Notes under the pieces: generated by a model | The model's input: only the letters and a program-made list of their open reading frames with translations | Databases searched by the model: none | What the model was told of the DNA's origin: nothing | Translations under genes and position numbers: made by a program | In this document: positions 1 to 64,000 of the stretch, piece by piece | Layout of the letters: each line of letters begins with the position of its first letter | How positions within the stretch are numbered: the stretch's first letter is position 1 | NCBI GenBank assembly: GCA_040384805.1 | Contig: JAZKIP010000008.1 | Coordinates: 100,749-164,748 of the forward strand | Source: Patescibacteria group bacterium | Lineage (GTDB): Bacteria; Patescibacteriota; Minisyncoccia; Phycocordibacterales; UBA9973 | Direction: 5' to 3' | DNA: 64,000 bases

Positions 1-477
1 AATGAGTCGGGCATCAGCGGGAATGCGATTGCCGTAGGAAAGCTTTATGATGTCTCCGGGGAAAAGCATTTCCGAATCAACTTCCTCTTCAAGACCTCCG
101 CGGATGACCCGAGACCGGTCTTTGATAAAGCTGCTTAATTTCTCAAGAGTGTTCTCGGCATGATATTCCCGATAGAATCCAAGTCCGACATTGACGAGCA
201 CCGCGAGGCTTATCACCCCTACCTCCACCCATTCGCCAAGGAGTCCGGTGATGACCGCTGCGCCTATGAGTATGAAGATAAGAGGACTTGTAAGCTGCTT
301 AAGAAAAATGACCAAAGCGCTTTTCTTTTCATATCTTTTAAATGCGTTCTTCCCGTACAAGGCAAGACGTTCTTCGATTTCGCCTTCCTGCAAGCCATCA
401 GGACTTGTCTTAAGCGCCGTAAAGATATCAGCAATATCGACAGACCATGGCTGCCGCAATAAATTATTATGTTCCAT
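1..477 (-). CDS. cation-transporting P-type ATPase, N-terminal part (CDS continues beyond window start)
   Basis: Manual minus-strand translation gives MEHNNLLRQPWSVDIADIFTALKTSPDGLQEGEIEERLALYGKNAF...VIRGG...PGDIIKLSYGNRIPADARL. This is the classic Cation_ATPase_N plus actuator-domain signature, and it lies immediately downstream of mgtC. Confidence 0.75.
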   Translation of the reverse strand, partial: MEHNNLLRQPWSVDIADIFTALKTSPDGLQEGEIEERLALYGKNAFKRYEKKSALVIFLKQLTSPLIFILIGAAVITGLLGEWVEVGVISLAVLVNVGLGFYREYHAENTLEKLSSFIKDRSRVIRGGLEEEVDSEMLFPGDIIKLSYGNRIPADARLI

Positions 478-513
478 GTCCTAACAATACCTTAAAAAGG
501 GATGAAGGGAAAG

Positions 514-948
514 TTATGCATCGAAAACATCGGTTTTCATTCTTTTCTTGACATGAGGAATGCGCGGAATGATGATCGCTGCCAATCCTGCGAAGCAAGC
601 GACAATATAAAAACCGTATCCGATCGCCATGCCGATGGCGCCTCCGAACCAGATGCTCGCGGCAGTCGTCAGATTCTTGACGTTTGCCCCTTCTTTGAGG
701 ATAAGGCCTGCTCCCAGGAATCCGATACCCGAGACGATCTGAGCTGCGATGCGCGATCTTGAGGCAGGGTCAACCATGCCGGAGAGAAATGTAAAAAGCA
801 TTGCTCCGCCGATGACGAAGATGTGCGTGCTGATGCCCGCGTCCTTTCCCCGGCTTTCACGCTCGGCTCCGATAAGATACCCAAGTAGCGTCGCAAGCGC
901 CATCTTGATGATGAACTCAACTTCTATGTTTGTAAAAAGCATTTCCAT
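514..948 (-). CDS. mgtC: MgtC/SapB family membrane protein
   Basis: N-terminal LLGYLIGAERE motif and several TM helices. Confidence 0.8.
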   Translation of the reverse strand: MEMLFTNIEVEFIIKMALATLLGYLIGAERESRGKDAGISTHIFVIGGAMLFTFLSGMVDPASRSRIAAQIVSGIGFLGAGLILKEGANVKNLTTAASIWFGGAIGMAIGYGFYIVACFAGLAAIIIPRIPHVKKRMKTDVFDA

Positions 949-966
949 AAGGATTATATGAGAATC

Positions 967-2043
967 TTAATAGGGATAAACAAGGGCAAGGGAGGCGCGC
1001 GATCGCGGACCAAGAACTCCGTCGGAACTTAAGCCGGATGCCTTTTGGTATTCGATGAGAGCATTTGTGGTAAAGCCTCCGAACACGCCGTCCACTCCAT
1101 CTTGCGCAAGTGCCCGTGCAAGCGGACCCTTGTTAGCTTTGATAAGCGCCTCTTGGAGCCATCGTACATCATCGCCACGGCTTCCGGAGCGCAATGTTCG
1201 AAGAGATGAGACGGATGCTGCTGTCGGTGTTTGTTCGGAAAGAATGCGGGCAACCACAACCGGCACGGCTGTCACCCCGTTTGCCGGACCTGCCATAAAG
1301 ACACTTCGATAGAGAGTGACATTCGTTCGGGCCAATTCTTCGGCATTGCCGGAGACCTGATTGATGATCTTCGTAAAGGCATCGACTTTTTCCTTTATGG
1401 AAAATTCAAGCGTCAGTCGAGGAAAAGGATTGGTCGTATTATTTCCTTCCTGATCGCCATATCGTCCCTGATAGATACCGAAATGAAGATGTGTCGGACC
1501 GCCTGCGGCATTGCCTGTATTGCCGACATAGCCGATAAGATCTCCCGGTTCGAGCACCTGTCCTTCTTTCAGATTCTCCGCGAATTTGTCCAAGTGAGCG
1601 AAATAAAATCTCTCTCCTCCGGGATTGGCCGTAAAGACATAATTGCCGCCGTTTCCTCCGCTTGAAATAGTCGTGACGATCGCTTTCGTCGGGGACACAA
1701 CCAATGATCCCTTGGGAGCCATAATATCGATCCCCTCGTGAGTACGTCCGTCGGAGCGTGCATCTCCCCATGTATCTTCAAGATTCGAAAGTGCCACTCC
1801 GAAAAGGATCGGGATCTTCAGATTAACGACAGTGCTTTCGCTTTGGAGAGCATTGATCTGGCTATAGACAGGATTGCTTGATTGATACCGCGTGCTTTCT
1901 CTTTCTTGATAGCGCGTATTATAGGTGCGCCACGAATCTCCGCGAGCGGCATGCGCCACAGAGGCGAATGAAGCAGATCCAATAATAATAGAGAAGACAA
2001 AAAAGATAGAAACTGACTTTCTGAAAAATGTGATTTTATTCAT
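967..2043 (-). CDS. M23 family metallopeptidase with C-terminal peptidoglycan-binding domain
   Basis: M23 motifs HEGIDI...HLHFGIY and a C-terminal PG_binding_1-like segment (VRWLQEAL...DGVFGGFTTNALIEYQ). Signal peptide MNKITFF... starts at the second in-frame Met. Confidence 0.85.
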   Translation of the reverse strand: MNKITFFRKSVSIFFVFSIIIGSASFASVAHAARGDSWRTYNTRYQERESTRYQSSNPVYSQINALQSESTVVNLKIPILFGVALSNLEDTWGDARSDGRTHEGIDIMAPKGSLVVSPTKAIVTTISSGGNGGNYVFTANPGGERFYFAHLDKFAENLKEGQVLEPGDLIGYVGNTGNAAGGPTHLHFGIYQGRYGDQEGNNTTNPFPRLTLEFSIKEKVDAFTKIINQVSGNAEELARTNVTLYRSVFMAGPANGVTAVPVVVARILSEQTPTAASVSSLRTLRSGSRGDDVRWLQEALIKANKGPLARALAQDGVDGVFGGFTTNALIEYQKASGLSSDGVLGPRSRASLALVYPY

Positions 2044-2094
2044 ACTAACAGTATACCTTTTCTTAAAAAAGGATGGAATGGGCAAAGAAGAATG

Positions 2095-2832
2095 CTACTT
2101 CAGATACGCGCTTTTGACATAAGGAGCGAGTTCAGCGCGCGATATCGGAAAATCAACCGCGCCAAGTGCTCCCGGACCGATGGCGTATTTGCTGAAATAA
2201 ATTGTCAGACTTTCACCGTCGAGAGACCAGTTATCAAGGAGATCAAGAGTGATCGCATTAACATCTTCGGGAAATACCGGTTGCTCTTCCATTCCCTCGG
2301 GCCGCCATGCCAAGAGTTTCCCTTTGACGAATGATACGAATGAACTCTCTTTTCCGTCTATGAGAATATCTGTGAGAGAAATAATTTTTCCGCTTTTACG
2401 AGAAGATGTGAATACCTTATAAATACTATTGCCGTTCGCTCCGCCCGTATAGGCATATTCGTCGATGACAAGCGACTCCGTTGTCGTGCTTTCTCTATAG
2501 GTGGCATTCATATCGATCGTATAGTGCGAAGGAGGGCTGTCGGGGCCAAATTGCTCTCTCATAAGAGGAACATCTTCATTTGCCGTATCGGCGAATTCTG
2601 AAATGGTATCTGTGATATATTTCCGGGCCGTATCTGCAAGCGCTCCTGTGCCCGTGACAACAGGGTAGCTTCCTGAATAGTTCTTTTCCTTGATTTCCTT
2701 CACCTCTATAGATATAGGAACAGACTGGTCGCCCGTTTCAACGGGGGTCATCTTTTCCTGCCGATTCTTATATGCGAAAACAATTGATGCAACAATTATT
2801 ATTATTCCTACGAGTAAGATGATCTTTTTCAT
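2095..2832 (-). CDS. membrane-anchored secreted protein, DUF3298/DUF4163-like
   Basis: N-terminal TM anchor, and the C-terminal region resembles the RsiV/PdaC-type DUF3298 domain. Confidence 0.4.
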   Translation of the reverse strand: MKKIILLVGIIIIVASIVFAYKNRQEKMTPVETGDQSVPISIEVKEIKEKNYSGSYPVVTGTGALADTARKYITDTISEFADTANEDVPLMREQFGPDSPPSHYTIDMNATYRESTTTESLVIDEYAYTGGANGNSIYKVFTSSRKSGKIISLTDILIDGKESSFVSFVKGKLLAWRPEGMEEQPVFPEDVNAITLDLLDNWSLDGESLTIYFSKYAIGPGALGAVDFPISRAELAPYVKSAYLK

Positions 2833-2872
2833 ATATTTATTTTAGCATATAAAGATCTTATTATCATTAAAA

Positions 2873-3193
2873 TTGACTTTTACGGTAAAAAGTGATTTGA
2901 TTGAGAAAACAAAACTTTATACGATGGGAAAAATACCTGTTACAGTAGTCGCATTTGGTCAAAGATATTTTTTTGAATCATTGGGTATGGATTTTGAGAT
3001 AGAAATTACAAAACTTCCTGATGACGCTGAAGGCAAAGCCCAAGCGAAGTATGTCGGCCTTCACAACAAGGAAGGCAACCATTGTCATTACGCTTTATCT
3101 CTTATGCCAGCAATCCAACAGATGGTCGATCGACAAGACACGATTGATCTGGAAACGGAATGTTTGCCGAGATTATGGCAGTATGCACTATGA
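2873..3193 (+). CDS. hypothetical protein
   Basis: Only plus-strand ORF in a minus-strand block; a hairpin terminator follows it. Confidence 0.3.
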   Translation: MTFTVKSDLIEKTKLYTMGKIPVTVVAFGQRYFFESLGMDFEIEITKLPDDAEGKAQAKYVGLHNKEGNHCHYALSLMPAIQQMVDRQDTIDLETECLPRLWQYAL

Positions 3194-3213
3194 AATGAAT
3201 TAATTATGCGAAA

Positions 3214-3245
3214 GCCCCGAAAAATTCGGGGCTTTCTTATTTTAA
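3214..3245 (+). terminator. rho-independent terminator hairpin
   Basis: gccccgaa-aaa-ttcggggc stem followed by tttcttatttt. Confidence 0.6.
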
Positions 3246-3267
3246 AGCTTTAAATTTATATTTCAAC

Positions 3268-4128
3268 CTATTTGGTGAACATAATAGAGCCTGAATCCAT
3301 TGGAAGAAGGAGGACTAAATTGCCGGAAGCATCCACCATATAATGGTTCGCCTGAGCAATTTCGCCTGTGAATACCGATTCCTGTGAGCCCTCGCAGAAC
3401 ATCTTCGTAGATCCGATATTCTCGAACTTTATAACTCCGTCGGTTCCAATCGCATATGATGCGAAGAAGCTATTACAATCCGTCTTTCCTGTCGCCTTGC
3501 CGTCCGCACCGAGCGTGAGCGTAAATGCGCCTGCTTTTTTGGGAGTAATGACCGTATCATTGTTCATGACTGTCTTCTGCCATATCCAAGTTTTCCCCTG
3601 AATTGCCGAAGCGCTTGCTACTGGCGCGCTTCCTGCTGGAAGCTTACCTTGGACAACGGCTGCACTTGTACAATCCGGAGTTGCTTTGAAGACAGCATTG
3701 CTTTCGTATATAACTGTATTGATATCCGTGAAGCGCGTTCCTGTCGCATCAAGATCGCCGTATCCGCGGATAAAGCCTTCGCCTGTTTTCTTAAATATGA
3801 CTTGCATCACAGAGTCCATCCCTTCTGACTGGAATGAATAATCTCCGAGAAGTATGCCATTGCTATATGTACCCGTGTATGTTCCGCTTGAACTGTCCTT
3901 TTCGAAGTTCTTGAAGCGAAGCGTACCTTTGAATGACTGCCCTTCCTGAGAAAGAATGTTGAGCGTATAGACGTCTTTCGCGAGAGTAGCTACGTAGCAT
4001 CCTTGGATTGAATCTTCCTGTGTCACAATCGGCTCGTTTGAGGGAACATCCTTTGTCTTGTAATGAATAACTGCACCTATGATTATTATAATGATTACTG
4101 CAATGATTATTTTTGAACTGTTTGTCAT
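3268..4128 (-). CDS. META domain (HslJ-like) membrane-anchored protein
   Basis: N-terminal TM, and a C-terminal segment with the META-type pattern (LTLGADGKATGKTDCNSFFASY...TKMFC). Confidence 0.55.
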   Translation of the reverse strand: MTNSSKIIIAVIIIIIIGAVIHYKTKDVPSNEPIVTQEDSIQGCYVATLAKDVYTLNILSQEGQSFKGTLRFKNFEKDSSSGTYTGTYSNGILLGDYSFQSEGMDSVMQVIFKKTGEGFIRGYGDLDATGTRFTDINTVIYESNAVFKATPDCTSAAVVQGKLPAGSAPVASASAIQGKTWIWQKTVMNNDTVITPKKAGAFTLTLGADGKATGKTDCNSFFASYAIGTDGVIKFENIGSTKMFCEGSQESVFTGEIAQANHYMVDASGNLVLLLPMDSGSIMFTK

Positions 4129-4175
4129 ACGTACATTATATCACAGCGGCAACATGATGGGCGTAATATGCTCTA

Positions 4176-4649
4176 TTACCCTTCATCTTCATCAAACCTC
4201 TCATGATTAATTCTTGAAGCCTCCAATTCCCTTACATCGCCTGCAACTTCTTCCCATTTGCTATCCATTGGAACAAAGAGCTTTTTCAGAAGTTCTCTGT
4301 TGGAAATATTTACGTAGTATTTGGGTTCGAAAGATTGTTTCTCGCTATTGCTTTCTATTTTCTGTATATCTTCGCCCCATGCGTTCCCTTCAATAAGAAC
4401 TTTAACACGATGGAGGATAGCGGAAGATGACAAAGAAAGAGAACCGAATGAGGAATTATACCCCTCTATCAGTGAGCTTAATTTTGCGTATTTAACTGTT
4501 TGCCCGTTTATATCCTCTTCCACTGACGTTTCCATGTCTTTAAGAGAAGAAAGAAACTCATTGAATTTTTCTTCATACGGGTACCGTTCGAATCCGTCCG
4601 TAGATGCAGGGTCCGGCTTTATAATTCTTTCCCAATTTTCTTTGTACAT
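4176..4649 (-). CDS. hypothetical protein
   Basis: ORF with no recognisable motif. Confidence 0.4.
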   Translation of the reverse strand: MYKENWERIIKPDPASTDGFERYPYEEKFNEFLSSLKDMETSVEEDINGQTVKYAKLSSLIEGYNSSFGSLSLSSSAILHRVKVLIEGNAWGEDIQKIESNSEKQSFEPKYYVNISNRELLKKLFVPMDSKWEEVAGDVRELEASRINHERFDEDEG

Positions 4650-4656
4650 TTTTAAA

Positions 4657-5193
4657 TTATATCATATCTAAGTTCTTCACAACCCTTTCCAGCAAATATG
4701 GAAATTCCTTTGCGTTGAAATGCTTTTCGATATCAATTGTCTGCATTTCCACGCCTAATCCACGGGCAACTTTATCCACATCTTCAAGCGGAACATGAGG
4801 ATCATTCGCGGAAGCAAGAATTTCGAAACGCGGGCAATGTTTCTTTATAGTATCCCAATCAAAATCATCGCTGAAGAAAAAGGATTCTTCCAAGACTTTC
4901 CACCCAAGATCGTGAAGAAAAGGAGCACAGAGATATACCCGTTTGGCATGATGTCCTCGTTCAAGCATCCGCAATATCAATACAGCTCCAAGGCTATGCC
5001 CGATCAATATTGTATCGGGCCCTGTTTTGAAAGACGATACATCTGCAAGCCATGTATTTAAGTCAGGATAATCAGGATTGGACAACTGGGGAACGGTCGT
5101 TTCGACTCCCCTTTTCTCAAGTTCTGCCGCAAGCCATGGGAACCAATTTTCTTGGGGATTCCCTTCTGTACCATGGAAAATATATGCATTCAT
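4657..5193 (-). CDS. alpha/beta hydrolase, RBBP9/YdeN-like serine hydrolase
   Basis: IFHGTEGNPQENWFPWL plus the GHSLGA nucleophile elbow. Confidence 0.65.
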   Translation of the reverse strand: MNAYIFHGTEGNPQENWFPWLAAELEKRGVETTVPQLSNPDYPDLNTWLADVSSFKTGPDTILIGHSLGAVLILRMLERGHHAKRVYLCAPFLHDLGWKVLEESFFFSDDFDWDTIKKHCPRFEILASANDPHVPLEDVDKVARGLGVEMQTIDIEKHFNAKEFPYLLERVVKNLDMI

Positions 5194-5199
5194 AATTAA

Positions 5200-5994
5200 T
5201 TACGATACGCGCTTGCGGAACAAATATCCCGATACAGGAATGGCGATGATGATAATGACTATGCACCATACGGCCGCGATCCATGCATGATCGCCTACGG
5301 GCGTACCTACCATATAACCGCGCATCGCTTCGATCACATGAGTTACCGGCTGATTTTCAGCGAAGATCCGGAGACCTTTCGGCATGCCGTCGGTCGGAAC
5401 GAATGCGCTTGAGGCGAACGTAAGCGGAAAAACGAACATAAAGCCCATCCACTGGACCGCTTCGACGGATTTGGCAATGAGGCCGAGAATTGCCGAGAGC
5501 CATGAGAATGCAAGGGTAAAAAGGAGAAGCATCCCGAGAGCCATAAGCCATTCGGTGAATGTGGCCGTCGGTCGGAAACCGACAAGGAGACCGACCAAGA
5601 TCATGACGACCGAGGAAATAGTATTGCGCGCAAGATCCGCAACCACGTGACCGACCAGAACGGTCGAGCTTGCCATAGGCAACGACTTGAAACGGTCGAT
5701 GATTCCCCGCTTAAGATCCGCCGCTACGTTGATCGAGGTTGTTGTCGCGCCGAACGCCGCCATCTGAATGAGGATTCCAGCAACGAGGAAATTAACATAC
5801 GTCGTTCCTTCGGTATGAATAGCCCCGCCGAATACATATCGGAAAAGAAGCAGGAACATAATAGGCTGAAGAGCAAGCGACATCAACTGGTCGAGATTCT
5901 TGAAGATATGCGTGAGACTCCGCTTGATAAGAACGATACAATCGCTCACTACCCAATACAGCGACGAATGTTTTTTTGAAGAAGAATTATTCAT
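5200..5994 (-). CDS. ABC-2 type transporter permease
   Basis: Six-TM ABC-2 pattern; its start overlaps the upstream ATPase gene. Confidence 0.8.
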   Translation of the reverse strand: MNNSSSKKHSSLYWVVSDCIVLIKRSLTHIFKNLDQLMSLALQPIMFLLLFRYVFGGAIHTEGTTYVNFLVAGILIQMAAFGATTTSINVAADLKRGIIDRFKSLPMASSTVLVGHVVADLARNTISSVVMILVGLLVGFRPTATFTEWLMALGMLLLFTLAFSWLSAILGLIAKSVEAVQWMGFMFVFPLTFASSAFVPTDGMPKGLRIFAENQPVTHVIEAMRGYMVGTPVGDHAWIAAVWCIVIIIIAIPVSGYLFRKRVS

Positions 5995-6952
5995 TGTTTT
6001 TTATGTTAGTGCCTGTGTCAGTTTCATGACCGGTGAGATTGAGAAATACATCGTCAAGAGTCGGCTTATGGAGAGACATGCTTTCGATATCGATCCCCGC
6101 CGCTTCCATCGCATTGAGAATCTGCGTGACTTCTTTCACTCCTTTTTCGATCGGCACGATGATACTCTGATCAGCCGCGCGTACAGTCACAGACTTGCCG
6201 GCAAAGAGACGCTCGGCAGCCGGAAGATCGCTCTCTTGTGAGAGTATCAATTCAAGGCGATTCTTGCCGACCTTATTTTTCAGTTCATCGGCTGTTCCCT
6301 CGGCGATCACTTTTCCGTGATCGATGACAGCAATACGGTCTGCAAGCTTATCCGCTTCTTCGAGGTATTGGGTTGTCAGAAGAATCGTCGCTCCCTCTTT
6401 TTTAAGATCCTCTATGATCTCCCACATTGACATGCGGCTTCGCGGATCAAGCCCTGTCGTCGGCTCATCAAGAAATATGATCGGAGGAGTCGCCACGAGG
6501 CTCGCTGCAAGATCAAGCCGCCTGCGCATTCCTCCGGAATATGTCTTCGCCGCGCGGCCGGAAGCCTCGACGAGATCAAAACGCACCAGGAGTTCCTTTG
6601 CTCTTTCTTTGCTTTCCGCTTTGCTTAAATGATACAGGCGGCCCATCATTTCCAGATTCTCGCGGCCGGTAAGATATTCGTCGATCGCTGCGTATTGGCC
6701 GGTGAGTCCGATGATCGTGCGCACATCGTCCGCTTCTTTGACCACATCGAAGCCGTTGACTCGCACATCGCCACTATCGGGCTTCAAGAGAGTGCTTAAT
6801 ATCTTAACTGTCGTTGTTTTCCCTGCGCCATTGGGACCGAGTAGCGCAAGCATCGTGCCACGCTTGATGGAAAGATTGATGCCTTCGAGAACTTTTACAT
6901 CCTTGAAGGATTTCGTCAGATTAGTAATACTGATAGCGATATCGTCATTCAT
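5987..6952 (-). CDS. ABC transporter ATP-binding protein (DrrA-like)
   Basis: Walker A GPNGAGKTT, signature LSGGMRRRL, and Walker B IIFLDEPT. Confidence 0.9.
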   Translation of the reverse strand: MNDDIAISITNLTKSFKDVKVLEGINLSIKRGTMLALLGPNGAGKTTTVKILSTLLKPDSGDVRVNGFDVVKEADDVRTIIGLTGQYAAIDEYLTGRENLEMMGRLYHLSKAESKERAKELLVRFDLVEASGRAAKTYSGGMRRRLDLAASLVATPPIIFLDEPTTGLDPRSRMSMWEIIEDLKKEGATILLTTQYLEEADKLADRIAVIDHGKVIAEGTADELKNKVGKNRLELILSQESDLPAAERLFAGKSVTVRAADQSIIVPIEKGVKEVTQILNAMEAAGIDIESMSLHKPTLDDVFLNLTGHETDTGTNIKNNE

Positions 6953-7084
6953 ATGGAATCATTGTACCTCATAAAGTGTCATATGTTAAAAGAAGAAATA
7001 CTAACATATCCACAAAGCATTCGTCTTACGCATATCAATTATAAGGAATTGCATCTTGCTCAAGAATCGCGCCGTAATTTAAAA

Positions 7085-7115
7085 GATCCTCCTTGATTTA
7101 TTTCAAGGAGGATCT
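7085..7115 (-). terminator. perfect 13-bp stem hairpin, likely terminator of gene 7124..7693
   Basis: agatcctccttga / tcaaggaggatct inverted repeat with a tttat loop, read directly from the sequence. Confidence 0.5.
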
Positions 7116-7123
7116 CAAATGAT

Positions 7124-7693
7124 TTACGCTTCAACCAACGTTGTAACAGGTTTTCCATTGATGGCCAGAGGAACTGATGCAGAATCATACCATTGATAGG
7201 AGGTAATCCATTCATATCTGCTTGAGGAAGAATGGAGCTCCTGAGCCTTTTTCTTGAGATCGGCAAAATAATGGATCAGCATATTGTCCCAGGAAAGGGG
7301 AACCGACTGTATCAAATTTTCTACCCTCGTTTCCAAATGATAGACGATACCTTCATGACCTTCATGGTTTCCTTCTTCAATACGATGGAGCGGGTAACAG
7401 ATCGTTCTGATCATGCCGAAGGCAGGAAGATAGTCCACCTGTGTATTATCTGGAAGTTTTTCCGGGCAAGAAAGGAGTAAGAAGACCACCACCTCGTTTC
7501 GACGAGGGCGATAATCAATAAGCATAACCGCAGGCCGTTTCCCCTCCTTGCCTTTAGGCAGATGGGCAAACGTGACTGTTATCCCGAGATAATGATTGTA
7601 GGAAAGTGTGCCAGTCTTGATGTCGGTTATCCCCTTTTCTTTGAGATACTCTTCAAAAAGAACGTAGGGCAGATCGTATAAGGTTTTTTGCAT
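7124..7693 (-). CDS. hypothetical protein
   Basis: ORF only. Confidence 0.4.
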   Translation of the reverse strand: MQKTLYDLPYVLFEEYLKEKGITDIKTGTLSYNHYLGITVTFAHLPKGKEGKRPAVMLIDYRPRRNEVVVFLLLSCPEKLPDNTQVDYLPAFGMIRTICYPLHRIEEGNHEGHEGIVYHLETRVENLIQSVPLSWDNMLIHYFADLKKKAQELHSSSSRYEWITSYQWYDSASVPLAINGKPVTTLVEA

Positions 7694-7835
7694 AACAAAA
7701 TGTTTTAGTTCATATAAACAGTACTACACTTAAGAGTCCGTGTCAAAAAGGGATTTTGAAGCTCCGAGGAGTTTCTTTGGAAAAAGAAATCCGTGGAACT
7801 ATGTTCCACGGATGTGAGAGAAACGAGACCAAAGA

Positions 7836-8567
7836 TCATTGCCACACGACTTCCCGGATACCGCATATGGCCCAGGAATTGGCAGGTTTGTCCAGAGAGA
7901 TGATAACTTTGCCTGCGCCTGACATAAGAACAGGGAGATGGATCATGCCGGCTTTTTCATCGAGAAACATCCCAGATGAATTGTGAACATTACCCCAAAA
8001 GCGGACACAGGGCACATAACCCAAAGAATGGCGGGATCCTGAACATAAGGTGACAGTCTGCAAATCAGGATGCACGCCTGTCTCTTTATAGAAAACTGCT
8101 TCGTAGAGAAGGCGCTCACAGAGCGTCATCCCTGTTAGTCGGGCCGAATCTACCGATGCCGCCGGCCATCCCATGTACTCTGGATCGGGACTGTCGAGCA
8201 CCCATAGTGCATACGGACGCGGGATAGCACGGATATCGTACACGACGGTATCCAAGTCGCCATCAATGACATTTTTAACTTGAAAGATATCACTCAAGGC
8301 TCGCGTCGCTTTCTTAAGCGTCAATCCCTTGCCGACGATCAGCAGCCTCCAATTTCCGGAAGGACGGGCAGGAATAACAACGCTACTGAAATCCTCTGTC
8401 AAGGAAAAGCAGTAAGAGTAAAACTTTTCCCACGATGTCCGAGAGTAAGATTGACCCCCCTCCCCCTTTAATGCAAAACTCCATTCCCCTAAAGCTGATA
8501 ACGGAATGGTGTCTCCGGGAGCCGGCATACAGAGAGCCCAGATGCCAAGGCTTAAAAGCATATTCAT
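7836..8567 (-). CDS. hypothetical protein (GC-richer than its neighbours)
   Basis: ORF only. Confidence 0.4.
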   Translation of the reverse strand: MNMLLSLGIWALCMPAPGDTIPLSALGEWSFALKGEGGQSYSRTSWEKFYSYCFSLTEDFSSVVIPARPSGNWRLLIVGKGLTLKKATRALSDIFQVKNVIDGDLDTVVYDIRAIPRPYALWVLDSPDPEYMGWPAASVDSARLTGMTLCERLLYEAVFYKETGVHPDLQTVTLCSGSRHSLGYVPCVRFWGNVHNSSGMFLDEKAGMIHLPVLMSGAGKVIISLDKPANSWAICGIREVVWQ

Positions 8568-8671
8568 AATTCATCCTCCTTTTGTTTTATATGAAAAGAA
8601 AATAATATCTATCCATAGATTAGATTATATCTATGCTTTGTCAAGTTTCGTGCAAAAAAAAGATCAGAGGA

Positions 8672-9442
8672 TTACTTCGCGCGATACCAGTCCGCCACGA
8701 TAACTTCGATGGAAGGATCTCCAGTATTCACAAGTTCCTTGAATCGATTCATATCGGCCAATCCATCCTGCTGTCGGAAGTGGTATGGATAGACAATTTT
8801 GGGCTTGAACTCAAGAACGGCATCGGCAGCTTCGTCGACGCTCATGGTATAGGGAAGATTCATCGGGACAAATGCGATATCGATATTTTTCAATGCGCGC
8901 ATTTCGGACGTTCCGGCAGTGTCTCCTGCTATATAAACCCGGAAGTTGTCTTTTTCTATGATATAGCCGTTGCCGCGGCCGGGAGTGTGATAGTTTGCAT
9001 TCTCCGCTTCGGGAAGATTGTACATAGGGACTGCGGTAATCGTAAATCCCTGTTCTTGCATAGTCTCTCCGTTTTTCATAACTCTTGTACGAGACACAAG
9101 TTCCTGGGGCAACTGGTCTATAACCCCTTGCGGAGCGATAATGACGGCATCGCCCGCCAAACCCTCAAGCGTCGATGCGGAAAAATGATCCTGATGAATG
9201 TCAGTGACAAAAACAACATTTGCGGTTGGTTTCCCTGCAAAAAGAGAAGAAACGCCGACCGGGTCCATATAGATAGTTTTATCTCCCCAGACAAGAATGC
9301 CGCTCGCGTGTTCGACAGGAATAACTTCAACAGGATTATCCGTTATGTGTGTCTTTGTATCCATAGAATTATTACGGTCGAAAATAATAAATCCAGCTAC
9401 TGCTAACATGAGGATTAAAACAATAATTGTTGGTGTTTTCAT
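8672..9442 (-). CDS. MBL-fold metallo-hydrolase
   Basis: HxHxDH motif (TDIHQDHF) and an N-terminal TM/signal. Confidence 0.75.
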   Translation of the reverse strand: MKTPTIIVLILMLAVAGFIIFDRNNSMDTKTHITDNPVEVIPVEHASGILVWGDKTIYMDPVGVSSLFAGKPTANVVFVTDIHQDHFSASTLEGLAGDAVIIAPQGVIDQLPQELVSRTRVMKNGETMQEQGFTITAVPMYNLPEAENANYHTPGRGNGYIIEKDNFRVYIAGDTAGTSEMRALKNIDIAFVPMNLPYTMSVDEAADAVLEFKPKIVYPYHFRQQDGLADMNRFKELVNTGDPSIEVIVADWYRAK

Positions 9443-9510
9443 CCTTTTATTGTAACTCTCACGTGCAATTTTTGGCAAGAGTACAAGCGAACATCCTCAG
9501 TTCGGAAAAT

Positions 9511-10188
9511 TTAACTTTCAAGAACTCTCAAGAGTCTTCCGCCGATCTTCTGTGGCGACAGAAGATCGACATGCGTAAACCCGGACAATTCTATTAACTC
9601 TCCTTTATAGTCCTGCCGCGCATAATGCGGATTCACCAACTCATCGTCAAGAGAATAGAAACCGATGAATTTCGTTGTCGCAGGATCAGGTTGTACGATC
9701 GGTTTCCATTCTCTGTAGCCGAGAAAAACCAATCGAAACCATACATCTATATACCATTGCACGTGATATGGTTTCAGTTTTACTTTTGGTTTTAGGGATG
9801 AAAGCGGACTGCCTGCGGTGATCACTTCGCAGACTATATCTGGATAAAGCTTTTTAATTTCGTGAGCTGTTATGCAGGCGACCCGGCCTCCGAAACTGTG
9901 GCCGAAGAATGTGACTTTCGTGATCTTTCCTTTCTGTAATAACTTTTCATCCACATATCCGATGACCCCCGCAACGGTCGTATTGAGAGTCAATAGATTC
10001 AATCCCTCCGGTACGGCAGTAGCGGCATAGCCATTCCTTCGCAAGAATCTCACAAGCGGATATAAAAACCGCGGATATCCTCCGAGTCCGGCTAAGAGTA
10101 TTACTTGCTCTTGCACCTCGGTATCAAACGCGCATTCACTTCTTTTTTTTATCAGCCAGCGCTCGAGTTTATAAATTATTTTTCGCAT
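9511..10188 (-). CDS. alpha/beta hydrolase (lipase/esterase-like)
   Basis: GHSFGG nucleophile elbow. Confidence 0.6.
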   Translation of the reverse strand: MRKIIYKLERWLIKKRSECAFDTEVQEQVILLAGLGGYPRFLYPLVRFLRRNGYAATAVPEGLNLLTLNTTVAGVIGYVDEKLLQKGKITKVTFFGHSFGGRVACITAHEIKKLYPDIVCEVITAGSPLSSLKPKVKLKPYHVQWYIDVWFRLVFLGYREWKPIVQPDPATTKFIGFYSLDDELVNPHYARQDYKGELIELSGFTHVDLLSPQKIGGRLLRVLES

Positions 10189-10252
10189 AAAAGGATATGA
10201 ACTAAATACTCTTTGAAAAGGAAGCGTATATTTTTTACTATTTTATGTAGCA

Positions 10253-10723
10253 TTACAGAATCGCAGCCAATTTATCGAGAGACTGATTCCAGCCCATCTT
10301 TGCCATCTCGGCAATTTCCGCAGGATGGCCTTCGTGAAATAATGTGAGCTTGGTCTTTCCTCCCATGTCTTCAAATGTTGCCGTAACCCTCATTTCATCC
10401 GGCCACTTGCCCGGCATGCCGACATCATTCGAAGAAATCTTGTTTCCTTCCGGATCGGTAAAGTAATCTGTCGCAACGATCTTCTGCAGAGGAACAATTT
10501 CCTTGTATTCTCCTCCGGACCAATTGTCCTGCTCTGGAATCCCTGGACCCATCGTCCCGCGCATGCAATAGAGAAACGTACCGCCGACTTTAAAATCAGT
10601 TTTCACTACAGGAGCAGTCCAGTTTTTCGGACCCCACCATTTCATAATTTCTTCAGGCTCTGTCCATGCCTTCCATACTTTCTCAACCGGCGCATCAAAA
10701 ACTCGCTCTATTGTAATATCCAT
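10253..10723 (-). CDS. SRPBCC family protein (AHSA1/Aha1-like)
   Basis: ERVFDAPVEKVWKAWTEPEEIMKWWGP signature. Confidence 0.8.
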   Translation of the reverse strand: MDITIERVFDAPVEKVWKAWTEPEEIMKWWGPKNWTAPVVKTDFKVGGTFLYCMRGTMGPGIPEQDNWSGGEYKEIVPLQKIVATDYFTDPEGNKISSNDVGMPGKWPDEMRVTATFEDMGGKTKLTLFHEGHPAEIAEMAKMGWNQSLDKLAAIL

Positions 10724-10940
10724 ATGATTAATTTTTTATGTACCTCTCGGGTACTCCCTCAAAATCATGAATGCATTTCCGAGCCCAAGTGATCGTTAAT
10801 TACTTTATAAAGTAATGTAATTATATCAGATGTCTTCGGAATCCGAATGGCTCAGAAGCGACTCAGATCAAATATCAATTGCTATAGCCCTTATATTATT
10901 TTTTGATAATATCATATAAATGTGCTATTTTTTTAAAAAT

Positions 10941-10991
10941 GCTTATTTAGTTTCCTTGGATTCTTATGGAGCTCAGGGAAACTAAATAAGC
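10941..10991 (+). promoter_or_regulatory. 15-bp perfect inverted repeat (gcttatttagtttcc / ggaaactaaataagc) with a 21-nt spacer, abutting the start codon at 10997
   Basis: Read directly from the sequence. Confidence 0.35.
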
Positions 10992-10996
10992 ACACA

Positions 10997-11293
10997 ATGA
11001 ACACACCCATCACCACTAGTGACCACAAACCCGTTCTGAAAAGAGGTATTCAGATTGCCGCCACTGACGATAATCCTATTGCATGGTGGCACGGCCGCAG
11101 AGAAGGATCTCTTTTTGCCAAAGTATTCTTCGCCCAAAGAAGCGACACATCCGAAGGAGGCTGGGAAGCGGTCACAAATCAAAACTATAAGGGAGAAGGG
11201 ATGATCGTTTTTATTAAACAGAAGCCTGCGTATGGTCAGCAATTGACCATTACCAATGTTTCCAACAAAACTGCTTTCGCCGATGTCTGTTAG
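10997..11293 (+). CDS. hypothetical protein
   Basis: Preferred over the fully overlapping minus ORF because a terminator follows it and the minus ORF would start inside that hairpin. Confidence 0.35.
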   Translation: MNTPITTSDHKPVLKRGIQIAATDDNPIAWWHGRREGSLFAKVFFAQRSDTSEGGWEAVTNQNYKGEGMIVFIKQKPAYGQQLTITNVSNKTAFADVC

Positions 11294-11314
11294 TATGTTT
11301 TGAAATAATTTCTT

Positions 11315-11348
11315 CGTCTGCGTTATCCCTAACGCAGACGTTTTTATT
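11315..11348. terminator. bidirectional rho-independent terminator
   Basis: cgtctgcgtta-tccc-taacgcagacg followed by ttttt. Confidence 0.6.
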
Positions 11349-11362
11349 ATATTCACGAGCGT

Positions 11363-11839
11363 CTATTCCCGATTATTTCTAAATGCAAGACCTTTTTCCT
11401 TCAATGCCTTTTTTAAAATATCCACCGCTTTCGGCCCCATGCCATGGAGCTTGAGAATCTGAGATTCGGTATACTTGGCAAGCTGTTCGAGTTTCGTAAT
11501 TCGAGCATTGGCAAGCGCTCGCTCCGCAGGTTTTGAAGTCTTAGGGAAAGCGCTTTTCGTCTCAGGCTTTACCAGCTTCCCGTCTTTATACAGCGCCTCA
11601 TGTTCGAGAGCACAGACCTTATTATACCTGACCCAGCTTCCATTCTTCACTCCCTTCTTAAAATGTCCGACTTGCCAAAGATCTCCCGATTCACGGTTGA
11701 ATATCCACTTGCCGTCCATAATTCCATTGACGTATTTTCCTTTGGCTTTTACGATCCCTGTCTTGAAAAAATAAGTAAGAATAGCGCCTTTCTGCTCGTA
11801 TATCTTCTGACCATTTAAATAATGCGTTTTGCCTTGCAT
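11363..11839 (-). CDS. MORN-repeat protein with C-terminal helix-hairpin-helix motif
   Basis: Repeated YxNGxxxGxW units, and a C-terminal LHGMGPKAVDILKKALKEKG segment that looks like an HhH motif. Confidence 0.5.
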   Translation of the reverse strand: MQGKTHYLNGQKIYEQKGAILTYFFKTGIVKAKGKYVNGIMDGKWIFNRESGDLWQVGHFKKGVKNGSWVRYNKVCALEHEALYKDGKLVKPETKSAFPKTSKPAERALANARITKLEQLAKYTESQILKLHGMGPKAVDILKKALKEKGLAFRNNRE

Positions 11840-11928
11840 AAGATAAGTATATCAAATTCTTTTATCCGAACCGAGGAATCCCCAATAGATTAAAAGCCTC
11901 GCAAATGTGCGAAGCTTTTATTATTTTG

Positions 11929-12333
11929 TTAAGTACTACGTTTCTTTTTCTTCTCTGTGTACAGGTGGTAGCTTGGGTCAAGCCAAGTATTATTGATATA
12001 ATTTATAGTTGCTTTAAAAGTAAGATCTTTGAATAATTCATTCCAAGCAATGGTAATTTTCATTTGCTTCCTTGAATGACTTTCTCCTGTTTTCTTAACT
12101 TCTATGCCATTTATAAATTTACAAATCACTTCCAGCCGACGCGGCTTCTGAGGCATTTCGTTGATATGATCGCATATCTGCATCGCGTTCATATTGCCGA
12201 AAAGAGTATGCCAGTGCCTGTGAAGCTTTCCTGTAACATTTGAGATATTGCCTGGGGTTTCCGTTCCGCCGAGTGAGCGAGGCCTCCGGTGATGAGGCTC
12301 AGTCAATATCTTTGGCTTCTTTGCCATAGACAA
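11929..12333 (-). CDS. HNH endonuclease domain protein
   Basis: EPHHRRPRSLGG...N...LHRHWHTLFG HNH pattern. Confidence 0.5.
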   Translation of the reverse strand: MSMAKKPKILTEPHHRRPRSLGGTETPGNISNVTGKLHRHWHTLFGNMNAMQICDHINEMPQKPRRLEVICKFINGIEVKKTGESHSRKQMKITIAWNELFKDLTFKATINYINNTWLDPSYHLYTEKKKKRST

Positions 12334-12483
12334 CGTTTAAGGTTTAGGTGAGCAAATAGGGTTTACTTGCTTAAAATACTACTCTTCTTGAAGGAAGTGT
12401 CAATAAAGGAATATGCCGATAATATCAAATCAAAGACGCCTGAGTCGGGCGTCTTTGATTTGATATGAAGTCTTAAAATGTCG

Positions 12484-12798
12484 TTATTTCCCCCACGCTG
12501 CATTGAAAGCAGCTTTCGCATCCGCATCAGTCACCCCTGGATGATCTTGCTTGTATTTCTCCATCCATACAGCTATATCCACGATGCCCGCTTTAAATGC
12601 GGCATCTACTTCCGCCTCAGTCGCATTGGGATTCTTATTTCTGTAATCCTTTTGCCAATCACTTACACGCTCAAGACCCGCACCCCACTCGTTGAACTTA
12701 TCTTTGAATACGACATATCTGGCAAGTAATGCCACTACAATAAGGATTAATACAACAAGAAGCACTTTGTGTGACGTTTTCATATGTATAGTATACAC
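12484..12798 (-). CDS. small membrane-anchored protein
   Basis: N-terminal TM helix. Confidence 0.45.
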   Translation of the reverse strand: MYTIHMKTSHKVLLVVLILIVVALLARYVVFKDKFNEWGAGLERVSDWQKDYRNKNPNATEAEVDAAFKAGIVDIAVWMEKYKQDHPGVTDADAKAAFNAAWGK

Positions 12799-12835
12799 CT
12801 TATGGGCTTATATGCCCGTCCAGAGATCACACTTT

Positions 12836-13339
12836 TTAACGAGAAAGTGGGAATTCCGAGACAGTTTCATATTCGTATGCAGGCGGGTTCTGATCAGGCA
12901 AGGCTTCTTCGAATGTTTTGCGCTTCACGAGGTATGATTTTTCTCCCTGTACTATTTTAAAGCGATACCCCAGTCCTGCGCTATAGCATTGGATATTCAA
13001 TGTACCCGGCACACTATCTTTATCGGAGTCCGGCAGATCATTGCAGCTGCCATGTGTCGTATCAACCAATTTCCTTTGGACTTCCCCGCCTGGGTATTTC
13101 GCTTCAAGGAAAATATTAGTATTGGGGATACCATCGAGGTTCAATGAGTCAGCCTTCTCGTATTTCCATGCAAACACCGGAGGTTCGGCAGTTTCCATAT
13201 TTCCCTGTAGAGAAGGCTGAACCATCTCCGTATCCCTTGCAGGAGAAAAATAAGTCTTATATGCAAAAATCCCCAATAACACAATGAGTAATAAAGTAAA
13301 AACAACGGCTCTGTATACAAAGAATTTTCGTATTGTCAT
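12836..13339 (-). CDS. membrane-anchored hypothetical protein
   Basis: N-terminal TM helix. Confidence 0.45.
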   Translation of the reverse strand: MTIRKFFVYRAVVFTLLLIVLLGIFAYKTYFSPARDTEMVQPSLQGNMETAEPPVFAWKYEKADSLNLDGIPNTNIFLEAKYPGGEVQRKLVDTTHGSCNDLPDSDKDSVPGTLNIQCYSAGLGYRFKIVQGEKSYLVKRKTFEEALPDQNPPAYEYETVSEFPLSR

Positions 13340-13375
13340 GATTTTTACAGTATAACAAATTATCTATAATAATGA

Positions 13376-14206
13376 TTATGTAAAATAATTTCTCACTAAA
13401 TAGAGCGGGTTCACCTTTTTCAAATACGCATATATTTTGCCTCTAAAATTCTCATAGACTTCAAGGGCTGTCTTATTTTCTATAACAAGATATTCATTAT
13501 TGCGGCGCGTAAAATATTTTTGAGGAATATCTTTCGTAAGTTTTCTTGATTTGAAGATAAACTCAATCGCGAATGGCGAGGATGTCGGGATAGGAGCGAT
13601 CGTCTTATCAACCGCTTCCTCTGCAGCTTTTTCGATCTTTTCATATATAAGATCCGGCGATGGCGTCTCTTTCTGATTTTTTGTTTCGATACAGACCGTT
13701 TCGCCTCCATACTGCTTCATTTCCTCAATGGCGAGAGAATCTCCGGTTATCAAAGCGACTGGAACATGCATGCTTCCGGCGACGTATGACCAGAGGCCGG
13801 TTTCACCGATTGTTTTGCCGGCAACTCGCATCGTTTTTATGGCGTATCTCATCGTATGAGCATAACGGGCAAAAGTCCCGGCACCTCCATGAAAGCCAAG
13901 AAGAAAGATCTTCTCTATTGAGCCCGATCTCAATAAGTCCCCCTCCCCGTCTCTTATGAGCGTCACACCGGAAGGCAGGTCTTTCTCGAAAAAATTCAAA
14001 TGCACCCAGTGCCAATCAAGCACGACGATTTCTTCGGGGTGGATGCCAGCGTTGAGAGCCCCCGCTATAGCGGCATTAACTTCCCTGACGAGCAATCGAC
14101 GCTTGGGATAATACGTTGGAAAGCCGGGAACCGTCGACCAAATATGGCTCATAGGAATCCCAGCGATTCCTTCCATATCAACAACTATTAAAAGTCTTTT
14201 GTTCAT
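13376..14206 (-). CDS. M55 family D-aminopeptidase (DppA-like)
   Basis: MNKRLLIVVDMEGIAGI start and overall collinearity with Bacillus DppA. Confidence 0.8.
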   Translation of the reverse strand: MNKRLLIVVDMEGIAGIPMSHIWSTVPGFPTYYPKRRLLVREVNAAIAGALNAGIHPEEIVVLDWHWVHLNFFEKDLPSGVTLIRDGEGDLLRSGSIEKIFLLGFHGGAGTFARYAHTMRYAIKTMRVAGKTIGETGLWSYVAGSMHVPVALITGDSLAIEEMKQYGGETVCIETKNQKETPSPDLIYEKIEKAAEEAVDKTIAPIPTSSPFAIEFIFKSRKLTKDIPQKYFTRRNNEYLVIENKTALEVYENFRGKIYAYLKKVNPLYLVRNYFT

Positions 14207-14449
14207 ATATATTGATCAGTATATTACTTGTTTGAAATCTTAACTAATGATTAAACACCTCATTGCGCGTTTTGTCGTAGTGGACGGATTCTTGCGATCA
14301 TACAAACATCAAGGATAATTATTACTTTATGAAAAATTCATCACTTTTTTAACATTCTTTCATGCTGCTGTTGGTACCCTATTTAATGAAGACATGCGCG
14401 CATTTTTTATTTATTATTTTTAACGCGCGTCATTCCTCCATATTATCAT

Positions 14450-16771
14450 ATGCATAAAAAAGCGGGCCTTACTTTGTTTATTATCTTATCTCTTCTTGTG
14501 ATGCCATATGGGAGTTCTCTCCACGCAGCCGACGGAAGCGGAACGGGAGCGGTAAGCCCAACTTCAGCCGTTGCCGGATCAACAGGCAATGAATTTCAAT
14601 TTACCTATACCGCAGCCGAAACTATGAACGGGGGCGGGGTGCGAGTTACCCTTCCCGCGGGATGGAGCGCTCCGCAGACAACGACGGGCGTAGCGGGCAA
14701 AGTTACTATAAGTTCAACAGGCATAATCGCGAGGACGGAGAATAATCTCGACTCAGCAACAGGATGGAACACATCCGGGCTTGCCGTTGTTAATCTCTCT
14801 TCAGATACGGGTATTAAAAAGGAAGGCACAGCGAGCTTGAAAGCGGCGGTCGGAGTGAGTATCGGCGCAACCAAGCTGTATTACGATTACGGTTCGGCCC
14901 AAAACTGGTCCGGCTACACTAAAGTAGGTTTCTGGGTGAGAAGCGATGCGGCCCTTCTTCTTGGCGATGCAACATTCAGCATCTCTTCGGCAACAGGTCT
15001 CCCGACAGGAGGCGGTTCGACCGGTACGATTAATCTTACGGCGTTAAGCGGAGGCGCGTGGACATACGTAACCGTCGATATTTCGGGAGTCTCCGGCGCG
15101 ATCAAGTCAAGCGTCAGGAGCATCGGATTTACTCTTCCGATCGCATCAGTACTTACAAACTTTTATTTCGACAGCATTGTCGTCGGTCCAGGGACCGCGC
15201 CAATGCTTTCAGGCCAATCCATTGAAGTCCCTCTTCTTGAGCTTGGAACAAGCGGGACAGTTACAATCAACTACGGATCCGGAGGCGGTACGAGCGGCGT
15301 TACAGTTCCTACAGCTGCTGCTGCGGCAACCATTGATTTAGATTCCCGCCTCGACCCTTCAAGCGCGTATGTCAATCTTGCAGTTCAGCCCCAGATTACC
15401 ATATCGCCGGGAACCGGAACAACGCTTCAATTTACGACCGAACCGACAAGCATAAGCGCAGGCGCGACCATATCGCCGACAGTCGTGACCCTCAAAGACC
15501 AGTACGGCAATACTGTCGTTGGAAATAGTACGACGAATGTCGCTATCGGCCTTAACTCCCCTCCGTCCGGCGTCACTCTTTCAGGAACAACGACAAGAAC
15601 AATGGCCGCAGGAATCGCAACATTTAACGATCTGTCAATCAATCTTCCGGCAAGCAGCATCTCCTTTGTCGCAAGCGCAAGCGGAGCGACGGATGCCACA
15701 TCTTCAACCCATGCTGTCTTAGGGAGCCTGATCACCGAGTCGGGCGGAGGGACAAGCATAACCGAAGGCGGAGCAACCGATATCATAAGCGTCGTCCTTC
15801 CTTCTATACCGACATCGGATGTTACTGTCGACTTTTCTCATGACGGAGATCTTTCCATGTCAGACGAGACACTGACCTTTACCGCTCTTGACTGGAATGT
15901 GCCGCAAGACATAGAGATCACCGCGGTCAATGACACTGCCGTCGAAGGAACAGAAACAAGCACGATTACTCATCTTGTCACAAGCGTCGACGGTCGCTAT
16001 CACGGAGCCTTGGGAGCATCCGTTCTGGTTTCTATAACTGACAATGATGTCTCATCGGGCGGTGGAGGTGGAGGGGGTGGTGGCGGGGGTGGAAGCACGA
16101 CAAGCGGAGGTGGAGGAAGTACAGGCACGATCCCGACAACAGATATTGATGGAGATGGAATCTCTGAAAGCGCTCAGAATGCGGACGGCAATGCTACGAA
16201 CGGATACGAGAAATATATGGGAGGCGGAAAGACCACTGCACTCGCAATCATTGACGGCGATGGCGATGGAAGAATGGATTTCTTTATCGACACGAACAAC
16301 AATGGTATCCCGGAGAAATATTGGGATCCGGACGGCAAGGTTTTGAGTTCCATACAAATGAAAGACATGAATAACGATGGCACGATGGACTGGCTTTACG
16401 ATGCCAACGGCGACGGTGTTATGGATCACTACTATGACCCTGTACAAAAGAAAATATTCCTCATCTCCGGAGTTCCAGTGACGTCTTCTGTCTCTGTCCT
16501 TCCCTCTTCCTGTACCCTATATGGAAATCAAGGGACGAGCGTGAAGAGGAAATCAACGGGTACGCCCGCATGGGGAGTGCAGATGGCAATCAATCAGATG
16601 GGCATTCTCCCGGTCCCTCTTGTCATCGACAGCAAGATAGGATCGAAATCAGTAGCGGGTATCCAGATGGCTCAAAAAATGACCGGTATAAAATCAGATG
16701 GATTATGGGGCCCTATAACCGAGGGAACATACAAAACTTGGGTCAAGGCAGGTTGTCCGAAGTTACAATAA
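14450..16771 (+). CDS. large secreted cell-surface protein with Ig-like repeats, Gly-rich linker, Dx[DN]xDG calcium-binding-type repeats and a C-terminal peptidoglycan-binding domain
   Basis: Signal peptide, a poly-Gly run, DIDGDGI / IDGDGDG / DMNNDG / DANGDG repeats, and a C-terminal VAGIQMAQKMTGIKSDGLWGPITEGTYKTW segment that resembles PG_binding_1. Confidence 0.8.
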   Translation: MHKKAGLTLFIILSLLVMPYGSSLHAADGSGTGAVSPTSAVAGSTGNEFQFTYTAAETMNGGGVRVTLPAGWSAPQTTTGVAGKVTISSTGIIARTENNLDSATGWNTSGLAVVNLSSDTGIKKEGTASLKAAVGVSIGATKLYYDYGSAQNWSGYTKVGFWVRSDAALLLGDATFSISSATGLPTGGGSTGTINLTALSGGAWTYVTVDISGVSGAIKSSVRSIGFTLPIASVLTNFYFDSIVVGPGTAPMLSGQSIEVPLLELGTSGTVTINYGSGGGTSGVTVPTAAAAATIDLDSRLDPSSAYVNLAVQPQITISPGTGTTLQFTTEPTSISAGATISPTVVTLKDQYGNTVVGNSTTNVAIGLNSPPSGVTLSGTTTRTMAAGIATFNDLSINLPASSISFVASASGATDATSSTHAVLGSLITESGGGTSITEGGATDIISVVLPSIPTSDVTVDFSHDGDLSMSDETLTFTALDWNVPQDIEITAVNDTAVEGTETSTITHLVTSVDGRYHGALGASVLVSITDNDVSSGGGGGGGGGGGGSTTSGGGGSTGTIPTTDIDGDGISESAQNADGNATNGYEKYMGGGKTTALAIIDGDGDGRMDFFIDTNNNGIPEKYWDPDGKVLSSIQMKDMNNDGTMDWLYDANGDGVMDHYYDPVQKKIFLISGVPVTSSVSVLPSSCTLYGNQGTSVKRKSTGTPAWGVQMAINQMGILPVPLVIDSKIGSKSVAGIQMAQKMTGIKSDGLWGPITEGTYKTWVKAGCPKLQ

Positions 16772-16793
16772 ATAAGAAGAATCCTCAGAGAGA

Positions 16794-16833
16794 AAATCCC
16801 TACGCGCTATGATATAGCGCGTAGGGATTTTTC
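16794..16833 (+). terminator. rho-independent terminator
   Basis: aatccctacgcgc-tatgatata-gcgcgtaggg followed by atttttc. Confidence 0.6.
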
Positions 16834-16963
16834 AAATTGCCTGATATGGGACTAGCTTGCTAGCGCGGCGTATGTCATGGTCATATTCTATATCAGTGAG
16901 GTGATGCAAAGGTATTGAAACATTACGCTCTATTGACTTTTGGGTAAAATAATATATAGTTTT

Positions 16964-18310
16964 ATGAACTTTTATGGTATCTGGGAATCAATAAACATTC
17001 TTTTAAACCGGCCTATTACCCCAGTCTATAGTCCACAAAACCTACTAAACTTGGAAAAGATTAAAGTAACTACTCCCATCGTTGAGTTGGATGGTGATGA
17101 GATGGCACGCATAATGTGGCACCTCATCAAAAACAATCTCATTCTCCCTTTTGTGGATCTCCCCATCGCATATTTTGATTTATCGATCCAAAACCGGGAT
17201 GAAACCAATGATCAGATTACGACCAAGGCAGCCAACGCAATCGCTTATTACGGCGTGGGCGTTAAATGCGCCACGATCACCCCTGACGAGGCACGCGTAA
17301 AAGAATTCAATTTAAAGCAAATGTGGAAGAGCCCCAACGGCACCATCCGTAATATTCTGGATGGCACGGTTTTCAGAGAGCCAATTGTCATCGGCAATGT
17401 ACCCCGGCTGGTACGAAGCTGGAACACGCCTTTTATCATTGGTCGCCATGCATACGGCGATCAATACAAAGCGGCAGAGCTTGATATAAAAGGCAAAGGT
17501 AAGGTCACACTACTGTTTACGCCTGACGAAGGTGATCCGGTACGGCTCGAAGTGCACAATTTCAAAGGCAATGGCGTAGCAATGGCTATGCATAACACCG
17601 ATGAAAGCATTTACGGCTTCGCCCGGAGCTGTTTCAACATGGCATTAAGCAAAAAAATGCCTCTGTACTTAAGCACCAAAAACACAATTCTCAAAACATA
17701 CGACGGAAGGTTTAAAAACATCTTCCAGGAAGTGTATGAGAAGGAGTTTGCCGGGAGATTCGGCAAGGCAGGCATATTTTACCGCCACGAACTGATAGAC
17801 AACATGGTGGCAACTGCCCTGAAAAGCTCGGGGGGCTTCGTGTGGGCCTGCAAAAATTATGACGGCGACGTACAAAGCGATGCCGCCGCTCAGGGTTACG
17901 GCAGTTTGGGTTTGATGAAAAGCATCCTGCTTACGCCTGATGGCTCAATCGTTGAGGCAGAGGCCGCGCACGGAACAGTTACGGCTCACTACAGGCGCTG
18001 GCAACAAATCCAGAAAAGCAATGGAACGCTTGAAAACGACATCAGTACAAATCCGATTGCATCGATTTTTGCATGGACCGGGGGTCTGAAGCACCGCGCG
18101 AAGCTTGATGACAATGATCATCTCGCTGAATTCTGCGAACTGCTGGAATATTCTGTGATCGAGACAGTAGAAGCCGGCAGATTCACCAGAGATATAGCAA
18201 TGCTTGTTCACGACACTCAAAAACCTGCCAGGGAAACATGGCTCACAACTGAGGAATTCATTAATGCAGTTGCTGAAGCAGTAAAAGCAAAATTACCCGT
18301 TGTTGCTTAA
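16964..18310 (+). CDS. icd: NADP-dependent isocitrate dehydrogenase, eukaryotic-type homodimeric family
   Basis: Near-collinear match to IDH1/IDH2 signatures, including GDEMTR-like [41 protein letters not shown] and [11 protein letters not shown]. The start is uncertain: the ORF track uses TTG at 16940, there is an ATG at 16964, and conserved alignment begins near a TTG at 17051. Confidence 0.9.
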
Positions 18311-18337
18311 ATTTTCTTTTTAATTAGTTAGTAAACG

Positions 18338-18378
18338 CGATATCCCCTTGTAACGAAAGTTATGGGGGATATTTTTTT
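18338..18378 (+). terminator. rho-independent terminator after icd
   Basis: atatcccc...ggggatat stem followed by ttttttt. Confidence 0.55.
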
Positions 18379-18507
18379 GCCTCATGCAAGGCATTAATTT
18401 TTCATCTGGAACAAAGCTATTTTTATTATTAAAACATAAGCTTAAGCTCGGGTGAACCGAATTCACGAATAAATCCTCTCGCGCGGAGGCAACCTAGCAT
18501 GACATGG

Positions 18508-19116
18508 CTAGATTAGAGGATTATCACCTAGATTCATATCTTTCTTGTAGCGCTCGATCACTTCCGGATGCTTTCCCTCTTTGCACTCCGCCACAAATGC
18601 ATCCGCGCGCGCGGCGTCAGGGAATGTCATGTATGCCAATGCGGACCCGCACACCGCATCAATATTAAGTCTGCCGCTTACCGGCACGGATGAGGATTCG
18701 ATCATCTTGGTAATCGTAAATATGCCTTTCATATTATATTTTGCCCATTGATCTGAACTGAGCGCCTCTTTGATGACAACGAATCCTTCTGCGGTTATAT
18801 GGGCCCGGGTTTGGAATTGATTCATAGCGTCTGCCGATGCTCCGAAATTCACCGCATAGTAGACACCATCATCTGTTTGAAGGCCAAAGGCGCATTCTTC
18901 GGTCTGAGGTCCCTTCGTATCAAGATGCGGCAAGCACACATATGTGCCCGAGAGAGTAACACTGTACGGAGTCGGATCAAGCTCTACGGATGCCGTATCG
19001 ATGCTTGAACGCGCAAGGAGGTATCCCCCTATGCACGCAATAATGATGATAATAAGAGATCCGACGAGATTTTTGTGGTAAGAGGTCATAAGGAGATTAT
19101 ATACTAAATAAATCAA
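18508..19116 (-). CDS. membrane-anchored hypothetical protein
   Basis: TM helix near the N-terminus. The start is possibly the second Met (MTSYHK). Confidence 0.45.
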   Translation of the reverse strand: MIYLVYNLLMTSYHKNLVGSLIIIIIACIGGYLLARSSIDTASVELDPTPYSVTLSGTYVCLPHLDTKGPQTEECAFGLQTDDGVYYAVNFGASADAMNQFQTRAHITAEGFVVIKEALSSDQWAKYNMKGIFTITKMIESSSVPVSGRLNIDAVCGSALAYMTFPDAARADAFVAECKEGKHPEVIERYKKDMNLGDNPLI

Positions 19117-19162
19117 TCAAGGATCAGGATAAGTGAATAAATCTCTTAGTAGGCATTTTGCC

Positions 19163-19495
19163 CTACTTAAAAAACAGGAATCTTATTCCTATACCCGCGA
19201 TGATTGAGGCGATGTTTACAATGAAAGACAGAGTCAAAGACCTTTTGATTGATATATTTAACAACAGGCAATAAAGAATGGCTTCACATACAACAACGCT
19301 CATCTCAACCAAAAGGTATGACGATGACCTTACTTGCAGGAAATAAATCGCCAACGGATGCGTAAAACAATTAACTAGCACAATCGCTAAAATCCACTCT
19401 TTTTTCTTCAAAGGTCTTTGTATTGAGAGAATGACGACTAATTCCGTTATAAGAGTAGTCATAAAAGCTATTATTATTCCTGTTTCAATAAACAT
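19163..19495 (-). CDS. small multi-TM membrane protein
   Basis: Hydrophobic throughout; its start overlaps the stop of the upstream gene. Confidence 0.4.
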   Translation of the reverse strand: MFIETGIIIAFMTTLITELVVILSIQRPLKKKEWILAIVLVNCFTHPLAIYFLQVRSSSYLLVEMSVVVCEAILYCLLLNISIKRSLTLSFIVNIASIIAGIGIRFLFFK

Positions 19496-20739
19496 TATTG
19501 GCGTCGCTTTTTTAATAAAACAATCGCGATAATACCAATTAAAGCAAGCAGTGGAAGCATTATATAAACCTGCATAAGTGGATTAGAAGAATTTTTTAAT
19601 ACATCTGCTTTCTTCTCGCCTGTCGGCTCATCAACAATAGTAGAAGAGGTGTCCTGCCGTACCGCTTCACTCATGGGAGTGCTCATAGATTCGCTTTCCT
19701 TTACTGCAGGCGAGAAATTATCAGCATACAACCATTGATAATACTCAATCGGCTTATTATTAAAACTGACTGTGTGGCCGCCCGCAAACATATTTATTCT
19801 TTCTATTTCCTTCGTATCTCTTTTGAAAATGATTTGTTCTTCATTGACCTGGTTCATATCCGCACTACCCCCGGTATCTTTCAGGACTTTCTTCGCCAAT
19901 TCGTCGATGTTCGCGAAATCTTCCCGATGTTCATTGATGAAATTGCTGAAAGCGACACGGCAGCCGATTTTCTCAATTACCAAAAGCGGATCAAGATTCG
20001 CGGTGACCTTAAAAGTACTCCCGTTTTTAAATTTCCATATGTTATTTATTGCTTGCGGCTTTATTTGATATTGTTGTTCAATCCGGATACGATTATCGCA
20101 GGAATTAATAGTCGTTTCCAGTTGTCTTGCCAGAAGCGGATAACGGTAAGTAATTTCCACAAAAGCGGGATTCTCCGCAATCTGTGGATTAATTTCGACT
20201 GCCTGATGACTGGTAATCGGGTTGCCGAAATTATATGTAGTCGGAAAGATCGCATCTGCCTGCACTATAAATCTGGTTTCATCATCGTAAGAATATGTAG
20301 GGCTGCTTTCGTATTCATTGATCGGCCATAGTAAAAGCTTGATAACATTTCCTTTTTTATCAACGACAGAGTAAGACTCTTCATAAGTGAAGCTATAGGC
20401 GACATTATCTGCGGATTCATATCTCTTATAATCCTCAAGTTCAAGATCTTCGTTTCCTGTTATTATCTTCACAAGGAACAAAACTCCTCCCGTATCGTCT
20501 TGCTGATAGCATTTCCCTTTTTCCACTATCGCCCATGGCTTACCCAAGTTTTCTCCTGCTTTCGACGAATAGTCAAAAAGCATAAAATATCCAGTTGGAA
20601 GGTTTTCCAGATCGGCAACGCTCAGACAATTTATCTTGTCGTTTTTAACCCAAAAAGCGGGATTAGGCCCTCCGTCATTGGCATACGCCATCGGGGTGAT
20701 TAAAAGGAGAGCGAGAATAAAAATAATAAATTTTTTCAT
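19495..20739 (-). CDS. secreted protein with signal peptide and C-terminal TM anchor
   Basis: MKKFIIFILALLLITPMAYA signal and a C-terminal hydrophobic stretch followed by KKRRQ. Confidence 0.55.
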   Translation of the reverse strand: MKKFIIFILALLLITPMAYANDGGPNPAFWVKNDKINCLSVADLENLPTGYFMLFDYSSKAGENLGKPWAIVEKGKCYQQDDTGGVLFLVKIITGNEDLELEDYKRYESADNVAYSFTYEESYSVVDKKGNVIKLLLWPINEYESSPTYSYDDETRFIVQADAIFPTTYNFGNPITSHQAVEINPQIAENPAFVEITYRYPLLARQLETTINSCDNRIRIEQQYQIKPQAINNIWKFKNGSTFKVTANLDPLLVIEKIGCRVAFSNFINEHREDFANIDELAKKVLKDTGGSADMNQVNEEQIIFKRDTKEIERINMFAGGHTVSFNNKPIEYYQWLYADNFSPAVKESESMSTPMSEAVRQDTSSTIVDEPTGEKKADVLKNSSNPLMQVYIMLPLLALIGIIAIVLLKKRRQ

Positions 20740-20780
20740 AAGAAGCCGACATAAATAAGGTCAACACTTTAATTTGAAAC

Positions 20781-21692
20781 CTAATTGTTATTTACATAAT
20801 CTCTTATCTCCTGAGGAACATCAACTCCCCCATCTATAGCTATTTGCAAATAGTCTTTTGCATTGACCCATTGTTCGTCCCCAATGTAAGAGAGACCGAG
20901 CCAAAAGGCAAGATATGGCTGCTTGGAAATGTCCGGAATCGATGACAACAGGGAAATCGATTGTGCGTAGTTTTCGTTCAGGTAATATGCAATTGCCAGA
21001 TTTTGCTTCGTGATGCCGGACGGCTGAGCTTCATGTGCTTTGATTGCATAAGGGAGCGCCTTTGAGACATCCGAATAGTGAGGCCATTCATCGCCAATAT
21101 CCAAGTAGAAGAGATTAAGGGCATTATTTATCTGAAAATCATTAGGATTTTTCGCGTATGCTTTATTGTATGCAATCAATGCGAGATCCGGTTTACCTTC
21201 AAGAAGGGCTATTTCTCCCGATATCAGATGATAATCCAGACTTCCTTCCGAAGCAAGAGGTAAGGCTTCCTTAAAAGCACTAAGAGCAAGATCGTTTTTC
21301 CCCTCTGAGGCATATACATAGGCGAGATTTACTGTCGTGGTCATCTTCGTACTATCAGTTACAGCTTCTTGTGACGCTTGCTGCAACTGAGAGATCGCCT
21401 GATCAGGATCGCCGCCTTCTTGGTAAGCTTCTTGAGCAGAATTATTCTTATCAACAGCCGGACTATCTACCGCATTTTGTATACGATAAAAAATCAATAC
21501 TCCCGCTATTATCACGCCGGCTGCAAATTTTAATATCTTCTTGGTCGTCCATGTATCTTTTACCACCGAAGAACCGTCTGCCGGCGAGACGGGTATTGAA
21601 TTTGCATTCTGAGTATTTGAAAAAGCGACCCCGCAATTTGTACAGAACTTATGAGTCCCCTCTGATTTTTTTCCGCAATTTTTACAAAACAT
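20781..21692 (-). CDS. zinc-ribbon / TM / TPR-repeat protein
   Basis: N-terminal CxxC-x(n)-CxxC zinc ribbon, one TM helix, and TPR-like repeats. Confidence 0.55.
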   Translation of the reverse strand: MFCKNCGKKSEGTHKFCTNCGVAFSNTQNANSIPVSPADGSSVVKDTWTTKKILKFAAGVIIAGVLIFYRIQNAVDSPAVDKNNSAQEAYQEGGDPDQAISQLQQASQEAVTDSTKMTTTVNLAYVYASEGKNDLALSAFKEALPLASEGSLDYHLISGEIALLEGKPDLALIAYNKAYAKNPNDFQINNALNLFYLDIGDEWPHYSDVSKALPYAIKAHEAQPSGITKQNLAIAYYLNENYAQSISLLSSIPDISKQPYLAFWLGLSYIGDEQWVNAKDYLQIAIDGGVDVPQEIRDYVNNN

Positions 21693-22257
21693 ATTGTTTT
21701 AATTTTTGACTAATAAGATTATACTCGGTTCGATCAGGAGTTTGAAAAGAGCGATACCTCCTTCCGAGCTTGATTTTCTTGCCATTGATCTTAAGCAGGA
21801 TGCTATTCTTACCAAGAGAGATATTATTCCTTAGGGTATAAAGGGGTATTTGCGAATAGATACTTCCTTGGTACTTCTGAGATATTAAATTATTATGCGA
21901 ATCTACCCAAGCCGACCTATATCTTTCCCGCTTCTTGCGATCATTCGACTCTCCAATCGAAGCACCAATTAACGCTCCAAGTATTGAAGCCAGCAAAAAT
22001 CCAATCACTCCTCCTGTTACATTGCCCCTATAATGAGGCAGTTTAATCAAGTATAACGTGTCTTTATTTATTAAAATATCCACTTTTGGCAATGATGAGA
22101 AGGCGAAAAAATTCTTTAAATACCATTCTTTGCTGTAGAGTATATTTTCTATCGGCTTGATTGGGACAATCGAAGGATCGGCATCTGCTTTCCCTCCGCA
22201 GTTGTGGCAGAATTTTGTATCTTTATCCAAACTAACCCCGCAGTTGTGACAATACAT
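21682..22257 (-). CDS. zinc-ribbon membrane protein (paralogous N-terminus to the downstream gene)
   Basis: MYCHNCG...KFCHNCGG, close to MFCKNCG...KFCTNCG in the neighbouring gene. Confidence 0.45.
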   Translation of the reverse strand: MYCHNCGVSLDKDTKFCHNCGGKADADPSIVPIKPIENILYSKEWYLKNFFAFSSLPKVDILINKDTLYLIKLPHYRGNVTGGVIGFLLASILGALIGASIGESNDRKKRERYRSAWVDSHNNLISQKYQGSIYSQIPLYTLRNNISLGKNSILLKINGKKIKLGRRYRSFQTPDRTEYNLISQKLKQYVL

Positions 22258-22461
22258 AAAATTATTTAATTGATAAAAATACGCATGTTATGAAACAATA
22301 TCAAAAATAAGTTAAATAAACCCTAAACTGCTAGTCGCTTCAAGCCAGAATCCAAGGCTCGTTTCGCTGGTTTCATTCTAGCATAACGGCGCATTTTAAG
22401 CCCATTACAATCCTTATAATGACGCGTCCCCTTCAAGTGTTTTAATTCTCCTTAGTAGAAA

Positions 22462-22914
22462 TCATGGTTTATAAACAGGGATCATGATTGCATCTTCCGG
22501 AATATGATATTGGCTGCTCATCATATTAATGAATTCTATTTCCCTCTCGACTCTTTCAACTCGATTCCGACGAAGAATATTATCTATGCATGCATAGGGA
22601 TCATTTTCAAAGTACCGATATTCAATATGCGCTTTAATTTCCAATTCAGCGATAAGATTCATTATATTTTCAGTAATTTTATTGAGACGATCTGATTTAC
22701 AAAAAGCAATATCTGAAATAACAATATTCTTGCCTCCCAGCAGCCCTTTTTTAAGATCTTCAAAATAGATACTGTCAATAAATTCTCGCGATTTTTTATA
22801 ACTTGATTTATGATAATCATCGCAAATCACCGAGTTTCTAAACTCTTCATTCGAAGAAATGTAAGTAGATTTTCCAGATCCGGGAAGACCGATTATGATC
22901 GTAATTTTCTGCAT
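22462..22914 (-). CDS. P-loop NTPase / kinase-like (AAA_33-type)
   Basis: Walker A GLPGSGKST; the start was taken at MQKITIIIG. Confidence 0.6.
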   Translation of the reverse strand: MQKITIIIGLPGSGKSTYISSNEEFRNSVICDDYHKSSYKKSREFIDSIYFEDLKKGLLGGKNIVISDIAFCKSDRLNKITENIMNLIAELEIKAHIEYRYFENDPYACIDNILRRNRVERVEREIEFINMMSSQYHIPEDAIMIPVYKP

Positions 22915-23084
22915 GATAATGTAACAATCTTTAACTCCGAACTTATTCATTATACAAATTGATCAAAAACTTTCATGTCGTCTCAATGACGATAGATTAA
23001 ACATCATCGGCGGCACGTATAAAATCCTTGTTATTGTTTAGGATTTCAACTAAAACATCGTTCAGATATATTCAACTCCTTTCA

Positions 23085-24437
23085 TTAGTATGCTCGCTCT
23101 TCCATTCGAGCCACGAAATCCCTTAGTTTTAAGATCATCGTGTCCCTTGTATTATTACGATCAAATTTCTTAGATTCGCCAAATCCCGGCTGCTCTTGAA
23201 ATCCGTATTCCTCAATCGAATCTGTCGGACGTAGTTTCTTGAATCTGTCATTCAAAGAATCAAAAAGGGCCAGCCTTGTCGCTGTATACATATCCGTATG
23301 CAATTCTATCATTATTTTTCGTATCTGTTCCTCAGGCATAGAAATTCCAGGGAAATTACTCAGTAATGCCTTTGTTCTCTTTTCCTGCACCGTTCCCGCA
23401 TTTTCAGGCGTCATCATCTCGCCTTCTGATAGAATCTCGTTAGTAGCCAAGGGCTCTGTTTCAGTGCCTGAAACAGAGAGATTTTCACCATCCTTTACCG
23501 TAGATTCCATAGGCTCTTTTTTAATCTCAGGACTATCGTTTTTTAACACAGGGAAGGTTTCGCTTTCCGGAATCTTTTCGACTTGTTTTTCCTTAGAAAG
23601 CATGTCAGAAAGTGCAGCATATGTATCCTGTGTGGGCGACACGCCCTCGCCGACAAATGTCCTTGTTAAATAGCCCGTAACGACTCCGTCTGATTTCCTC
23701 TCGGTAGAGACAAGCTCAATAGCTCCCGCATTTCCCAAAGTAACATTATATTCCACTCCGTCGAGCATCACCCGTGAACCGTTATTTAAATTGAAACTTT
23801 CAATAACAGTGTCATAGCTTTCCTTGTTCTTTTTATCACGCTCTGCCTGTTGCAGGCCACGATACCAGCCCGGAGCAAGCTCAGCATTTTTATACGCACT
23901 ATCGCCGAAAGCCAGATATGCTTCCGCTTTGTCGGGATTTTCTCTTAAAAACGCATTCCATGCTTCTTTCGTTTTATGCACGCGCGCCGGATAAGCATCC
24001 TTATAGTCGGCATTTTCTCCCAAGTAATCCTTGACTCGTTGGTTTATCTCTTTGTCCATTCGGGCGATGTGCGGATCATCTTCGGGATTCTGGAAAATAT
24101 TTTTACCCTCTGTAATCTCCGTGTCGGATCCAGCAATGCCTACTTCTTTCTTTAAATCTTCGATTATTTTTTCCGCTTCCTCATCAAGGGCTGCTAATTC
24201 AGAATCAATGTTGCTTTCCTGTTTAATCTTATCAAATGTTTCCTGATCCAAATTTATGCTATTGTTTGCATTTTCCATCTTAACCACAGTCTCGTTTTTA
24301 AATGTCTTGTTTTCAGTATCCGCAAACCGAAAAAAATCCTCAATTGAAATATCCGACTGTTCAAAAGCTTTAAGGGTCGATGATGGTGTCTCGTTAATTT
24401 CGAGAGTATTAGCTGTAGTGATTTCTTGAGGATCCAT
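23085..24437 (-). CDS. acidic low-complexity hypothetical protein
   Basis: 450-aa E/K/D-rich ORF. Confidence 0.5.
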   Translation of the reverse strand: MDPQEITTANTLEINETPSSTLKAFEQSDISIEDFFRFADTENKTFKNETVVKMENANNSINLDQETFDKIKQESNIDSELAALDEEAEKIIEDLKKEVGIAGSDTEITEGKNIFQNPEDDPHIARMDKEINQRVKDYLGENADYKDAYPARVHKTKEAWNAFLRENPDKAEAYLAFGDSAYKNAELAPGWYRGLQQAERDKKNKESYDTVIESFNLNNGSRVMLDGVEYNVTLGNAGAIELVSTERKSDGVVTGYLTRTFVGEGVSPTQDTYAALSDMLSKEKQVEKIPESETFPVLKNDSPEIKKEPMESTVKDGENLSVSGTETEPLATNEILSEGEMMTPENAGTVQEKRTKALLSNFPGISMPEEQIRKIMIELHTDMYTATRLALFDSLNDRFKKLRPTDSIEEYGFQEQPGFGESKKFDRNNTRDTMILKLRDFVARMEERAY

Positions 24438-24439
24438 GA

Positions 24440-24589
24440 TTAATTTTTAAGAATAGAATTTCTTATCTGTTGTATCTTTTCTTCTGTAACTTTCTTTTTG
24501 AATTGAGAAATAACCTGTTTACGCCTAGAGCGCAGATCGGCAAGCTTCATTTGGGTCGTTTTCTTTATATCTAAAATCCGATTTACCAT
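24440..24589 (-). CDS. small ORF (49 aa), translationally coupled to the acidic protein gene
   Basis: Manual translation gives MVNRILDIKKTTQMKLADLRSRRKQVISQFKKKVTEEKIQQIRNSILKN. Its TAA stop lies 2 nt before the next ATG. Confidence 0.3.
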   Translation of the reverse strand: MVNRILDIKKTTQMKLADLRSRRKQVISQFKKKVTEEKIQQIRNSILKN

Positions 24590-24805
24590 GTAACTGAATT
24601 ATACCATAAAATCTTAATTTTTATAGCCTCCTCTAGATTAGGCTTAAGATGAGTATTTCTAATCTACAAGGGCTTGCTCCCCTATTTTTCGAATTATGTA
24701 TTTCCCAACCGAGTCTTGAGCTACAACATCGGATTTGCGATCATAAAATAAGCGACTAATAATTTTGTAATCGGAAAAATTCATAATTTAATCAAATAAT
24801 TATCT

Positions 24806-26026
24806 TCATACAGATCGACGCTTTAAGAAAGCATATTTATTCAGAAAATTAAACATTATAGCAAGAATAAACAGCATCACCGCAAGCGCAATATATGAAC
24901 TTTCGATTCCAAAGCTGTCCATTGCGATACCGACCGCAAGCGGCCCGACCATCGAACCGATATTGCTGATACTGCGCATCACCCCGTCCACTTGCCCGAA
25001 ATGCTCGGGGTTCGCATGAACTGTTATGAGCTCATTATTCCCCACCGACAGAAATTCCACTATCAGGCCAACGAGAAATGCGACAACTAATTTCCATATA
25101 TACCCCCCGAAGAACGGGAGCGAGAAGAGGAGTACGGCAAAGAGCACAAGTCCGTACACGAACGACTTTGTCCCTTTAATGTCGAACCATTTTCCAAGCT
25201 GCCATCCGAAGAGAGCAGGCAGTGTCGCAACAACGCCGAAGATGACTACCATGTTCAGGCTTGCGCCTTCTGTATATACCTCAATGGGAAGAAAAAATGC
25301 AACGACCGTTGCGGCGCATGAAATAAAGAAATTGAGGACAACGAGACTTTTCAGCGCCCAGCTCCACCCGCTTATCTTGCGGGCAGCCGCGGCGGCGCCT
25401 ATTTTATTGTTCGTGATCGGACGAATCAATTCCGTCTCTTTTTTCCTGAATTTCCATACGATAAGAAACGCCACGATCGATGTCGGCGTGATCAAAAACA
25501 AGAGCGTCGCGATAGAGAAATATTTAATAAGCACAATGCCGATGAGTGCCGCGATTATCCACCAAAAATTAGCAATGGTATCGAAATAACCGAATACGGT
25601 GGCAACTTTTTCCGAAGGGGTATGCCGTCTAAAATAGGCTGACCGACCGACCGAATCGAATGCATACGCAATACCGTTGGTAAAGCGCGCGATAATGATG
25701 AACATAACCATGCCAGTAAGTCCCGCGAGCAAATAGCTCGCGCCGATGAAAAAGTACATGAACAATCCGATCAGTACCAAGGTTGAGGCACGAACGCGGT
25801 CTGCGGCAATGCCGATAAGCGGGAGCGCAAGGATGAGTCCTATGTCATAGGTTGAGCGAAGCAATCCTGCTTCCGCAAACGTACCGCTGAAAGAATAGAG
25901 GAAAATAGGGATCAGCGTTTCTGCGAATCCCCATCCGAACCATCGGATCGAAGTTGCAAGCGTAAAAACTTTCACTCCTTTTGGAATACCTTTGTTATTG
26001 AATAAATGCGATAAGTTTCTTTTCAT
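24806..26026 (-). CDS. MFS transporter
   Basis: Twelve-TM pattern, and a GIAADRV loop motif. Confidence 0.85.
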   Translation of the reverse strand: MKRNLSHLFNNKGIPKGVKVFTLATSIRWFGWGFAETLIPIFLYSFSGTFAEAGLLRSTYDIGLILALPLIGIAADRVRASTLVLIGLFMYFFIGASYLLAGLTGMVMFIIIARFTNGIAYAFDSVGRSAYFRRHTPSEKVATVFGYFDTIANFWWIIAALIGIVLIKYFSIATLLFLITPTSIVAFLIVWKFRKKETELIRPITNNKIGAAAAARKISGWSWALKSLVVLNFFISCAATVVAFFLPIEVYTEGASLNMVVIFGVVATLPALFGWQLGKWFDIKGTKSFVYGLVLFAVLLFSLPFFGGYIWKLVVAFLVGLIVEFLSVGNNELITVHANPEHFGQVDGVMRSISNIGSMVGPLAVGIAMDSFGIESSYIALAVMLFILAIMFNFLNKYAFLKRRSV

Positions 26027-26237
26027 ATGATTAGTCCATTCTCTGACTCAGCCTTTTTCTAGTCTGTCTTGGCTTGTAAGAAGCGCATCTTGACCACAGT
26101 TATTTTGCATCGTATATCATAGCCTCTCCGAGCACAAAGATTCTTAGTTTTTTCATAAAGTTATTTTCTGGCATTATCCGTTCGGTTTTGTATACCTTAC
26201 CTCTTAAAGCTTTCCTGACGGTTTCCATTCTATCATT

Positions 26238-27281
26238 TTAGCGTAAGCTTACTGCCCCCCCTGCCCTCGTTTCCGAACTTGCTACAGTGCAGACCACAAC
26301 GGTATCTGCGGTAAAGCTGCCGTCCGGATTCGGTCCCCCGACAAGCGTTACCCTCTCTCCTATTTTCAAATCAGATGAAGATATAGGACCGGTTAAAGTT
26401 TTGATCACCGCTCGATCGGCAAGATTAACAATATGACTCTTGCCGTCATTTCGCTCAATCGTAAATGTGTTACTCCCCACACTTGTGATTTCTCCTGTAC
26501 CGCCAGTGCCTCCGCAGAGGTCGCCGCTTTGCGGCATTTCACCTTCCCTAGTATTAAAGCTATTAGATCGATCGTAAGGATTCACGGGCTGCCCTTTCGG
26601 ATAAACAGCATAAAGCGTAGCGAGAGTTGCAGCAACAACTATAATCACTGCAATAAGTATAATTACATACTTCCTTTCACGCACCCATTTTCCGAGGATT
26701 ACAAACACCCAGAAACCTATCATGACGCCAAGCGCATTCAGTATCACGTCATCGATATCAAATATACCGACATGCAAAACCGTTTGCATTATCTCGATGA
26801 CAAGACCGGCAGCAACCGCAAGAGCGAGAGATTTTTTCCTTGTCATGTTTCGATAAATAAAAGGAACAAGGAATCCGATCGGTACTAGCAAAGCAATGTT
26901 TCCAACGAGATTAATGCCTGCAATAATCCACCCTTTATAGCCAAGAAGATATGGCCCAATAGTCTTAAACGGCACAAAGTTTGCGTGACCTGTGGCTGTT
27001 CCTCCGAAATTAAGCATCAGCTGGTCCACCTTAATAAGCGGCATATCCTTAAACACCATTACTTTGATGAGGATCGCGCTATAAGCGATCAGAATAAGCG
27101 TTGCGATCAATCGTTTCTGCATAGCTTTTGGAGCTGATTTTTGAGCGCGAATAGCATCAAAAAGAGCGCCTATTACTATTCCGAGCGCAATACCTACTCC
27201 GATGTTATCTATTGATACGCCAAGAGCGGTTCCTATGGCTATGCCTAGAGCTATGCCTGATCCTGAGGAATTATCTTTCAT
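26238..27281 (-). CDS. VanZ family membrane protein with C-terminal extracellular extension
   Basis: VanZ-like GNIALLVPIGFLVPF motif. Confidence 0.65.
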   Translation of the reverse strand: MKDNSSGSGIALGIAIGTALGVSIDNIGVGIALGIVIGALFDAIRAQKSAPKAMQKRLIATLILIAYSAILIKVMVFKDMPLIKVDQLMLNFGGTATGHANFVPFKTIGPYLLGYKGWIIAGINLVGNIALLVPIGFLVPFIYRNMTRKKSLALAVAAGLVIEIMQTVLHVGIFDIDDVILNALGVMIGFWVFVILGKWVRERKYVIILIAVIIVVAATLATLYAVYPKGQPVNPYDRSNSFNTREGEMPQSGDLCGGTGGTGEITSVGSNTFTIERNDGKSHIVNLADRAVIKTLTGPISSSDLKIGERVTLVGGPNPDGSFTADTVVVCTVASSETRAGGAVSLR

Positions 27282-27286
27282 ATCTA

Positions 27287-27496
27287 TTAAGAAACGTGCT
27301 TATCTTTGCTCTTCGTGCTGAAATTTGTCCATGAAGTTGAAATAGTAATGAGCATGAGCATTGCATAAAACCATGTATCCTCATATCCATTTACTGCCCA
27401 GATCACAACAAGTGCTATCTCAGCTAAGATTAAAAGTGCAATGCTAATTTTTCTAGTTTTTGATGCCATAAGGGAATTATACTCTACATTATGCAA
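27287..27496 (-). CDS. small membrane protein
   Basis: Two hydrophobic helices. Confidence 0.3.
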   Translation of the reverse strand: MHNVEYNSLMASKTRKISIALLILAEIALVVIWAVNGYEDTWFYAMLMLITISTSWTNFSTKSKDKHVS

Positions 27497-27529
27497 CTCT
27501 ATAAGAATCTTCTCCTGTTTCGAACATAG

Positions 27530-27964
27530 TTATTTATTACGCTTTACCGCACGTTTAATAATTTTTTCAAGCTCTTTTGTATCAATATCGGAAAGTGTGT
27601 TGATATACAGACACCCTCCCCCTTCTTTATACTTGCCTAATTTTAAAAGGAAATCGTTTTCTCCTTTATTTTCTTTTAATCCGCCGACGGTCATTGTAAA
27701 AACTTTTAAGCCATAGAGCGCAATATTTTGCTTGCGTGGAGAAAAACCTATTATCATCCATTCAGCTTCTTTGCCATTTGCATATGCATACTTCTTGCGA
27801 CCGAAACCGATGATCGATGCGCCCCACATCTCGGGCTTTGCTTTCGTTACTTTCTCCATCATGAGAGCTATGACGGAACAATCTCTACGCTTCTCCGCAT
27901 CTTTGATTGTGTTCAAAAATTTCTTCACACTTGCTTTATTTACTTTTGTTTTTATTTCGGGCAT
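27530..27964 (-). CDS. DUF1801 domain protein
   Basis: Architecture matches the YdhG-like DUF1801 family, as far as I recall it. Confidence 0.55.
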   Translation of the reverse strand: MPEIKTKVNKASVKKFLNTIKDAEKRRDCSVIALMMEKVTKAKPEMWGASIIGFGRKKYAYANGKEAEWMIIGFSPRKQNIALYGLKVFTMTVGGLKENKGENDFLLKLGKYKEGGGCLYINTLSDIDTKELEKIIKRAVKRNK

Positions 27965-28010
27965 GGATGATATTTTGCAGACCTGTTAGATGACTTGCCT
28001 CCGTTGGATC

Positions 28011-28487
28011 TTAGCCTTGCCGCGCTCTGTCGATGGCAGCAACATCTATTTTTTTCATTGTCATCATCGCTTTAAAAGCACGTTCTGCTTCTTCGCCGCC
28101 AACTGCCATTGCCTCAGTCAATGTACGCGGTGTGATCTGCCATGATACTCCGAAGCGGTCCTTGCACCACCCGCATGCACTCTCCTGACCGCCATTGCCT
28201 ACAATCGCGTTCCAATAACGATCTGTTTCTTCCTGATCGTCTGTGGCGATCTGAAAGGAAAATGCCTCGCTTTGCTTAAACGTAGGGCCGCCATTAAGAC
28301 CAATACAAGGAATTCCACAGACGGTGAACTCTACCGTTAGTACATCCCCTTTCTTGCCATCCGGAAAGTCACTCGGCGCATAAAAAACGTTATTTAGCTT
28401 GCTGTCCGGAAAAGTAGCAGCATAAAAAGTAGCAGCACTTTCGGCATCTTTATTAAACCAGAGACAAATTGTATTTTTTGGTATCAT
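28011..28487 (-). CDS. VOC family protein (PhnB / 3-demethylubiquinone-9 3-methyltransferase domain)
   Basis: ICLWF...GDVLTVEFTV...ALNGGP...CGWCKDRFGVSWQITP. Confidence 0.75.
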   Translation of the reverse strand: MIPKNTICLWFNKDAESAATFYAATFPDSKLNNVFYAPSDFPDGKKGDVLTVEFTVCGIPCIGLNGGPTFKQSEAFSFQIATDDQEETDRYWNAIVGNGGQESACGWCKDRFGVSWQITPRTLTEAMAVGGEEAERAFKAMMTMKKIDVAAIDRARQG

Positions 28488-28515
28488 ATTTTTATAATAC
28501 CATAACACGTTCGAT

Positions 28516-29187
28516 TTATTGTATGTCTATTTTTTTACCAAGGAATTTAGGCTGTACGCCGAAAATAAAATCAAAAAATACTTTGTCTCGGGCGAGAAAT
28601 TCACGAAGTTTGGTTTTGAATCCTTGTATCGCATCCACATCTTCTGCATTATAACCATATGCTTCAATGCCGTATCTACGGGCGATAAAGACAGCTCGCT
28701 CCGTATGAAACTTCTGCGATATGACGACGATACGCTTCTGTCCGAAGACTTCTTTGGCACGAACCACTGAATCAAGCGTCCGGAATCCTGCATAATCGAG
28801 ATATATATCATCGCTTGGTATTCCACGATCAATAAGTGCATCCTGCATTTCTTCCGGTTCATTATATGAAGCTTTCGCATTGTCACCGCTTACGATGATG
28901 TTCTTGATCTGCCCATGTTCGTAAAGAGCAACAGCCGCATCTATACGATTAAAGAAAAAGGCATTCTTGCTCCCATCCGAGAGTTCCGGGCTCGTACCAA
29001 GCAAAAGCCCGGTCCCCACTTCCGGCAGTTCTGTCATATCGCCTGTTACATATGACGAGCTTGAACGAGTGATGATAAAGTTTGCTCCAAGTGTCCCTAT
29101 AATGAAAAGTACTATTATCCCAACGAGGAGTATGGTTGCCTTCTTGCTCAATTTCGTGACGCGCTTCATATGGTGAAAGTATAGCAT
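28516..29187 (-). CDS. SanA/YdcF (DUF218) family protein
   Basis: IIVSGDN...YNEPEEM...DYAGFRTLDSVVRAKEVF...QKFHTERAVFIARRYGI. Confidence 0.75.
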   Translation of the reverse strand: MLYFHHMKRVTKLSKKATILLVGIIVLFIIGTLGANFIITRSSSSYVTGDMTELPEVGTGLLLGTSPELSDGSKNAFFFNRIDAAVALYEHGQIKNIIVSGDNAKASYNEPEEMQDALIDRGIPSDDIYLDYAGFRTLDSVVRAKEVFGQKRIVVISQKFHTERAVFIARRYGIEAYGYNAEDVDAIQGFKTKLREFLARDKVFFDFIFGVQPKFLGKKIDIQ

Positions 29188-29268
29188 TCTCTTGTGCAGG
29201 TATAGAATCTTAAGTTTTCAATCAATTGAGAGAATCCCTATAAATTCGGTTCTCCTCGGAGTCTGAAC

Positions 29269-29529
29269 TTAGCGAAAGAAAAAATAGAAACCGATGACTA
29301 TTATTATCTGAATAGAAATCGCAACCAGAAGCCTTTTAAGACCGGTAGTTGAAGAGTGGAGTAAATATAGGATTATTAATGACAAAAAATATACTATCGC
29401 TGCCGCCCCTATGATTACCAAAAGATTTGGGCCTTCAGGATCGTTGAAAGAATGGAGCAGTATTCCAGAGAATACAATAGATGTTACGCCCAAGATCAGT
29501 AGCGACGTCTTTTTTGAATGTAAGTTCAT
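29269..29529 (-). CDS. small membrane protein
   Basis: Three hydrophobic segments. Confidence 0.35.
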   Translation of the reverse strand: MNLHSKKTSLLILGVTSIVFSGILLHSFNDPEGPNLLVIIGAAAIVYFLSLIILYLLHSSTTGLKRLLVAISIQIIIVIGFYFFFR

Positions 29530-29597
29530 AGTTTATATTATATCAAACTTAGGAGTCGGCCGTCTCGAGCCAGAATCATGCGTCGATCAAGCCCTGT

Positions 29598-30218
29598 CTA
29601 GTTTCTCTGACTTCCTTTTAATTTATCGAAGTGACGCTTTTCGTGCAGCTTAAAAAACGATAAGAATAAAATAAAGAAGCCAAGCCCATTCATTATTCCG
29701 TATGCTATCGGGAATATGACATTTGGCAACGTAATAGCAGTAACGGAAATGAGAGCAAATATATCAGCAACCACGAGTAGCCCCCAATAAATTGCTTGCT
29801 CTGTTGCCGGATATCGATACATCTTAGCTATAGTCGGCGCATATGCAATGCAATCCGCAGCCACCGCAAATATCATCGCTATAAGCGGATTGGAACTAAT
29901 CAGCCAGCCGATTATCGCAACCGCAGCAAGGATAAGCGTAACAATATCAATTTTTCCAAACTTTTTATACCCATAGCCTTTAATACATAGAAAAACTACT
30001 GCGAGATTACAGATTGTTGCCCCAATTAAAAGAAAGATAGACCACGAAGCTCCTGCACTAATTTGGGCAATCAGTGTAATTGAAACCGTCACAGCCCAAA
30101 GTATCCACGAGATTAGGTTGGGGCGAGTTGAACCTCGAATAATGGAGAACAGGTATGGGACAGTTGCAATAATCTGAACTACTCCTGCGAAAATTCCAAG
30201 TATTAGTTGCCATTTCAT
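29598..30218 (-). CDS. multi-TM membrane protein
   Basis: Hydrophobic throughout; the start was taken at MKWQL. Confidence 0.5.
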   Translation of the reverse strand: MKWQLILGIFAGVVQIIATVPYLFSIIRGSTRPNLISWILWAVTVSITLIAQISAGASWSIFLLIGATICNLAVVFLCIKGYGYKKFGKIDIVTLILAAVAIIGWLISSNPLIAMIFAVAADCIAYAPTIAKMYRYPATEQAIYWGLLVVADIFALISVTAITLPNVIFPIAYGIMNGLGFFILFLSFFKLHEKRHFDKLKGSQRN

Positions 30219-30282
30219 TTTTAAATTATAACAAAAAAACCGCTTTCGCGGATATTGTTGACGCGTCTTGTGCACAGACGGA

Positions 30283-30611
30283 TTATTCTGCCTTGCGCAA
30301 GATCTTTTCTATCGGTCTTCCCTTAGCGAGCTCGTCTATGAGCTTATCGAGATAACGAACCTCCCGCATGATCGGATCTTCGATCTCTTCTAATCGCACT
30401 CCGCAGATTGTTCCGGTAATCAAAGACCGCGCGGGATTAATTTTAGGCGCTTTGAGAAAGAAGGTTTCAAAATCTGTTTGCTTCTCTATCTGCGTTTCTA
30501 AAGCTTTTGGGGTGTACCCGGTCAGCCAGCGAATTATCTGATCAACTTCCGATTTCGTGCGGCCTTTCCTCTCTGCTTGGAGTTTTAAGTTTCGAACCGA
30601 TTTAAAAAACC
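30283..30611 (-). pseudogene. 5'-truncated DUF2200 family gene remnant
   Basis: Manual translation gives ...[99 protein letters not shown]. No ATG/GTG/TTG start is available in frame, and the conserved N-terminal ~25 residues are missing. Confidence 0.45.
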
Positions 30612-30745
30612 GTTATAAATTCGATGCTCTTCGGACTCCGAACTCTGCTCACGTTTGCTGTTAATTAAGGACTGTCACGGTCTGGTACGAAAGCTTAATA
30701 ATTATATACTTTTTTCTTAAATTTGTTCTAAAACTAGTTCTAGTC

Positions 30746-31627
30746 TCAGGCGGCTTCTGCAGACCTTTCTAGTGTATCTTTCACCTTTCCTGCTGTATCA
30801 CTTAATAGCTGAGCCCTGTCTTTAATCTCTTTAAACATAAGCTCAGCTCTTTGTTGTTGATCACTAGGAGTTTGTTCAATAAAATTACCTTCGAAATACA
30901 CTTCAAATTCTTTCTTATTGAGATCTACTGCTCCTTTTTCTAAAATAGTCATAAAAGCACTCGAATCTTTGAGAGTTGTTTGGAGCAACTCATCGCTTTT
31001 ATTCTTAATTAACGAAAGAACCTCCGCAAGTCTTTTTGGATCATCGCTCCATGGGCTCATTTGGTATAAAGTTACAATATTTCTAATGAACATTTCTCGT
31101 CGTTTCGGAATGGAAATACTGTCATGGTCATTTTCCCACCGTACGGCATCATGCGGAATAAAGGACTTACCAAAATCAAAGAGTGTGTACTTATCAAAGC
31201 CTCTGATGAAATATTTATCTTTATCCTCTTCAAGAACATTTGTGATAACATTCATGTGCTCTCGTTGATTTTTCGGATCCTTCTGGCGCTTTTTCTCATC
31301 GAAAACATCATGATCACGGCTCTGAAAAACTTGATCTAAAACAAATTTATCAGCTTCAAACTCTAGCCAGGCATGATCAGGATCCACCCTCTTTTCAAGT
31401 GAATCTATCTTTTGATGATGTGAAAAATATTTCCTACTTATCACTTCACCTTTTTCGTCAACTTGATTCTCTACAATAATTTGCGCAGCTGGAATAATTC
31501 CACGTACGAGACTTGAGAGCAAAAACTGTCGCTGAGGAAATTCTTTTATCTCAGTAAAAGTTTCTCCTTCTACTCTTTCGAGAAAAGATGTTTTTGTTGG
31601 GTTTATATTTTTACCAAATGATTCCAT
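30746..31627 (-). CDS. hypothetical protein
   Basis: AT-rich ORF with no motif. Confidence 0.5.
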   Translation of the reverse strand: MESFGKNINPTKTSFLERVEGETFTEIKEFPQRQFLLSSLVRGIIPAAQIIVENQVDEKGEVISRKYFSHHQKIDSLEKRVDPDHAWLEFEADKFVLDQVFQSRDHDVFDEKKRQKDPKNQREHMNVITNVLEEDKDKYFIRGFDKYTLFDFGKSFIPHDAVRWENDHDSISIPKRREMFIRNIVTLYQMSPWSDDPKRLAEVLSLIKNKSDELLQTTLKDSSAFMTILEKGAVDLNKKEFEVYFEGNFIEQTPSDQQQRAELMFKEIKDRAQLLSDTAGKVKDTLERSAEAA

Positions 31628-31929
31628 ATGTTTCTCACTATTTTTATATCTAGGACTCGAACTGAAAATATCTTGATACTCATAGATATTTCAATTTTAG
31701 CATTTTGACCCGTCTAGGTCACTTTTTATGATTTTCAAAATGAGCGTTATGACATATGACGTGTCGTGGTCGCAAGGTACCAAAAACTAGACTGCTGGCA
31801 ACCTCGGTCTCGGAAATTCTCATACCTTACCCCGTAGGCCTTTTTTAGCTAATTTTATTCTACCATTTTAATGCTCCTCGGATAGGGTTATTTTAGGAAT
31901 CTTTCAGTAAAAAGATCATATCGAAACTT

Positions 31930-32610
31930 CTAAAGTTTTGGCCATTTACCCATCCTAACTAAAAGCCATACTGCTCTACAAAATTCAAAATCTTTCTCGA
32001 ATTCAGATAATTTCGGCAAACCAGCTTGTTGCGAAATCGAATCGAGGAGTGACAGATATTTTTGCTTTTGTTCATTAGTAAATCGATATTTCCCAAAATA
32101 TTCATATTCTTGAGAACTAGGGAAATAATCTATATGTACTATAGAGCCCACGATATCATAACCAAATGGGCCATAAAAAGAATCTTCGAAATCTATTACT
32201 CCAGCAGGATAAGTATTACTTGGATTAAAATCACCATGAGTCAGTACAAACGGAAAAACAGAAAGCCTTCCTTTTATATCAGAAAAGATAGTTCTAATTT
32301 TGTCACTATATTGGGGTAATTCATTACAAAGGATATCTAAATGAATACCTGAAGCAAAAGTCCCGAAATCCTTATTTTCTGTTTGGGTATTTAGCTGTGC
32401 ATTCGCAAACTTTTCGACGACTGACAAGAAAATCGCAAAACTCGCATCAGTTATACTTCCAGACTGAAGCATATCTTCAGCAAAGATTTTTCCAATTTTT
32501 TCTTCACCGAGGGAGCTTTCGACGAAATAATGCATTCCATCTAGATCTCCCTCTTCAAGTACTTCTGCTACTGGGAAACCCGATGCTTCCATTTTGCGAT
32601 GGTTTTCCAA
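31930..32610 (-). CDS. aminoglycoside-phosphotransferase (APH) family kinase, lacking the N-terminal Gly-loop strands
   Basis: Brenner motif HGDFNPSN and a GVIDFE sequence. Only a TTG start is available, and the frame stays open upstream to about 32721 without a start codon. Confidence 0.6.
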   Translation of the reverse strand: MENHRKMEASGFPVAEVLEEGDLDGMHYFVESSLGEEKIGKIFAEDMLQSGSITDASFAIFLSVVEKFANAQLNTQTENKDFGTFASGIHLDILCNELPQYSDKIRTIFSDIKGRLSVFPFVLTHGDFNPSNTYPAGVIDFEDSFYGPFGYDIVGSIVHIDYFPSSQEYEYFGKYRFTNEQKQKYLSLLDSISQQAGLPKLSEFEKDFEFCRAVWLLVRMGKWPKL

Positions 32611-32846
32611 ATCTCGTTTAATTTTATCGCCATTCCCCAGCCGAGCTCTATGCCCTGGCCGGTTGAAGGAAAAGAAACTTCCGCGAGGACGAGATCTGAA
32701 TTCTTGATTTCTTCCTGGGTATTAATATTTTTATCATCTTTATGAGGGAAGAAAAAGGAATGTTCCGCAAAGACAGGGTCATTGAGAGGTTCGTAGAGGT
32801 CGGCAGTGAAATCGAAGTTTTGGGAGTGGGAGACGAAGATTTTCAT
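32568..32846 (-). CDS. nucleoside 2-deoxyribosyltransferase-like small Rossmann protein (tentative)
   Basis: DLVLAEVSFPSTGQGIELGWG resembles the NDT-like glycine-rich loop. This ORF overlaps the kinase frame. Confidence 0.35.
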   Translation of the reverse strand: MKIFVSHSQNFDFTADLYEPLNDPVFAEHSFFFPHKDDKNINTQEEIKNSDLVLAEVSFPSTGQGIELGWGMAIKLNEIWKTIAKWKHRVSQ

Positions 32847-32866
32847 CTCAGACTGTCTGCCAGTCA

Positions 32867-32904
32867 GGGAATCTCGATCCTTACAGGGTCAGTACACCCT
32901 TTCC
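32867..32904 (-). promoter_or_regulatory. conserved 5'-leader element, copy 1 (upstream of the NDT-like/APH pair)
   Basis: About 32 of 38 nt identical to 34979..35014. Confidence 0.4.
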
Positions 32905-32993
32905 ATTCGCAGAGTCAGGGACTCGGTCACAAGTATTTTTCTGCTGAAAAATCTCGCGACCCCGCCTCCTCCGACAAAAGTCGGAGTCCGGCT

Positions 32994-33013
32994 TTCGAGT
33001 CCCTGACCGGCAG
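32994..33013 (+). repeat. 20-nt exact copy of the tRNA-Gln 3' end (TTCGAGTCCCTGACCGGCAG), inverted relative to the tRNA gene at 46992..47062
   Basis: Direct sequence identity. Confidence 0.7.
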
Positions 33014-33131
33014 GCGCTTCGTTACACTCAGCTTTCTAGCTGGCCGTCTCGAGCTAGGACCTTTTGGTTCATTACCCTGCAAGGACGGTTTGATACTTTC
33101 CATTGTAACATTTCAACGCGTCTCGAGCGGC

Positions 33132-34139
33132 TTAAGATTTTTCAATAAACCTGCAGAGTTCTTGCCATACACCATCAGCAATCTCAATTTCGCCAGTTTT
33201 CTCGGCTTGTTTTGTACGTCGATCCCCTTTTTCACCTGGAAGTACCACTTCCTGTCCTGGAATAGGTTTTGCTGACTTAATGTGATTGACCAGTTCCCGA
33301 CTTCGTTTCATATACTCTTCTTTTCCTGCTAATAAACCAGGGTCAATTGCTAAAATAAATGTACCTGCTCCATCTGCTTCATGGGCACCTGGTATTCCGG
33401 CAAGAGAAAAAGCACTACCCATCAACTGCACAAAGAGAGATAGTCCAAAGCCTTTATGATCAGCAAACGTCTTTATGGCACCGCCTACTGATTCTCCATT
33501 TCCGCTTCCCATCACTTCCTCAGCGTTTGTAGTCGGTTCACCATCTGCATCGAGAGCTACACCTTCGGGAAGGGGCTCTCCTGTAAGCATTGCTTGGACA
33601 AGCCCAAAGTATGCAATCGCGGCAGTTGCATTGTCGAAGATAACTTCACCACCCTCATACGGAAATGCATACGCGAGCGGATTAGTCCCGAGCTTACGTT
33701 CAGCTGAACCAGTTGGTGCTACTGCTGCCCACCCACCATTACCGACACACATAAAACCGATATATCCTGCTTTCGATATACGACGAACAAAGTATCCAAT
33801 AGACCCAGAAGATGAATAAGTGTGATTGACACATGCTATACCAACTCCGTGCTGTTTGGCTAACTCTATCGCTTTATCTGCTGCTTTAGTAGTTGTCACC
33901 ATTGAGTGACCACCTGATAGGAGTACCCCGCACTTATTTTCTTTAACAACTTTAAATTCTTCTAGTTTAGTCGCAGGAGGTATTCCACCAGTGGCAATCT
34001 TCGCAATGCCTTGATTATTACCACGCATTTCTGCATAAAGAAGAGTGTCTATAATAATTCGAGCATCTTCACCTATATATCCAAGCTTATAAACACCGCT
34101 TTCTACTTTTTCTTTTAATTCTAGAATTTTGATTTTCAT
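33132..34139 (-). CDS. Ldh_2 family oxidoreductase (malate/L-lactate/L-sulfolactate dehydrogenase family)
   Basis: ADHKGFGLSLFVQLMGSAFS and overall length fit PF02615. Confidence 0.75.
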   Translation of the reverse strand: MKIKILELKEKVESGVYKLGYIGEDARIIIDTLLYAEMRGNNQGIAKIATGGIPPATKLEEFKVVKENKCGVLLSGGHSMVTTTKAADKAIELAKQHGVGIACVNHTYSSSGSIGYFVRRISKAGYIGFMCVGNGGWAAVAPTGSAERKLGTNPLAYAFPYEGGEVIFDNATAAIAYFGLVQAMLTGEPLPEGVALDADGEPTTNAEEVMGSGNGESVGGAIKTFADHKGFGLSLFVQLMGSAFSLAGIPGAHEADGAGTFILAIDPGLLAGKEEYMKRSRELVNHIKSAKPIPGQEVVLPGEKGDRRTKQAEKTGEIEIADGVWQELCRFIEKS

Positions 34140-34193
34140 TATTGCAAATTATAACATACATGAACTTCCTAAAATAATGATTCTCGAGCGCTA

Positions 34194-34907
34194 TTATAAA
34201 ATAGCCGCAAGTACTTCCCGATTTACTTTAACCCACTCGATCTGATTATGAAATTCAGTTACTTTCAAAGTAGAGAAAGCTCGTTCGTCTTCTGTTTTTG
34301 CGTTTATAGAGAGATTCTTGCGCATACTAAGTATGTGCTCTTGCTCTTTGATTAGAGACTCGACGAATTCAGGTCCATTATGAAAGTCATATGCATTGCT
34401 CATTAACTTAATCCTACGAATTTGTCTCTCTAAGGGAACATTGTCGCCTAAATTAAGAAATGTCCAAACTGCATACGCAAATTCATCAGAACGCTTACCG
34501 GGATGAGCACCATCAAAATCTATAATCCCAACAACTGCGTTGTTCTTAAAAATTAGATTCCACGGGGCAAAGTCATTATGACATACAACTTCATTTTCGC
34601 CTGCAAGATTGCTTCCAGCAGTAGAATTGTGAAATTCTCTCAATAGATCGGCTACTTGTGTTAACTGTTCATCTGTCCAGTTATTTTTTTCACGCAGAAC
34701 TTCTCCTTCGATAAAACTTAGTATCTCGCGGTTTTTATCATCTACACCCAAAAAGCGGGGTGCATAACTAAATCCCTTTTTTTCTAGGTGTTGTAAGAGA
34801 GAGTGGATGAAATCTGCATTAATCCCTTGCGGCCTATGTACAGTATTTTCAATTTGCACTATTCCTTCAGTTGATCTGCCTCCCAAAAGAGGAATTTCTG
34901 TATTCAT
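34194..34907 (-). CDS. APH family phosphotransferase
   Basis: HNDFAPWN and GIIDFDGAHPG motifs. Confidence 0.7.
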   Translation of the reverse strand: MNTEIPLLGGRSTEGIVQIENTVHRPQGINADFIHSLLQHLEKKGFSYAPRFLGVDDKNREILSFIEGEVLREKNNWTDEQLTQVADLLREFHNSTAGSNLAGENEVVCHNDFAPWNLIFKNNAVVGIIDFDGAHPGKRSDEFAYAVWTFLNLGDNVPLERQIRRIKLMSNAYDFHNGPEFVESLIKEQEHILSMRKNLSINAKTEDERAFSTLKVTEFHNQIEWVKVNREVLAAIL

Positions 34908-34978
34908 GCAATAATGATACCGCAATTAGAAGATAAGAAAAAGTATGCTCTTCGTGCTAGCAGAAGTTGACTACCGCA

Positions 34979-35014
34979 GGGAATCTCAATCCTTAGAGAA
35001 TCAGTACACCTTCC
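34979..35014 (-). promoter_or_regulatory. conserved 5'-leader element, copy 2 (upstream of the APH gene)
   Basis: gggaatctcaatccttagagaatcagtacaccttcc, aligned to copy 1. Confidence 0.4.
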
Positions 35015-35289
35015 GCGTCGGGTTCGCTTCGCTTCACGCGACATACTCAAAAACAATATCTCTTGATCAAAAGAAAAACTAAAACCATGATTATATCAGT
35101 TTTCTTAACATATGTGCTCTATATAGATTTAAGAAACATCTCCTAAAGATGTCTCGCTCAAGCGCACTAAAAAGTGACAAAAGTGACATACCCTAATACA
35201 TCTATTATAAATTGACAACTTAACCATTAATGTTAATATGTGCGACAAGGCTGGTAGTTTGCTAGTCCTTTCTAAATTATTAAATAATC

Positions 35290-36609
35290 ATGACATTTAA
35301 TTTCACCGAATTTGTCAACTTGCTCAAAGAGTATGTTGGCTATAAAAGCGTATCCACAGATAAAGCTTTTTCAGATGGCATAACCGCCACTGTTGTTTTC
35401 CTCAAATCCCTTTTTGAAAAGAATGATTTTAAAGTTTCCATCCTGCAGGGCCCGAACACTAACCCCGTGGTACTGGCTTCTTATCACAAATCTAACAACC
35501 TTAAAACGAAGTTGATTTATGGGCATTACGATGTTCAGCCGGCTTTGACAGGAGGCGGGTGGAAAGGAGATCCCTTTGTGCTTCGTGAAGAAGATGGGAG
35601 ACTGATAGGCCGTGGCGTCATGGATAATAAAGCGCAAAATCTTATCCACATATTCACGGCGCTGAAACTTATCAAAAATGGCACTTTGGGGTGCAATGTA
35701 AAGTTCCTGATCGAAGGGAATGAAGAAACCCAGAATCCGGACATGGCTGACCTGGTCCTGAAACATGCCGACGAATTAAAATGTGATGAGATTATCGTTT
35801 CTGATGGAGAAATCCTTGGAAGCACTCCTTGCATCGAAGAATCCCTGCGTGGCGGAGGTAACATAACGCTTACCTTCAAAACTGCAAAAAATAACCTTCA
35901 TTCCGGCGTTTACGGAAGCGGTATCCCGAACTCAGCAAAAGAAATGACCGCCTTTTTGGCAAAAATGCTGTTGCCTCATGGCCGGGTAGCCATACCTGAA
36001 TTCTATGATTCTGTTGATCCAATCAGCCAGGAAAAGGTTGCCAAGAATAAAGCGATGCTTGAAATTGACAATCCACTGGATGTAACCGGGGCAAAGAAAA
36101 CAATTGGCATACATGATTTCCATACCATGGTCGGTGTTTGGCCGGCTATGGAAATCAGCGGCCTGCTTTCCGGCTATACAGGCGAGGGTTATAGCAATAT
36201 AATCCCTGGAGAAACAATGGCAAAGATTAATGTTCGGCTGGTAGCCTCACAAACGAGCCATGCATTTGAAGAGATGTTCAGAAGATATGTGGAAGATAAC
36301 GTTCCAGACAGTGTTGACTACACTATATCTATGACCAAATTTTCACCGCCGGTTAAAGTCGATGTAACATCGCCGGAAATACAGAGAATAATGTGGCACC
36401 AGAAAAGGATTTACGGAAAAAAGCCTATTGTCAAAAATGTTGGCGGCGGAATTCCGATTGTAGCCGATTTCAAAGAAATCCTCGGCGTGGATGCCTTCTT
36501 GATCCCACTGGGTTGCAACGACAGCAATATGCATGGGGACGAAGAAAACATGCAGATCGATCTGCTTCAGAAAGGCCTGGAATTGAGCGAACAAATATTG
36601 ATGAATTAA
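35290..36609 (+). CDS. M20 family metallopeptidase (dipeptidase-like)
   Basis: YGHYDVQPA, GRGVMDNKAQN and IEGNEE motifs. Confidence 0.85.
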   Translation: MTFNFTEFVNLLKEYVGYKSVSTDKAFSDGITATVVFLKSLFEKNDFKVSILQGPNTNPVVLASYHKSNNLKTKLIYGHYDVQPALTGGGWKGDPFVLREEDGRLIGRGVMDNKAQNLIHIFTALKLIKNGTLGCNVKFLIEGNEETQNPDMADLVLKHADELKCDEIIVSDGEILGSTPCIEESLRGGGNITLTFKTAKNNLHSGVYGSGIPNSAKEMTAFLAKMLLPHGRVAIPEFYDSVDPISQEKVAKNKAMLEIDNPLDVTGAKKTIGIHDFHTMVGVWPAMEISGLLSGYTGEGYSNIIPGETMAKINVRLVASQTSHAFEEMFRRYVEDNVPDSVDYTISMTKFSPPVKVDVTSPEIQRIMWHQKRIYGKKPIVKNVGGGIPIVADFKEILGVDAFLIPLGCNDSNMHGDEENMQIDLLQKGLELSEQILMN

Positions 36610-36680
36610 AAAGGTTAAAAGATTGATTGCAAAAACTGATATGACGAAAGTCCTCTGTCAGTTTTTTATTTTTTACTTTT

Positions 36681-37328
36681 CTAGGTTTTCGACATATTAC
36701 TAGCGTATGGACCACCAAGGAATTTCTGCAATTCCAAAAGTTCTATTTGCAAGGCGCCTAAATCAAGATCACGCTCTGCATATGTATAAATTTTCGTCAT
36801 TGGATCATAATTACGCAGATGCAAAGCATTGGTACCTCCTTTTTCATTTTTATCACCGATAGTGAGATCACTCACAACACGACGGTCAGCATCACTGTTT
36901 TTGTGTTTCGGATATTCTTCATTTATCCATTTCACCATTCTTTGGTCGTAATGATCAAGATCATTTCTAAAAGACTTATTTTGAAGCAAGACGAACATTG
37001 GTATCTCGATTACATCGGCTAGATCTTTACCTATTTGCATACCAATAGTATCAACAAGATATTGACCTTTCTTGTCTTTAGAAGACCATAGGAGCTTCGA
37101 CACATTTGCACAGTGGGTTAAAAAAGAGTGTATCGAAGAGAATGTCAGAAGAATATTACCTTCGCCTTTCTTACTAATGTTATCGAACGCAGCAAGCGCA
37201 AAGAGAATCTGCATACTGATTTCTCTCTGTGCTTGCATAATAATGTAGTTTTGTAATTCAGTTAATTCTGACACAGTTTTCATATCTGAATTATAGATCT
37301 TCTGATTTCTTTTATCAAAAAGTGACAT
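36681..37328 (-). CDS. hypothetical protein (third gene of a coupled operon)
   Basis: 3-nt gap to the upstream gene. Confidence 0.5.
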   Translation of the reverse strand: MSLFDKRNQKIYNSDMKTVSELTELQNYIIMQAQREISMQILFALAAFDNISKKGEGNILLTFSSIHSFLTHCANVSKLLWSSKDKKGQYLVDTIGMQIGKDLADVIEIPMFVLLQNKSFRNDLDHYDQRMVKWINEEYPKHKNSDADRRVVSDLTIGDKNEKGGTNALHLRNYDPMTKIYTYAERDLDLGALQIELLELQKFLGGPYASNMSKT

Positions 37329-37331
37329 ATC

Positions 37332-38750
37332 CTAAGCCTTACTTGCAGAAGGTTTTTCTCGTCCATCGACAACAATGATCGTTGGATGCTTTTTACCTTC
37401 TTTTTCTTCCTCTTCTTCCATTCTAAGAACTTCTTCAAGAACTTTACTCTTCCCTATGACCTGAACCACCACAAAATAACTTGCTTTTGCTTCTTCACTT
37501 TCTTCGTAAATTCTAGTTTGCTTCTCGTAACCTTGTCGAACATGACCCGATGTGAGCTTTACTTCGACAATAATTTTTTCCTTATGACCAGTGCTTAGTT
37601 TAAAATCAACTGGCCCCTGTCCAGCATTGGATTCTGGAGAAATATCTATATCTGACGATTCGCAATACAGAAGAGCAGTCGCATAGAAAAAGTGTCGTGC
37701 ATGGCTTTCATTAAGAGGCTCCTTTGAATCATTATAAAGGGAACGCCAGCCACCCTTGGTTTCAATAAATTTCTTGAAGGCATTAATAATTTTTTGTACG
37801 ATTTCTTCTAGATCTTCTTTTTTCTTAGGCTTTGTAGGGATTGAAAGAGGATTCGCTTTTACCAATTCCTTAGCTTTTTCCGGCCATAGATAGAGACCTG
37901 CAGGATCGCTCTCAAAATCATACGCTTCAGGATTGCATGCTTGATATGCAGCAACCACGGTACTGATTCTATCTTTTGTCTCAAGAAGATATCGTCGAAT
38001 CTCCGATTTCTTCGGTTTCTTCCCGTCCTTCTGGGTAAAACAGGCTGCAAGAATTGAATTAAATTTCTGCCTTAGCTCATCATTAAAAGCAGCAACAACA
38101 CTGATATCTTCAAAGCTGGTAGCGAGCGGCAAATCCCGAAGAATTCCCTGTGGAAGGAAAATAAGGGGTCCGTCTTTTAAAGGATGTTTCGCAAGGGTGT
38201 AATTATGCTCACAGGTCTTCTGTATAAAAATTTCTTTAATTTTAAGTTCTTTTGTCACTCTTTCAGAGTATGTATATATTCTATGTAGCAGTATACGAAT
38301 GAGCCCATCACTTAAACGGTCAGGTCCGAAATCTTCTTCAAAAAGTCCCATGACCTCAAAGATAGCTGGGTCATTTACACCCATTTTGATAAGTTCTTCA
38401 GCGGTTAACATTAAATGTCTAGCCAACTCAGGACCTATGGCTGAACCGTCGTCTCTTTTATTACCGTAACCTATACCAATTCCACGAACTTCACGGAGAA
38501 TCAATTTTTTATGCGCTGCTTCTCTTGCTTTCTTGTTTTCAGTGCGTAAGAGAGTTATAACACCTGAGAAATAAATCCGTACCTCAGCGAGTGCATCTTT
38601 AAATTCAGGTACCTTAGTCTTAGACAGAAGAAGAGAATCGACGAAAAATAAGCTATCAACCCCAATAACAGGGTTGAATGCTCCAGACTTTGCGTACGCA
38701 GAATCAGATATTCCAAAATATTCACTTGCCCGTTTAAGCTTCTGATTCAT
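37332..38750 (-). CDS. hypothetical protein with C-terminal PD-(D/E)xK nuclease-like motif
   Basis: CESSDID...GPVDFKL...IIVEVKL, i.e. an E...D...ExK arrangement. Confidence 0.5.
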   Translation of the reverse strand: MNQKLKRASEYFGISDSAYAKSGAFNPVIGVDSLFFVDSLLLSKTKVPEFKDALAEVRIYFSGVITLLRTENKKAREAAHKKLILREVRGIGIGYGNKRDDGSAIGPELARHLMLTAEELIKMGVNDPAIFEVMGLFEEDFGPDRLSDGLIRILLHRIYTYSERVTKELKIKEIFIQKTCEHNYTLAKHPLKDGPLIFLPQGILRDLPLATSFEDISVVAAFNDELRQKFNSILAACFTQKDGKKPKKSEIRRYLLETKDRISTVVAAYQACNPEAYDFESDPAGLYLWPEKAKELVKANPLSIPTKPKKKEDLEEIVQKIINAFKKFIETKGGWRSLYNDSKEPLNESHARHFFYATALLYCESSDIDISPESNAGQGPVDFKLSTGHKEKIIVEVKLTSGHVRQGYEKQTRIYEESEEAKASYFVVVQVIGKSKVLEEVLRMEEEEEKEGKKHPTIIVVDGREKPSASKA

Positions 38751-38752
38751 AA

Positions 38753-38998
38753 CTAGTATTTTTTATCAACAGGAGGAGTGGGGTCATTACCGGGAGCAAC
38801 GGTATCTTTGTCTCTTATTGGTCCACCATTTGGCTTGTGTATAACCACTTCTCCACCACCAGAATTAGCTGATAATTCTTTTGCAATTTTTTCTGCTTCT
38901 TTCTGAGTATCAACAAGTACAGAAGCACGATCTGCGCCTTCTTTTAAAACTTTCCATTTATCTGATCCTTTCGGATTTGTTACATGATAATTAGACAT
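38753..38998 (-). CDS. DUF2188 domain protein
   Basis: YHV..P.G..WKV.KEGA.RAS...DT..EA...A.......EVVIHK.NG.IRDKDT...GNDP.PP. Confidence 0.7.
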   Translation of the reverse strand: MSNYHVTNPKGSDKWKVLKEGADRASVLVDTQKEAEKIAKELSANSGGGEVVIHKPNGGPIRDKDTVAPGNDPTPPVDKKY

Positions 38999-39059
38999 AT
39001 TTCCCTTTTATAGATTAATTAATAAAAAATCTAAATTAATTATAAACTCCCGTTAAAAT

Positions 39060-39800
39060 TTATCTATATCTCCGACCCCTTGCCATATAGCATGATATGT
39101 TAGTTAATTTAGATTTCCTTTATCTCCTATTTGCTAACTTAATCATATGGTACGGAAATCAAGAATCGACAAAGGAGGACTTTACTACCGTGTTTATAAC
39201 AAGGCATGTTGGGACAAAACTTTATTTGAGAATGAAGATGATTTCAGGATAGTAAAAGAAAAATTTTCAGAGGCAAAAAGTGCAACGAAAATGAGAATAC
39301 TTGCTTATTGCTTTATGCCAGATCACTTCTATCTTATTCTTTATCCCGTTAATGACGGTGATATGAGAAAGTTTATGCAACTTGCTATTGGCGCGCATAC
39401 GCACTGGTGGCATAGAATGCACAAAACATCTGGATCAGGTCCTATATATAAAGGCAGGTATAAATCTGAGATTATTCCAGAAGACCAGTTGTCTCAACAA
39501 ATAGAGGAAGTAGAAAGTTGCCCTGTAAGGGACAAGTGCGCAGAGACACCTGTGGAATATAAACACTCAAGTGCATCAGCACGCGTTGAGAAAGATTTTA
39601 TGCTGCTTACTAAGTAGCCATGAAGAAAATTTTTCATTTGACTGATTATCCATAACGTAGCATAATTAAACATATTCCCCCACTACACTTTCTAATTTTA
39701 TGATATATTCAGGATAGCCGAACATTTAAATTTTAAAAAAACTGGTTCTCCCGCGTAAAGATTCCTCCTCTATTATAGAGAGGAGGAATATAGACAACGG
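39060..39800 (+). mobile_element. possible IS200-like element with flanking hairpins (extent uncertain)
   Basis: tnpA-like gene, an AT-rich inverted repeat upstream, and a perfect hairpin attcctcctctat-tata-tagagaggaggaat at 39760..39792. Confidence 0.3.
39147..39617 (+). CDS. IS200/IS605-family (Y1 HUH) transposase-like protein / REP-associated tyrosine transposase-like
   Basis: HUH motif AHTHWWH, Tyr in IYKGRYKS, and an ILAYCFMPDHFYLIL core. Confidence 0.6.
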   Translation: MVRKSRIDKGGLYYRVYNKACWDKTLFENEDDFRIVKEKFSEAKSATKMRILAYCFMPDHFYLILYPVNDGDMRKFMQLAIGAHTHWWHRMHKTSGSGPIYKGRYKSEIIPEDQLSQQIEEVESCPVRDKCAETPVEYKHSSASARVEKDFMLLTK

Positions 39801-39975
39801 GGAACAAAACCGATATAGGCTATAGAGAGTCCGTATCATTAACTTACAAACTGGTGCTCAAACTTAAACTTGTGGGAAAATGATAGGCTCATCTCCTTTC
39901 AAAATACCCACGAGTTTAGATTCGTGGGTATTTTGTTCGGCAGGCGATATTACTATTAAAAACTGTTTTAAGCGT

Positions 39976-41247
39976 ATGACTACGTTAAAGGTGATGTGGA
40001 GGGTAGAGATCAGGAAAGTAAATGAGTTGGTTCCGTGGAGTGAAAATCCGCGGAAGATAACAAAGGAAGCTTTTAATAATTTGAAACGAAAGGTTGAAAG
40101 GCATGGTTTCCATAGCGTGATTGTGATCGATGTTGATAACACGATCATCTCTGGAAATCAACGAAAGGATGTACTTATTGAACTCGGAATCGATGAGGTG
40201 AACGTATTGGTACCGGACCGTAAGCTGACCGATGAAGAAAAAAGGAAAATCGCATTGGAAAGCAACATTAACGATGGCGAATGGGATTTTGAAAAATTGA
40301 AGTCATTTGATTTAGGAACATTGATGGATGTGGGTTTTGATGAAGACAGCCTGTCGAATATGTGGGCGGAAAATTTGGAAGCGGAAGATGATTCCTTTGA
40401 AGTCGAGAAAGAGCTTGCCGAGATTACCGAGACAACAACCAAGCTCGGCGACCTCATCATCATGGGCCCTCATCGGTTGATATGCGGGAATACGCTTGAT
40501 CCGGAAGTCCTTAAAAAGCTTTTCGGTGACGAGAGAGCATCGGTAATATACAGTGATCCTCCGTATAACATCTCGCTTGATTACAACAAAGGCATTGGCG
40601 GGAAGCAGCAGTATGGCGGAAACGTAAACGATGATCGATCATATACCGAATACAAGGAATTCTTGCGCCAAAGTATGGCCTGCGCTCTCTCCGTATCACA
40701 ACCCGATACGCACATGTTCTATTGGTCCGACCAGACATATATAGGGCTGATCCAAGAACTCTATCGCGAACTCGGGATAGAGAACAAGCGGGTATGCTTG
40801 TGGATCAAGAACTCGCAGAATCCTGTACCGGGCGTGGCATTCAATAAATGCTACGAACCGTGTACCTATGGACTGCGAGGGCATCCGTATATTGAAAAGA
40901 GCATTAACAATCTTAATGAAGTGATGAACAAAGACATCACGACGGGTAATGATTTGATGGAAGAGGCGTTAGATCATTTAGACTTATGGTTTGTTAAACG
41001 GCTTTCCGGTAAGGAGTACAGGCATGCGACCAGCAAGCCGCCGCGGCTGCATAACAAAGCGATACGTCGCTGTTCCAAAGTCGGGGATATTATTCTCGAT
41101 TCCTTCTCTGGATCGGCAAGTACCATGATTGCAGCACACCAATTGAAGCGAAGAGTATTCGCGGTCGAATTAGAACCAGCATTCTGTGATCTAGCTATTA
41201 AGAGATACGAAGCTCTGACTGGCGAGAAAGCAGAAATAATCCGATAA
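39976..41247 (+). CDS. ParB-like nuclease domain fused to N6-adenine/N4-cytosine DNA methyltransferase
   Basis: An N-terminal ParB-like motif run from ELVPWSENPRK to ISGNQR; motif IV SDPPYN and motif I DSFSGSASTM. The track's N-terminal extension overlaps a strong hairpin, so the start was taken at the ATG at 39976. Confidence 0.85.
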   Translation: MTTLKVMWRVEIRKVNELVPWSENPRKITKEAFNNLKRKVERHGFHSVIVIDVDNTIISGNQRKDVLIELGIDEVNVLVPDRKLTDEEKRKIALESNINDGEWDFEKLKSFDLGTLMDVGFDEDSLSNMWAENLEAEDDSFEVEKELAEITETTTKLGDLIIMGPHRLICGNTLDPEVLKKLFGDERASVIYSDPPYNISLDYNKGIGGKQQYGGNVNDDRSYTEYKEFLRQSMACALSVSQPDTHMFYWSDQTYIGLIQELYRELGIENKRVCLWIKNSQNPVPGVAFNKCYEPCTYGLRGHPYIEKSINNLNEVMNKDITTGNDLMEEALDHLDLWFVKRLSGKEYRHATSKPPRLHNKAIRRCSKVGDIILDSFSGSASTMIAAHQLKRRVFAVELEPAFCDLAIKRYEALTGEKAEIIR

Positions 41248-41252
41248 CGCCT

Positions 41253-41834
41253 ATGAAAAAAGAAAGAATTCATGAAGCTTTAATTGAACAGCTTAGGAAA
41301 GTGCCGATTTTGCAAGTTGCATGCGAGAAATTAAATGTTTCCAGAAATACGGTCTATACATGGAGGAAACAAGATAAAGAATTTCGTATTGCGATGGATA
41401 AAGCCTTTGCTGAAGGTGATGCGCTTGTTAATGATATGGCTGAAAGTCAGATGATAAGTCTTATGAGAAAAGGAAGCTATCCTGCGAATGCTTTTTGGCT
41501 TCGCGCACGACACCCGAAGTTTAAGAAAGACAATTCCGTTCATATAAAAGTTGCGCCAACAAAAAAATATATTCTTCCTATTACCACCACGGAAGCTTTC
41601 GACAAAGTCAGGCTCAGTAAGCTGCCGAAACAACTCCGTAAGAAAGTCATAAGAAAGGAAATGAAGCTCAGCGATGCTATGGGTGAGGTTTTCGACAAGA
41701 TCCATGAAGAAATGGGGATGGAAATGCCGAAGGATCTTAGAAAAATAAGCTTACCCTTAGGTAGCGTTCTCAAAACAATCTTAGAAGAAGATCAGGATCC
41801 TCATGAAGACGAGAACGGAATCGAAAGATTTTAA
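41253..41834 (+). CDS. HTH domain protein (phage-associated type)
   Basis: ACEKLNVSRNTVYTWRK helix-turn-helix. Confidence 0.4.
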   Translation: MKKERIHEALIEQLRKVPILQVACEKLNVSRNTVYTWRKQDKEFRIAMDKAFAEGDALVNDMAESQMISLMRKGSYPANAFWLRARHPKFKKDNSVHIKVAPTKKYILPITTTEAFDKVRLSKLPKQLRKKVIRKEMKLSDAMGEVFDKIHEEMGMEMPKDLRKISLPLGSVLKTILEEDQDPHEDENGIERF

Positions 41835-42637
41835 AAAGAAATCTTAAACTCTTCCTTAACGAATTCTAAAGTCTTCTGTTGATCCTGAAGCGATGCCTTC
41901 ACAAGCTGCGTGGTGAAGAGGCCTGTCTTGGCTTTCCATTTGGCATCCTTCGCATCAACCGCTTCGATCCATTGGATGCTGATGAGGTAATCGCAGTTGT
42001 CATTGTCGCTGTTTCGGAAGAGACCAGTCGATTTCAGAGGGAGATCCCGGAGAGATTTCCCGTTGTATCGGAATTCTTCAACCGGGACAGCCTTCCCTGT
42101 CACCCTTCCAACGCCGACATACCCGTGATTCTTGAGATATGCCACAACGATATCGTCCTTGTTAAGCGTCCTGATCTGATCGCTCCACTTCTTGTCCTGT
42201 CCTGCGGCCAGGAAGCCGTATCTCTTGCAGTCTTCCCAGAGACGGTTAGATGTGCGGTCTTGGCCGACATTGACGTAGTAGATGTCGTTTTTAAAGTCAA
42301 AGCCCGGGAGATCGTCGCGATAGAGGCTGTAGTGAGGCCTGAACTTCTTGGCGAAGTGGCCCGAGGATTTGTTGGTCAGAGTCCTGCCGAGTTTCCAGAT
42401 GAGGGTTTTCTCGATGAGGAAAGCTTCCCTCTCCGTGAGGTCTTTGGCGATAACCCGAATGATGGGCTGAAGTCCGAGTTTCTGGATGGCTTTGATCCGT
42501 TGCGACTTCTCCGAATCGCTGTCGTCTTTGAGATGAGCGTTCTTGCGATTGCCCTTCCCTTTGCCGTAGTAGAAATCCTCGAAGTTGCGGGGATCTATAT
42601 AGACGTAGACGTAATAGTCTTCATTCACGTTCTTCAT
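41831..42637 (-). CDS. GIY-YIG nuclease with a C-terminal domain of unassigned fold
   Basis: YYVYVYIDPRN...FYYGKGKGNRKNAH...E GIY-YIG core. The C-terminal ~140 aa (DDIVVAYLKNHGYVGVGRV) could not be assigned to any domain family by eye. The gene is GC-rich. Confidence 0.65.
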   Translation of the reverse strand: MKNVNEDYYVYVYIDPRNFEDFYYGKGKGNRKNAHLKDDSDSEKSQRIKAIQKLGLQPIIRVIAKDLTEREAFLIEKTLIWKLGRTLTNKSSGHFAKKFRPHYSLYRDDLPGFDFKNDIYYVNVGQDRTSNRLWEDCKRYGFLAAGQDKKWSDQIRTLNKDDIVVAYLKNHGYVGVGRVTGKAVPVEEFRYNGKSLRDLPLKSTGLFRNSDNDNCDYLISIQWIEAVDAKDAKWKAKTGLFTTQLVKASLQDQQKTLEFVKEEFKISF

Positions 42638-42644
42638 ACATCAT

Positions 42645-42926
42645 CTATGAATTTGAAGAAGGATCTTTCTTTGCGCCGTAATAATGGAAGCACAGGAGTA
42701 TCACTCCGAGGAAAGCGGCTCCGAATCCGAGATTGATTCCGTTTTGTCGGTCGCTCATAAGGCCGAGGTTGTTCACTCGTCCGCTTCCGATTATCTCCCC
42801 CATGAACTCCCGCTGAGGAACGGCAACCGAGGTGTCGAAGAAGAGTAGGAAATAGATACCTGTTGCTAATCCAAACAGAAGAAGAACAATACCTGTTCCC
42901 CACAAAAACGTAACGTCTTTATTCAT
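42645..42926 (-). CDS. small membrane protein
   Basis: Two TM helices. Confidence 0.4.
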   Translation of the reverse strand: MNKDVTFLWGTGIVLLLFGLATGIYFLLFFDTSVAVPQREFMGEIIGSGRVNNLGLMSDRQNGINLGFGAAFLGVILLCFHYYGAKKDPSSNS

Positions 42927-43253
42927 GCAAAATTCTTTTGCGTTTAGGAGTAATTACCGGTGATGAGACGCAAAAAGCCCACCACAGGTAGAGACCGAGG
43001 CCTCTCATATCCGTTTCCAGATACGGCGGATCACGCAACCCTGTGATGGGTTTTTTAAGCATGATCCGACTTTTGACCATATCCTTAGAAATTCCAAGGG
43101 GTTAGGTCGCTATTAAATTGTATCTACATAATACGATATTTTATCGTATTACTCTACCCTATCGCAGATCACTTTATTTGTTAAGGTAGTTACCAACATG
43201 TTGCCAACAGTTCATGTCTTAGCAAAAGGCTCTTTCTCTGTCATTAATTAAAT

Positions 43254-44573
43254 ATGGAAACACAATATATAAATAATCTTGGTGTTAAAACCGAAGTACC
43301 ACGCATAAAGGTTAAGTACGTTCTGTATGCTCGTAAATCAACAGAATCGGATGAGAAGCAAGCTCTATCAATTGAATCGCAAGTAAAAGAGATGCTCACT
43401 ATCGCCGATCGTGACAGTCTTGAAATTGTAGACATTAGGAGAGAATCACACTCGGCCAAAGAGTCTGGACAGAGACCAGTATTTAAAGAATTACTTGATG
43501 ATGTTCGTAGAGGTAGATATACAGGAATACTTACATGGGCACCTGATAGATTGAGCAGAAATGCAGGTGACCTCGGATCTGTCGTGGACCTTATGGATGA
43601 GAATAAGTTAATAGAGATTAGAACATACGGGCAACACTTTAAGAATTCACCCAATGAGAAATTCCTTTTAATGATTCTTTGTAGTCAAGCAAAACTTGAG
43701 AATGATAATAAAAGTATCAATGTGAAGCGAGGACTACGAACAAGATGTGAAATGGGATTAAGACCCGGCCCTGCTCTTTTCGGATATTTTAATGTAAAAC
43801 ATGCAGACAAGAAATGTCAGGTAATTCTTGATCCTGAACGAGCACATATCGCTAAGAAAATGTTTGAGAAAGTAGCCTACGAGAAATGGAGCGGTCGAAA
43901 GATATATCACTGGCTAAAATTTGATCTCAATTTAAAGACAAGGAACGGAAACAAAGGTTTAACTCTAGGAAATATTTATCTTATTCTCCAGAGTCCTTTC
44001 TATTACGGAGTCTTCGAGTATCCCCACAAAAGCGGAAACTTCTATAAAGGTAGACATGAACCTCTAATTACTAAGGAGTTATTTGACCAAGTACAACTAC
44101 AAGTTAAAAGCCAAGTTATTCGATCTGAAAGTAAAGAATTCGCCTTCACTAAATTAATGATATGTGGTCTATGCGATTCTGGTATATGTGCAGATGAGAA
44201 GTTTAAAAAACTTAAGAACGGAGGTGTAAATCGATATGTTTACTATGGATGTACTAAATCGAAAGATAAGAATTGTAAAGGAGGTTATATTGAAGAAAAA
44301 GAACTTATTAAACAATTTGAAGATTTGATTGAGATTATCAGTATTGATGAGATTGGAATAAAAGAAAGGATTAGAACCGAAGTTGAGAGAATAAAAAAAT
44401 TTAATAGTATGCTACTGGGAGTAAAAGATCAAGTCTGCGTAGAAGATATCGACATTAAAAACTACGCAAAGTATTTACTTCGAGAAGGAAAGGATATTGA
44501 AAAACGAGAATTATTGTCTTGCTTTAAAAGTAAGATAGAATTAAAAAATAAAGCTATTATTCTTATAAATTAG
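43254..44573 (+). CDS. large serine recombinase
   Basis: Resolvase catalytic region YARKSTESDEKQ, a recombinase domain, and a Cys-rich zinc ribbon. Confidence 0.9.
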   Translation: METQYINNLGVKTEVPRIKVKYVLYARKSTESDEKQALSIESQVKEMLTIADRDSLEIVDIRRESHSAKESGQRPVFKELLDDVRRGRYTGILTWAPDRLSRNAGDLGSVVDLMDENKLIEIRTYGQHFKNSPNEKFLLMILCSQAKLENDNKSINVKRGLRTRCEMGLRPGPALFGYFNVKHADKKCQVILDPERAHIAKKMFEKVAYEKWSGRKIYHWLKFDLNLKTRNGNKGLTLGNIYLILQSPFYYGVFEYPHKSGNFYKGRHEPLITKELFDQVQLQVKSQVIRSESKEFAFTKLMICGLCDSGICADEKFKKLKNGGVNRYVYYGCTKSKDKNCKGGYIEEKELIKQFEDLIEIISIDEIGIKERIRTEVERIKKFNSMLLGVKDQVCVEDIDIKNYAKYLLREGKDIEKRELLSCFKSKIELKNKAIILIN

Positions 44574-45348
44574 TCATTTCAACTTCTAGTAAGTTTAGAT
44601 TGTCAGCAATATCTTGATAACTATTAATACCAGTAATTAAGCGAATTTCATCTATGTATCGTGTTGTTAAACGAATATGAAAAATTGTAGCAATCATAAG
44701 TGCTTGGCGTAGATAGAAATTGCTCGCAACATCAGCTTCTTCTTTGCTCATATAACTTTTAACAATCATTGGACTGACGTGATTTAAACGACAACCCCAT
44801 ATATATGCTTGGCCAATACGAGAAGAATCAAAATCTTTTAAATGACCTGCTTCATGTAGTATCTCCACCATTTTATCTACGGATATTCCTGCCCAACTAT
44901 GTCGACTTTTTGCATCAGGACTAAGAGTATTATAATTTTTCTCAGCATCTTCGACATCGAGATTTAAATCATCATTTTGGTCGGCTGGGTTTTGTCCTAT
45001 GGATTTTAAGAATTCAATCTCATCATGAATTTCCTTAAATAAATGATTTTGGAACTGCACTGCCATTTTATCTTTTCCTTTCCAAAGCATATATTCAACA
45101 GAAATTCCGTATTCAATAATTTTTCTTGTTAAATCCAAACAACTAGAACCCGTGTCATCGTTGTTTGAAAGATAATAGATATCTCTCAGTGTTCCAAACG
45201 AAACTCTATAAATACCAAGGAGTACGTTTACAAAATTAGCATTCGATGGCGAACTAGCTCCAGCAAGTGGCTCAGTAACTTTTAGAGTCTTTTCAAGAAT
45301 ACCTTTTAATTTTTGTTCCATATTGTTAGTCAAAAATTCTTTTATCAC
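44563..45348 (-). CDS. hypothetical protein (operon partner)
   Basis: Overlaps the upstream gene by 23 nt. Confidence 0.5.
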   Translation of the reverse strand: MIKEFLTNNMEQKLKGILEKTLKVTEPLAGASSPSNANFVNVLLGIYRVSFGTLRDIYYLSNNDDTGSSCLDLTRKIIEYGISVEYMLWKGKDKMAVQFQNHLFKEIHDEIEFLKSIGQNPADQNDDLNLDVEDAEKNYNTLSPDAKSRHSWAGISVDKMVEILHEAGHLKDFDSSRIGQAYIWGCRLNHVSPMIVKSYMSKEEADVASNFYLRQALMIATIFHIRLTTRYIDEIRLITGINSYQDIADNLNLLEVEMTNL

Positions 45349-46609
45349 TATTTAACACTTCAGGCGGAAACTTTTTCCACTTTCCTTTTGTGGTAGAAAC
45401 CATATGTCTTAATATCATAGTGTCGCCAGCATCAGAATCAAAGGTATCAGAAGAATCGATGGGTTTACCTTCTTTAACAAATTTTTTAATTTCTTCAGAT
45501 ACTGCTTTTTCTGCTTCAGGATTAATTTTATCTGTGCCATCGAATTTTCTAATATGATCCTTTATGTTTCTCCAGGATTCTGACATATATTTATCCCATA
45601 ATTGAGTCGTTAAAAATGATAGATCATCGGGTGGGCATGGTGCAAATACTACTGATCCTCTATTTTTAACTTCATCAGGTAATGTTTCGTAATGAGAATC
45701 TAATTTAGAAAAATCACTTTTCAAATCTGTACCTGAAATGAATGTTTGATCAGTGCGCATAAAAATAGGTGCGAGTGCTATATGTATCTTATCACTCGAG
45801 GTGAATATATTACAAAATGGAAGATAATATAAGTATGCAATATCAACCTTATGCGTTGCAGGATGACGAAACGCTTCAAAAAGCTTAGCTGCAGTTCCCA
45901 TATAATAGAACAGATCAATAGAAAGAACATATGAAAAGTAAGGTGCGTATTCTCTTATAGGCTTACATCCGTCTTTTTCCCATTCCTTTAAAATTTTTTC
46001 TTGTGCTGTTGGTAAAAGTCCCATTTGCGACATCCACGCAACAAATGGTGCTTTTTCTTTAATCATATCAACTATTCCATCAACTTTTTCTTTTAGTTCT
46101 TGGAAAGTTTTCGGCTTACCTACCAGATCGAACATCTTTTGGAAACCTTCGTAGTTTTCTTCTTTCATCTCTGATAATTCTTGCCGCCATTCTTTAGCCT
46201 CATTTCTTTCTATTTCTAAAAATTGTTTTTTCTCCCAACGATGAGCAGCTTCCACTTCGGGAGGTTCTTGAAATATTACTCCTGTTTTACCACCAAGCTC
46301 AACATATTCTCCGTAAGAAATTACTGGTCTACCTGACATTTCAATTTTAGCTTTATTCATAAGCTCACTTGCTATTAGACTTCTGTGATGAACATTCACA
46401 CAACCCATATCAGGAGTTTTGTGTGCAATACTACCTACAATATCTTCAGGTGTTCTACCTAAACGAACTTCTTTTTCAAGATCAGCTAGAGTCTCCACAA
46501 AAAATAATGGTGTTATATTTGTGATGAAGAAATTTTCAAGCCACATGGATTCGTCTGCGCTCAATCCTTGTAATGCTGATTTATCAAATATAAGTGTTGG
46601 CCCTGTCAT
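45326..46609 (-). CDS. hypothetical protein
   Basis: 427-aa ORF with no recognisable motif. The N-terminus (TLIFDKSALQGLS) bears a weak, unassigned resemblance to a PIN-type start (interpretive reading, not a motif match). Confidence 0.45.
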   Translation of the reverse strand: MTGPTLIFDKSALQGLSADESMWLENFFITNITPLFFVETLADLEKEVRLGRTPEDIVGSIAHKTPDMGCVNVHHRSLIASELMNKAKIEMSGRPVISYGEYVELGGKTGVIFQEPPEVEAAHRWEKKQFLEIERNEAKEWRQELSEMKEENYEGFQKMFDLVGKPKTFQELKEKVDGIVDMIKEKAPFVAWMSQMGLLPTAQEKILKEWEKDGCKPIREYAPYFSYVLSIDLFYYMGTAAKLFEAFRHPATHKVDIAYLYYLPFCNIFTSSDKIHIALAPIFMRTDQTFISGTDLKSDFSKLDSHYETLPDEVKNRGSVVFAPCPPDDLSFLTTQLWDKYMSESWRNIKDHIRKFDGTDKINPEAEKAVSEEIKKFVKEGKPIDSSDTFDSDAGDTMILRHMVSTTKGKWKKFPPEVLNSDKRIFD

Positions 46610-46694
46610 AAACCTATTTTAACACTTATGATTAAGTTAAACTAAAAACACCTTAATTAGGTGCTTTTAGTTTTAGATATAGTTTAGATATTTA

Positions 46695-46913
46695 TTATTT
46701 GAGATTCTTGCGAGCCTGTTTCATAATCTTTTCTCGACCCTCGCTTGGATCTACTTTCGTTGCAGCAGCAATAAGAGCTTCTTTCACTGCTTGTTTCTTC
46801 TCATCAGGAAACTCTTTCTGTAGTTGCTTTACCGCATAATCAACTTCATATTTTTCTTTAAAGCTAATTAGATAACTATCTGGTTTACCAGTTTTCTTTT
46901 TATTGTCTGCCAT
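46695..46913 (-). CDS. DUF3606 domain protein
   Basis: The EKYEVDYAVKQLQKEF...QAVKEALIAAATKV pattern. Confidence 0.5.
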   Translation of the reverse strand: MADNKKKTGKPDSYLISFKEKYEVDYAVKQLQKEFPDEKKQAVKEALIAAATKVDPSEGREKIMKQARKNLK

Positions 46914-46991
46914 AATTTCTATATTATACCACAGAACTAAAGCTAGTTTCTAAACGACGTATCTCGAGCGCGATAACTGCGCTCTTGTTTG

Positions 46992-47062
46992 CTGCCGGTC
47001 AGGGACTCGAACCCCAATACCATCCTCCAGAGGGATGTGTCCTACCATTAGACGAACCGGCA
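46992..47062 (-). tRNA. tRNA-Gln (anticodon CTG)
   Basis: Manual cloverleaf: acceptor TGCCGGT/ACCGGCA with U1-A72 and G73, D arm GTCT/GGAC, anticodon loop CTCTGGA, and T loop TTCGAGT. Confidence 0.85.
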
Positions 47063-47141
47063 ATATAACTCCGATATAGTACCATAAAATAGAGTTAAAA
47101 CAACCTGAAATAGTAAAAGCCGTAAAAATTAATTTACGGCT

Positions 47142-47531
47142 TTAAGAACTTTCGATAATTTCACCCTTTTTTAGGATCGATACAGCATAATCAGAAAAAT
47201 CAAATTTAATATTTTTTCCCCTAATAGAATATGAATATGAGCTGTTAATATTCTTAATAATCTTATGCCTTCCTTGGATGATAAAACTTTGGGGCTTTTT
47301 TTTTGAGTATGAAGGAGAGATATCCTGAACTTTTCCATTATACAATGTTACTTCTTTAAGAAAGCCGAATTGGGGGTTAAAATTAAAACGCTGGGAATAT
47401 ATCTCAGCAGATATAAGAATATCTTTTAAGTCAGTACGTTCATCTACGGGAAGAGATGTAATACATAGCCTAGAATTAATATAATCAATATCATAAAAAA
47501 TAAATCCATAGAATTTTTCTTTGATTTCCAT
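47142..47531 (-). CDS. hypothetical protein
   Basis: AT-rich ORF. Confidence 0.4.
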   Translation of the reverse strand: MEIKEKFYGFIFYDIDYINSRLCITSLPVDERTDLKDILISAEIYSQRFNFNPQFGFLKEVTLYNGKVQDISPSYSKKKPQSFIIQGRHKIIKNINSSYSYSIRGKNIKFDFSDYAVSILKKGEIIESS

Positions 47532-47662
47532 AGGTTTGGGTTTAGATTTAAAAAGTGGTTTCCATTCATATTACAATTTTTCAATCAATTGTCAATAGAA
47601 GACGGGAACAGAGGTAGTCTGCGGCATTTTGATGTTTGGAACACAGGCTTTTGTAAGGTACA

Positions 47663-48400
47663 ATGTATGTCATGATAAATTCACCTATATCATTCAGACC
47701 AAAACACCTGACCATCGACGACATCAGAGAGGGATGCATCACTCTGTATGGAGAAAATAATGAAGAGACGAAAATTTGCATGATGCAGGAGGAGATGCGG
47801 CAAGGAATCGATGTGATCACCGACTTCACTCCTTCTGTTACTTTTTACGGCTCGGCCCGTCTGCCGGAAGATCACCCTGCATATATTCAGGCGCGATCTC
47901 TCGCCTACCGGATATCGAAGGAGCTCGGCTACACTGTTTTGTCAGGAGGCGGGCCGGGAGTGATGGAAGCGGCAAACCGCGGAGCGTTCGAGGCGGGCGG
48001 AAAATCCGTCGGCCTTACCATTAAACTCCCCCATGAGCAATTCACCAATAAATACGTCACCGAAGAGTTGCCGTTTTATTTCTTCTTTTCGCGCCAAGTG
48101 TCGATGTCGTACGCGACCGAAGTCTGTATCTTTTGCCCGGGGGGATTCGGAACATTCGACGAGCTTTTCGAGATGCTGACGCTCCAACAGACAGGCAAGA
48201 TCGGAAGAATCCCCGTCATCCTTCTCGGAGTAGAGTTCTGGATGCCGTTTCAGAGACTGATCGAGGAGATCCTCGTTGAAAAATACAAGACGGTGAGCCC
48301 ATCGGATCTTCATCTGTACACCATTACCGATGACGAGGACGAGATCCTCAGGATCATCTCCGAGTCGCGTCTGCGTGATGGAAAAGACGCATTAAGTTAA
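47663..48400 (+). CDS. LOG family protein (cytokinin riboside 5'-monophosphate phosphoribohydrolase-like)
   Basis: FYGSARL, SGGGPGVMEAANRGA and CPGGFGTFDEL motifs. Confidence 0.8.
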   Translation: MYVMINSPISFRPKHLTIDDIREGCITLYGENNEETKICMMQEEMRQGIDVITDFTPSVTFYGSARLPEDHPAYIQARSLAYRISKELGYTVLSGGGPGVMEAANRGAFEAGGKSVGLTIKLPHEQFTNKYVTEELPFYFFFSRQVSMSYATEVCIFCPGGFGTFDELFEMLTLQQTGKIGRIPVILLGVEFWMPFQRLIEEILVEKYKTVSPSDLHLYTITDDEDEILRIISESRLRDGKDALS

Positions 48401-48421
48401 ATTAAGATAATTAGGAAATAA

Positions 48422-48448
48422 TAAAACCCGCCGTACGGCGGGTTTTAT
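48422..48448. terminator. bidirectional terminator between the LOG gene and pyrG
   Basis: aaaacccgccgtacggcgggtttt. Confidence 0.6.
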
Positions 48449-50133
48449 TATTTCTTTTTTGTTTTTAGGCATGCCTTGATGAAGGCAGTGAAGAGTTTGT
48501 GCGGAGCAAGCGGCCGCGCTTTGAATTCGGGGTGGAATTGAGTACCAAGGAAGAATGGGTGCTTGGATTGCGGCAATTCCGCTATCTCGCAGAGATTGCC
48601 GTCGGGCGATTTGCCCGAGAATACGAGTCCCGCTTTCTCAAGAGCTGCGACATATGCATTGTTGACCTCGTAGCGATGACGATGGCGCTCGGAAACTTCG
48701 GACGCGCCGTATGCTTTCTCGGCAACGCTTCCCTTTTTAAGAACTGCTGTATACGCGCCCAATCGCATGCTTCCGCCCAATTTCTTCGTTGCGATCTTCT
48801 CCTTTTGGTCTTCCATAATATCGATGACGACATTCTTGACATTAGGATTGACTTCGCGGGTATTGGCGTCAGAGAGCTTGAGCATATTGCGAGCGTATTC
48901 GATGACCATGAGCTGCATGCCGTAGCAGAGGCCGAAGTACGGAATATTGTTCTTGCGGGCATACTCGATCGCCTTTAGTTTGCCTTCGACTCCGCGGGAT
49001 CCGAAACCACCCGGGATAATGATACCGTCGTATCCTTTGAGAATCTTGATCTGTTTGGGATCGCGTTCGAAATCAACCGATGACATCCATGTGAGAACCG
49101 GCTTGCCACCTTGGGCGTACGCCGAATATTTGATCGCTTCGATGACAGAAAGGTAGGAGTCCGACAATGTGAAGTCTCCCGTATTGAAATACTTGCCGAT
49201 GACGGCGATACGCACTTCCTTTTTCGACGCATGAACCGAGTCCGCAAATGCCTTCCATTTGCGGGAACCTGCGTTGTCAGAGGGTCCGCATGTCATGCCG
49301 ACAACGTCGCAGATCATATCCCCCAGGCCTTCCTTCTCGAAATTAAGAGGAATGTCATAAATACTGTCAACATCAGGAGCTGAAATGATATGATCGGCGG
49401 GAATATTGCAAAACATCGAGAGCTTCTCCTTGCGGCGGTCATCAAGTGCCTGCTTGCTGCGGGCAATGATGATATCCGGCTGGATGCCTGAGCCGTTGAG
49501 CGTCCGGACCGCATACTGCGTGGGTTTCGTCTTCATTTCCCCCACCTTCGACGGTATTGGAAGATATGAGACCATGACGAAAAAGACATTCTTGGTATGC
49601 TTGATTTTCATCATGCGGGCGGCTTCTAAGAAAAGCATGTTCTGGTACTCGCCGACCGTGCCGCCGATCTCGATAACGACGACATTAGCCTTTGCATTGT
49701 CGCGGGCGACTTCGATGCGGCGGATAACTTCAAGCGGGATGTGGGGCACCACTTCGACGCACTTGCCGGCGTATTCAAGATTGCGCTCGCGCTCGATGAC
49801 CGTCTGATAGACGCGGCCTGTCGTCATGTAGTTGATACGGGAAAGATTGATATCGAGGAACCGCTCGTAGTTGCCCATGTCCTGATCTGTCTCGTCGCCG
49901 TCGTCAAGAACGAATACCTCTCCGTGCTCGGTCGGATTCATGGTTCCTGCATCGATATTGATATAGGGATCAATTTTGATCGCGGTAACACGCTGTCCGC
50001 GGTCGCTTAGGATGCGGGCGATCGACGAGGCGGCAACGCCTTTCCCCACCCCCGAGATCACTCCGCCGACGACGAAAATATACTTGCATGATTGGGGATT
50101 ACTATCGCTTACGGCTTCCTTTTTCTTTCTCAT
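48448..50133 (-). CDS. pyrG: CTP synthase
   Basis: N-terminal synthase domain (GGVISGVGKG) plus the glutamine amidotransferase active-site Cys (GLCYGMQ). Confidence 0.95.
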   Translation of the reverse strand: MRKKKEAVSDSNPQSCKYIFVVGGVISGVGKGVAASSIARILSDRGQRVTAIKIDPYINIDAGTMNPTEHGEVFVLDDGDETDQDMGNYERFLDINLSRINYMTTGRVYQTVIERERNLEYAGKCVEVVPHIPLEVIRRIEVARDNAKANVVVIEIGGTVGEYQNMLFLEAARMMKIKHTKNVFFVMVSYLPIPSKVGEMKTKPTQYAVRTLNGSGIQPDIIIARSKQALDDRRKEKLSMFCNIPADHIISAPDVDSIYDIPLNFEKEGLGDMICDVVGMTCGPSDNAGSRKWKAFADSVHASKKEVRIAVIGKYFNTGDFTLSDSYLSVIEAIKYSAYAQGGKPVLTWMSSVDFERDPKQIKILKGYDGIIIPGGFGSRGVEGKLKAIEYARKNNIPYFGLCYGMQLMVIEYARNMLKLSDANTREVNPNVKNVVIDIMEDQKEKIATKKLGGSMRLGAYTAVLKKGSVAEKAYGASEVSERHRHRYEVNNAYVAALEKAGLVFSGKSPDGNLCEIAELPQSKHPFFLGTQFHPEFKARPLAPHKLFTAFIKACLKTKKK

Positions 50134-50195
50134 GATGATCGGCGTGAATTTTTATTGAATAAATAATCGTTGCGTGAATACATAAAGGTGAGAAC

Positions 50196-51119
50196 TTACT
50201 TCCGCAGATACCGGTTAATGGCAAAGATGCTCGAAATACTGCCGATGATGACGCCCGAGCCGAGCATGATGATGAAAAGCTGCAGGAAATTAGCCTTGTA
50301 GTAAGAGAAAAGATTGAGTCCCACGAAGTCCGTCATTTGATTGCCGAGCCAGATCGATACGGGGAAAAAGAGTATGGCAGTAATGAGGGCCGCCGACACG
50401 CCAACCAAGATTCCCGAAACAATAAACGGCCCGCGAACATACCGCGATCCTGCGCCGACCAAGCGCATGACGTTGATCTCCTCGCGCGCCATGTAGATAA
50501 TGAGGCGGATGGTGCTAAACGTAATGACGATGGAAATAAGGATAAGAGCAAAAGCAAGAACGAATCCGAGACGTTCGGCGCCGTTGATAATGGATGTGAG
50601 CCGATCGATAACGACCTTGTTCTGGTGATAGTCGACTTTATCTATTATAGAGAGATTGTTCCGCGATAAGGCGCTATTCGTATCGAAATATTTGGCGATG
50701 CTCTCATACTGCGACGGGTCTTTCGCCTTTATATTAAGCGATGCCCCCAGAGGATTCTCGGACAGGAGATCAAGACCCTGAAGAGTCAGGTAATCATCTG
50801 CATGGCGCTCCCGAAAGAGCGACAAAGCTTCTTCCTGAGAGGTATAGGTGATCTCCCGCACTTCGGGGATTTTTTCAAGTCCCGATTTTATATCCATGAT
50901 ATTATTCTCCGGAGCGCCAGGTACGAAATAAGCGGTCACGTCCACTTTCTCCCTGATATCGGAGAGCGATGCGGTGAGTGCCGCATGGACGAAAATGAGA
51001 CTCGTAATGACAAAAAGAGTGATCGTCATGATAAGAATCGAAGCAAGGGATGTGAAGCCGCTCCGTCTGAAATTACGATAGCCGGAACGTATGATTCTTT
51101 TCGTGTAGATCAAAGCCAT
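50196..51119 (-). CDS. ftsX: cell division ABC transporter permease FtsX
   Basis: FtsX topology, directly downstream of ftsE. Confidence 0.8.
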   Translation of the reverse strand: MALIYTKRIIRSGYRNFRRSGFTSLASILIMTITLFVITSLIFVHAALTASLSDIREKVDVTAYFVPGAPENNIMDIKSGLEKIPEVREITYTSQEEALSLFRERHADDYLTLQGLDLLSENPLGASLNIKAKDPSQYESIAKYFDTNSALSRNNLSIIDKVDYHQNKVVIDRLTSIINGAERLGFVLAFALILISIVITFSTIRLIIYMAREEINVMRLVGAGSRYVRGPFIVSGILVGVSAALITAILFFPVSIWLGNQMTDFVGLNLFSYYKANFLQLFIIMLGSGVIIGSISSIFAINRYLRK

Positions 51120-51126
51120 AAAAATA

Positions 51127-51804
51127 TTATATCACATACTTACCATCCTTATCGTCGCGGATGACGCGGCCATTCTCAAGCGTTATGACCCGCTTCTTGA
51201 TCTGATCGATGACGGAGCGATTGTGTGTCGTGAGAAGTATGGTCGTCCCGAGATCGTTTATCTTCTTGAGAATATTGACGACTTCGTTGGTGTTGACGGG
51301 ATCAAGATTCCCCGTCGGCTCGTCGGCTATAATGAGTTCAGGCTGAGTAATGATGGCACGGGCGATGGCAAGGCGCTGTTTCTCGCCCCCCGAGAGCTGG
51401 CGCGGAAAGTGACCTGCCCTGTGGGATAAATCGACAAGATCAAGGACATGGGGAACATCTTCGGCGATCTGGTCGTCCGTCTTGCCGGAAGCTTCCATGG
51501 CAAAAGCGATATTCTCATAGGCAGTCTTATTGGGCAACAGACGGAAATCTTGAAAAACAACGCCTATTTTGCGCCGCAAATTGGTAAGTTCACGATTGGA
51601 AAGCTTGTGTATATCGACAGATTCGAAGAAAACAGTTCCTTCGCTCGGAGATTCTTCGGCTAAAATGAGCTTGGTGAGCGTCGTTTTGCCCGCTCCCGAA
51701 TGTCCGACGATAGAAACAAACTCTCCGGGCGCGATGGCGATCGTTACGTCTTCAAGAGACGTATTATCGTTATATCTTTTTGTAACATTGTTGAAATAAA
51801 TCAT
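51127..51804 (-). CDS. ftsE: cell division ATP-binding protein FtsE
   Basis: Walker A GHSGAGKTT, signature LSGGEKQRL, Walker B IIADEPT. Confidence 0.9.
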   Translation of the reverse strand: MIYFNNVTKRYNDNTSLEDVTIAIAPGEFVSIVGHSGAGKTTLTKLILAEESPSEGTVFFESVDIHKLSNRELTNLRRKIGVVFQDFRLLPNKTAYENIAFAMEASGKTDDQIAEDVPHVLDLVDLSHRAGHFPRQLSGGEKQRLAIARAIITQPELIIADEPTGNLDPVNTNEVVNILKKINDLGTTILLTTHNRSVIDQIKKRVITLENGRVIRDDKDGKYVI

Positions 51805-51959
51805 GGGTCAGTAATGAGCGAGTAGCGAAAAGCGTACAGTGGAAAGAAGTAGCGGGAATCGAAACCCTATTCGCTTTGCTCTTATTCACTTTTCACTCGA
51901 CTATTATACCCTTTTTTGAATTGCAATCAAAATGTAGATTATATCTTTATTTTTCTGCC

Positions 51960-52847
51960 TTACAGATTCTTCTCCGCTTCGATGAATTCATCAATCTCGC
52001 CGTTTTCAAGAACTGCATCGACATCGCGGACCTCAACTGATGTGCGATGATCCTTGACCATCTTGTACGGATGAAGGACATATGACCTGATCTGACTTCC
52101 CCATTCGATATCGGTCGTCCGTGAGATCGATAATCCTGCTTTCTCTTTGGCTTTATCCTCTTCTTGTTTCTTGAAAAGCTTGCCTTTGATCATTTCGATC
52201 GCCTTTTCGCGGTTCTGTTCCTGCGACCGTTCAGTCGAGACGGCAACGGCAAGGTTAGTTGGAATATGGACCACCCGAACGGCTGTCTCGCGCTTGTTGA
52301 CGTTCTGTCCGCCGGGACCGCCCGATTTGGAAAATTCGATTTTCAGATCCGTCTCAGCGATTTCTATGACAGTGCTTCCTTTTTCGAGCTTTGGAATAAT
52401 TTCAACGAGAGAAAAGGACGTATGGCGGAGAGATTTGGCATTAAACGGCGAGATGCGAACGAGCCGATGCACTCCTGATTCGTTCTTAAGCGTACCGTAA
52501 GCGTTTTTGCCGACGATTTCAAGGGAAATATTGCGATAGCCGCCAGTATCGTTCTTATGCTCATGAATGAGAGTAACCTCCCAACCTTTCTTTTCGATAT
52601 ATTTCAGATACATCCGCAGAAGCATCGCCGAAAAATCCTCGGCATCATCGCCTCCGGCACCTGAGAGGATAGAAAGAATGGCATTGCCCTTGTCGTACTT
52701 CTCGGCGCCCAAAAGCTCGTCTTTAAGCTCATTGAGATGCTTGATCACGCCCTGCGCTTTTACTTTATCGCCCCAGAAATCAGACGACTGCATCCTCATT
52801 TCCAAATTCTCTATTTCTTTCTTGATCTCTTCGGAGTCCTTTTGCAT
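51960..52847 (-). CDS. prfB: peptide chain release factor 2, N-terminally short relative to the E. coli protein
   Basis: RF2-type SPF motif (RISPFNAK) and a GGQ motif. Only 295 aa, and no CTT TGA C frameshift site was found upstream. Confidence 0.85.
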   Translation of the reverse strand: MQKDSEEIKKEIENLEMRMQSSDFWGDKVKAQGVIKHLNELKDELLGAEKYDKGNAILSILSGAGGDDAEDFSAMLLRMYLKYIEKKGWEVTLIHEHKNDTGGYRNISLEIVGKNAYGTLKNESGVHRLVRISPFNAKSLRHTSFSLVEIIPKLEKGSTVIEIAETDLKIEFSKSGGPGGQNVNKRETAVRVVHIPTNLAVAVSTERSQEQNREKAIEMIKGKLFKKQEEDKAKEKAGLSISRTTDIEWGSQIRSYVLHPYKMVKDHRTSVEVRDVDAVLENGEIDEFIEAEKNL

Positions 52848-52999
52848 AAGAATATTATAGCAGATGGTTGAAAGAATATTCCTTGCACATTTCGATAAAA
52901 AATGTTATCTTAATTGTCATAGTTCTAGTTCTTCACAAGAGTCTTCACACGCTTAACCTTGGGCCTTCTGTTTCTACAGCGGGCCTTTTTTATATGCGG

Positions 53000-53072
53000 A
53001 GCCAAAGGTGAGAGTCGAACTCACGACCTACCCCTTACGAAGGGGTTGCTCTACCAACTGAGCTACTTTGGC
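53000..53072 (-). tRNA. tRNA-Thr (anticodon CGT)
   Basis: Manual cloverleaf: GCCAAAG/CTTTGGC acceptor, D arm GCTC/GAGC, anticodon loop TTCGTAA, T loop TTCGACT. Confidence 0.85.
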
Positions 53073-53320
53073 GTATTCTATATATACACTATCCTCCTGC
53101 ACTATTGCAATAGGAAAGTCTCTGTGATACATTCGATATATGAGTCGCAACGTACAAAAATATACCCTCTTTACATGTCTCACATGGACAAAAAGTGAAA
53201 GGTTTTCTTTTGTACTGTAGCGCGTAAAAAATCTCTCGGTTACATTACAAAAAAGAGCCCTTCACAACCGGAAGGCTCTTTTGCAACTTGATCTTTAACA
53301 AAAAAATAAACCCATTTATT

Positions 53321-54316
53321 ATGAATGCAAAGAAGATTGCCATCATCGGCAACGACACGGTCGCTAAGGCCCTTACAAAAGGATTGATTGATTTCGGCGG
53401 ATACAAGCCGACAGACATCTTTGTAGTCTGTAATGACTACTTCATCGAACCCTCACCGGAGTCTCGAAATCTCGAGACAGTAAGAGGTAATTTAAAAGAG
53501 TATGAAGATGTGATACTGGCAGTACCCTCGACAGAGGATGTATTGAGTCTTCTGGCAACGCTTAAGAGCGAGCTTTCCCCTTCTGCAACGATTATTTCAT
53601 TCGTTTCAGAGTTGAGCACAACGATCATGGCCACAATCCTGAAATGGCCGTATGGCCGGCTCATCAAGGCGACGCTCAATACGAATGTCGCATATGGATG
53701 CGGCGTTGTATGTTACAACGGCATATCGTCATCTGCGGTTTTCACCATGCAGAGAATTTTCCTTCAACTGGCCCACCCGCAGGGACTCATCAGGATTGCA
53801 GGGCAGGATATCGCCAAGGCGACGACCGCCTACGGATTAATGAAAACCGTAGACTGCCGCTTCATAGAACTTCTGTATGAAAAGGAAGGCGGAGATATCT
53901 CATTCCCTGTTTTCGCAAAAAGAATCTCTTTCGCAGACGAATCGGTAATCCAATACCTCCAAGCAAAGAAAGAGGCGATGGTGAAAATCTTCGGATTGAT
54001 GTCTTTCTTGAATACCGATCTTTCTTTCGAAAGCACTCTCTTGGCAGTGCAGCAAGACTGCCACAGCATGGAAGATCTCCAAAGCCAGACGAGGTCGACC
54101 GTACGCGTTGTCGAGCCGGAAGTTTTTACTTCCTTTAGAAGCGTCGGGCACATGCTTGTTGCGAAAAACCTTTTGAAGATGTTCGGTAAACTGCATAAGA
54201 CAGTCAAAAGATCTAACCATGCAATCTATGGCGCATTTCAGAAGTTGCGTGAAGCGTATCGCCAAAGACCGTCTCAGTCGAAAGGATCTCTCTCCCGGTC
54301 GCATGTAGGATGGTAA
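53321..54316 (+). CDS. hypothetical Rossmann-like protein (weak pyrroline-5-carboxylate-reductase-like N-terminus with a degenerate GxGxxG)
   Basis: MNAKKIAIIGNDTVAKAL. Confidence 0.35.
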   Translation: MNAKKIAIIGNDTVAKALTKGLIDFGGYKPTDIFVVCNDYFIEPSPESRNLETVRGNLKEYEDVILAVPSTEDVLSLLATLKSELSPSATIISFVSELSTTIMATILKWPYGRLIKATLNTNVAYGCGVVCYNGISSSAVFTMQRIFLQLAHPQGLIRIAGQDIAKATTAYGLMKTVDCRFIELLYEKEGGDISFPVFAKRISFADESVIQYLQAKKEAMVKIFGLMSFLNTDLSFESTLLAVQQDCHSMEDLQSQTRSTVRVVEPEVFTSFRSVGHMLVAKNLLKMFGKLHKTVKRSNHAIYGAFQKLREAYRQRPSQSKGSLSRSHVGW

Positions 54317-54334
54317 AAGACTGTACGTAAAACC

Positions 54335-54368
54335 AAAACCCCTTTCTCTTTTGAGAAAGGGGTTTTAT
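54335..54368 (+). terminator. rho-independent terminator
   Basis: aaaacccctttctc-ttttg-agaaaggggtttt. Confidence 0.55.
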
Positions 54369-54745
54369 TGAGCCGTTAGACAGACTTGCACTGTCGACCT
54401 TTTCCTTCGTTTACACCCCTATTTCATTCATTACAAATTTATAAGAGGACTAGACTGTATCTTGCGCATACTTTTTATAGATTAGCGCCCCTTGTCAGTC
54501 GTTCGGGCGATTGCTCGCCACGGTCTTATCCCTTTTAAAGGACGTTAACCGTAATTCGGGATTCATTATTTTGTTTCCAAAATAATGGGCTATTATACGA
54601 TAACCATGGAAATGCTCTACTGCCTGAGCTATAACGGCTAAAACAAACTTTGTTTGTTTGCCCGAACATTTTGAGTACAAAATGTTTTAGGGCTATACCA
54701 AAACACTTCGCAATAATACTATATTTTACTTAGATTTCCAATCCG

Positions 54746-55219
54746 TTATTTCTCTTGGCATTCTTTAAGATATTCGAGCGCCGCGTCTTTGTCATCGACA
54801 AGAATGATCTTGTGCTTGTGTCCGAAAAATTCACGAGTGAGTTTCAAAAGTTCCGGCTCGATGTCGGCGACGATATCGATCGCAACGCTCTCGTCCCGGG
54901 CGAGTATCTTGTGATCCTTGTCCTCACGGACAAAGATGCCGAAAACTTCCACTTGAACGATATCCCCCGTTTTATGCTCCTTGTTTGAGAATATCAAGAC
55001 ATCGACTTCGTCCCCTTCTTCCTTGTTAAAAATATTTTCAAGATATCCGTAACAAACCGGCATTATACCGCCGTTAATGGGGAGAATTTCCTTGGTCGGG
55101 CCAAGATCTATGAATTCACCGAGTTTATCTGTTCCCATCTTTTTATGGATGCGCCTGTCGGATCCTTTTGGAATTTCAATGATTGCCGTATATGACATAT
55201 ATAAAGAATATCGTAACAT
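54746..55219 (-). CDS. ppa: inorganic pyrophosphatase (family I)
   Basis: IIEIPKGS...DVLIFS pattern. Confidence 0.85.
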   Translation of the reverse strand: MLRYSLYMSYTAIIEIPKGSDRRIHKKMGTDKLGEFIDLGPTKEILPINGGIMPVCYGYLENIFNKEEGDEVDVLIFSNKEHKTGDIVQVEVFGIFVREDKDHKILARDESVAIDIVADIEPELLKLTREFFGHKHKIILVDDKDAALEYLKECQEK

Positions 55220-55408
55220 TGCAAAAATAGCAAAAATACGTATAATGGATATGCTCTATGAAGGGCATTTTTAATTTAAGTTGTAATGGGATTATAGCGG
55301 GGTAGAGAAAAGGCATCTCCAAAGGACATATAGCGCGAAATAACCTGAAGGTTATGAGCCATGTCAAAATGTAAGGAGAAGATGGCAGCGGAGAAAATTA
55401 TATACCAT

Positions 55409-55479
55409 AGCGGGGTAGAGAAAAGGCATCTCGCAAGGCTCATAACCTTGAGATAACGGTTCGATTCCGTTCCCCGCAA
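55409..55479 (+). tRNA. tRNA with CAT anticodon (Met/fMet/Ile2 class), atypical A1-A72 mismatch
   Basis: Manual cloverleaf: D arm GAGA/TCTC, anticodon arm CAAGG-CTCATAA-CCTTG, T arm AACGG-TTCGATT-CCGTT. Confidence 0.55.
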
Positions 55480-55622
55480 CACGTCGGCGTGACAGGCCAA
55501 AATATATGTCATGCCGAGAAAAAATGCAGCAATAGAAGCGTTGGCTCGGCCACAGTCTCGCATCAACGCAATGCTCTACTTGAGGGTAACACCCTCGACA
55601 AGAAGCAATGCAGTTGCTTTTT

Positions 55623-55695
55623 GTCGGGGTAGCTCAGTCGGTAGAGCACAGGACTCATAAGCCTGGGGTCGTGGGTTCGATCCCCACCTCCGACA
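55623..55695 (+). tRNA. tRNA-Met (anticodon CAT)
   Basis: Manual cloverleaf: GCTC/GAGC D arm, CTCATAA loop, GTGGG-TTCGATC-CCCAC T arm. Confidence 0.85.
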
Positions 55696-55727
55696 CACGC
55701 AAAGACATGCTTTGCTAAAAATAAAAT

Positions 55728-55801
55728 GCGGCCGTAGCTCAACTGGTTAGAGCACTCGCCTGTCACGCGAGAGGTTGCCGGTTCAAGTCCGGTCGGCCGC
55801 G
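55728..55801 (+). tRNA. tRNA-Asp (anticodon GTC)
   Basis: Manual cloverleaf: GCGGCCG/CGGCCGC acceptor, CTGTCAC anticodon loop, GCCGG-TTCAAGT-CCGGT T arm. Confidence 0.9.
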
Positions 55802-55904
55802 CAAGAGTGAACGAAGTGGTGGAAAGTCATCCACCAGTGAAGGTTCCTATAATTCCCCAAAAATTTGCTTGCCAAAACGAATCATTTTCCATAATTTTAT
55901 ATCT

Positions 55905-56309
55905 TTACATTATTCTTGTCGGATGAGGAATAAGAGGAATAAGTAATCCTTTACTATAAAAAAGAACTTCTTTGCCTTTCCTTGGTTTATAGGCAATATG
56001 TGTAAAAAAGTAATTTTGCTTTTGTATGTCCTTATCCTTATATAAAATCTGAATTTGTGGAACATCATCATAAGATACAATCCACTGAGCATTTTTTATC
56101 TTTTTTATTTTTTGACTTACTCGTTCGTGATCTTCATGTTCATATGAGTTCATATACAAAGACTGTCCTTTTAAAAAATAAGGTGGGTCAAAATAAAAAA
56201 TAATGTTTTTGCTTTCTGTTTTCTTCTGAATATTATCTACAAGATCTAAAGCATCAAGATTCTCATTATGAGATTTAAGAGCAGTTCTTACGTTAATCAC
56301 TATGCCGCG
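55905..56309 (-). pseudogene. C-terminal fragment of a Dam-like (D12 class) N6-adenine DNA methyltransferase
   Basis: DPPY motif (IIFYFDPPYF) plus C-terminal collinearity with Dam. The N-terminal AdoMet-binding half is absent and replaced by GC-rich hairpins. Confidence 0.5.
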
Positions 56310-56573
56310 CAGAAAAAAGTCCTTTGGGGCTTTTTTGCGCGGCCGAAGCGGGCAAACTGCTTTGCCCGCGACCGGACTTGAAAGACTTTTCCTTATTCGC
56401 AGTAACGAATGGAAAAGTACCCGCGACCGTAGGGCGAAAGTCCAGTCGGACCCATAAGAGGAAGTTCTTATGAGCAAAGCGAATTAGAAACTTGACCCTC
56501 AAGTCCGATTAATTTATAGCCCAGACAAAAATTTTCGGCGGAAAATTTTTAGTCGAGGGAAAGATTCCGGTCG

Positions 56574-56619
56574 GCCGCACCAACGAAAACCACCTATTCT
56601 ATAGGTGGTTTTCTGTGGG
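56574..56619 (+). repeat. 46-bp direct repeat, copy 1 (contains an A-tract-hairpin-T-tract terminator-like structure)
   Basis: gccgcaccaacgaaaaccacctattctataggtggttttctgtggg, identical to 57707..57752. Confidence 0.8.
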
Positions 56620-56651
56620 TGTATGGAACAGAGAACTGATATAATAAAATT

Positions 56652-57638
56652 ATGAAAACTAAAGGTGGCAATACGAAAATTGTCTTTAAAAATCAACCAA
56701 AATTATCTGAGCATGAGATACAAAGTGAAATGAATAAAAGACGAATGCATCTTGTTCGTTCAATTAAAGATTTCATCTTGACCCATAATAGTTTTAAAGG
56801 TAAGGAGGTTGGTGTTACTTTTTCCCATAAAGGTGTTGGGTCGCTTGTAAGTATGATAGAAACAATTGATGAAAAACAGATTCTAAAAATCTCGTTGGGT
56901 TCACATGGTGTTGGAGAGGCTCAGTTTCTAAAAGTGTGGGAGCAAGTAGGAGTTAAAGTACCACAAGTAAAAGAGGCAGGTATTTTGGGTGGGTACTCTT
57001 ACACCCTGATGGAATACATAGATGCACCAATACTAGGAGAAACATTTAGCGGTAAAGAATTAATTCAAAAAGAGAGTTACTCAGAAATGGGACGCATTAT
57101 GAATATAATGCATACACCAAAAGCAAAAGGATATGGCCGTGTTGTTGACGGTAAGGCAAAATACGAAGAATTCAATGACTGGATTCTAGGTGAAGATATG
57201 CAGAAAAGATTTGGGTACATCAAAGAACATTCTCTTCTTGAAAACGAACACGGCTCATTGTCCGTGGCGCTTCAAACACTTATTGAATACACTACTAAGG
57301 AAAATAAAAGTAGCTATTGCCACGGGGATTTTGGCACTTCAAATATTTTTGCTACTATTCCTATAACTGTTTTTGATCCGAATCCAAACTTTAACAATAA
57401 ATACATAGATTTAGGACGAACCCTAGTAATGGTATTAACGCGTCCTAAACAGCAGGAAGCAATAATTCAATTAATTAAGGGTTACTTCCAAGATAAGCCC
57501 TATAATAAAAAGGTTTTACAGGCGTCAGTTTTATTGAATGCTTATATAAAATTTTTTAATTGGCACAAAAAAAGTAAACTGAAGGCGATTGAAAATGTTC
57601 AAGAATACCTTATTCAAAATAGGCATCTACTAGCTTGA
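56652..57638 (+). CDS. APH/choline-kinase family phosphotransferase
   Basis: CHGDFGTSNIF Brenner motif. Confidence 0.7.
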   Translation: MKTKGGNTKIVFKNQPKLSEHEIQSEMNKRRMHLVRSIKDFILTHNSFKGKEVGVTFSHKGVGSLVSMIETIDEKQILKISLGSHGVGEAQFLKVWEQVGVKVPQVKEAGILGGYSYTLMEYIDAPILGETFSGKELIQKESYSEMGRIMNIMHTPKAKGYGRVVDGKAKYEEFNDWILGEDMQKRFGYIKEHSLLENEHGSLSVALQTLIEYTTKENKSSYCHGDFGTSNIFATIPITVFDPNPNFNNKYIDLGRTLVMVLTRPKQQEAIIQLIKGYFQDKPYNKKVLQASVLLNAYIKFFNWHKKSKLKAIENVQEYLIQNRHLLA

Positions 57639-57706
57639 GTTTAGAGTGTGGGTATATAAATATGATCATTATGATTCTGTATTGCAGTTCCAACTTCGTC
57701 CACTAA

Positions 57707-57752
57707 GCCGCACCAACGAAAACCACCTATTCTATAGGTGGTTTTCTGTGGG
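57707..57752 (+). repeat. 46-bp direct repeat, copy 2
   Basis: Identical to 56574..56619. Confidence 0.8.
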
Positions 57753-57778
57753 CCTACCGAACCCTTGAACCAGACATC

Positions 57779-57976
57779 TTAATATTTCCTATTATTCAAC
57801 TCCGCCTCATATATTTCCATAAGCTTAAAGAAGTTCTTCAAGCTCGGTACTGCCCTACCGCATTCCCAATGAGATATTTGATCAGCATATTTAAGTCCCA
57901 TACGTTGAGCGACCTCTTGCTGGGTCAATCGTAATTCTATGCGGATTTGACGTAATTCGTGGGGAATCCAGAGCAT
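57779..57976 (-). CDS. XRE-family HTH transcriptional regulator
   Basis: LRLTQQEVAQRMGLKYADQISHWECGRAVP Cro/C1-type HTH. Confidence 0.7.
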   Translation of the reverse strand: MLWIPHELRQIRIELRLTQQEVAQRMGLKYADQISHWECGRAVPSLKNFFKLMEIYEAELNNRKY

Positions 57977-58160
57977 AGACCCATATTAGCGCTCTTTTTA
58001 ATAAGCAGTAAGGTAGGGTTAATTACAGATAAAAGCAAAACTTTAAGGAGCAACTAATTTATCTACAATAAACATGTAGTCCGAGCTCTGGATCATTCTG
58101 ACTGTTATCTGCAAGCACTAACGTAGTAGAATCAACTATGTATTAAAGTTCTCCATTGAA

Positions 58161-58529
58161 TTATTTTGAAACTTCTAATGCGACTGTTTTATTTTTACAA
58201 TCCACGATAGCTTTATACTTAAATTTTTCCATAAAGGCAATCCCAAGCAACGGGAGTCCATCCGTTATTAAAACAGTTATGTATATATTTTCGCCTTCCA
58301 TACTGGCGAGAGCAACAGCTGAACGTACGGCGATCAGTTCATTGGATGCTGTTCTCATTTTTGTTACTCCATCTATATTTAAACCTAATTCAACAGCAAT
58401 TTCAGGGGTAACTGCTAAATCACCAGTAAAGCCGGTATCTAAAACGAAATAAGGAGTTTGGACTGCTTGGCCCCATGCAATAGTAGCTTCGATCATAGGC
58501 TTATCGCCTTCGATAAATTTTCCGATCAT
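58161..58529 (-). CDS. retropepsin-like (clan AA) aspartyl protease
   Basis: VLDTGFTGDLAV has the catalytic D-T-G. Confidence 0.65.
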   Translation of the reverse strand: MIGKFIEGDKPMIEATIAWGQAVQTPYFVLDTGFTGDLAVTPEIAVELGLNIDGVTKMRTASNELIAVRSAVALASMEGENIYITVLITDGLPLLGIAFMEKFKYKAIVDCKNKTVALEVSK

Positions 58530-58531
58530 AT

Positions 58532-58831
58532 TTATTTAACGGCCATGAGATGTGCCATTGTTTCAGCGGCATCAAAGCCGATTTTTTTTACAAAAAAAAC
58601 TTTGTTAGGATGTTCTGCTTTAGCTAAAACTACTGCTTCAGCACTTGTTGGAGAAAGATATATATCTTCACTTTCAATATCGATAGCTAAAAACTTGCCC
58701 TTGTTAGTCTCATTCTCATATTGACCTCTTATTTTCTCATAGATTTTAGCGCCTTCAGTAGCGATATGCTGAAGATCGGTTGTCTTTAGAAGTTCTTCTG
58801 GATTCATAAATGATGACTTATTGCTTTGCAA
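58532..58831 (-). CDS. small protein, possibly DUF5678-like, coupled to the aspartyl protease
   Basis: 3-nt gap to the protease gene. The family assignment is from memory only. Confidence 0.35.
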   Translation of the reverse strand: MQSNKSSFMNPEELLKTTDLQHIATEGAKIYEKIRGQYENETNKGKFLAIDIESEDIYLSPTSAEAVVLAKAEHPNKVFFVKKIGFDAAETMAHLMAVK

Positions 58832-59127
58832 GTTTCGCCTGCTATTACATTTTTACTATAGCATACACATGCATATTCGCGCTAACACCAGTATTTCCGT
58901 ATTCGACCTGTTATATTTAGAGTATAAATTTTTGACCTTAAAAAACTTCTAAATTTTTATATATAAGCCAACTATCGTTTCAGCTTATAATAGAAATTAT
59001 TCCTTTCTCCTTTTAAGATCGGAAATAAAAATATAATTCTGAGTCGCATTTTCAAAAACGCCTCATTTTTCTACCTCTTATGCATGCACTAGCAATTATC
59101 AAACATTCGTGGTATAGTGAAAAAATG

Positions 59128-59403
59128 ATGAAAAACATTTATAACAAAGGAATATCGACGCTTGAAGTTGTCATCATTGGGGTTATCATCCTGATCATCA
59201 TTATCATCGGTTTCGGATCAAACTACCGCACATTCGGGAACCAGCCTGTAACATATAGAACATTTAATCAGTATCAGACTGCCCCATCAAGGACAAGCTA
59301 TACAAGCTATCAACTGCCGAGCACAAGTTACACATACTCGTATCCTACGACTACTACGACAGGAGGTACGACAACTGTAACCACGCAGGAGATCGTTCAA
59401 TAG
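59128..59403 (+). CDS. prepilin-type N-terminal domain protein (putative pilin/pseudopilin) with Thr/Tyr/Ser-rich tail
   Basis: MKNIYNKGISTLEVVIIGVIILIII resembles the KG-(F/I)-TLxE cleavage/methylation motif. Confidence 0.45.
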   Translation: MKNIYNKGISTLEVVIIGVIILIIIIIGFGSNYRTFGNQPVTYRTFNQYQTAPSRTSYTSYQLPSTSYTYSYPTTTTTGGTTTVTTQEIVQ

Positions 59404-59431
59404 ATTGCGACGACACTACCATTCAAGCAGG

Positions 59432-59465
59432 AAAAGCGGCCGATAATAAGTGGCCGCTTTTGCTT
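59432..59465 (+). terminator. rho-independent terminator
   Basis: aaaagcggcc-gataataagt-ggccgctttt. Confidence 0.55.
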
Positions 59466-59530
59466 ATAGGCCGATACAAGGAGGATTGATATAATAGGTT
59501 GATGATTTTCAAAAATCATATTCTCACCAT

Positions 59531-60880
59531 ATGACTCACGAGAAAAAACATATAGGGATCATCGGATCAGGCAGATTTACGGAGACCCTTCTTCGCCTCT
59601 TCGGCAACGATTTTGCCATTATCGTCTGTGGACGAAATGATGCATCTCTTCGAGCGCTCAAGAAAAAACATGCCGTTCGAATAACGAAAGATCTCAAGGA
59701 CATGGCAGCATGCGATGCGGTTATTTTTGCCGTGCCGATATCGGCATTACAAGAAGTTCTCTCGCGTTACGCGCCCCTTGCTCCTCAGACGCAAACCTTG
59801 ATAGATGTGCTGTCGATAAAATCATATCCGAAAAGAGTTTTCAAAAAAATAATGAAAGGAAGACATTCCAATATCCTTCTCACTCATCCTCTCTTCGGCC
59901 CCGATAGCAGCAAGAAAGGATTCAAGGGTTTGCCGATCATGATCGACGACAGCATGTGTAACGGCAAAGAAGCGGGATTTTGGACCTCATATTTTAAAAA
60001 GAAAGACTTGAAGATAGTGCCTCTGTCATCAGAAGAGCATGACAAGCTTGCGGCGCGGTCGCAAGGGCTTGCTCATTTTATCGGCCGGGTCCTTGAAGAT
60101 TTTAACATCGAAAGTTCCCCTATCGACACTCTCGGAGCCAAGAAGCTCATGGAAATCAAGGAGCAGACCTGCAGCGACACACGAGAGCTTTTCTCGGATC
60201 TTCAGCACTATAATCCGTATACCAAAGCGATGAGAACGAGCCTCGGCAAAAGCTTTGACCGCATTTTCAACGCTCTTCTGCCTAAGAGATCAGATAATCG
60301 TTTTATTACATTCGGCATACAGGGAGCAGAGGGGAGTTTCTGCGAACAGGCGGCATTCGAGTACATAAAAAACAAAGGCATCAAAAATCCTTCGCTTAAA
60401 TACTTATACACATCAGAGAAAGTTCTCAACGAGCTTCATAAAGGAAATATCGATTTCGGACTATGCGCCCTTCACAACAGCCATGGCGGCGTCGTTGAGG
60501 AAACGCTTTATGCCGTAGCCCGTCATAGATGCGATATCGTTGAAGAATTCTCGATACGAGTCAGACATTTCTTGATGAAAAGAAAAGATATTCCTTCCGA
60601 GAAGATTTCTTCCATCATGGCCCATCCACAAGTGTTTAAGCAATGCAGGCATACTCTCGCGAAACTGTATCCGGAGCTCACAACGATAAGCGGAGCAGGT
60701 GATCTTGTCGATACGGCCCGGGCAGCGCAGGCTCTTTCTACAGGGGAAATTTCGAAAACATACGCTATCCTGGGATCCCGATCTATCGCCGATCTGTATA
60801 ACTTTGATATTATCGGAGAGGATCTTCAGGATGATAAGGATAATCATACGTCGTTCGTCGTATTAAAGAGAGCTCATTGA
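59531..60880 (+). CDS. bifunctional prephenate dehydrogenase / prephenate dehydratase fusion (TyrA-PheA), no ACT domain
   Basis: N-terminal IGIIGSGRFT Rossmann TyrA-like half. C-terminal PDT-like half with ITFGIQGAEGSFCEQAA and NHTSFVVL. Confidence 0.7.
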   Translation: MTHEKKHIGIIGSGRFTETLLRLFGNDFAIIVCGRNDASLRALKKKHAVRITKDLKDMAACDAVIFAVPISALQEVLSRYAPLAPQTQTLIDVLSIKSYPKRVFKKIMKGRHSNILLTHPLFGPDSSKKGFKGLPIMIDDSMCNGKEAGFWTSYFKKKDLKIVPLSSEEHDKLAARSQGLAHFIGRVLEDFNIESSPIDTLGAKKLMEIKEQTCSDTRELFSDLQHYNPYTKAMRTSLGKSFDRIFNALLPKRSDNRFITFGIQGAEGSFCEQAAFEYIKNKGIKNPSLKYLYTSEKVLNELHKGNIDFGLCALHNSHGGVVEETLYAVARHRCDIVEEFSIRVRHFLMKRKDIPSEKISSIMAHPQVFKQCRHTLAKLYPELTTISGAGDLVDTARAAQALSTGEISKTYAILGSRSIADLYNFDIIGEDLQDDKDNHTSFVVLKRAH

Positions 60881-61071
60881 CTCCTTTCTCCGGTTTTGTT
60901 ATAAATAAAATATGAATCGGATCGCGCAAAATTTTAGCTTCTGGTATTACACTCCCTACAATTTGAGGGCTGCTATTTTGCTTTATCGATAAATCTCCAT
61001 ACCAATACCAATGAAACAAAATAAGAGCCCTCAAAAGGCTCTTATTTTGTAACTTCAAAACAATAAATAGT

Positions 61072-61323
61072 ATGGAAACAGAAATTCTTCCTTCAGAAAC
61101 CACATTGCAATTTCAGGCTATTGTCGAAATTGTAAACCCTATGGATGATTCAAAAACATTCATAAAAGCAGAAGATGTATTCACTGTTATTATTTCTACC
61201 AACAGAAAAACAGTAGAAATCCAGCCGGTACATAAAGCGGCTGAGGTCATTGAGTACACTGAGTTTGAGGGCATGATAGAACAAAAACAAATCAAGAAGA
61301 TTGAAGAGACAATTACTGTTTAA
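61072..61323 (+). CDS. hypothetical protein
   Basis: ORF followed by a terminator. Confidence 0.4.
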   Translation: METEILPSETTLQFQAIVEIVNPMDDSKTFIKAEDVFTVIISTNRKTVEIQPVHKAAEVIEYTEFEGMIEQKQIKKIEETITV

Positions 61324-61342
61324 GGAGTAGGTATGGAATAAA

Positions 61343-61378
61343 ACAAAAAAAAGACCGGGCTTGCCTCGGTCTTTTTAT
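61343..61378. terminator. bidirectional terminator
   Basis: aaaaaaaagaccgggcttgcctcggtcttttt. Confidence 0.55.
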
Positions 61379-61989
61379 ATTGCCCCCATTTCTTCGAAAA
61401 CATTCTGGAACATCTTGATGACGCGGCGTCCTTCTACCTGGCTTAAGGGGAATTCCGAACCTTGGTGAGCTATCTGATTGCGGACCACATGAGCATCCCA
61501 TGCATTCTGGATCGAAGCATAGCCTGAGGAACGCGCGCCCTCGAGAAGTTCTGCGACCGTAGTGCCTTCAAAGCCCTTCTCTCTCAGGATTTCCTCAAGC
61601 ATGGTATCGGACTCAATGATGGCAACGCGCCAGTCTGATTCGTTCGGGCTCTCGATAAGCGTCAGGATATAGTGCCAGCGAGGATTTGCATTCCGCGTCT
61701 CTACCGCATCTCGCGCCAAAGCTTCATGGATTTCGTGATCAATCTCTCTTTTCTCATGAAGCTGGATCTCGCGCATGCGGACAAGAGAAAAGATAATGAT
61801 GGCGATAGCGAGAATGGAGAGCAGAGATGAGACAAGCCCGATCGTCGCCCATGTGTGAGAGTTCGTGAAAAATTCAATAATCGGGCGAGCTACTTGCACT
61901 ATCTTATTGAATACGTATTCAATATTGAGGTACGTAGGATCAAAGAGTGGCTTATCTATGATCGACTGTACGGTGTTTGACTGATCCAT
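61375..61989 (-). CDS. membrane-anchored protein with HEPN-like Rx4H motif
   Basis: One TM helix, and VRNQIAH near the C-terminus. Confidence 0.4.
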   Translation of the reverse strand: MDQSNTVQSIIDKPLFDPTYLNIEYVFNKIVQVARPIIEFFTNSHTWATIGLVSSLLSILAIAIIIFSLVRMREIQLHEKREIDHEIHEALARDAVETRNANPRWHYILTLIESPNESDWRVAIIESDTMLEEILREKGFEGTTVAELLEGARSSGYASIQNAWDAHVVRNQIAHQGSEFPLSQVEGRRVIKMFQNVFEEMGAI

Positions 61990-61999
61990 ATATTCTTAA

Positions 62000-63421
62000 T
62001 TATACTTGTTTTTCAAAATCTTTCCCAATTGCAAAAAGTATATCTTCACGGAAATGCGGCGCCATGATATGAAGTCCCAATGGCAAAGCGTCAGAAGTCG
62101 CGCCTGACGGAATAGATAGCGCAGGTACTCCTGTGATATTGGCAGGAACGGTAAAGAGATCCGACATGTACATGGCAATCGGGTCATTCGTCTTCTCGCC
62201 GAATTTAAACGGCGGAAATGGAACTGTCGGCGTTATGATCGCATCAACATCTTTAAATACGCCTGCAAGCTCGGATTTGATCGCTTCGCGAACTTTCACA
62301 GCCTTATTGTAATACGCGTCATAATAGCCATGAGATAAAATGTAGGTTCCGAGAAGAATACGCCTTCGCGCTTCCTTTCCGAATCCCCTGCCCCGCGTCT
62401 TGGCATACACATCATAGAGCTTGTCGCCAGGAACCGACAAGCCGTAGCGAATGCCATCATAACGGGCGAGATTGCTTGAAACTTCAGCCGGCTGGAGGAT
62501 GTAATAGACAGCCAAGGAATATTTAATAAGCGGCAATGATACGTCAACAAGCTTATACCCGGCATTTTTCAGTTTTTGGCAGCTCTCTTCAAAATTCTTA
62601 AGAACTTCCTGATTGATTCCGTCTCCCGAAAGGAAGGAACGCGGAATGCCGAGTCGCTTTTTAACAGGCGCTGTGACGCCATTCTTCCTGATTTCTTTCG
62701 GAATCGATGTGCTGTCATTCTCGTCATATCCGTCGATCGCCCCGTATAAGATCTCCACATCGCGAACTGTTTTTCCTATCGGGCTGACCTGATCAAGGGA
62801 ACTTGCCATTGAAACGATTCCAAAGCGCGACACGTTACCATACGTGGGCTTGAGCCCGACAAGGCCGGTAAAAGATGCCGGCTGGCGGACCGATCCGCCG
62901 GTATCGGAACCAAGGGAAACGAGAGCGCCATCCATGGCGACTGCCGCAACCGATCCGCCGGATGTTCCTCCGGGAACATAATCCCTGTTGACCGGATTGC
63001 GGGTTATGCCGTAAGCGCTTGTCTCAGTCGATGAACCCATGGCAAATTCATCCATATTCACGCGGCCGAGAAGCACTGCTCCCTCTTTTTTCAACTGCTT
63101 CACGACGCCGGCATCATAGGTAGCCCTGTAATTCTCCAGAATCTTCGATCCTGCCGAAGCGATATGGTCCTCGACAAGCATATTGTCTTTGAGAGCCACG
63201 GGGATTCCGGTCATGAGCGTTGCCGTGCCATGCGCGAACATTTCTTCGGCTTTGTGAGCCTGAGTCATGACATCGTCATACACCTCAAGATAGGCGTTTA
63301 TGTCGCCGTTTTTTTCTTTGATGCTATCGAGATAGGCAGCCGCTAAGTCACTCGGGCTAAAATCGCCGTTCTTAAAATAAGCATGCGTCTTTTCAATTGT
63401 CAGATTTTCAAGATCGATCAT
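62000..63421 (-). CDS. gatA: Asp-tRNA(Asn)/Glu-tRNA(Gln) amidotransferase subunit A
   Basis: Amidase signature GGTSGGSVAAVA...GSDTGGSVRQPA. Confidence 0.9.
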   Translation of the reverse strand: MIDLENLTIEKTHAYFKNGDFSPSDLAAAYLDSIKEKNGDINAYLEVYDDVMTQAHKAEEMFAHGTATLMTGIPVALKDNMLVEDHIASAGSKILENYRATYDAGVVKQLKKEGAVLLGRVNMDEFAMGSSTETSAYGITRNPVNRDYVPGGTSGGSVAAVAMDGALVSLGSDTGGSVRQPASFTGLVGLKPTYGNVSRFGIVSMASSLDQVSPIGKTVRDVEILYGAIDGYDENDSTSIPKEIRKNGVTAPVKKRLGIPRSFLSGDGINQEVLKNFEESCQKLKNAGYKLVDVSLPLIKYSLAVYYILQPAEVSSNLARYDGIRYGLSVPGDKLYDVYAKTRGRGFGKEARRRILLGTYILSHGYYDAYYNKAVKVREAIKSELAGVFKDVDAIITPTVPFPPFKFGEKTNDPIAMYMSDLFTVPANITGVPALSIPSGATSDALPLGLHIMAPHFREDILFAIGKDFEKQV

Positions 63422-63696
63422 AAAATTTGCTTGACCTTAAGGAAGCCATTCTCAGAATCAGGCATCTGCTCGAGGATTTTTTCCGTATATGAGCCGGGGG
63501 TATTCGTTACGGCATCGTTCCTCATGACATTTTCAATCACATACGAAGGTTCAATGTCCGACATTTCAGTCACTTCCTGAACCTGCCCGACATACGCCAA
63601 AATGGGATCGAATTGGTCGGCCATTTCCATCATTTCTTCTTCGGACATATCGAGACGAGCCATGGCTGCCAGATTTTTTATATCGCTTAGTTGCAT
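63418..63696 (-). CDS. gatC: Asp/Glu-tRNA amidotransferase subunit C
   Basis: Size, position overlapping the gatA start, and the GatC pattern. Confidence 0.85.
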   Translation of the reverse strand: MQLSDIKNLAAMARLDMSEEEMMEMADQFDPILAYVGQVQEVTEMSDIEPSYVIENVMRNDAVTNTPGSYTEKILEQMPDSENGFLKVKQIL

Positions 63697-63725
63697 ACGA
63701 TTAGAATACCATATTTTAACGATAT

Positions 63726-64000
63726 TTACAGCATTTCAAGGAATGCCGCCTCGTCAAGAACGATCACTCCTAATTTTATTGCGTCATTATGTTTGCCTCC
63801 CGGCTCGCTCCCGGCAACGACATATGACGTATTTTTTGAAACCGAGGAAGAGACTTTCCCGCCGAGATCCGTGATTTTCTTTTTGGCTTCATCTCGCGAC
63901 AGCGACGAAAGAGTGCCTGTCAAAACGAAGGTCTGTCCCGCAAACTTCCCGCCTTTCTGCTTTTGCGTTTTCTCTATAGTGACTCCATTGGCGCGAAGCT
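63726..64000 (-). CDS. ligA: NAD-dependent DNA ligase, C-terminal BRCT region (gene continues past the window end)
   Basis: [50 protein letters not shown] signature. The frame stays open to the window edge. Confidence 0.8.

Follow-up and report, generated by a model that had tools for sequence, protein, structure and literature searches.

Elements mobilised by large serine integrases (phiC31, Bxb1, A118 and TP901-1; Ccr of SCCmec; TndX of Tn5397) share an architecture of resolvase domain with catalytic serine, recombinase domain and zinc ribbon, and they recombine at dyad-symmetric sites around a central dinucleotide, leaving no long direct repeats and integrating in a fixed orientation. Folded single-strand recombination sites are used by the CTX-phi attP(+) and integron attC systems, while tRNA-like minihelix ends occur in the tRNA-like domain of tmRNA, in mascRNA and in viral tRNA-like structures. 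The end of a tRNA gene is the typical target of tyrosine integrases and, to our knowledge, an uncommon one among serine integrases. Among the prophages of M. abscessus, 10 of 15 tyrosine-integrase attB sites overlap tRNA genes (PMC8092301).

Here we describe a locus in an uncultured Paceibacteria (CPR) bacterium, contained in a stretch of 64,000 nucleotides (the window), where a large serine recombinase (LSR) lies behind a tRNA-Gln gene. We read the interval as an integrated mobile element of ~13.95 kb (~33041-46993) that was inserted by the LSR beside a module already standing behind tRNA-Gln, and we assign this reading a probability of about 0.78. Overall, the island would be of an ordinary type with an unusual target, accompanied by an undescribed tRNA-linked structured module. 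The features are as follows, in window coordinates.

32857-32925, minus strand: 3′ arm of the module, made of the 12-mer CGAGTCCCTGAC (32925-32914), a nested piece of the second module type (GGAAAGGGTGTACTGACCCTGTAAGGATCGAGATTC) and then CCCTGACTGGCAG
32926-32993, minus strand: module core, with AGCCGGA, hairpin 1, GAGGCGGGGTC and hairpin 2 (GTCGCGAGATTTTTCAGCAGAAAAATACTTGTGAC), from alignment A2 and the fold
32994-33013, minus strand: the inverted 20-mer, 5′ arm of the module's closing helix, reading CTGCCGGTCAGGGACTCGAA on the tRNA strand
33014-33038, minus strand: 25-nt spacer TAGAAAGCTGAGTGTAACGAAGCGC, putative original host sequence after tRNA-Gln (B′ side)
33039-33140, minus strand: far-end block P (...GTCCTTGCAGGGTAATGAACCAAAAGGTCCTAGCTCGAGACGGCCAGC), ending at 33039, with the predicted crossover CA at 33042/33041
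33132-34139, minus strand: Ldh_2 dehydrogenase, metabolic cargo (Pfam)
34194-34925, minus strand: APH-family kinase, metabolic cargo (Pfam)
34969-35012: partial module copy within the element (repeat D4)
35290-36609, plus strand: M20 peptidase, metabolic cargo (Pfam)
36681-38998, minus strand: operon encoding DUF2188 (PDC-S16), a protein of 472 aa (phrog_30194) and an orphan of 215 aa; cargo candidate, defence or phage (Pfam, PHROGs, PADLOC)
39020-39810, plus strand: probable nested insertion sequence (IS200-like) with flanking hairpins at 39027-39116 and 39745-39805 (inverted repeats I21 and I4)
39147-39617, plus strand: IS200-like Y1 transposase gene (Pfam Y1_Tnp, 28.7 bits, E = 1.6e-6)
39880-41247, plus strand: ParB-N6/N4 DNA methylase, backbone gene common to relatives
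41253-41834, plus strand: small-terminase-like (terS-like) HTH protein, backbone gene common to relatives
41831-42926, minus strand: 93-aa ORF, starting 53 nt past LOOT, then GIY-YIG nuclease (41831-42637); PADLOC PDC-S11/PD-T4-3
42990-43108, minus strand: LOOT RNA (RF03000), divergent from the LSR gene and 146 nt upstream of its start
43254-44573, plus strand: LSR, 439 aa, with Resolvase, Recombinase and Zn_ribbon_recom domains and the motif YARKST
44563-46913, minus strand: variable cargo between recombinase gene and tRNA (Pfam, PHROGs, PADLOC)
44563-45348, minus strand: DUF5677 protein (Pfam)
45326-46609, minus strand: 427-aa orphan
46695-46913, minus strand: 72-aa ORF
46955-46992, minus strand: near-end arm P′, G73 followed by CAAACAAGAGCGCAGTTATCGCGCTCGAGATACGTCG, with a hairpin inside, homologous to the post-tRNA-Gln sequence in other LSR loci
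46992-47062, minus strand: intact tRNA-Gln(CTG) (ARAGORN, with ARAGORN/Rfam starts at 46991/46992; Rfam tRNA, 52.8 bits)

An earlier note on this DNA had drawn attention to a 20-mer of the tRNA-Gln 3′ end repeated in inverted orientation at 32994-33013, and both its coordinates and its identity are confirmed: TTCGAGTCCCTGACCGGCAG is found at 32994-33013 (+) and 46992-47011 (−), it covers the tRNA from the opening base of the T-loop through the discriminator G73, and these two inverted copies are the only matches in the window with up to 3 mismatches, where shuffled sequences lead one to expect 0.00. The refuting condition set by the earlier note holds by half: the 20-mer itself is not dispersed, whereas inverted tRNA 3′-end copies do recur as a class behind tRNA-Gln, Thr, Asp and Arg in relatives. 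An independent Logan unitig (run SRR26324625) is 100% identical to 34237-32946 and crosses both the island edge and the inverted 20-mer. Overlooked by the earlier note were an exact 12-mer in direct orientation, CGAGTCCCTGAC, just past the inverted copy at 32925-32914, and a degenerate direct 21-mer, TCGAGATTCCCTGACTGGCAG, at 32877-32857; a 34-nt relative of the latter stretch lies inside the island at 34977-35010 (repeat D4, 88% identity). The gene content that the note had read from the sequence, namely a serine recombinase, an IS200-like gene, a ParB-methyltransferase and a nuclease, was matched by domain searches. The catalytic domain of the LSR (PF00239, E = 4.8e-20) carries its nucleophilic serine in the motif YARKSTESDEKQ (residues 25-36), and the C-terminal part contains PF07508 (E = 4.1e-14) and a zinc ribbon (PF13408, E = 2.8e-6).

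In a survey of its relatives, 80 metagenome loci were collected through the recombinase alone, with no tRNA criterion, the LSR homologs being 70-83% identical. A tRNA gene was present downstream of the LSR gene, on the opposite strand and 1.2-9.3 kb away, in 25 of the 80 loci (tRNA-Gln in 19; tRNA-Ser, Trp, Asn or Phe in 6), and upstream of it in 0/80; wherever a survey locus held both, the LSR gene was transcribed toward the tRNA. The same arrangement was found independently via pyrG in L011, L030 and L031 (tRNA-Gln) and in L012 (tRNA-Ser), so that the orientation of the LSR relative to the nearest downstream tRNA is identical in 29 loci (25 metagenome and 4 pyrG) and in the window. This multi-locus survey backs the earlier note's view of an accessory, recombinase-borne island anchored at tRNA-Gln. 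The order of the backbone genes is constant among loci, with ParB-methylase homologs at the same relative position in 51 loci and terS-like genes in 49; the element family is common in Paceibacteria, its backbone consisting of ParB-methylase, terS-like gene, (large terminase), LOOT and LSR, together with variable cargo. Locus L094 also carries TerL (E = 1.5e-76) and a CI/LexA-like repressor; as regards a complete tailed prophage, the window element has no TerL, and a weak terS-like match was the only one, no structural-protein families being recognised. In the slot of the large terminase of relatives stands the pair at 41831-42926. Homologs of the DUF2188 gene occupy the same relative position in L094, L123 and L098. 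No homologs of the 44563-46913 cargo, of the IS200-like gene or of the Ldh_2, APH and M20 genes were found in other LSR loci. The metabolic genes, beside which the partial module copy lies, are thus peculiar to this member, and a portion of 33132-36609 may have had a history of its own.

Comparison of these loci also delimits the element. Directly after the tRNA, about 20 LSR loci have the near arm in common (CAAsTyGwGmTAG...GCwCGAGAyGCGTC), where loci without the element have a different sequence, and a homologous far block, likewise in about 20 loci, always stops at ...GCCAGC (...GGCCAGC, 33039, in the window), beyond which the loci diverge. P is joined directly to P′ in L101, L090, L097, L119 and L166, and the joined ends form an attP-like imperfect dyad centred on a CA that matches C71-A72 of the tRNA; this same CA was the best dyad centre in 5/5 reconstructions. 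Out of 25 positions, 15 are symmetric in L094, 14 in L101 and L090, 13 in L123 and 10 in the window. The core shared by attL and attR is short (~CAGC). From the joined-ends dyad it follows that the element extends from ~33041 to 46993, so that the limits proposed earlier, 32994-47062, come within ~30-70 nt of the ends without being the exact ends, and the search for a recombinase target, also proposed earlier, yielded the conserved P and P′, which are predicted to recombine with the end of tRNA-Gln. The bounds of the element, its target preference and its orientation are shown by this analysis. As to the exact base, the crossover is probably at C71-A72 (46994/46993) on the attL side, since conservation stops there and the dyad is centred on it. 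When occupied and empty sites are compared, the sequence beyond the far end of L104 (CAAAAAATAGAATCGC...) is that found right after tRNA-Gln in the element-free L005 and L048. For the window's own species no empty site turned up; L003 and L004 (80-82% pyrG identity) share the pyrG side only. In the element-free L074 a 23-nt spacer separates the tRNA from the inverted copy, the same geometry as the 25-nt spacer of the window. On the far side there is partial synteny: in L029 the homolog of 28011-28508 comes just after the tRNA-Gln mini-element, and in L068 it is located 4 kb beyond the tRNA. Between far end and module, locus L094 contains one more direct copy (40 nt) of the 3′ half of the tRNA, which we explain as an older scar, as in L009, L022 and L060; a crossover in the anticodon loop at that locus is a possible alternative. 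With regard to present mobility, the attP of the window shows the lowest symmetry of the five and its near arm deviates from the consensus of the family; this copy may be fixed in place.

LOOT is a constant companion of the recombinase. The window copy matches the model over its full length (positions 1-121; 77.9 bits against a gathering score of 46.4), and 36 of the 45 LOOT-model matches in LSR loci are in the same position beside the LSR gene. Across the family it is divergent from the LSR gene, 124-201 nt upstream of it, and lies ~40-70 nt ahead of a conserved unannotated ORF, a placement that suggests a leader or switch within the LSR element family. Rfam lists RF03000 as an sRNA, the motif coming from Weinberg et al. 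(2017; PMC5737381), and we met no statement of its function. LOOT may be a dedicated regulatory part of this tRNA-Gln-targeting family.

The inverted 20-mer sits 27 nt outside the element and belongs to a module of ~157 nt, in which the tRNA end, copied in inverted orientation, is followed by a conserved core and then by a copy in direct orientation, the direct tRNA-end copies at 32857-32925 being parts of it. The window module folds with −86.8 kcal/mol (z = −8.1), the opposite strand with −74.8. Our model R2 scored 119 bits on the window core and found 11 further copies. Both-sided changes were seen in 17 of 23 core pairs, counted on an alignment that had been fitted to the model, and 91.9% of the cells were paired, against 35-50% in slid controls. 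Modules occur behind tRNA-Gln with no LSR element between (L074, L004, L068, L009), past the far end of an element (the window, L094, L126 and the L074 mini-element) and also behind tRNA-Thr, tRNA-Asp and tRNA-Arg, with arms that match each tRNA. The closing helix pairs TGCCGGT-CAGGG with CCCTG-ACCGGCA-G, strands that are the acceptor and T-stem strands of the adjacent tRNA, including U1-A72 and G73. The stretch GGTGTACTGnnnCCTGTAAGGA..GAGATTC had resembled a tRNA half in decay, but it is a motif conserved among modules and occurs behind tRNA-Thr too. A search of 32500-33400 against 4227 Rfam models returned nothing relevant at E up to 10, and the module copy of L063 gave tRNA and chance-level matches only. 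The homology and covariation of the module are direct observations; that it is a structured transcript of the tRNA strand, and that with its closing helix it mimics the stacked acceptor and T-stem of the tRNA next to it, is what we infer. Members may be RNAs that are processed like tRNAs, or attachment sites formed by a folded single strand. Tentatively, at somewhat below even odds, we propose that they constitute an undescribed Paceibacteria family (behind Gln, Thr, Asp and Arg tRNAs, with co-evolving arms copied from T-loop to discriminator of their own tRNA) and that LOOT is a regulatory part of the LSR family.

According to the history that we favour, the tRNA-Gln gene would originally have been followed by ~25 nt and then by the ~157-nt module, which would already have consisted of the inverted T-loop-to-G73 copy, a two-hairpin core and the direct copy, the two copies pairing to close the fold. 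The LSR would have joined the attP of the element, an imperfect dyad of far block P and near arm P′ centred on CA, to the very end of tRNA-Gln, with exchange predicted in the acceptor stem, at the CA of positions C71-A72. Such an exchange would have the element supply only G73 onward, leaving the tRNA whole and creating no long direct repeat, and the insertion would have displaced the module 14 kb from the tRNA. The window copy has since lost the large terminase, and its near arm has diverged. Its cargo is defence-like and metabolic, an IS200-like gene is nested in it, and in all probability it is what remains of a decaying prophage or satellite.

The earlier note had taken the 20-mers for att-like repeats and had suggested an invertible segment or an island rearranged after integration. 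A perfect 20-nt inverted repeat does flank the interval, and a serine recombinase is encoded inside it, but that the LSR flips the 14 kb between the 20-mers, or that a direct-repeat island was later inverted, is barely credible. The recombinase's own sites are the conserved P and P′ arms; the 20-mers were rejected as crossover sites, the far one lying outside the element as part of the hairpin module. Moreover, attL (B-P′, beside the tRNA) and attR (P-B′, with P at 33039-33140) are ordered as in relatives, gene order and LSR orientation agree across the 29 loci and the window, so that no inversion is needed, and the inverted copy also stands right behind tRNA-Gln where no island intervenes. 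Quite improbable, too, is a classical tyrosine-integrase island in which the copies at 32857-32925 and 34969-35012 are decayed attR sites of successive integrations and the LSR is a passenger. Direct partial copies of the tRNA-Gln 3′ half are common downstream of the gene (L009, L022, L027, L057, L060, L071), which indicates that other integrations also use this site; nevertheless, no island ORF of at least 70 aa has a Pfam match to a tyrosine recombinase family, the supposed scar is the module motif found behind tRNA-Thr as well, and the unbiased survey ties the LSR family to tRNAs.

Unlikely, although deserving some weight, is a DNA-level reading of the module as the relic or miniature of an element that integrates as folded single-stranded DNA, like CTX-phi attP(+) or integron attC: two inverted target copies, separated by ~70-170 nt, would pair to give a duplex att site, and the LSR element would have landed in that array later. 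The product expected, tRNA end, body, inverted copy, loop and direct copy, corresponds to the observed order with the spacer as body. Consistent with this, in every genome the arms follow the tRNA present there, type-2 modules terminate, whatever the tRNA, in GAGATTC and then T-stem and acceptor sequence derived from the target, and tandem modules occur in L071 and L074. Against it, no recombinase is associated with the modules, the 'body' measures just 23-75 nt, and the closing stems of the L007 and L042 copies resemble no tRNA; a G-U pair kept in 7/10 copies and a fold favoured by 12 kcal/mol on the tRNA strand agree with a transcript, but also with one DNA strand.

With the integrated LSR element as the preferred reading, a mobile-element family widespread in CPR/Paceibacteria genomes is now delimited, and a concrete attP/attB pair is predicted for a serine integrase that targets a conserved tRNA end; the site being short and conserved, it could be useful. 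The orphan LOOT RNA gains a fixed genetic context that makes its role open to experiment, and the module, with arms copied from the tRNA, a strongly covarying core and nothing corresponding to it in Rfam, is a candidate for a new RNA or DNA motif of organisms with very small genomes. For the calling of island boundaries there is a caution, as what looks like an inverted att repeat may be a tRNA-linked structure that was there beforehand.

Compared with known serine-integrase elements, the family is alike in domain architecture, attP-like dyad, fixed orientation and freedom from long direct repeats, but it targets the final base pairs of a tRNA gene, its LSR gene lies 1-9 kb from the element end with cargo between, LOOT is a constant neighbour and the hosts are CPR bacteria. 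Tyrosine-integrase islands (P4-like, SaPI/PICI-like) are similarly anchored on the 3′ side of a tRNA, in hot spots with layered scars and tandem elements, and are likewise small, with a terS-like gene, a repressor (here in relatives) and defence-like cargo; the present element differs in having no tyrosine integrase, and no long tRNA 3′ segment is rebuilt in the window. CTX-phi attP(+) and integron attC resemble the module in that inverted target-like copies roughly 70-170 nt apart form a hairpin and in that the locus layout fits an integration product, whereas the module has no linked Xer or IntI-type enzyme, its core is conserved in sequence and covaries, and some closing stems are unrelated to tRNA. 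As for tRNA-like minihelix ends, the module has no T-loop, its helix running through the T-loop bases and enclosing 70-170 nt; yet that closing helix is made of the acceptor and T-stem strands of the adjacent tRNA. Finally, LOOT agrees with the described RF03000 motif in being a full-length match above the gathering score in a CPR genome.

The 20-mer TTCGAGTCCCTGACCGGCAG occurs in the window at 32994-33013 on the plus strand and at 46992-47011 on the minus strand, as the earlier note had described; it is absent elsewhere in the window even at three mismatches, and the shuffle expectation is 0.00 matches. The second copy indeed forms the 3′-terminal part of a tRNA-Gln(CTG) that is intact, beginning at the first base of the T loop and ending with G73, and the named gene content (a large serine recombinase, an IS200-like transposase, a ParB-methyltransferase, nucleases and orphan operons) is present in the interval. 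A Logan unitig from run SRR26324625, which is independent of this assembly, agrees with 34237-32946 at every base, which shows that the junction is no peculiarity of the assembly. Comparison of CTP synthase (pyrG) places the window within Candidatus Paceibacteria/Nomurabacteria, in the CPR lineage, with best relatives 80-83% identical. Many relatives share the order tRNA-Thr, prfB, ftsE, ftsX, pyrG, a LOG-like gene and tRNA-Gln, and the DNA beyond tRNA-Gln varies between the genomes of the relatives fetched through pyrG; tRNA-Gln is therefore a boundary of variable DNA. No empty site was found for the window's own species, whose flank proteins, in an exact-protein look-up, are unrecorded or lie on window-identical Logan unitigs of 1-4.6 kb. 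Base composition was rejected as a boundary marker, since GC content fluctuates between 0.32 and 0.53 over the full window and does not shift abruptly at the element ends.

The recombinase (439 aa; 43254-44573, plus strand) has the domains of the large serine recombinase (LSR) family and the catalytic YARKST motif. Four of the loci fetched through pyrG carry homologs: tRNA-Gln lies 1.1-4.8 kb downstream of the homolog in L011, L030 and L031, and in L012 the homolog adjoins tRNA-Ser. To remove the pyrG bias, we took the recombinase itself as the query and obtained 80 metagenome loci (70-83% identity). In 19 of them the opposite strand carries tRNA-Gln (CTG or TTG) downstream of the recombinase gene, at a distance of 1.2-9.3 kb, and 6 have another downstream tRNA (Ser, Trp, Asn or Phe); none of the 80 has a tRNA upstream of the gene, and in several the contig stops right at the tRNA. 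Judged from these sequences, the recombinase family appears to target tRNA-Gln. Among more distant homologs, L012:5160-5407 holds, 1.6 kb from the 62%-identical recombinase, two inverted tRNA-Ser-like genes separated by 70 nt, one of which has an unusual anticodon, ACT. The viral contig L085 (61%-identical recombinase) has no tRNA and carries at 7220-7256, 2.6 kb downstream of the recombinase gene, a perfect palindrome with 16-nt arms and T-loop-like ends, TTCGAATCCCTTAGTG-ATGAA-CACTAAGGGATTCGAA.

Both ends of the element are conserved within the family. The bases directly behind the tRNA (the near arm, P′) are conserved in LSR-bearing loci, for example CAACTTGAGCTAGCTCAAAGATAG and CAAGTCGTGCGAGGTTATCCCGCACGAGACGCGTCG, and differ in most loci with no recombinase within reach; the window's near arm, AAACAAGAGCGCAGTTATCGCGCTCGAGATACGTCG, has diverged. 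The opposite end (the far block, P; 33039-33140 in the window) is a stretch of about 100 nt conserved in about 20 loci with the terminus ...GGTTCTAGCTCAAGGACGCCAGC, which reads ...GGTCCTAGCTCGAGACGGCCAGC in the window, at 33039, and beyond which the sequences of the loci diverge. Beyond the far block of L104, the sequence CAAAAAATAGAATCGC... equals that directly behind tRNA-Gln in the element-free loci L005 and L048, so that an occupied site can be compared with empty ones. In five further places (L101:1650-1850, L090:2950-3150, L097:1-230, L119:430-600 and L166:2400-2560) the far block is joined straight to the near arm as P-CAGC-P′, which indicates tandem elements or attP itself in assembled circular forms, with the attP sequence read directly. 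When far block and near arm are joined, all five reconstructions have their best dyad axis at the same CA (the L094 site is CTAGCTCAAG-GACGCCAGCCAA-CTTGAGCTAG), with 15 of 25 positions symmetric in L094, 14 in L101, 14 in L090, 13 in L123 and 10 in the window, and this CA lines up with tRNA positions C71-A72. On the basis of the conserved ends and the dyad centre, the element would extend from about 33041 to 46993. Its attL would be the tRNA joined to P′, and its attR P joined to the 25-nt spacer at 33014-33038; the empty attB is predicted to run from tRNA-Gln through GCTAGAAAGC... into the inverted copy, with 46994 joined to 33040. In L094, an additional 40-nt direct copy of the tRNA half separates the far end from the folded module described below; it resembles small scars in L009, L022, L027 and L060, and the crossover in this locus may have been a different one.

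L029:9846-10924 (about 1.0 kb) and L074:12151-12806 (about 0.65 kb) are miniature derivatives that keep both LSR-element ends and have no recombinase. A short scar recurs behind tRNA-Gln in L009, L022, L027, L060 and L094 (1555-1640), made up of about 26 nt resembling TTTGnAnnAAAAnAGnAAATAGG and then 35-43 nt that repeat the 3′ half of the tRNA in direct orientation from near the anticodon; it points to a second integration system at this tRNA. In L003:12560-13400, tRNA-Gln is flanked by two small GIY-YIG (UPF0213-like) ORFs, each beside tRNA-Gln-like fragments; homing-type insertion into this hot spot may account for them.

The accessory island proposed in the earlier note is thus real, given the tRNA link of the recombinase family and the conserved element ends. 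The reading of the inverted 20-mer as an att-like repeat does not hold: it lies 27 nt outside the element and belongs to a module that is also found without the island, and the inverted copy is present where no island parts it from the tRNA. An invertible segment, as had been suggested, is very unlikely: the recombinase's own arms are in canonical arrangement; gene order and orientation to the nearest downstream tRNA are identical in the window and in 29 of 29 loci holding both recombinase and tRNA. A tyrosine-integrase island is unlikely, because none of the island's ORFs of 70 aa or more matches a tyrosine recombinase family. We also discarded our initial idea of a palindromic attB, formed by the tRNA end and the inverted copy and split by the insertion: the dyad is centred on the CA within the tRNA and not halfway between tRNA and inverted copy, and L104, taken with L005 and L048, shows that integration occurs at module-free sites too.

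The module to which the inverted 20-mer belongs spans about 157 nt. On the tRNA strand, 33013-32857 folds with -86.8 kcal/mol (z = -8.1), the inverted copy pairing with a distal direct copy and enclosing four hairpins, and the fold of the opposite strand is 12 kcal/mol weaker. The direct-orientation copies just past the inverted 20-mer, an exact 12-mer at 32925-32914 and a degenerate 21-mer at 32877-32857, had been overlooked. The same layout (tRNA, a 23-75-nt spacer often with a terminator-like hairpin, inverted copy, 70-170 structured nt, direct copy) is found behind tRNA-Gln in L074, L004, L068 and L009 with no LSR element between tRNA and module; removal of 33041-46993 from the window yields the geometry of L074. 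The module also lies just past the LSR-element far end in L094, L126 and the 0.65-kb mini-element of L074. Modules with the inverted and direct 3′ strand of the local tRNA stand behind tRNA-Thr(GGT) in L003, L029, L037 and L021, behind tRNA-Asp in L004, L010, L063 and L071, and behind tRNA-Arg in L092, the arms matching each tRNA. Copies outside the window are located as follows:

L003:5058-5200, module copy
L029:127-270, module copy
L021:407-545, module copy
L063:1508-1680, module copy
L071:1450-1780, module copy

The core in the window, AGCCGGA, hairpin, GAGGCGGGGTC, hairpin, aligns with the copies behind tRNA-Thr (L021) and tRNA-Asp (L063). A covariance model built from the core alignment found 12 copies in the 166 loci and the window; the closing stems at L007:4354-4440 and L042:2960-3052 are unrelated to any tRNA. 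Seventeen of 23 core pairs have changed on both sides and 91.9% of cells are paired, versus 35-50% with slid partners, counts that lean toward structure because the alignment was fitted to the model; one core G-U pair persists in 7 of 10 copies. No Rfam family matched the module. It may act as RNA or as folded DNA. The stretch GGTGTACTGACCCTGTAAGGATCGAGATTC, with its look of a decayed tRNA half, is a second conserved motif of the modules and recurs behind tRNA-Thr (L003, L029) and tRNA-Gln (L049). A tmRNA, pseudo-tRNA or known RNA at 32850-33020 was dismissed for want of a match with ARAGORN or Rfam. From the sequence, a retroelement primer-binding site was also rejected: TGG does not precede the inverted copy, which is therefore not complementary to a CCA end, and a reverse transcriptase is lacking.

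A 34-nt relative of the degenerate direct-copy stretch lies inside the island, at 34977-35010. The partial module copy around it (34969-35012; 88% identity to 32865-32898) has a target-like tail, CCCTGCGGTAGTCA, that does not match tRNA-Gln, and stands just upstream of an APH-family gene. The outside module copy also precedes an APH-family gene (31930-32610); a segmental duplication of gene and repeat was rejected, as identity between the two kinases is no higher than about 30%, over 57 residues. The tRNA-Thr(CGT) at 52998-53072 alone precedes prfB in the window, and L003, L004, L011 and others have an additional tRNA-Thr(GGT) before prfB, often with a module behind it.

The backbone common to the recombinase loci consists of a ParB-methylase (51 loci), a small-terminase-like protein (49 loci) and the recombinase. 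The remaining island genes have no counterparts in these loci, except for DUF2188 in three, and are cargo. L094 adds a large terminase (E = 1.5e-76) and a CI/LexA-like repressor to the backbone, and between its recombinase and tRNA it carries four large ORFs that we take to resemble a type I restriction system. The large terminase is absent from the window island, which thus looks like a decayed prophage or satellite, and with this loss and the diverged near arm its present mobility is doubtful. The ORF at 41879-42736 was rejected as a terminase remnant, having no similarity to the L094 TerL, as was homology of the window's GIY-YIG nuclease to the T5orf172 nuclease of L094, since these two are not similar either. 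Candidate anti-phage families in the cargo are DUF2188 (PDC-S16; within 36681-38998) and the GIY-YIG protein (PDC-S11/PD-T4-3; 41831-42637); a 472-aa protein in the former segment matches PDC-M36A weakly and phrog_30194 over its full length. Metabolic genes unique to the window element lie, with the partial module copy, within 33132-36609. The segment 39020-39810, an IS200-like Y1 transposase gene between hairpins 39027-39042/39101-39116 and 39745-39771/39779-39805, is probably a nested insertion sequence; the ends of IS200/IS605 elements likewise carry hairpins.

Near the recombinase gene, the window contains a LOOT motif (Rfam RF03000; 42990-43108, minus strand), and a model built from four copies finds matches in 47 of 90 LSR sources. 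In 36 of 45 examined matches LOOT lies 124-201 nt upstream of the recombinase start and divergent from it; its place beside the gene is near-constant in the window, L082, L083, L094 and 40 other loci. It usually stands about 40-70 nt ahead of a same-strand ORF, 23 of which form one unannotated family with no Pfam match, which suggests that LOOT is a leader or switch and not a free sRNA. A role as guide for the att site was rejected, since across 12 loci LOOT neither matches nor complements the tRNA end or the near arm in any consistent way. The literature consulted lists the motif without a function. The genetic context for LOOT and the tRNA-linked structured module are the most interesting products of the analysis. 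The island itself, a serine-integrase element, is of a kind already described; the terminal base pairs of a tRNA, which it has as its target, are an uncommon choice in this class.

Follow-up and report, generated by a model that had tools for sequence, protein, structure and literature searches.

Single-protein restriction nucleases of the Shedu (SduA) and Type IV kinds combine a presumed N-terminal sensor with a C-terminal PD-(D/E)xK domain, usually stand alone and are sited in defence islands or mobile elements. PDC-M36, a PADLOC candidate system found by guilt-by-embedding, is a three-gene cassette (FAM_01399>>FAM_00303>>FAM_00303) whose component PDC-M36A was found embedded in BREX, DISARM and Type I restriction-modification (R-M) loci (bioRxiv 10.1101/2024.01.29.577857). 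Among small proteins, the DUF2188 family has been connected with defence operons and with the N-terminal domain of HicB (HicB-N), and it has been proposed that its members are minimal HicB-like antitoxins (PMC13621843). HEPN proteins, in turn, are up-down bundles of four helices in which helices 2 and 3 are separated by an insert. Their diagnostic Rx4-6H motif, with a polar N, D or H after the arginine, sits where helix 3 ends or where the link to helix 4 begins, and an Ex3[KR] motif is typically found in helix 2 (Anantharaman et al. 2013, PMC3710099). A locus in a Patescibacteria genome recalls each of these systems in part.

The locus was analysed within a stretch of 64,000 nucleotides, referred to here as the window. 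Three tightly packed, co-oriented genes on the minus strand had been reported in the initial annotation, and these open reading frames were confirmed at 38998-38753 (g1), 38750-37332 (g2) and 37328-36681 (g3). The gap of 2 nt claimed between g1 and g2 was borne out (TAG tt ATG), whereas the 3 nt claimed between g2 and g3 apply only to the longest g3 reading frame, which begins at 37328 and encodes 215 aa. All 14 of the 14 g3 homologues align from M16 onward and the NCBI annotation gives a 200-aa protein (36681..37283, minus strand). When g3 begins at M16, the distance to g2 is 48 nt. The gene thus probably starts at M16, 48 nt downstream of g2 and behind a near-consensus promoter of its own. 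This sigma-70-type promoter-like site (37290..37318, minus strand; TTGATA-17-TATAAT, 11 of 12 positions) lies between the g2 stop codon and M16. Its -10 box ends 6 nt ahead of the M16 ATG (37283), a position from which the g3 mRNA would be leaderless. A second promoter-like site, detected by consensus scan only, is located 5' of g1 (39039..39066, minus strand; TAGATA-16-TATAAT, 10 of 12). Note that promoter-like sites are not commoner in this region than in shuffled sequences (9 found, 8.6 expected). A ribosome-binding site (AAGGGA) precedes g1, no Shine-Dalgarno sequence was detected ahead of g2, and neither structured RNA nor a tandem array was found in the three-gene stretch.

The 472-aa g2 protein consists of two domains. 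Its N-terminal part (aa 1 to ~335; 37746..38750, minus strand) corresponds to Pfam DUF8370 and carries the motifs GIGYG..DDGSA and EEDFGPDRLSD. The C-terminal part (37332..37745, minus strand) lies within Pfam DUF8371 and includes a conserved KPSASK tail and the stop codon. The restriction-endonuclease-like motif noted earlier for this gene proved genuine: conserved E, D and (D/E)xK residues sit on an alpha-beta-beta-beta-alpha-beta core, which places the domain in the PD-(D/E)xK superfamily as a predicted nuclease. It also bears a QxxxY motif like that of RecB and Cas4. This motif is typical of processing nucleases of the RecB/Cas4/lambda-Exo type. The resemblance of g2 to Shedu and Type IV or other single-protein restriction nucleases is one of architecture only: no match to SduA/DUF4263 or Mrr was obtained for the window protein in Pfam or PADLOC, a sequence-profile search of the PDB gave no match, and no solved structural relative was found for the N-terminal domain. 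SduA itself turned up solely in the neighbourhood of two g2 homologues.

The likeness to PDC-M36 extends to length (a profile of 457 positions against 472 aa) and to the defence-locus context. Of 38 g2-family members, 35 match PDC-M36A models, the best with an E value of 1e-31. The match of the window protein, however, covers aa 7-215 only (E 9.7e-7), and PDC-M36A appears to be a family related to g2 but not clearly the same one. Nor does the trio reproduce the PDC-M36 cassette: no PDC-M36 model is matched by g1 or g3, PADLOC assigns g1 to PDC-S16 alone, and g3 is without any PADLOC match.

At least 578 matches to g2 were found in species-representative genomes from many phyla, together with 25 in IMG/VR and 14 on plasmids, and we regard this widespread family as one that looks enzymatic. 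For the comparison of gene neighbourhoods, the best 80 of these at least 578 genome matches were combined with metagenome fragments, resulting in 115 loci including the window. In 23 of these 115 loci g2 has no close neighbour on the same strand. Elsewhere, it is flanked by integrases, components of Type I, III and IIG R-M systems, Shedu, DarT, PIN and SIR2 genes, and toxin-antitoxin genes.

In principle, g2 could serve a mobile element or phage, for example in DNA processing, recombination, homing or anti-defence, and owe its defence context to hitch-hiking in variable regions. The full-length match to a PHROG family (phrog_30194, E 5e-90) and the 25 IMG/VR contigs are in line with such a role, as are phage integrases (5) and the large terminase GpA (2) among the neighbours and the QxxxY motif of the processing-nuclease type. 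On the other hand, a tblastn search of 50,697 deposited phage genomes returned no match, most homologues are chromosomal and reside beside R-M, Shedu, DarT, SIR2 or PIN genes, and the related PDC-M36A was found within BREX, DISARM and Type I R-M loci. We consider service to a mobile element or phage an unlikely function of g2.

The assignment of g1 to DUF2188 was confirmed with a match covering the complete profile (PF09954, positions 1-62 of 62; 73.5 bits against a cut-off of 22; E 1.5e-20). The 81-aa protein (38753..38998, minus strand) is a clear member of this family, which is reported in CapH/CapP-regulated and Thoeris-linked operons. It also matches phrog_3220 (E 1e-16), while a PDB sequence-profile search was without result. 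A PADLOC scan, which had been suggested for the locus, assigned g1 to PDC-S16 (E 4.7e-19), a candidate system only. DUF2188 lies directly 5' of g2 in only 4 of the 115 loci (best 80 of at least 578 genome matches plus metagenome fragments), and all DUF2188 matches near g2, i.e., those in the window, L116/L117, L025 and L068, occupy position -1 on the same strand. The histories of the two partners appear to differ: the g2 proteins of the window and L116 share 86% identity and the DUF2188 proteins beside them only 35%, whereas between the window and L025 the DUF2188 proteins are 56% identical and the g2 proteins only 39%. These discordant phylogenies suggest that DUF2188 joined g2-type nucleases repeatedly and independently. 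No report on a pairing of DUF2188 with a DUF8370/DUF8371 nuclease was found in the literature searched, and the same is true for any work on PDC-M36, PDC-S16 or DUF8370/DUF8371.

A small 5' gene whose translation is coupled to that of a larger enzyme gene is reminiscent of toxin-antitoxin loci, and g1 and g2 could accordingly form an addiction-like module of the mobile element that stabilises the island instead of protecting against phages, with the nuclease as toxin, the HicB-N-like DUF2188 protein as antitoxin and g3 as a second, solitary toxin. The proposal of DUF2188 as a minimal HicB-like antitoxin (PMC13621843) would fit, and g2 homologues do occur beside integrases and, on conjugative plasmids, in the company of RelE/ParE modules. 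However, no HicA-like toxin is present at the window locus. Toxins of Type II systems are consistently accompanied by their antitoxin, and g1 and g2 are paired in just the 4 of 115 loci mentioned above; about 96% of the g2 homologues lack DUF2188 and many lack any adjacent partner. A free toxin without its antitoxin would not be tolerated. DUF2188 is also encountered in solitary form, as the single-gene candidate PDC-S16. In the light of this distribution, an addiction module is improbable.

The third gene had been described as devoid of a recognisable motif, which turned out to be wrong. The protein contains the Rx4H motif R121-N-D-L-D-H126 (36951..36968, minus strand, from the translation), in which the arginine is conserved in 150 and the histidine in 149 of 150 family representatives. 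Together with N/D122 (145 of 150) and D128 (147 of 150), these residues form part of a near-invariant constellation, E...R-[N/D]-x-x-[E/D]-H-x-D, on a helical bundle. The AF2 model (pLDDT 87) combines this bundle with a C-terminal beta-sheet. In it, helix 2 is separated from helix 3 by an insert, and the helical path is interrupted at H126, where a short helix gives way to the following long one. The C-terminal module comprises a three-stranded sheet and a helix and has a conserved R-x-[YF]-D-P motif of its own.

Several of these features recall HEPN proteins, namely the helical bundle, the insert after helix 2, a conserved acidic residue upstream of the motif, a length of ~180 aa, and the Rx4-6H signature with a polar residue following the arginine (R121, N/D122, H126). 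Like solitary HEPN proteins of the Abi type, members of the g3 family are frequently placed beside R-M or defence genes. There are also differences. The conserved acidic residue, E36, belongs to helix 1 (E-x3-Q40), and helix 2, in which no acidic residue is conserved, lacks the Ex3[KR] typical of HEPN. The C-terminal module is an addition, and no profile or structure match rose above background. Specifically, Pfam including its HEPN models gave nothing at E values up to 10 for six members or up to 0.01 for 60 members, Foldseek found nothing, and a PDB sequence-profile search with the family yielded spurious repeat matches only. The constellation on its helical bundle nevertheless fits a putative metal-independent HEPN-type RNase, of the kind whose cleavage leaves 2',3'-cyclic phosphate ends. 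A DinB-like or His-triad metal site was also considered and rejected because H67 (99 of 149) and H72 (92 of 149) are not conserved. With 1990 representative clusters at 50% identity, the g3 family is large and looks enzymatic. It has no match in the four libraries searched (Pfam, NCBIfam, PADLOC and PHROGs), and tblastn searches of plasmid and phage collections were likewise negative. The partners of g3 homologues vary and include a Dam methylase operon, RhuM, PIN-TPR-GreABC, MutH and HEPN_Swt1. Some neighbours are housekeeping genes.

The initial annotation had taken the three genes for one module and had named their failure to co-occur in other genomes as evidence against it. When the other g2 and g3 loci were compared, g2 and g3 were not found adjacent in any of them: g3 is beside g2 in 0 of the 114 other g2-homologue loci (best 80 of at least 578 genome matches plus metagenome fragments), g2 is beside g3 in 0 of ~78 other g3-family loci, and the trio is absent outside this genome in the sample. 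Rare trios could have been missed because the g2 loci were drawn from the best 80 of at least 578 matches and from metagenome fragments. A homologue of g2 with 86% identity has a different third gene, which encodes a 131-aa membrane protein, and relatives with 79%, 77% and 75% identity also lack DUF2188. The closest g3 homologues (72%) come after unrelated genes. When the neighbours of g2 homologues were clustered, 70 of 90 were singletons. The nearest approach to a g2-g3 pair is found in L151, where the two are 2.5 kb apart and separated by two unrelated genes. In the same locus, the gene immediately after the g2 homologue encodes another protein, of 420 aa and with a C-terminal RNxxxH motif; according to hhalign, the g3 family is unrelated to this protein and also to the DUF5677 protein encoded in the window.

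These data also bear on whether the locus represents a lineage-restricted, true three-component defence system, in which the genes for the DUF2188 protein, nuclease and Rx4H protein would share a transcript and their products act jointly, for example with DUF2188 gating a pair of effectors, the nuclease and the RNase. The single strand, the short gaps (2 nt, and no more than 48 nt) and the defence-island type of all three genes are compatible with this, as are the frequent coupling of HEPN domains to R-M-type nucleases (PMC3710099) and the other RNxxxH protein directly behind g2 in L151. The absence of the trio from ~190 related loci, the different third gene behind the closest g2 homologue, the unrelated genes ahead of the closest g3 homologues, and the promoter-like site and start of g3 48 nt downstream argue against it, and make a three-component system very unlikely. 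A conserved three-gene system is thus not supported, and the comparative data rather divide what looked like an operon into a facultative pair and an independent gene. Close spacing in a single genome does not define a system. We consider it fairly probable that three separately mobile genes of the defence-island type make up a mosaic here, carried on an integrated element of the Patescibacteria genome.

In contrast to the three-gene module, the proposed defence-island and mobile-element context is supported by the contents of the block, by the PADLOC candidate matches and by the neighbours of g2 homologues elsewhere. The Y1 transposase-like gene, the ParB_N+N6_N4 methyltransferase and the GIY-YIG protein described as neighbours are all present. 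The first of these had been called IS200-like; it is indeed Y1 transposase-like, but a model for REP-associated tyrosine transposases fits it better (E 3.6e-12), with a score below the cut-off of that model. In addition to the phage-type ParB-methyltransferase and the GIY-YIG/PDC-S11-like protein, the block encodes a large serine recombinase, a small-terminase-like HTH protein and DUF5677. It ends at tRNA-Gln, for which a search for a direct att repeat recovered a 20-nt copy in inverted orientation and nothing else. The genomes of Patescibacteria are tiny and their immunity is little known; an integrated block of ~10 kb full of candidate nucleases illustrates how genes of this sort enter them.

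Within such a mosaic, g2 would be the core, a widespread two-domain protein that usually occurs alone and may function in principle like a single-protein restriction or Shedu-type nuclease, with target or signal recognition by the DUF8370 domain and DNA cutting by the PD-(D/E)xK domain. The g1 protein would be an optional partner, translationally coupled to g2 in this locus given the 2-nt gap and the lack of a Shine-Dalgarno sequence. It may modulate or restrain the nuclease, consistent with the resemblance of DUF2188 to HicB-N. The independent g3 gene, probably transcribed from its own promoter, may encode an abortive-infection or toxin-like effector. The joint proposal that the g3 family comprises stand-alone HEPN-like RNases and that DUF2188 and the DUF8370/DUF8371 nuclease constitute a new two-gene immune unit is a tentative one. 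If true, g3, with its distinctive C-terminal beta-module, would act autonomously as an effector of abortive infection and need no dedicated antitoxin, and in the two-gene unit the nuclease, with a sensor domain of previously unseen fold, would be gated by a HicB-N-like mini-protein. Both the g2 and the g3 families are well-defined targets for phage-defence or toxicity screens because they offer clear catalytic residues to mutate. In this genome, the shared strand and tight spacing may nonetheless reflect co-transcription and local cooperation of the three genes.

The three minus-strand genes come from a Patescibacteria MAG (locus tags V4665_03230 and V4665_03225 on a 209,578-bp contig) and appear in the ORF listing as g1 (38998-38753, 81 aa), g2 (38750-37332, 472 aa) and, in its longest form, g3 (37328-36681, 215 aa). 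The initial annotation had described them as a tight trio. Their common orientation and the 2-nt gap between g1 and g2 (TAG-tt-ATG) are correct, while the 3-nt gap between g2 and g3 (TAG-gat-ATG) is valid for the longest g3 ORF only. For 14/14 homologues the alignment begins at M16 of g3 (numbered in the longest ORF), and the NCBI record is for a 200-aa protein. If g3 starts at 37283, it is separated from g2 by 48 nt, and this spacer carries a promoter-like site, TTGATA-17-TATAAT (matching at 11/12 positions), with 6 nt between the end of its -10 box and the ATG. A leaderless g3 transcript would be expected from this site, a reading that is no more than suggestive, given that promoter-like sites are not enriched in the region relative to shuffles. 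AAGGGA is present upstream of g1; the g1/g2 junction sequence contains no Shine-Dalgarno sequence before g2.

ORFs were called in every fetched locus and searched with HMMs for g2 and g3 as well as by jackhmmer from g1. Among 115 g2-bearing loci, a g3 homologue adjoins a g2 homologue in the window alone, leaving 114 others without such a pair, and in none of about 78 other g3 loci does a g2 homologue adjoin the g3-family gene. The three-gene module proposed initially is therefore not upheld, and we consider a true, lineage-specific trio very unlikely. The closest g2 relative (86% identity) stands in the order Peptidase_S24, DUF2188, g2, 131-aa membrane protein; relatives with 79, 77 and 75% identity are, respectively, preceded by a DEAD/ResIII helicase and a 370-aa gene, solitary, and preceded at a 1-nt gap by a HATPase_c_3 protein. 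The closest g3 relatives (72%) are preceded by unrelated small genes, and others follow a 424-aa protein and a Dam methylase, lie between 162-aa and 1611-aa proteins or follow an RNase H. In loci L007-L009 (e.g., L007 2858-5585), the 424-aa unknown protein, a Dam-type (MethyltransfD12) methylase and, in last place, a g3 homologue (59% identity) are spaced by 5-nt gaps, and this operon resembles an R-M system with a putative RNase appended.

The nearest case outside the window is L151, on metagenome contig Ga0247841_10001951, where 2.5 kb separates the g2 and g3 homologues, both on one strand. Two proteins are encoded in between, one of 420 aa bearing a C-terminal RNGIIH motif and one of 271 aa. 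The former (3482-4744, plus strand) is encoded directly 3' of the g2 homologue after a 49-nt gap and carries the motif as 'KIRNGIIHGN' (RNx3H); the latter is TIR/deoxyribosyltransferase-like and is followed by the g3-family gene on the same strand. By hhalign the 420-aa protein is unrelated to g3. The arrangement of a nuclease with a putative HEPN protein thus recurs, with a non-homologous partner.

As initially annotated, g1 clearly belongs to DUF2188 (PF09954, scoring 73.5 bits where the cut-off is 22). It also matches phrog_3220 and the PADLOC single-gene candidate PDC-S16 (E 4.7e-19); no solved relative was found by sequence. DUF2188 directly precedes g2 in the window, in the Patescibacteria-like loci L116/L117, in a Pseudomonadales MAG (L025) and in an Eggerthellaceae MAG (L068), and every DUF2188 match in g2 neighbourhoods occupies position -1 on the same strand. 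Compared with L116, the g2 proteins are 86% identical and the DUF2188 proteins only 35%, while for L025 the values are 39% and 56%. These discordant divergences indicate either repeated independent joining of DUF2188 to g2 or partner replacement. The data argue for a functional link that is real but facultative, because about 96% of g2 genes occur without DUF2188. Published work assigns DUF2188 to putative defence operons under CapH/CapP regulation and describes it as a putative effector within a Thoeris-rich island; a further proposal is that it forms a minimal antitoxin module resembling the HicB N-terminus (PMC13621843). An addiction pair of the toxin-antitoxin type is, in our estimation, improbable.

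A search of the local Pfam copy with g2 gave no match; precomputed annotation places PF28123 (DUF8370) and PF28130 (DUF8371) on every g2 homologue; fragment homologues assign DUF8370 to the N-terminal domain and DUF8371 to the C-terminal half. The N-terminal ~330 aa contain invariant E87, G94, G102, G142, D144, D148, P200 and R227 and the motifs GIGYG..DDGSA and EEDFGPDRLSD, and matched neither solved structures nor PDB sequences. At least 578 matches were obtained in GTDB species representatives, ranging from Patescibacteria to Acidobacteriota, Pseudomonadota, Bacillota and Cyanobacteria. The family is also present on 25 IMG/VR contigs and 14 plasmids, and g2 matches phrog_30194 over its full length (E 5e-90); deposited phage genomes yielded no match. 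A function serving a mobile element is an unlikely alternative. PDC-M36A of PADLOC is matched by 35 of 38 family members (best E 1e-31), the window g2 matching over aa 7-215 only (E 1e-6). The PDC set comprises 145 candidate systems discovered inside BREX, DISARM and Type I R-M loci. Among them, PDC-M36 consists of three genes in a cassette (FAM_01399>>FAM_00303>>FAM_00303), and its other components are matched by neither g1 nor g3. After the nuclease domain, g2 and nearly all homologues end in a K-P-S-A-S-K tail (window 37335-37352, minus strand; alignment A2 columns 540-548). D462, A469 and S470 in this region are at least 90% conserved, which is unusual for a C-terminus.

Searches with g3 against Pfam (even at E up to 10), NCBIfam, PADLOC and PHROGs gave no match, nor did 60 diverse relatives against Pfam, NCBIfam and PADLOC. 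A word-indexed search returned only 15 homologues, while a profile search of a representative library of 1.84 billion proteins returned 1990 clusters with an E threshold of 1e-3 and 710 with one of 1e-10, most of the proteins being 165-200 aa long. Among 150 family representatives, R121 is kept in all 150, H126 in 149, D128 in 147 and both N/D122 and E/D125 in 145; the counts for E36, S77 and Q40 are 144/149, 145/149 and 139/149. A His-triad metal site is disfavoured, as H67 (99/149) and H72 (92/149) vary. The structure model (pLDDT 87) predicts long helices at 24-56 and 62-80, an irregular insert (81-118), a short helix (119-125), a break at H126, a helix at 127-143, a three-stranded sheet (169-189) and a final helix (190-204). 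As described in PMC3710099, HEPN domains are four-helix up-down bundles with frequent inserts between helices 2 and 3. Their Rx4-6H motif sits where helix 3 ends and runs on into the connection with helix 4, frequently accompanied by a non-helical distortion; the R is followed by a polar N/D/H, and there is a second acidic residue, typically in helix 2 as Ex3[KR]. The motif and the polar residue are found in g3, and its model predicts a comparable insert and distortion, whereas its acidic residue lies on helix 1, as Ex3Q. We regard g3 as a probable HEPN protein.

All three components represent known protein types, as new or uncharacterised members: a PD-(D/E)xK nuclease, a DUF2188 protein and a probable HEPN protein. 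We propose that g2 would be a self-contained nuclease whose N-terminal domain recognises a nucleic-acid feature or signal and whose PD-(D/E)xK domain cleaves DNA, a mode of action likened to that of Shedu and Type IV single-protein nucleases, although g2 is not a member of those families. Where present, g1 may modulate g2, and g3 is proposed to act independently as an RNase effector. The leads most worth pursuing are the g3 family and the N-terminal domain of g2.

The placement in a defence island is supported by the gene content of the surrounding block and by the neighbours of homologues. After clustering, 70 of 90 distinct g2 neighbours were singletons; the annotated ones are integrases (5), ResIII/Type III (3), DUF2188 (3), Shedu (2), PIN (2) and GpA terminase (2), together with Type I S and M subunits, Eco57I-type enzymes, DarT and DUF5677. 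On plasmids, g2 homologues are accompanied by an integrase and RelE/ParE modules or by SIR2, DUF3427, GIY-YIG and an AAA ATPase. Defence-type neighbours of g3 homologues are RhuM, PDDEXK_11, PIN-TPR-GreABC, Dam, MutH, HEPN_Swt1 and HARE-HTH; housekeeping genes also occur.

The block in the window contains a ParB_N and N6_N4 methyltransferase (phrog_498), a small-terminase-like HTH protein, a large serine recombinase (43254-44573), a DUF5677 protein and a 427-aa unknown protein, and ends at tRNA-Gln(CTG) (46991-47062, minus strand); between 43 and 47 kb the G+C content falls to 0.32-0.38. An exact repeat of the last 20 nt at the 3' end of this tRNA is present at 32994-33013 (plus strand), and the two copies bracket about 14 kb including the trio and the serine recombinase. 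Since the copy is inverted, simple att sites are not definable; an inversion, a second tRNA now decayed or an artefact of assembly could account for it. Adjoining g1-g2 is a Y1 (IS200-like/RAYT-like) transposase gene (39147-39617, plus strand), and a Y1 transposase also lies just downstream of the g2 homologue of Edaphobacter aggregans (L005 6527-6967), which may be coincidence. A full-length LOOT RNA (42990-43108, minus strand; Rfam RF03000; 77.9 bits, gathering score 46.4; E 1.4e-13) lies between a small membrane ORF (42645-42926) and the serine recombinase gene, which is oriented divergently. The 268-aa protein encoded at 41831-42637 (minus strand) combines a LEM-3-like GIY-YIG N-terminus (PADLOC PD-T4-3, E 1e-12) with a C-terminal domain resembling the PADLOC candidate PDC-S11 (E 2.7e-36), and on these matches is another candidate defence gene of the same island.

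Follow-up and report, generated by a model that had tools for sequence, protein, structure and literature searches.

A candidate stand-alone type IV restriction nuclease with a GIY-YIG head and an EVE/YTH-like sensor, carried as cargo by a compact integrative element of Patescibacteria

The DNA analysed here, referred to as the window, is a 64,000-nucleotide stretch of a Patescibacteria contig; the nuclease-bearing bacterium is uncultivated (CPR). An open reading frame at 39976..41247 (+ strand, alternative upstream ATG at 39880) joins a ParB-like part (about 39997-40425) to an N6_N4 DNA methyltransferase part (about 40504-41220). This assignment, first proposed from the sequence alone, was borne out by Pfam N6_N4_Mtase (1.3e-23, 84.5 bits against a cut-off of 26.7), by PADLOC MTase_II (2.6e-50) and by PHROG, where phrog_498 was matched over the full length at 4e-80 and the ParB-like phrog_620 at 3.6e-23. 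Pfam ParB_N stayed below its cut-off (17.5 bits vs 26.3, E 0.0043). The start at 39976, which is M33 of the reading frame, agrees with the point where homologue alignments begin. Motif IV, DPPY in 'IYSDPPYNI', precedes motif I, 'FSGSAST', and the enzyme is a beta-class N6/N4 methyltransferase; its mark we take, from the DPPY-type motif, to be probably m6A.

The sequence-only reading had this gene converging on a nuclease gene with a 4-nt overlap. The overlap exists (TTAA, 41831-41834, holding both stop codons), but the partner of the nuclease gene in it is a TerS-like gene at 41253..41834 (+), which that reading overlooked and which separates the methyltransferase from the nuclease. The TerS-like HTH protein (193 aa) gave weak HTH and Sf6_terminase matches in Pfam and matched the terminase small subunit in PHROG (6.5e-7 and 8e-7). 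The nuclease itself, 268 aa at 41831..42637 (-), was correctly recognised as a GIY-YIG protein (Pfam LEM-3_GIY-YIG, 1e-9; PADLOC PD-T4-3, 1e-12), and its two domains, also traced through PDB and fold searches, are a GIY-YIG catalytic domain (residues ~7-99, 42341..42619, -) and a C-terminal sensor domain (residues ~119-266, 41840..42283, -). The last part of the 39976-42926 interval is a separate gene for a 93-aa small membrane protein (42645..42926, -; phrog_8032, 2.7e-6), situated 7 nt upstream of the nuclease gene on the same strand and probably co-transcribed with it. No homologue of this protein was found in related loci by tblastn; non-homologous small membrane proteins occupy the equivalent position in related elements. 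As had been noted, the nuclease gene exceeds its surroundings in GC content (GC 0.497, GC3 0.66, compared with 0.345/0.275 for the recombinase gene, 0.392/0.376 for the TerS-like gene and a GC of 0.426 for the whole window). Since the nuclease gene averages, family-wide, 4 points lower GC than its flanks, the GC-rich copy in the window is unusual.

Further along lie a LOOT RNA with a 3' extension (42970..43108, -; RF03000 at 42990-43108 by the Rfam covariance model) and a large serine recombinase gene (43254..44573, +; Resolvase, Recombinase and Zn_ribbon_recom domains). The recombinase is the integrase of a compact Patescibacteria integrative element in which the nuclease gene, together with the small membrane-protein gene, is cargo in a variable slot. 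Elements of this kind span 4-6 kb without structural phage genes, in the order serine recombinase, LOOT RNA, cargo, (TerL), TerS-like, ParB-methyltransferase, the order in the window being the one without TerL; a large-terminase gene follows the TerS-like homologue in 7 of 16 related elements, and a methyltransferase homologue occupies the equivalent position in 15 of the 16 that were mapped. The recombinase gene is divergent from the LOOT/cargo operon, and in many loci a homologue of 52-78% identity is found 136-290 nt away from LOOT. In the window LOOT (77.9 bits, with a gathering threshold of 46.4; model positions 1-121) separates the recombinase gene from the cargo operon, and it has the same position in loci L003, L004, L007, L009 and L013. 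In its 3' extension the strand GUGGUGGG (~42976-42983) pairs with CCCAUCAC inside the motif and is followed by a U-run (~42970-42974), and a terminator-like site was called at 42992-42978. Among 117 distinct copies this extra helix shows covariation and is accompanied by a U-run. As a side result, this provides a concrete role in the genome, open to testing, for the orphan LOOT RNA.

The head of the nuclease was compared with CMoRE (PD-T4-3), a single-protein type IV enzyme specific for 5hmC and glucosyl-5hmC with solved structures 9u75, 9u7u and 9u7z (Liu et al. 2026, PMC12923530), from which the motif definitions were taken. The GIYxY-YIG motif is present as Y9-x-Y11...Y23 (Y9-V-Y11), together with R31, H35, E76, N89 and an acidic loop, D38-D39-S-D41-S-E43; motif residues and loop alike are invariant among 49 homologues. 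Y9, Y11, Y23, R31 and E76 align to Y17, Y19, Y31, R39 and the Glu of CMoRE. The head matched PDB 9u75 by sequence at 5e-8 and the E. coli O157 CMoRE with an hhalign probability of 97.7% (43% identity over 93 columns), and CMoRE was the top fold match at 8.5e-7, with head and linker poorly modelled (pLDDT 35-70). The PADLOC PD-T4-3 HMM covers residues 7-94 only.

The C-terminal part had been described as fitting no nameable domain, and indeed no Pfam family reached E<=0.1 over residues ~119-268. The structural model, a confident one (pLDDT about 90), is a beta-alpha-beta-alpha-beta4 pseudobarrel with secondary-structure order E-H-E-H-E-E-E-E(-H), which gives the sensor a PUA-superfamily EVE/YTH-like fold. 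Its best solved match in Foldseek was the EVE-HNH enzyme VcaM4I (1.1e-4), followed by YTH and EVE domains; VcaM4I, Mmi1/YTHDF2/YTHDC1, PH1033, Atu2648 and MJECL36 were all matched at probability 1.00. THYN1 bound to 5mC DNA was also among the best solved matches, and matches in the viral library include EVE and ASCH proteins. By sequence the relationship is faint: Pfam EVE (PF01878) was not matched by the window nuclease, it was matched below its curated threshold by 3 of 16 homologous domains (best E-value 0.0036), relatives scored 16.9-17.5 bits vs a cut-off of 23, and a sensor profile search found no solved PDB structure. The fold similarity is moderate (TM 0.4-0.55, 10-15% identity), which counts against a type IV reading. 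An aromatic and polar set of residues is conserved in all fusion architectures of the sensor and includes N123, R132, W134, D136, Y167, Y173, D/E216 and W223.

The sensor is a recurring module: clustering at 50% gives 818 relatives, in which it is C-terminal, N-terminal or stand-alone. Its fusion partners elsewhere are TIR, ADP-ribosylglycohydrolase, KAP NTPase, GmrSD, an AAA_5/McrB-like ATPase, PLD (DrmC-like) and an HSDR_N/type IIG-like PD-(D/E)XK-like nuclease. Because the same sensor is joined to such varied effectors, the earlier guess that the C-terminal half reads modified DNA gains support at the level of fold and domain architecture, to which VcaM4I as the best match contributes; the fold modelled is an EVE/YTH-like one and not a non-DNA-binding one. 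The type IV-like character suggested for the gene is likewise supported, by the homology of the head to CMoRE/PD-T4-3 and by the occurrence of the sensor on GmrSD and McrB-like modules.

The combination of this head and this sensor forms a family of 51-83% identity (51-70% across phyla) that is scattered patchily over many bacterial phyla and DPANN archaea. It is rare, a pattern-limited scan of 185,579 species genomes having given 209 matches; its more than 1,300 clusters at 90% identity are now annotated merely as 'GIY-YIG nuclease family protein'. No neighbouring family recurred in more than 4 of 80 species genomes, and among 146 immediate neighbours no Pfam family recurred more than 3 times. 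The Draconibacterium copy adjoins an integrase, DUF1016 and putAbiC. The nuclease is thus a single-component system that stands alone outside a few related Patescibacteria elements.

In combination, these data favour a stand-alone, modification-dependent type IV restriction endonuclease directed against phages or other invading DNA, a reading to which we assign a probability of roughly 0.68. The C-terminal EVE/YTH-like domain would recognise foreign DNA by a modified base, which probably flips into a pocket of aromatic residues, and the GIY-YIG head, homologous to that of CMoRE, would then cut the DNA. As in CMoRE, a short acidic loop may hold the head in check on host DNA that is unmodified. 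The nuclease would work without a partner gene, the methyltransferase most likely modifying the DNA of the element or the host for purposes of its own, and would have to tolerate the resident modification. Because a DPPY methyltransferase is present here and a C5-methyltransferase adjoins the same cassette in a relative, the target is expected to be something other than the resident marks in their sequence contexts, e.g. a hypermodified pyrimidine as for CMoRE. Against the type IV reading, we know of no hypermodified phage of Patescibacteria.

A more far-reaching pair of linked ideas is put forward tentatively, and we would sooner expect it to fail than to hold. In the first, the highly conserved GIY-YIG/EVE-like family and the wider family that shares the PDC-S11 sensor module may read a modification unlike the known type IV targets, possibly a hypermodification that phages infecting Patescibacteria, DPANN archaea and Bacteroidota employ; the sensor would then serve as a general alarm that can trigger nuclease, TIR, PLD, GmrSD and McrB-like outputs. 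In the second, LOOT may be a cis-acting, terminator-coupled, riboswitch-like leader that gates expression of a swappable cargo slot, and the nuclease would be one cargo of a compact integrative element of Patescibacteria that has not been described before.

A signalling or abortive-infection mode is conceivable, since TIR and other non-nuclease effectors are among the fusion partners of the sensor. In this case a phage-derived modified nucleic acid or nucleotide would be detected and the GIY-YIG domain would cleave DNA non-specifically, killing the cell. Effectors such as TIR, ADP-ribosylglycohydrolase and KAP NTPase do not act on the sensed DNA, and the acidic loop resembles the autoinhibitory loop of CMoRE, removal of which makes that enzyme toxic (PMC12923530). 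However, neither modified DNA nor 5hm-dCTP activated CMoRE on ordinary DNA, and its defence was direct (PMC12923530), and the GmrSD and McrB-like modules that carry the sensor are classical direct type IV systems. We consider this mode unlikely.

Less probable still is a selfish, homing-type GIY-YIG endonuclease that spreads by cutting nuclease-free alleles, with the C-terminus as its DNA-binding module. The head does match jumbo-phage genes annotated as homing nucleases at 30-41% identity, and the solitary, variable insertion contexts, the patchy cross-phylum distribution and the atypical GC in the window would suit such an element. Still, these phage matches are confined to the head, no NUMOD, zinc-finger or HTH modules were found by Pfam, and the C-terminus has a PUA/EVE-like fold that is common to TIR, GmrSD and McrB-like defence proteins; an I-TevI-like enzyme was rejected on these grounds. 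In addition, the closest characterised head belongs to a defence enzyme, and full-length conservation of 51-83% across phyla implies that both domains are under strong purifying selection.

Classically, EVE and YTH domains read RNA (PMC6765204, PMC7641849), which counts against DNA restriction and in favour of a housekeeping or RNA-directed role, where the domain would read a modified RNA base (e.g. in tRNA) or a damaged DNA base in RNA turnover or repair. The Pfam match of the head to a LEM-3-like repair family points the same way. Conversely, the rarity and patchiness of the family, its carriage on mobile elements or in islands and the defence effectors that share its sensor count against such a role, which appears as improbable as homing.

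The heading of the earlier note and the toxicity assay named there imply a relationship between methyltransferase and nuclease, which was not upheld: their co-occurrence is limited to a few related Patescibacteria elements, in which the methyltransferase is element backbone and the nuclease interchangeable cargo. In the window the two genes lie 0.6 kb apart without being directly adjacent, and they are likewise nearby in several related Patescibacteria loci, so that a linkage in other genomes does occur. A ParB-methyltransferase homologue was, however, close to the nuclease in just 3 of 80 species genomes. HsdM_N appeared in 2 of the 146 immediate neighbours, where no methyltransferase family recurs, and the 8 kb around the Flavobacterium and Draconibacterium copies are free of methyltransferase genes. 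A scan of 120 LOOT loci, including at least 11 with the methyltransferase, found the nuclease in none of them, and within shared loci its identity (75-83%) far exceeds that of the methyltransferase (45-51%). GIY-YIG type II enzymes exist, but a type II restriction-modification pair, in which the GIY-YIG enzyme would cut a specific unmodified site and the ParB-methyltransferase protect the host, is hardly credible given these counts and was rejected. PUA-nuclease enzymes are seldom near methyltransferases (PMC6765204).

The type IV reading gives a reasoned function to a large family so far labelled only by its GIY-YIG domain. A CMoRE-type head recombined with a different, EVE-like sensor, itself in the service of many other defence effectors, is an example of how new type IV enzymes arise by module-swapping, and the proteins of the family are small single-chain candidates for modified-base detection reagents. 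In Patescibacteria and DPANN archaea such genes reside on mobile elements of compact size; as the viruses of these organisms and their DNA modifications are almost unknown, the presence of the nuclease hints at modified phage genomes among them.

Among known systems, CMoRE is the closest for the head. Both proteins are encoded by a single gene and are of similar size (257 aa for CMoRE, 268 aa in the window), and both have an N-terminal GIY-YIG head with three tyrosines and a catalytic Arg/Glu, joined by a flexible linker to a C-terminal sensor. The acidic loop lies at the aligned position of the DDDD loop of CMoRE and is 8 residues shorter. In contrast, the C-terminal domains show no detectable relationship: hhalign gave a probability of 1.5% for the two sensors, CMoRE was absent from the top 50 matches of the isolated sensor in the fold search, and the PD-T4-3 model matches the head only. 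Since the sensors are not detectably related and the loop is shorter, the specificity of CMoRE is not transferable to the window nuclease.

For the sensor, the PADLOC candidate system PDC-S11 is a close known system, the C-terminal 150 positions of both of its PADLOC profiles being matched at 2.7e-36 and 4.9e-25. The match covers profile positions 209-356 of 358, whereas the N-terminal ~200 positions are unmatched, and proteins of PDC-S11 length carry other heads, e.g. PLD/DrmC-like or TIR. Judged by these profiles, the window nuclease shares a module with PDC-S11 and is not a member of it. The ParB-methyltransferase, for its part, has the same architecture as the phage and plasmid fusions of phrog_498 and, like them, lies directly upstream of a TerS-like gene; in relatives it is also upstream of TerL, as in the phage and plasmid fusions beside terminase genes. 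Unlike those fusions, it belongs here to the small element described above, with its lack of structural phage genes.

In overall design the nuclease resembles the VcaM4I/TspA15I group, in which a PUA-superfamily EVE-like sensor is combined with a small nuclease without a cognate methyltransferase. The GIY-YIG domain is N-terminal here, unlike the C-terminal HNH of VcaM4I, and the sensor is only 11-12% identical to that of VcaM4I and below the Pfam EVE threshold. Bell, Wolf and Koonin (2020, PMC7641849) had already counted EVE-GIY-YIG fusions among the putative type IV enzymes, and the present family is an uncharacterised member of this known, predicted class.

The N-terminal ~95 residues of the 268-residue GIY-YIG nuclease (41831-42637, minus strand), hereafter the head, are matched by Pfam LEM-3_GIY-YIG, by PADLOC PD-T4-3 and by PDB entries 9u75/9u7u. 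The latter represent CMoRE, a single-protein type IV enzyme which degrades DNA containing 5hmC or glucosyl-5hmC (PMC12923530). When the complete CMoRE protein encoded on an E. coli O157 plasmid was compared with a profile built from 49 homologues of the nuclease, the two heads aligned with a probability of 97.7% and 43% identity. The GIYxY-YIG tyrosines (Y9, Y11 and Y23) and the catalytic R31 and E76, i.e. the features by which the CMoRE authors define their family (PMC12923530), are invariant in the family of the window protein. An acidic loop, DDSDSE, occupies the position of the autoinhibitory DDDD loop of CMoRE, albeit in a shorter form. At the level of sequence comparison, the head is homologous to that of the solved type IV enzyme.

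Residues 119-268, hereafter the sensor, were not covered by any family in the Pfam, NCBIfam or PHROG scans. Both PADLOC PDC-S11 profiles match this region via their C-terminal 150 profile positions. AlphaFold modelled the sensor, alone as well as within the full protein, as a beta-alpha-beta-alpha-beta4 fold with a pLDDT of about 90. In a Foldseek search of the PDB, the top match of the isolated sensor was VcaM4I, an EVE-HNH modification-dependent endonuclease, followed by YTH domains (Mmi1, YTHDF2 and YTHDC1) and stand-alone EVE proteins (PH1033, MJECL36 and Atu2648), each with a probability of about 1.0 and TM scores of 0.4-0.55. THYN1 with 5mC DNA appeared among the matches of the full-length structure search, EVE and ASCH proteins were found in the viral library, and several relatives score slightly under the Pfam EVE threshold. 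The sensor profile gave chance-level matches only when compared with PDB sequences. These searches assign the modelled sensor an EVE/YTH-like fold, and the speculation of the sequence-only reading that the C-terminal half might be a reader of modified DNA gains support at fold level from VcaM4I, YTH and EVE as best matches. When the whole protein was searched with Foldseek, an alignment of 242 columns to CMoRE had suggested a shared sensor; this assignment was dropped, as it was not upheld by the sensor-only search. No relationship between the two sensors was detected (hhalign probability 1.5%, CMoRE outside the top 50 fold matches).

An exhaustive HMMER search with the sensor domain retrieved 818 relatives at 50% clustering, in which the domain is placed C-terminally, N-terminally, internally or on its own. 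Its fusion partners include TIR domains, ADP-ribosylglycohydrolase, KAP NTPase, GmrSD, AAA_5/McrB-like ATPase, a PLD (DrmC-like) nuclease and an HSDR_N/type IIG-like nuclease. These architectures demonstrate, as far as domain assignments go, that the sensor is a module combined with various defence effectors. An aromatic/polar set of residues (N123, R132, W134, D136, Y167, Y173, D/E216 and W223) is kept throughout the fusions, as would be expected for a ligand pocket.

The surroundings of the nuclease gene were defined from the ORF listing and family scans. They comprise a fusion of a ParB-like domain to an N6_N4 DNA methyltransferase (39880/39976-41247, plus strand), a 193-residue HTH protein (41253-41834, plus strand) which matches terminase small subunits weakly but more than once and is hereafter called TerS-like, a 93-residue membrane protein (42645-42926, minus strand) and a large serine recombinase (43254-44573, plus strand). 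The 4-nt overlap earlier described between the methyltransferase and nuclease genes does exist, as a TTAA providing two stop codons on opposite strands, but the partner is the previously missed TerS-like gene and not the methyltransferase. A small element of this kind is common to the closest nuclease relatives (70-83% identity, Patescibacteria): a serine recombinase, then a divergent structured RNA with one or two variable genes, and then, convergently, an optional large terminase (TerL), the TerS-like gene and the ParB-methyltransferase. It recurs at 39976-44573 in the window, in the related loci L004, L007 and L013, and in the metagenomic loci L092, L100, L118, L126, L135, L152, L165, L169, L172 and L182, spans ~4-6 kb excluding cargo and contains no structural phage genes. 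The element could be satellite-like or a minimal integrative element; a search around the island (36-47.4 kb) for att-like direct repeats that would mark its ends detected none. Within shared loci, identity amounts to 75-83% for the nuclease, 54-69% for the recombinase, 45-51% for the methyltransferase and 37-51% for the TerS-like protein.

Between the recombinase gene and the operon of small membrane protein and nuclease lies a full-length match to the RNA motif LOOT (Rfam RF03000; 42990-43108, minus strand, 77.9 bits; 42970-43108 including a 3' extension). The motif is found at the matching position in relatives (L003 7444-7562, L004 7504-7623, L007 7813-7935, L009 3251-3373 and L013 9316-9438). 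A pattern for a LOOT sub-family, run against metagenomes, yielded 120 further loci, none of which carries the nuclease, and LOOT was consequently rejected as a nuclease-specific leader. The recombinase lies 136-290 nt from LOOT in 19 of the 68 loci with sufficient upstream sequence, and the convergent TerS-like/methyltransferase pair is present in 11 of the 43 with sufficient downstream sequence. The intervening 0.7-4.7 kb from LOOT to the TerS-like gene are filled by unrelated genes, many of them for small membrane or secreted proteins. Given the absence of the nuclease from all 120 loci, the recurrent TerS-like/methyltransferase pair and the unrelated genes in the gap, the methyltransferase is, on comparison of gene content, part of the backbone. 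The nuclease gene, together with that for the small membrane protein, represents one of many cargoes and occupies the cargo position of a mobile element.

Directly upstream of the nuclease gene, at a distance of 3-7 nt, L003 (7626-7997), L004 (7692-7997) and the window each carry a gene for a small membrane protein; the three proteins are mutually non-homologous, one having Imm_superinfect/SHOCT domains and another an N terminus resembling a zinc ribbon. In L004, a reverse transcriptase (RVT_1) and a bAvd gene (4735-6136) adjoin the recombinase, with a 1,662-residue protein further out, a region that looks like a diversity-generating retroelement.

Across 117 distinct LOOT copies, a segment within the motif, e.g. 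CCCAUCAU, pairs with a second segment (GUGGUGGG) ~20 nt past the search pattern, directly after the last position of the Rfam model, forming an 8-bp helix absent from that model. The helix joins the apical part of LOOT to the 3' segment; in the window, helix and U-run occupy ~42970-42983 and ~43030-43040 (minus strand). Duplex stability exceeds that of shuffled controls (median z = -3.0), and compensatory changes occur at three positions (C-G/U-A; A-U/C-G/G-C); the register for counting pairs was picked for maximal pairing, which raises the percentage paired and leaves the compensatory changes unaffected. A U-run follows the duplex in 88% of copies, and the next ORF begins a few tens of nucleotides later (U-run ~42970-42974 and start codon 42926 in the window). 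Duplex and U-run together resemble a terminator coupled to LOOT folding, and on account of this apparent coupling LOOT may be a cis-acting leader of the cargo slot. Alternatively, LOOT may be a small RNA that ends at a terminator of its own.

The nuclease family itself is large (1,332 clusters at E<=1e-3) and highly conserved, the best 120 matches showing 62-83% identity. Scanning one genome per species by sequence pattern gave 209 copies, distributed over Bacteroidota, Patescibacteria, Peregrinibacteria, Proteobacteria, Planctomycetota, Chloroflexota, Acidobacteriota, Nitrospirota and DPANN archaea. Of the 80 best loci, only 3 (L013, L043 and, weakly, L038) have a homologue of the ParB-methyltransferase within 10 kb of the nuclease. 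Clustering of the genes flanking the nuclease in these 80 loci, three per side, gave no family present in more than four, and no Pfam family recurs more than three times among 146 immediate neighbours. The settings are varied: the Flavobacterium ovatum copy is surrounded by metabolic genes, and the Draconibacterium copy adjoins an integrase, a DUF1016 nuclease and putAbiC. On these grounds, and with the nuclease absent from the additional LOOT loci, a restriction-modification pair of methyltransferase and nuclease was rejected, and gene-neighbourhood analysis indicates a nuclease without an obligatory partner gene. The sequence-only reading is partly confirmed; its speculative view of the C-terminal half is supported at fold level, and the implied functional link to the methyltransferase, here a backbone gene, is not. 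In three Chloroflexota loci (L063, L065 and L079) the nuclease lies between the same two genes, for a ~300-residue protein upstream and a ~935-residue protein downstream (downstream gaps -4 to +5 nt), which may be a lineage-specific multi-gene context.

The nuclease gene had been described as GC-rich relative to its surroundings, and its GC of 0.497 and GC3 of 0.66, against 0.345 and 0.275 for the neighbouring recombinase, bear this out. Across 90 homologous loci the GC of the nuclease gene tracks that of the flanks (r = 0.81) and averages 4 points below them, whereas the window copy is GC-rich, and it thus looks like a recent import from a GC-richer source. A 285-residue ORF antisense to the nuclease gene (41879-42736, plus strand), preferred over it by a simple ORF picker, is most likely a shadow ORF arising from this high GC3 and not a gene.

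The remainder of the AT-rich island (GC 0.32-0.37 up to about 47.5 kb, then climbing to about 0.5) holds, at 36681-38750 (minus strand), a gene pair for 215- and 472-residue proteins. The latter is matched by phrog_30194 along its entire length (4.8e-90) and, weakly, by the PADLOC candidate PDC-M36A (1e-6), and the two genes may form a further cassette of defence type. Immediately to the left of the methyltransferase are a 156-residue IS200-like Y1 transposase domain protein (39147-39617, plus strand; Pfam Y1_Tnp 1.6e-6) and, after it, an imperfect inverted repeat with 27-nt arms (39745-39805). At 44563-46913 (minus strand), a 261-residue DUF5677 protein is followed by 427- and 72-residue proteins with no family match, and then by a tRNA-Gln gene (46991-47062, minus strand).

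In the proposed mechanism, the sensor would bind a modified base in DNA, after which the head would cut the DNA, and the acidic loop would act to restrain the head. The DPPY motif of the resident methyltransferase presumably indicates N6-adenine modification, and in a relative (L007-L009) a C5-methyltransferase adjoins the same cassette. From the presence of these enzymes we infer that the nuclease spares their marks in those contexts. Hypermodified bases are tentatively suggested as its target. The main variant, in which the nuclease would act by abortive infection, appears improbable, and is retained since TIR effectors, too, are driven by this sensor.

The fusion pattern of the sensor agrees with the comparable one reported for EVE domains by Bell, Wolf and Koonin (2020, PMC7641849), who list fusions of EVE to GIY-YIG among the putative type IV enzymes. 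PUA-nuclease enzymes are seldom found near methyltransferases (Lutz et al. 2019, PMC6765204). The nuclease is best placed, as a putative member, in the EVE-GIY-YIG class of predicted type IV restriction enzymes. It combines a head related to that of CMoRE with an EVE/YTH-like sensor that differs from the CMoRE one.

Follow-up and report, generated by a model that had tools for sequence, protein, structure and literature searches.

A kinase gene between identical 46-bp repeats behind tRNA-Asp in a Patescibacteria bacterium: candidate junctions of an integrase-less cassette

The repeats and the gene between them

Downstream of a tRNA-Asp gene in an uncultured Patescibacteria (CPR) bacterium akin to Nomurabacteria and Paceibacteria, two perfect 46-bp direct repeats (copy 1, positions 56574-56619; copy 2, positions 57707-57752) enclose one kinase gene, which raises the question of whether the repeats are the ends of a mobile unit or arose in another way. 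We followed this question through the whole stretch of DNA that was analysed (64,000 nucleotides, referred to as the window) and through related sequences. The features of the locus are as follows.

55728..55802, + strand: intact tRNA-Asp (GTC), found by ARAGORN and by the Rfam tRNA model (71.7 bits), the last of a tRNA-Met, tRNA-Met, tRNA-Asp cluster
55796-55803, + strand: core copy 1, GCCGCGCA, the last tRNA-Asp bases with 2 trailing nt
55804..56303, - strand: methylase-remnant insertion of low GC, with the C-terminal part alone of a D12-class N6-adenine DNA methyltransferase
56304..56311, + strand: core copy 2, GCCGCGCA, which repeats the tRNA-Asp end (8 nt, direct) and bounds the methylase-remnant insertion on its right
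56334..56464, + strand: structured element E1 (region fold z = -7.6; covariation in its family; 116 bits with model R1)
56465..56582, + strand: extra hairpin-rich E1 module, ending in tail 2, GATTCCGGTCGGCCGCACCA (56563-56582)
56574..56619, + strand: 46-bp repeat copy 1, core copy 3 (GCCGCA, within GCCGCACCA) with the native tRNA-Asp terminator hairpin
56636..57638, + strand: kinase unit, an extended -10 box followed by a 328-aa gene of the APH/fructosamine-kinase family
57640..57706, + strand: non-coding end block (65 nt), the right end of the kinase cassette, traced by blastn and pattern search
57707..57752, + strand: 46-bp repeat copy 2, core copy 4 with the same terminator as copy 1
57779..58831, - strand: low-GC trio beyond copy 2, encoding a 65-aa XRE-type HTH protein, a 122-aa protein with a DTG motif and a 99-aa protein

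A preliminary description of this DNA had reported identical 46-bp sequences bracketing a single APH-type kinase gene, and this was confirmed: the 46-mer is present twice in the 64-kb window when up to three mismatches are allowed, where shuffled sequences predict no copy, and one 328-aa open reading frame lies between the two. The edges of the identity are abrupt, the 60 nt beside each copy being no more alike than shuffled sequence, and a longer repeat (56 nt, 93%) was rejected as a chance match, the flanks of the 46-mer not rising above the shuffles. Each copy forms a strong A-tract/hairpin/T-tract structure, as had also been described, and the fold bears this out (a hairpin of 13+5 bp, -23 kcal/mol, z = -6.2). 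A simple terminator scan did not call the 46-mer, which we attribute to the putative absorption of the A and T tracts into the stem.

The first 9 nt of the repeat, GCCGCACCA, form the terminal part of a displaced tRNA-Asp 3' end, and the other 37 nt are the terminator which, from the comparison of syntenic relatives, natively trails the tRNA-Asp end. The first repeat had been said to begin exactly where a tRNA-like fragment ends; this proved incorrect, since the two overlap (fragment at 56566-56578, repeat from 56574). A terminator homologous to that of copy 1 follows the tRNA or a tRNA fragment in three related sequences (L018, L051 and L090), and within the 810 kb of sequence compared this terminator type was found only directly after a tRNA end or a displaced fragment of one, occurring twice only in the window. 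Copy 2 serves as a predicted two-way terminator between the kinase gene (+ strand) and the HTH gene (- strand).

An independent assembly of run SRR26324625 breaks inside the 46-mer, and both right-hand junctions are present in it: contig L001 consists of the cassette with 30 nt of the repeat at each end, and contig L017 opens 30 nt into the repeat and continues as far as the HTH gene. The repeat therefore occurs in two contexts in these reads and is real there. Among the public runs, the exact sequences of the kinase, the HTH protein and the 122-aa protein were found only in SRR26324625, and a search of the public runs with the exact pyrophosphatase returned no record.

The only open reading frame between the repeat copies (56652-57638, 328 aa) has a weak Pfam match to fructosamine kinase; its 220 homologues, mostly from Parcubacteria, carry PF01636 (APH). 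An extended -10 box, TGATATAAT, lies at 56637-56645, and its distance of about 6 nt from the ATG suggests a leaderless kinase message. The conserved 65-nt block behind the gene recurs in L018 and, where the kinase is missing, in L051 and L037; its RNAalifold consensus fold contains no pairs. More distant kinase homologues lie in unrelated genomic contexts. Contigs of 1.0-1.4 kb carrying kinase homologues were considered as possible repeat-bounded cassettes; L094 (74% identical), the sole one checked, does not have such ends.

Stacked insertions behind tRNA-Asp and their counterparts in relatives

The kinase cassette is one member of a stack, in the order tRNA-Asp, methylase-remnant segment, E1, kinase cassette and further variable DNA. 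From 55802 to about 59300 the GC content falls from the 44-50% of the core genome to 28-39%. Every insertion in the stack starts after a copy of the core GCCGC(G/A), of which the window holds four. The tRNA-Asp end thus recurs three times downstream of the gene, as GCCGCGCA at 56304-56311, as TCCGGTCGGCCGC-ACCA at 56566-56582 and as GCCGCACCA at 57707-57715, with the shorter core copies at 56304-56311, 56574-56582 and 57707-57715; TCCGGTCGGCCGC itself (56566-56578) is a 13-nt exact copy of the tRNA-Asp 3' end. The earlier picture of two repeats accordingly needs extension, because it counted two copies where the core has four and missed the methylase insertion and E1. The tRNA-like fragment that it placed before the first repeat is present, although it is supplied by the 3' end of E1.

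The methylase remnant (GC 28-33%) is flanked on both sides by the 8-nt repeat GCCGCGCA. Its PF02086 match covers profile positions 158-247 of 253, with the stop codon at 55905-55907, and the segment is the leftover of a larger insert. All five of the syntenic relatives that carry E1 (L030, L037, L051, L055 and L070) are missing this 507-nt insertion, their blastn alignments skipping 55804-56310. Core copy 2 is followed by E1's own A-tract/hairpin/T-tract, which extends to about 56341, and in relatives the terminator found behind core copy 2 comes directly after tRNA-Asp. At the far side of the stack, the trio at 57779..58831 has a GC content of 33-39%, HTH_3 as its sole Pfam match and no match at this site in relatives.

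The open reading frames from 55802 to 59400 encode the methylase fragment, the kinase, the HTH protein and three proteins of no known kind; in these approximately 3.6 kb behind the tRNA, neither an integrase nor a transposase was found in the ORF list or by Pfam. Within the window, the sole recombinase detected lies 12 kb away (43254-44570) and is a large serine recombinase, a family not known to target tRNA genes (PMC4383910).

The relative L018 came from searching proteins with the kinase and then looking up the contig, and the other relatives of the locus by a metagenome scan. A search for synteny in GTDB genomes through the downstream tyrA/pheA-like gene had as its best match a 65%-identical Nomurabacteria MAG with no tRNA nearby, and this approach was abandoned. 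The gene order in L018 is RF2, tRNA-Thr, tRNA-Met, tRNA-Met, tRNA-Asp, kinase, a 228-aa gene, GatA, GatC and LigA; directly behind its tRNA-Asp stand a terminator of the type seen in the window, then that same promoter and the kinase, with no E1 at that place. The window aligns with L018 over 55620-55803 and again over 56566-57713, both stretches including the tRNA end, so that all of 55804-56565 is inserted relative to L018. This two-piece alignment shows copy 1 to be the original tRNA-Asp 3' end with its native terminator, displaced downstream by tRNA-proximal insertions. The homology stops at 57713, 7 nt into copy 2; that is, it comprises one repeat and the unique segment.

The cassette slot differs among relatives, the kinase being present, absent or replaced by other genes. 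An empty site was looked for in related genomes, and in L030 and L055 the slot is empty: tRNA-Asp and E1 are followed by a homologue of a 204-aa gene, with neither methylase nor kinase. L051, a closer relative, has no kinase; the same type of terminator stands right after tail 2 of its E1, and beyond it come a different gene on the other strand, the 65-nt block, a tRNA-end-like core and another terminator. L037 has two cassettes, with an HAD hydrolase and a LysE-type transporter, each followed by a core and an A-tract/hairpin/T-tract, and a full copy of the tRNA-Asp 3' end at the far end. The slot of L070 holds a PIN-PhoH gene. In L090, a more distant genome, the genomic surroundings are unrelated, and there the same unit of terminator, promoter and kinase starts precisely where tRNA-Ile(TAT) ends.

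Compared with its L018 counterpart, the kinase unit of the window has 82.4% DNA identity over 1,151 nt, non-coding ends included, and the flanking core genes have 64-69%. At the level of single genes, the identities are 80% (amino acids) and 69% (nucleotides) for CTP synthase, 77% and 82% for the kinase, and 55% (amino acids) for GatA. Since the DNA identity of the unit is far above that of the flanking genes, the cassette is younger than the genomes that carry it; its common ancestor being more recent than that of the genomes, the cassette has moved between lineages.

The structured element E1

E1 stands between the methylase remnant and the first 46-bp repeat. Its 5' part consists of arm X1 (GCGGCCG, 56339-56345), hairpin H1 (56348-56369) and arm X2 with a complement of the T-loop (GACCGGACTTGAA, 56370-56382); the conserved core, GAAAGACTTTTC..GAAAAGTACCCGCGACCGTAGGGCGA, follows, and the degenerate tail AAGTCCAGTCGGAC (56438-56451) is a copy of the T-loop and 3' strand of tRNA-Asp. 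The arms of the window copy have the same lineage-specific C-G pair as the acceptor stem of tRNA-Asp. Tail 2 aligns to the end of tRNA-Asp in L018 and to tail 2 of L051, and is the original tRNA-Asp 3' end, now displaced.

Known RNAs at 56290-56583 (tmRNA, RNase P RNA, intron, T-box) were ruled out by Rfam, in gathering and E-value modes, and by ARAGORN, which found no tRNA or tmRNA at 56334-56583. When this latter region was compared with Rfam 15 at E <= 10, the only match was TeloSII_ncR30 on the minus strand, overlapping the 3' end, at chance level (15.7 bits against a gathering score of 86, E = 1.6). No description of E1 was found in the literature searched.

A scan of metagenomes with an 18-mer from E1 gave 66 loci, about 55 of them with the same architecture, and a covariance model detected additional copies without the exact 18-mer; note that the window E1, scoring 116 bits, belongs to the seed alignment of this model, R1. 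Such a locus has a tRNA or tmRNA gene, then a terminator hairpin, arm X1, hairpin H1, an arm X2 that extends through the T-loop complement, GAAAGACTTTTC, a variable hairpin, GAAAAGTACCCGCGACCGTAGGGCGA, and lastly a tail repeating the upstream tRNA's 3' end, beginning at the T-loop. X2, and in many copies X1 too, is complementary to the tail, and the arms vary with the identity of the tRNA. E1 was found behind tRNA-Trp, Gln, Leu, Gly, Ala, Asp, Pro, Arg, Ile, Cys, Lys, Ser, Val and Met, amounting to at least 15 isoacceptor types, and behind tmRNA (next to smpB), with no copy downstream of tRNA-Thr in the fetched loci. The E1 core is also present in a short insertion behind the tRNA-Gln of L018. 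A same-strand E1 lies within 400 nt downstream of 59 of 91 tRNA/tmRNA genes, a fraction that is inflated because the loci were chosen for having one copy. At tRNA-Asp the element is kept in six relatives, with 77-80% DNA identity in the five that were measured versus 64-72% for neighbouring genes.

The match of arms and tails was assessed by a column-wise pair count, an earlier and cruder longest-run test having been uninformative. In an alignment of 26 copies, 92% of cells pair, versus 36-52% with slid partners; changes on both sides were seen in 22 of 32 pairs, and none of 500 shuffles matched the observed values. On the tRNA strand, G-T pairs outnumber A-C pairs (29 vs 16, p = 0.07), which weakly favours folding on that strand. 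Clustering all against all the 337 ORFs within 4 kb of E1 copies, in search of a protein partner, yielded only housekeeping genes that are shared through synteny. Searches of IMG/VR viral contigs for the terminator, the E1 18-mer and a gapped E1 pattern gave a single chance match and nothing else, and a phage or plasmid origin was rejected, the region having no blastn match in phage and plasmid collections.

A weak second copy with arms of the tRNA-Gln type occurs in the window itself (32896-32999, - strand; 18.7 bits, E = 0.005), 14 kb from tRNA-Gln and on the same strand as that gene. The interval between the two holds a large serine recombinase, a LOOT RNA, and genes for an IS200-like transposase and a DNA methylase.

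The layout of E1, read as direct copy, cargo, inverted copy, loop and direct copy, would fit equally a folded single-strand attachment site after integration and, if the element is transcribed, a mimic of a tRNA minihelix. A possible but doubtful reading makes E1 a targeting module, acting as folded RNA or single-stranded DNA, whose arms would be matched to one tRNA or tmRNA 3' end and would make or mark a landing pad for single-gene cassettes, with the 46-bp repeats as cassette junctions.

Origin of the repeats and comparison with known systems

As the explanation of the two 46-mers, we favour, with a probability of roughly 0.55, that they are att-like left and right junctions of an integrase-less cassette of 1,133 bp inside an array of insertions at the tRNA-Asp 3' end. 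The cassette would consist of the terminator, its own promoter, the kinase, the 65-nt end block and the core, and it would have recombined through the shared core. Each insertion of the array would begin right behind a copy of the acceptor-strand end, GCCGC(G/A), and either bring or meet an A-tract/hairpin/T-tract terminator. Site-specific recombination between a circular cassette and a tRNA end is expected to leave the pattern that was observed. In the lineage of the window the cassette terminator equals the native terminator, whose type L051 shows, and therefore the block of identity reaches 46 bp; in L018, where the native terminator differs, the two cassette sides share only about 9 nt. 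What the comparison shows directly is where the junctions lie, that the cassette is kept, missing or replaced among relatives, its tie to tRNA ends and its young age. Since no recombinase was found in or beside the cassette, we infer the recombination mechanism, and the enzyme would act in trans, encoded either at another place in the genome or by a helper element. The kinase would be transcribed from its own TGnTATAAT promoter, and the repeat would insulate transcription, stopping the transcript of tRNA and E1, that of the kinase and, from the other side, that of the HTH gene.

The sharp edges, the perfect identity, the low GC content, the four cores and the tie of the terminator to tRNA ends count for the cassette. 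Against it count the tRNA part of the repeat, which at 9 nt is shorter than usual for tRNA-targeting integrases, and the flanks common to L051 and the window, which would permit a swap of cargo by ordinary homologous recombination. The preliminary description had thought of an att-flanked cassette or of an insertion into a terminator behind the tRNA, and this direction was right in view of the relatives, the unit behind another tRNA in L090, the slot contents and the identity of 82% vs 64-69%; it remains that no recombinase is nearby.

Homologous recombination could by itself have exchanged the cargo between two conserved flanks, the left-hand terminator and the right-hand 65-nt block, with DNA from relatives and without a site-specific recombinase, the second 46-mer being imported with the donor DNA or gene-converted from copy 1. 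That L051 and the window share both flanks around different cargo would suit this, as would the absence of a recombinase at hand and the similarity of the kinase unit between the window and L018, which exceeds that of the surrounding genes by far, as it would after recombinational import. However, the unit of L090 starts exactly at the end of another tRNA, so that the left flank shared there is the tRNA end only; the segment boundaries in the window and in L037 all fall on copies of the tRNA acceptor end, a signature of site-specific insertion; and an identity of 46 out of 46 with abrupt edges is left unexplained. We regard this exchange as unlikely.

Alternatively, the tRNA end and terminator may have been duplicated locally, by slippage or unequal crossing-over at the hairpin, around a kinase that has long been resident and never moved. 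The kinase has the same position in L018, hairpins favour slippage, and identical copies imply a recent event; a duplication of this kind nevertheless fails to account for the kinase unit behind tRNA-Ile in L090 and for the contrast between 82% and 64-69% DNA identity, and in all four of the relatives bearing the block (4/4) a tRNA-end-like core and a terminator stand behind it. We therefore consider local duplication a distinctly poor candidate.

Wide staggered cuts in the style of a casposase or of CRISPR Cas1-Cas2 would have placed a 1,087-bp insert in the native terminator, with 46 bp duplicated by gap repair. Casposons use hairpin sites beside tRNA 3' ends, and the repeat is such a hairpin adjoining a tRNA 3' end; perfect identity and sharp edges would also be expected. 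Yet the insert's ends showed no inverted repeat in the repeat search, the vicinity has neither a Cas1-like gene nor a transposase gene, and in L018 and L090 the terminator accompanies the kinase on the left only, with no right-hand duplicate, all of which makes target-site duplication very improbable. Finally, a misplaced loop in the assembly graph is scarcely credible: the repeat does collapse at k = 31, and the Logan contigs break within it, but both right-hand junction contexts are in the reads of the independent assembly, NCBI has an identical kinase protein (locus tag V4665_03355) from a Patescibacteria MAG, on a contig of 209,578 bp, and tRNA end, terminator, kinase and block have the same order in L018.

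Returning to the att-flanked cassette, we compared the array with known mobile systems. Genomic islands as defined by Islander are integrated in tRNA or tmRNA genes by tyrosine integrases, and candidates shorter than 2 kb or without an integrase are discarded (PMC4383910). In common with such islands, the array has an intact tRNA-Asp (55728-55802) at one end and 3' fragments of the same tRNA further on in direct orientation, the kinase cassette's own tRNA-derived part being 9 nt; the inserted DNA supplies a new tRNA end and terminator; the insertions are low in GC, and relatives lack them at the corresponding site; and the E1 family makes use of tmRNA genes as well. It differs in that no tyrosine integrase lies inside the array, that the segments measure 0.13-1.1 kb (individual values 0.5, 0.27 and 1.13 kb) and so stay below 2 kb, and that the repeats of the kinase cassette comprise 9 nt of tRNA and 37 nt of terminator only. 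Because the units are shorter than 2 kb and have no integrase, standard island finders would miss all of them.

Transposons and insertion sequences find no counterpart here, as the repeat search revealed no terminal inverted repeats and the insert has no transposase ORF. CIMEs are att-flanked elements without an integrase, which form tandem accretion arrays at one att site in ICESt1/ICESt3 of Streptococcus thermophilus. Likewise, in our locus direct repeats of the core flank tandem segments that have no recombination genes, which implies mobilisation in trans, and the segments are present, absent or replaced at the same site in relatives. In contrast to CIMEs, the host here belongs to the CPR, the segments consist of one gene each, and no helper element or cognate integrase was identified. 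In its behaviour the array comes closest to such elements, which are att-flanked, have no integrase and gather in accretion arrays.

Integron cassettes carry attC sites with an R''/L''/L'/R' layout and a GTTRRRY core, and depend on IntI and attI. The array resembles them in its row of single-gene units, in the hairpin-forming site at their bounds and in the cargo that varies between relatives at one platform, whereas it has neither an IntI gene nor attI around the locus, its repeat hairpins show neither the R''/L''/L'/R' layout nor GTTRRRY, its cassettes have their own promoters, and its platform is a tRNA 3' end. Attachment sites may also be folded single strands, as in the attP(+) hairpin of CTX phage used by XerCD and the bottom strands of integron attC. 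For E1 alone, two inverted copies of the target around a loop would let one strand fold into a duplex that mimics the target; on the other hand, its excess of G-T over A-C pairs suits RNA equally, and no link to Xer or an integrase was found.

If the reading of E1 as a targeting module is true, it would mean a tRNA-anchored, integron-like capture of genes in CPR without a locally encoded recombinase. E1 is widespread, strongly covarying and outside Rfam; it would represent a new class of tRNA-linked non-coding RNA if it is an RNA; acting as DNA, it would be an attachment site of a new type. CPR bacteria (Patescibacteria) have tiny genomes, and how they gain genes is little understood. The present locus offers a concrete route, in which accessory genes (kinase, HAD hydrolase, LysE-type transporter and PIN-PhoH) are swapped directly behind tRNA-Asp, at junctions made of the last bases of the tRNA and a terminator.

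An undescribed element behind tRNA and tmRNA genes

The structured element E1 lies between tRNA-Asp and the kinase cassette (window 56334-56582), and it was also observed at loci L018 and L024-L089. Many metagenome contigs from Parcubacteria have E1 downstream of tRNA or tmRNA genes, and its arms are the complement of the 3' end of whichever tRNA precedes the element. The covariation in E1 was strong, Rfam contained no match for it, and no protein linked to the element was found. E1 is a previously undescribed structured element.

A divergent second E1-like element was located at window 32856-33016 (-), where R1, the covariance model of E1, gave 18.7 bits (E = 0.005). The arms of this element match the 3' end of tRNA-Gln (17/18 nt at 32997-33014), and a further copy of the same 3' end is present at 32856-32873 (15/18 nt). 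The tRNA-Gln gene itself (46991-47062) is on the same strand, 14 kb away from the element. The last two of the following features (window 42990-44573) are contained in a low-GC stretch that extends up to tRNA-Gln, and the first two (window 39147-41247) belong to the same variable region.

39147-39617, IS200-like Y1 transposase gene
39880-41247, N6/N4 DNA methylase gene, beside the transposase gene
42990-43108, LOOT RNA (77.9 bits), adjoining the recombinase
43254-44570, large serine recombinase (Resolvase, Recombinase and Zn-ribbon domains; GC 35%)

tRNA genes are not known as targets of serine integrases (PMC4383910).

Partial and split tRNA sequences

For the first tRNA-Met (55409-55480), a copy of the initial 30 nt with 94% identity is present 113 nt upstream (55294-55325), followed by an inverted copy of the tRNA-Met anticodon arm at 55345-55363. 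These fragments (55294-55363) represent an arrangement on the 5' side of the tRNA, which could also be aligned in the syntenic relatives L030 and L055. In L037, a module of ~100 nt occurs two and a half times in tandem downstream of E1 (~8400-8612), each time terminating in a partial copy of the tRNA-Asp 3' end (..TCCGGTCGGCCGATCTTGAAC TATAGGGCGAAAGATTCCGGTCGAC..). In the relative L076 (~1067-1385), ~235 nt interrupt the anticodon loop of tRNA-Asp behind position 36; they may be an intron.

The variable slot and its flanks

At its right end, the variable slot behind tRNA-Asp keeps a conserved non-coding block of 65 nt, with the kinase or without it.

window 57640-57706, 65-nt block
L018 10990-11056, 65-nt block
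L051 1424-1489, 65-nt block

No consensus fold was found for the block. The final 30 nt of the block may be a decayed 3' half of tRNA-Asp, as judged from a sequence likeness that is not significant.

Beyond repeat copy 2 (57707-57752), a low-GC stretch includes an XRE-type HTH gene and, adjoining it, the genes for two proteins without a match in Pfam.

58161-58831 (-), protein of 122 aa bearing a retropepsin-like DTG motif, and its partner of 99 aa

A similar box precedes both the tyrA/pheA-like gene (TTGATATAAT, window 59487-59533) and the kinase gene (TGATATAAT, window 56637-56654), and the cassette genes of L018, L037 and the more distant L090 have the same box upstream. Because the TGATATAAT box is only ~6 nt upstream of the kinase ATG, the sequence suggests that the kinase message is leaderless.
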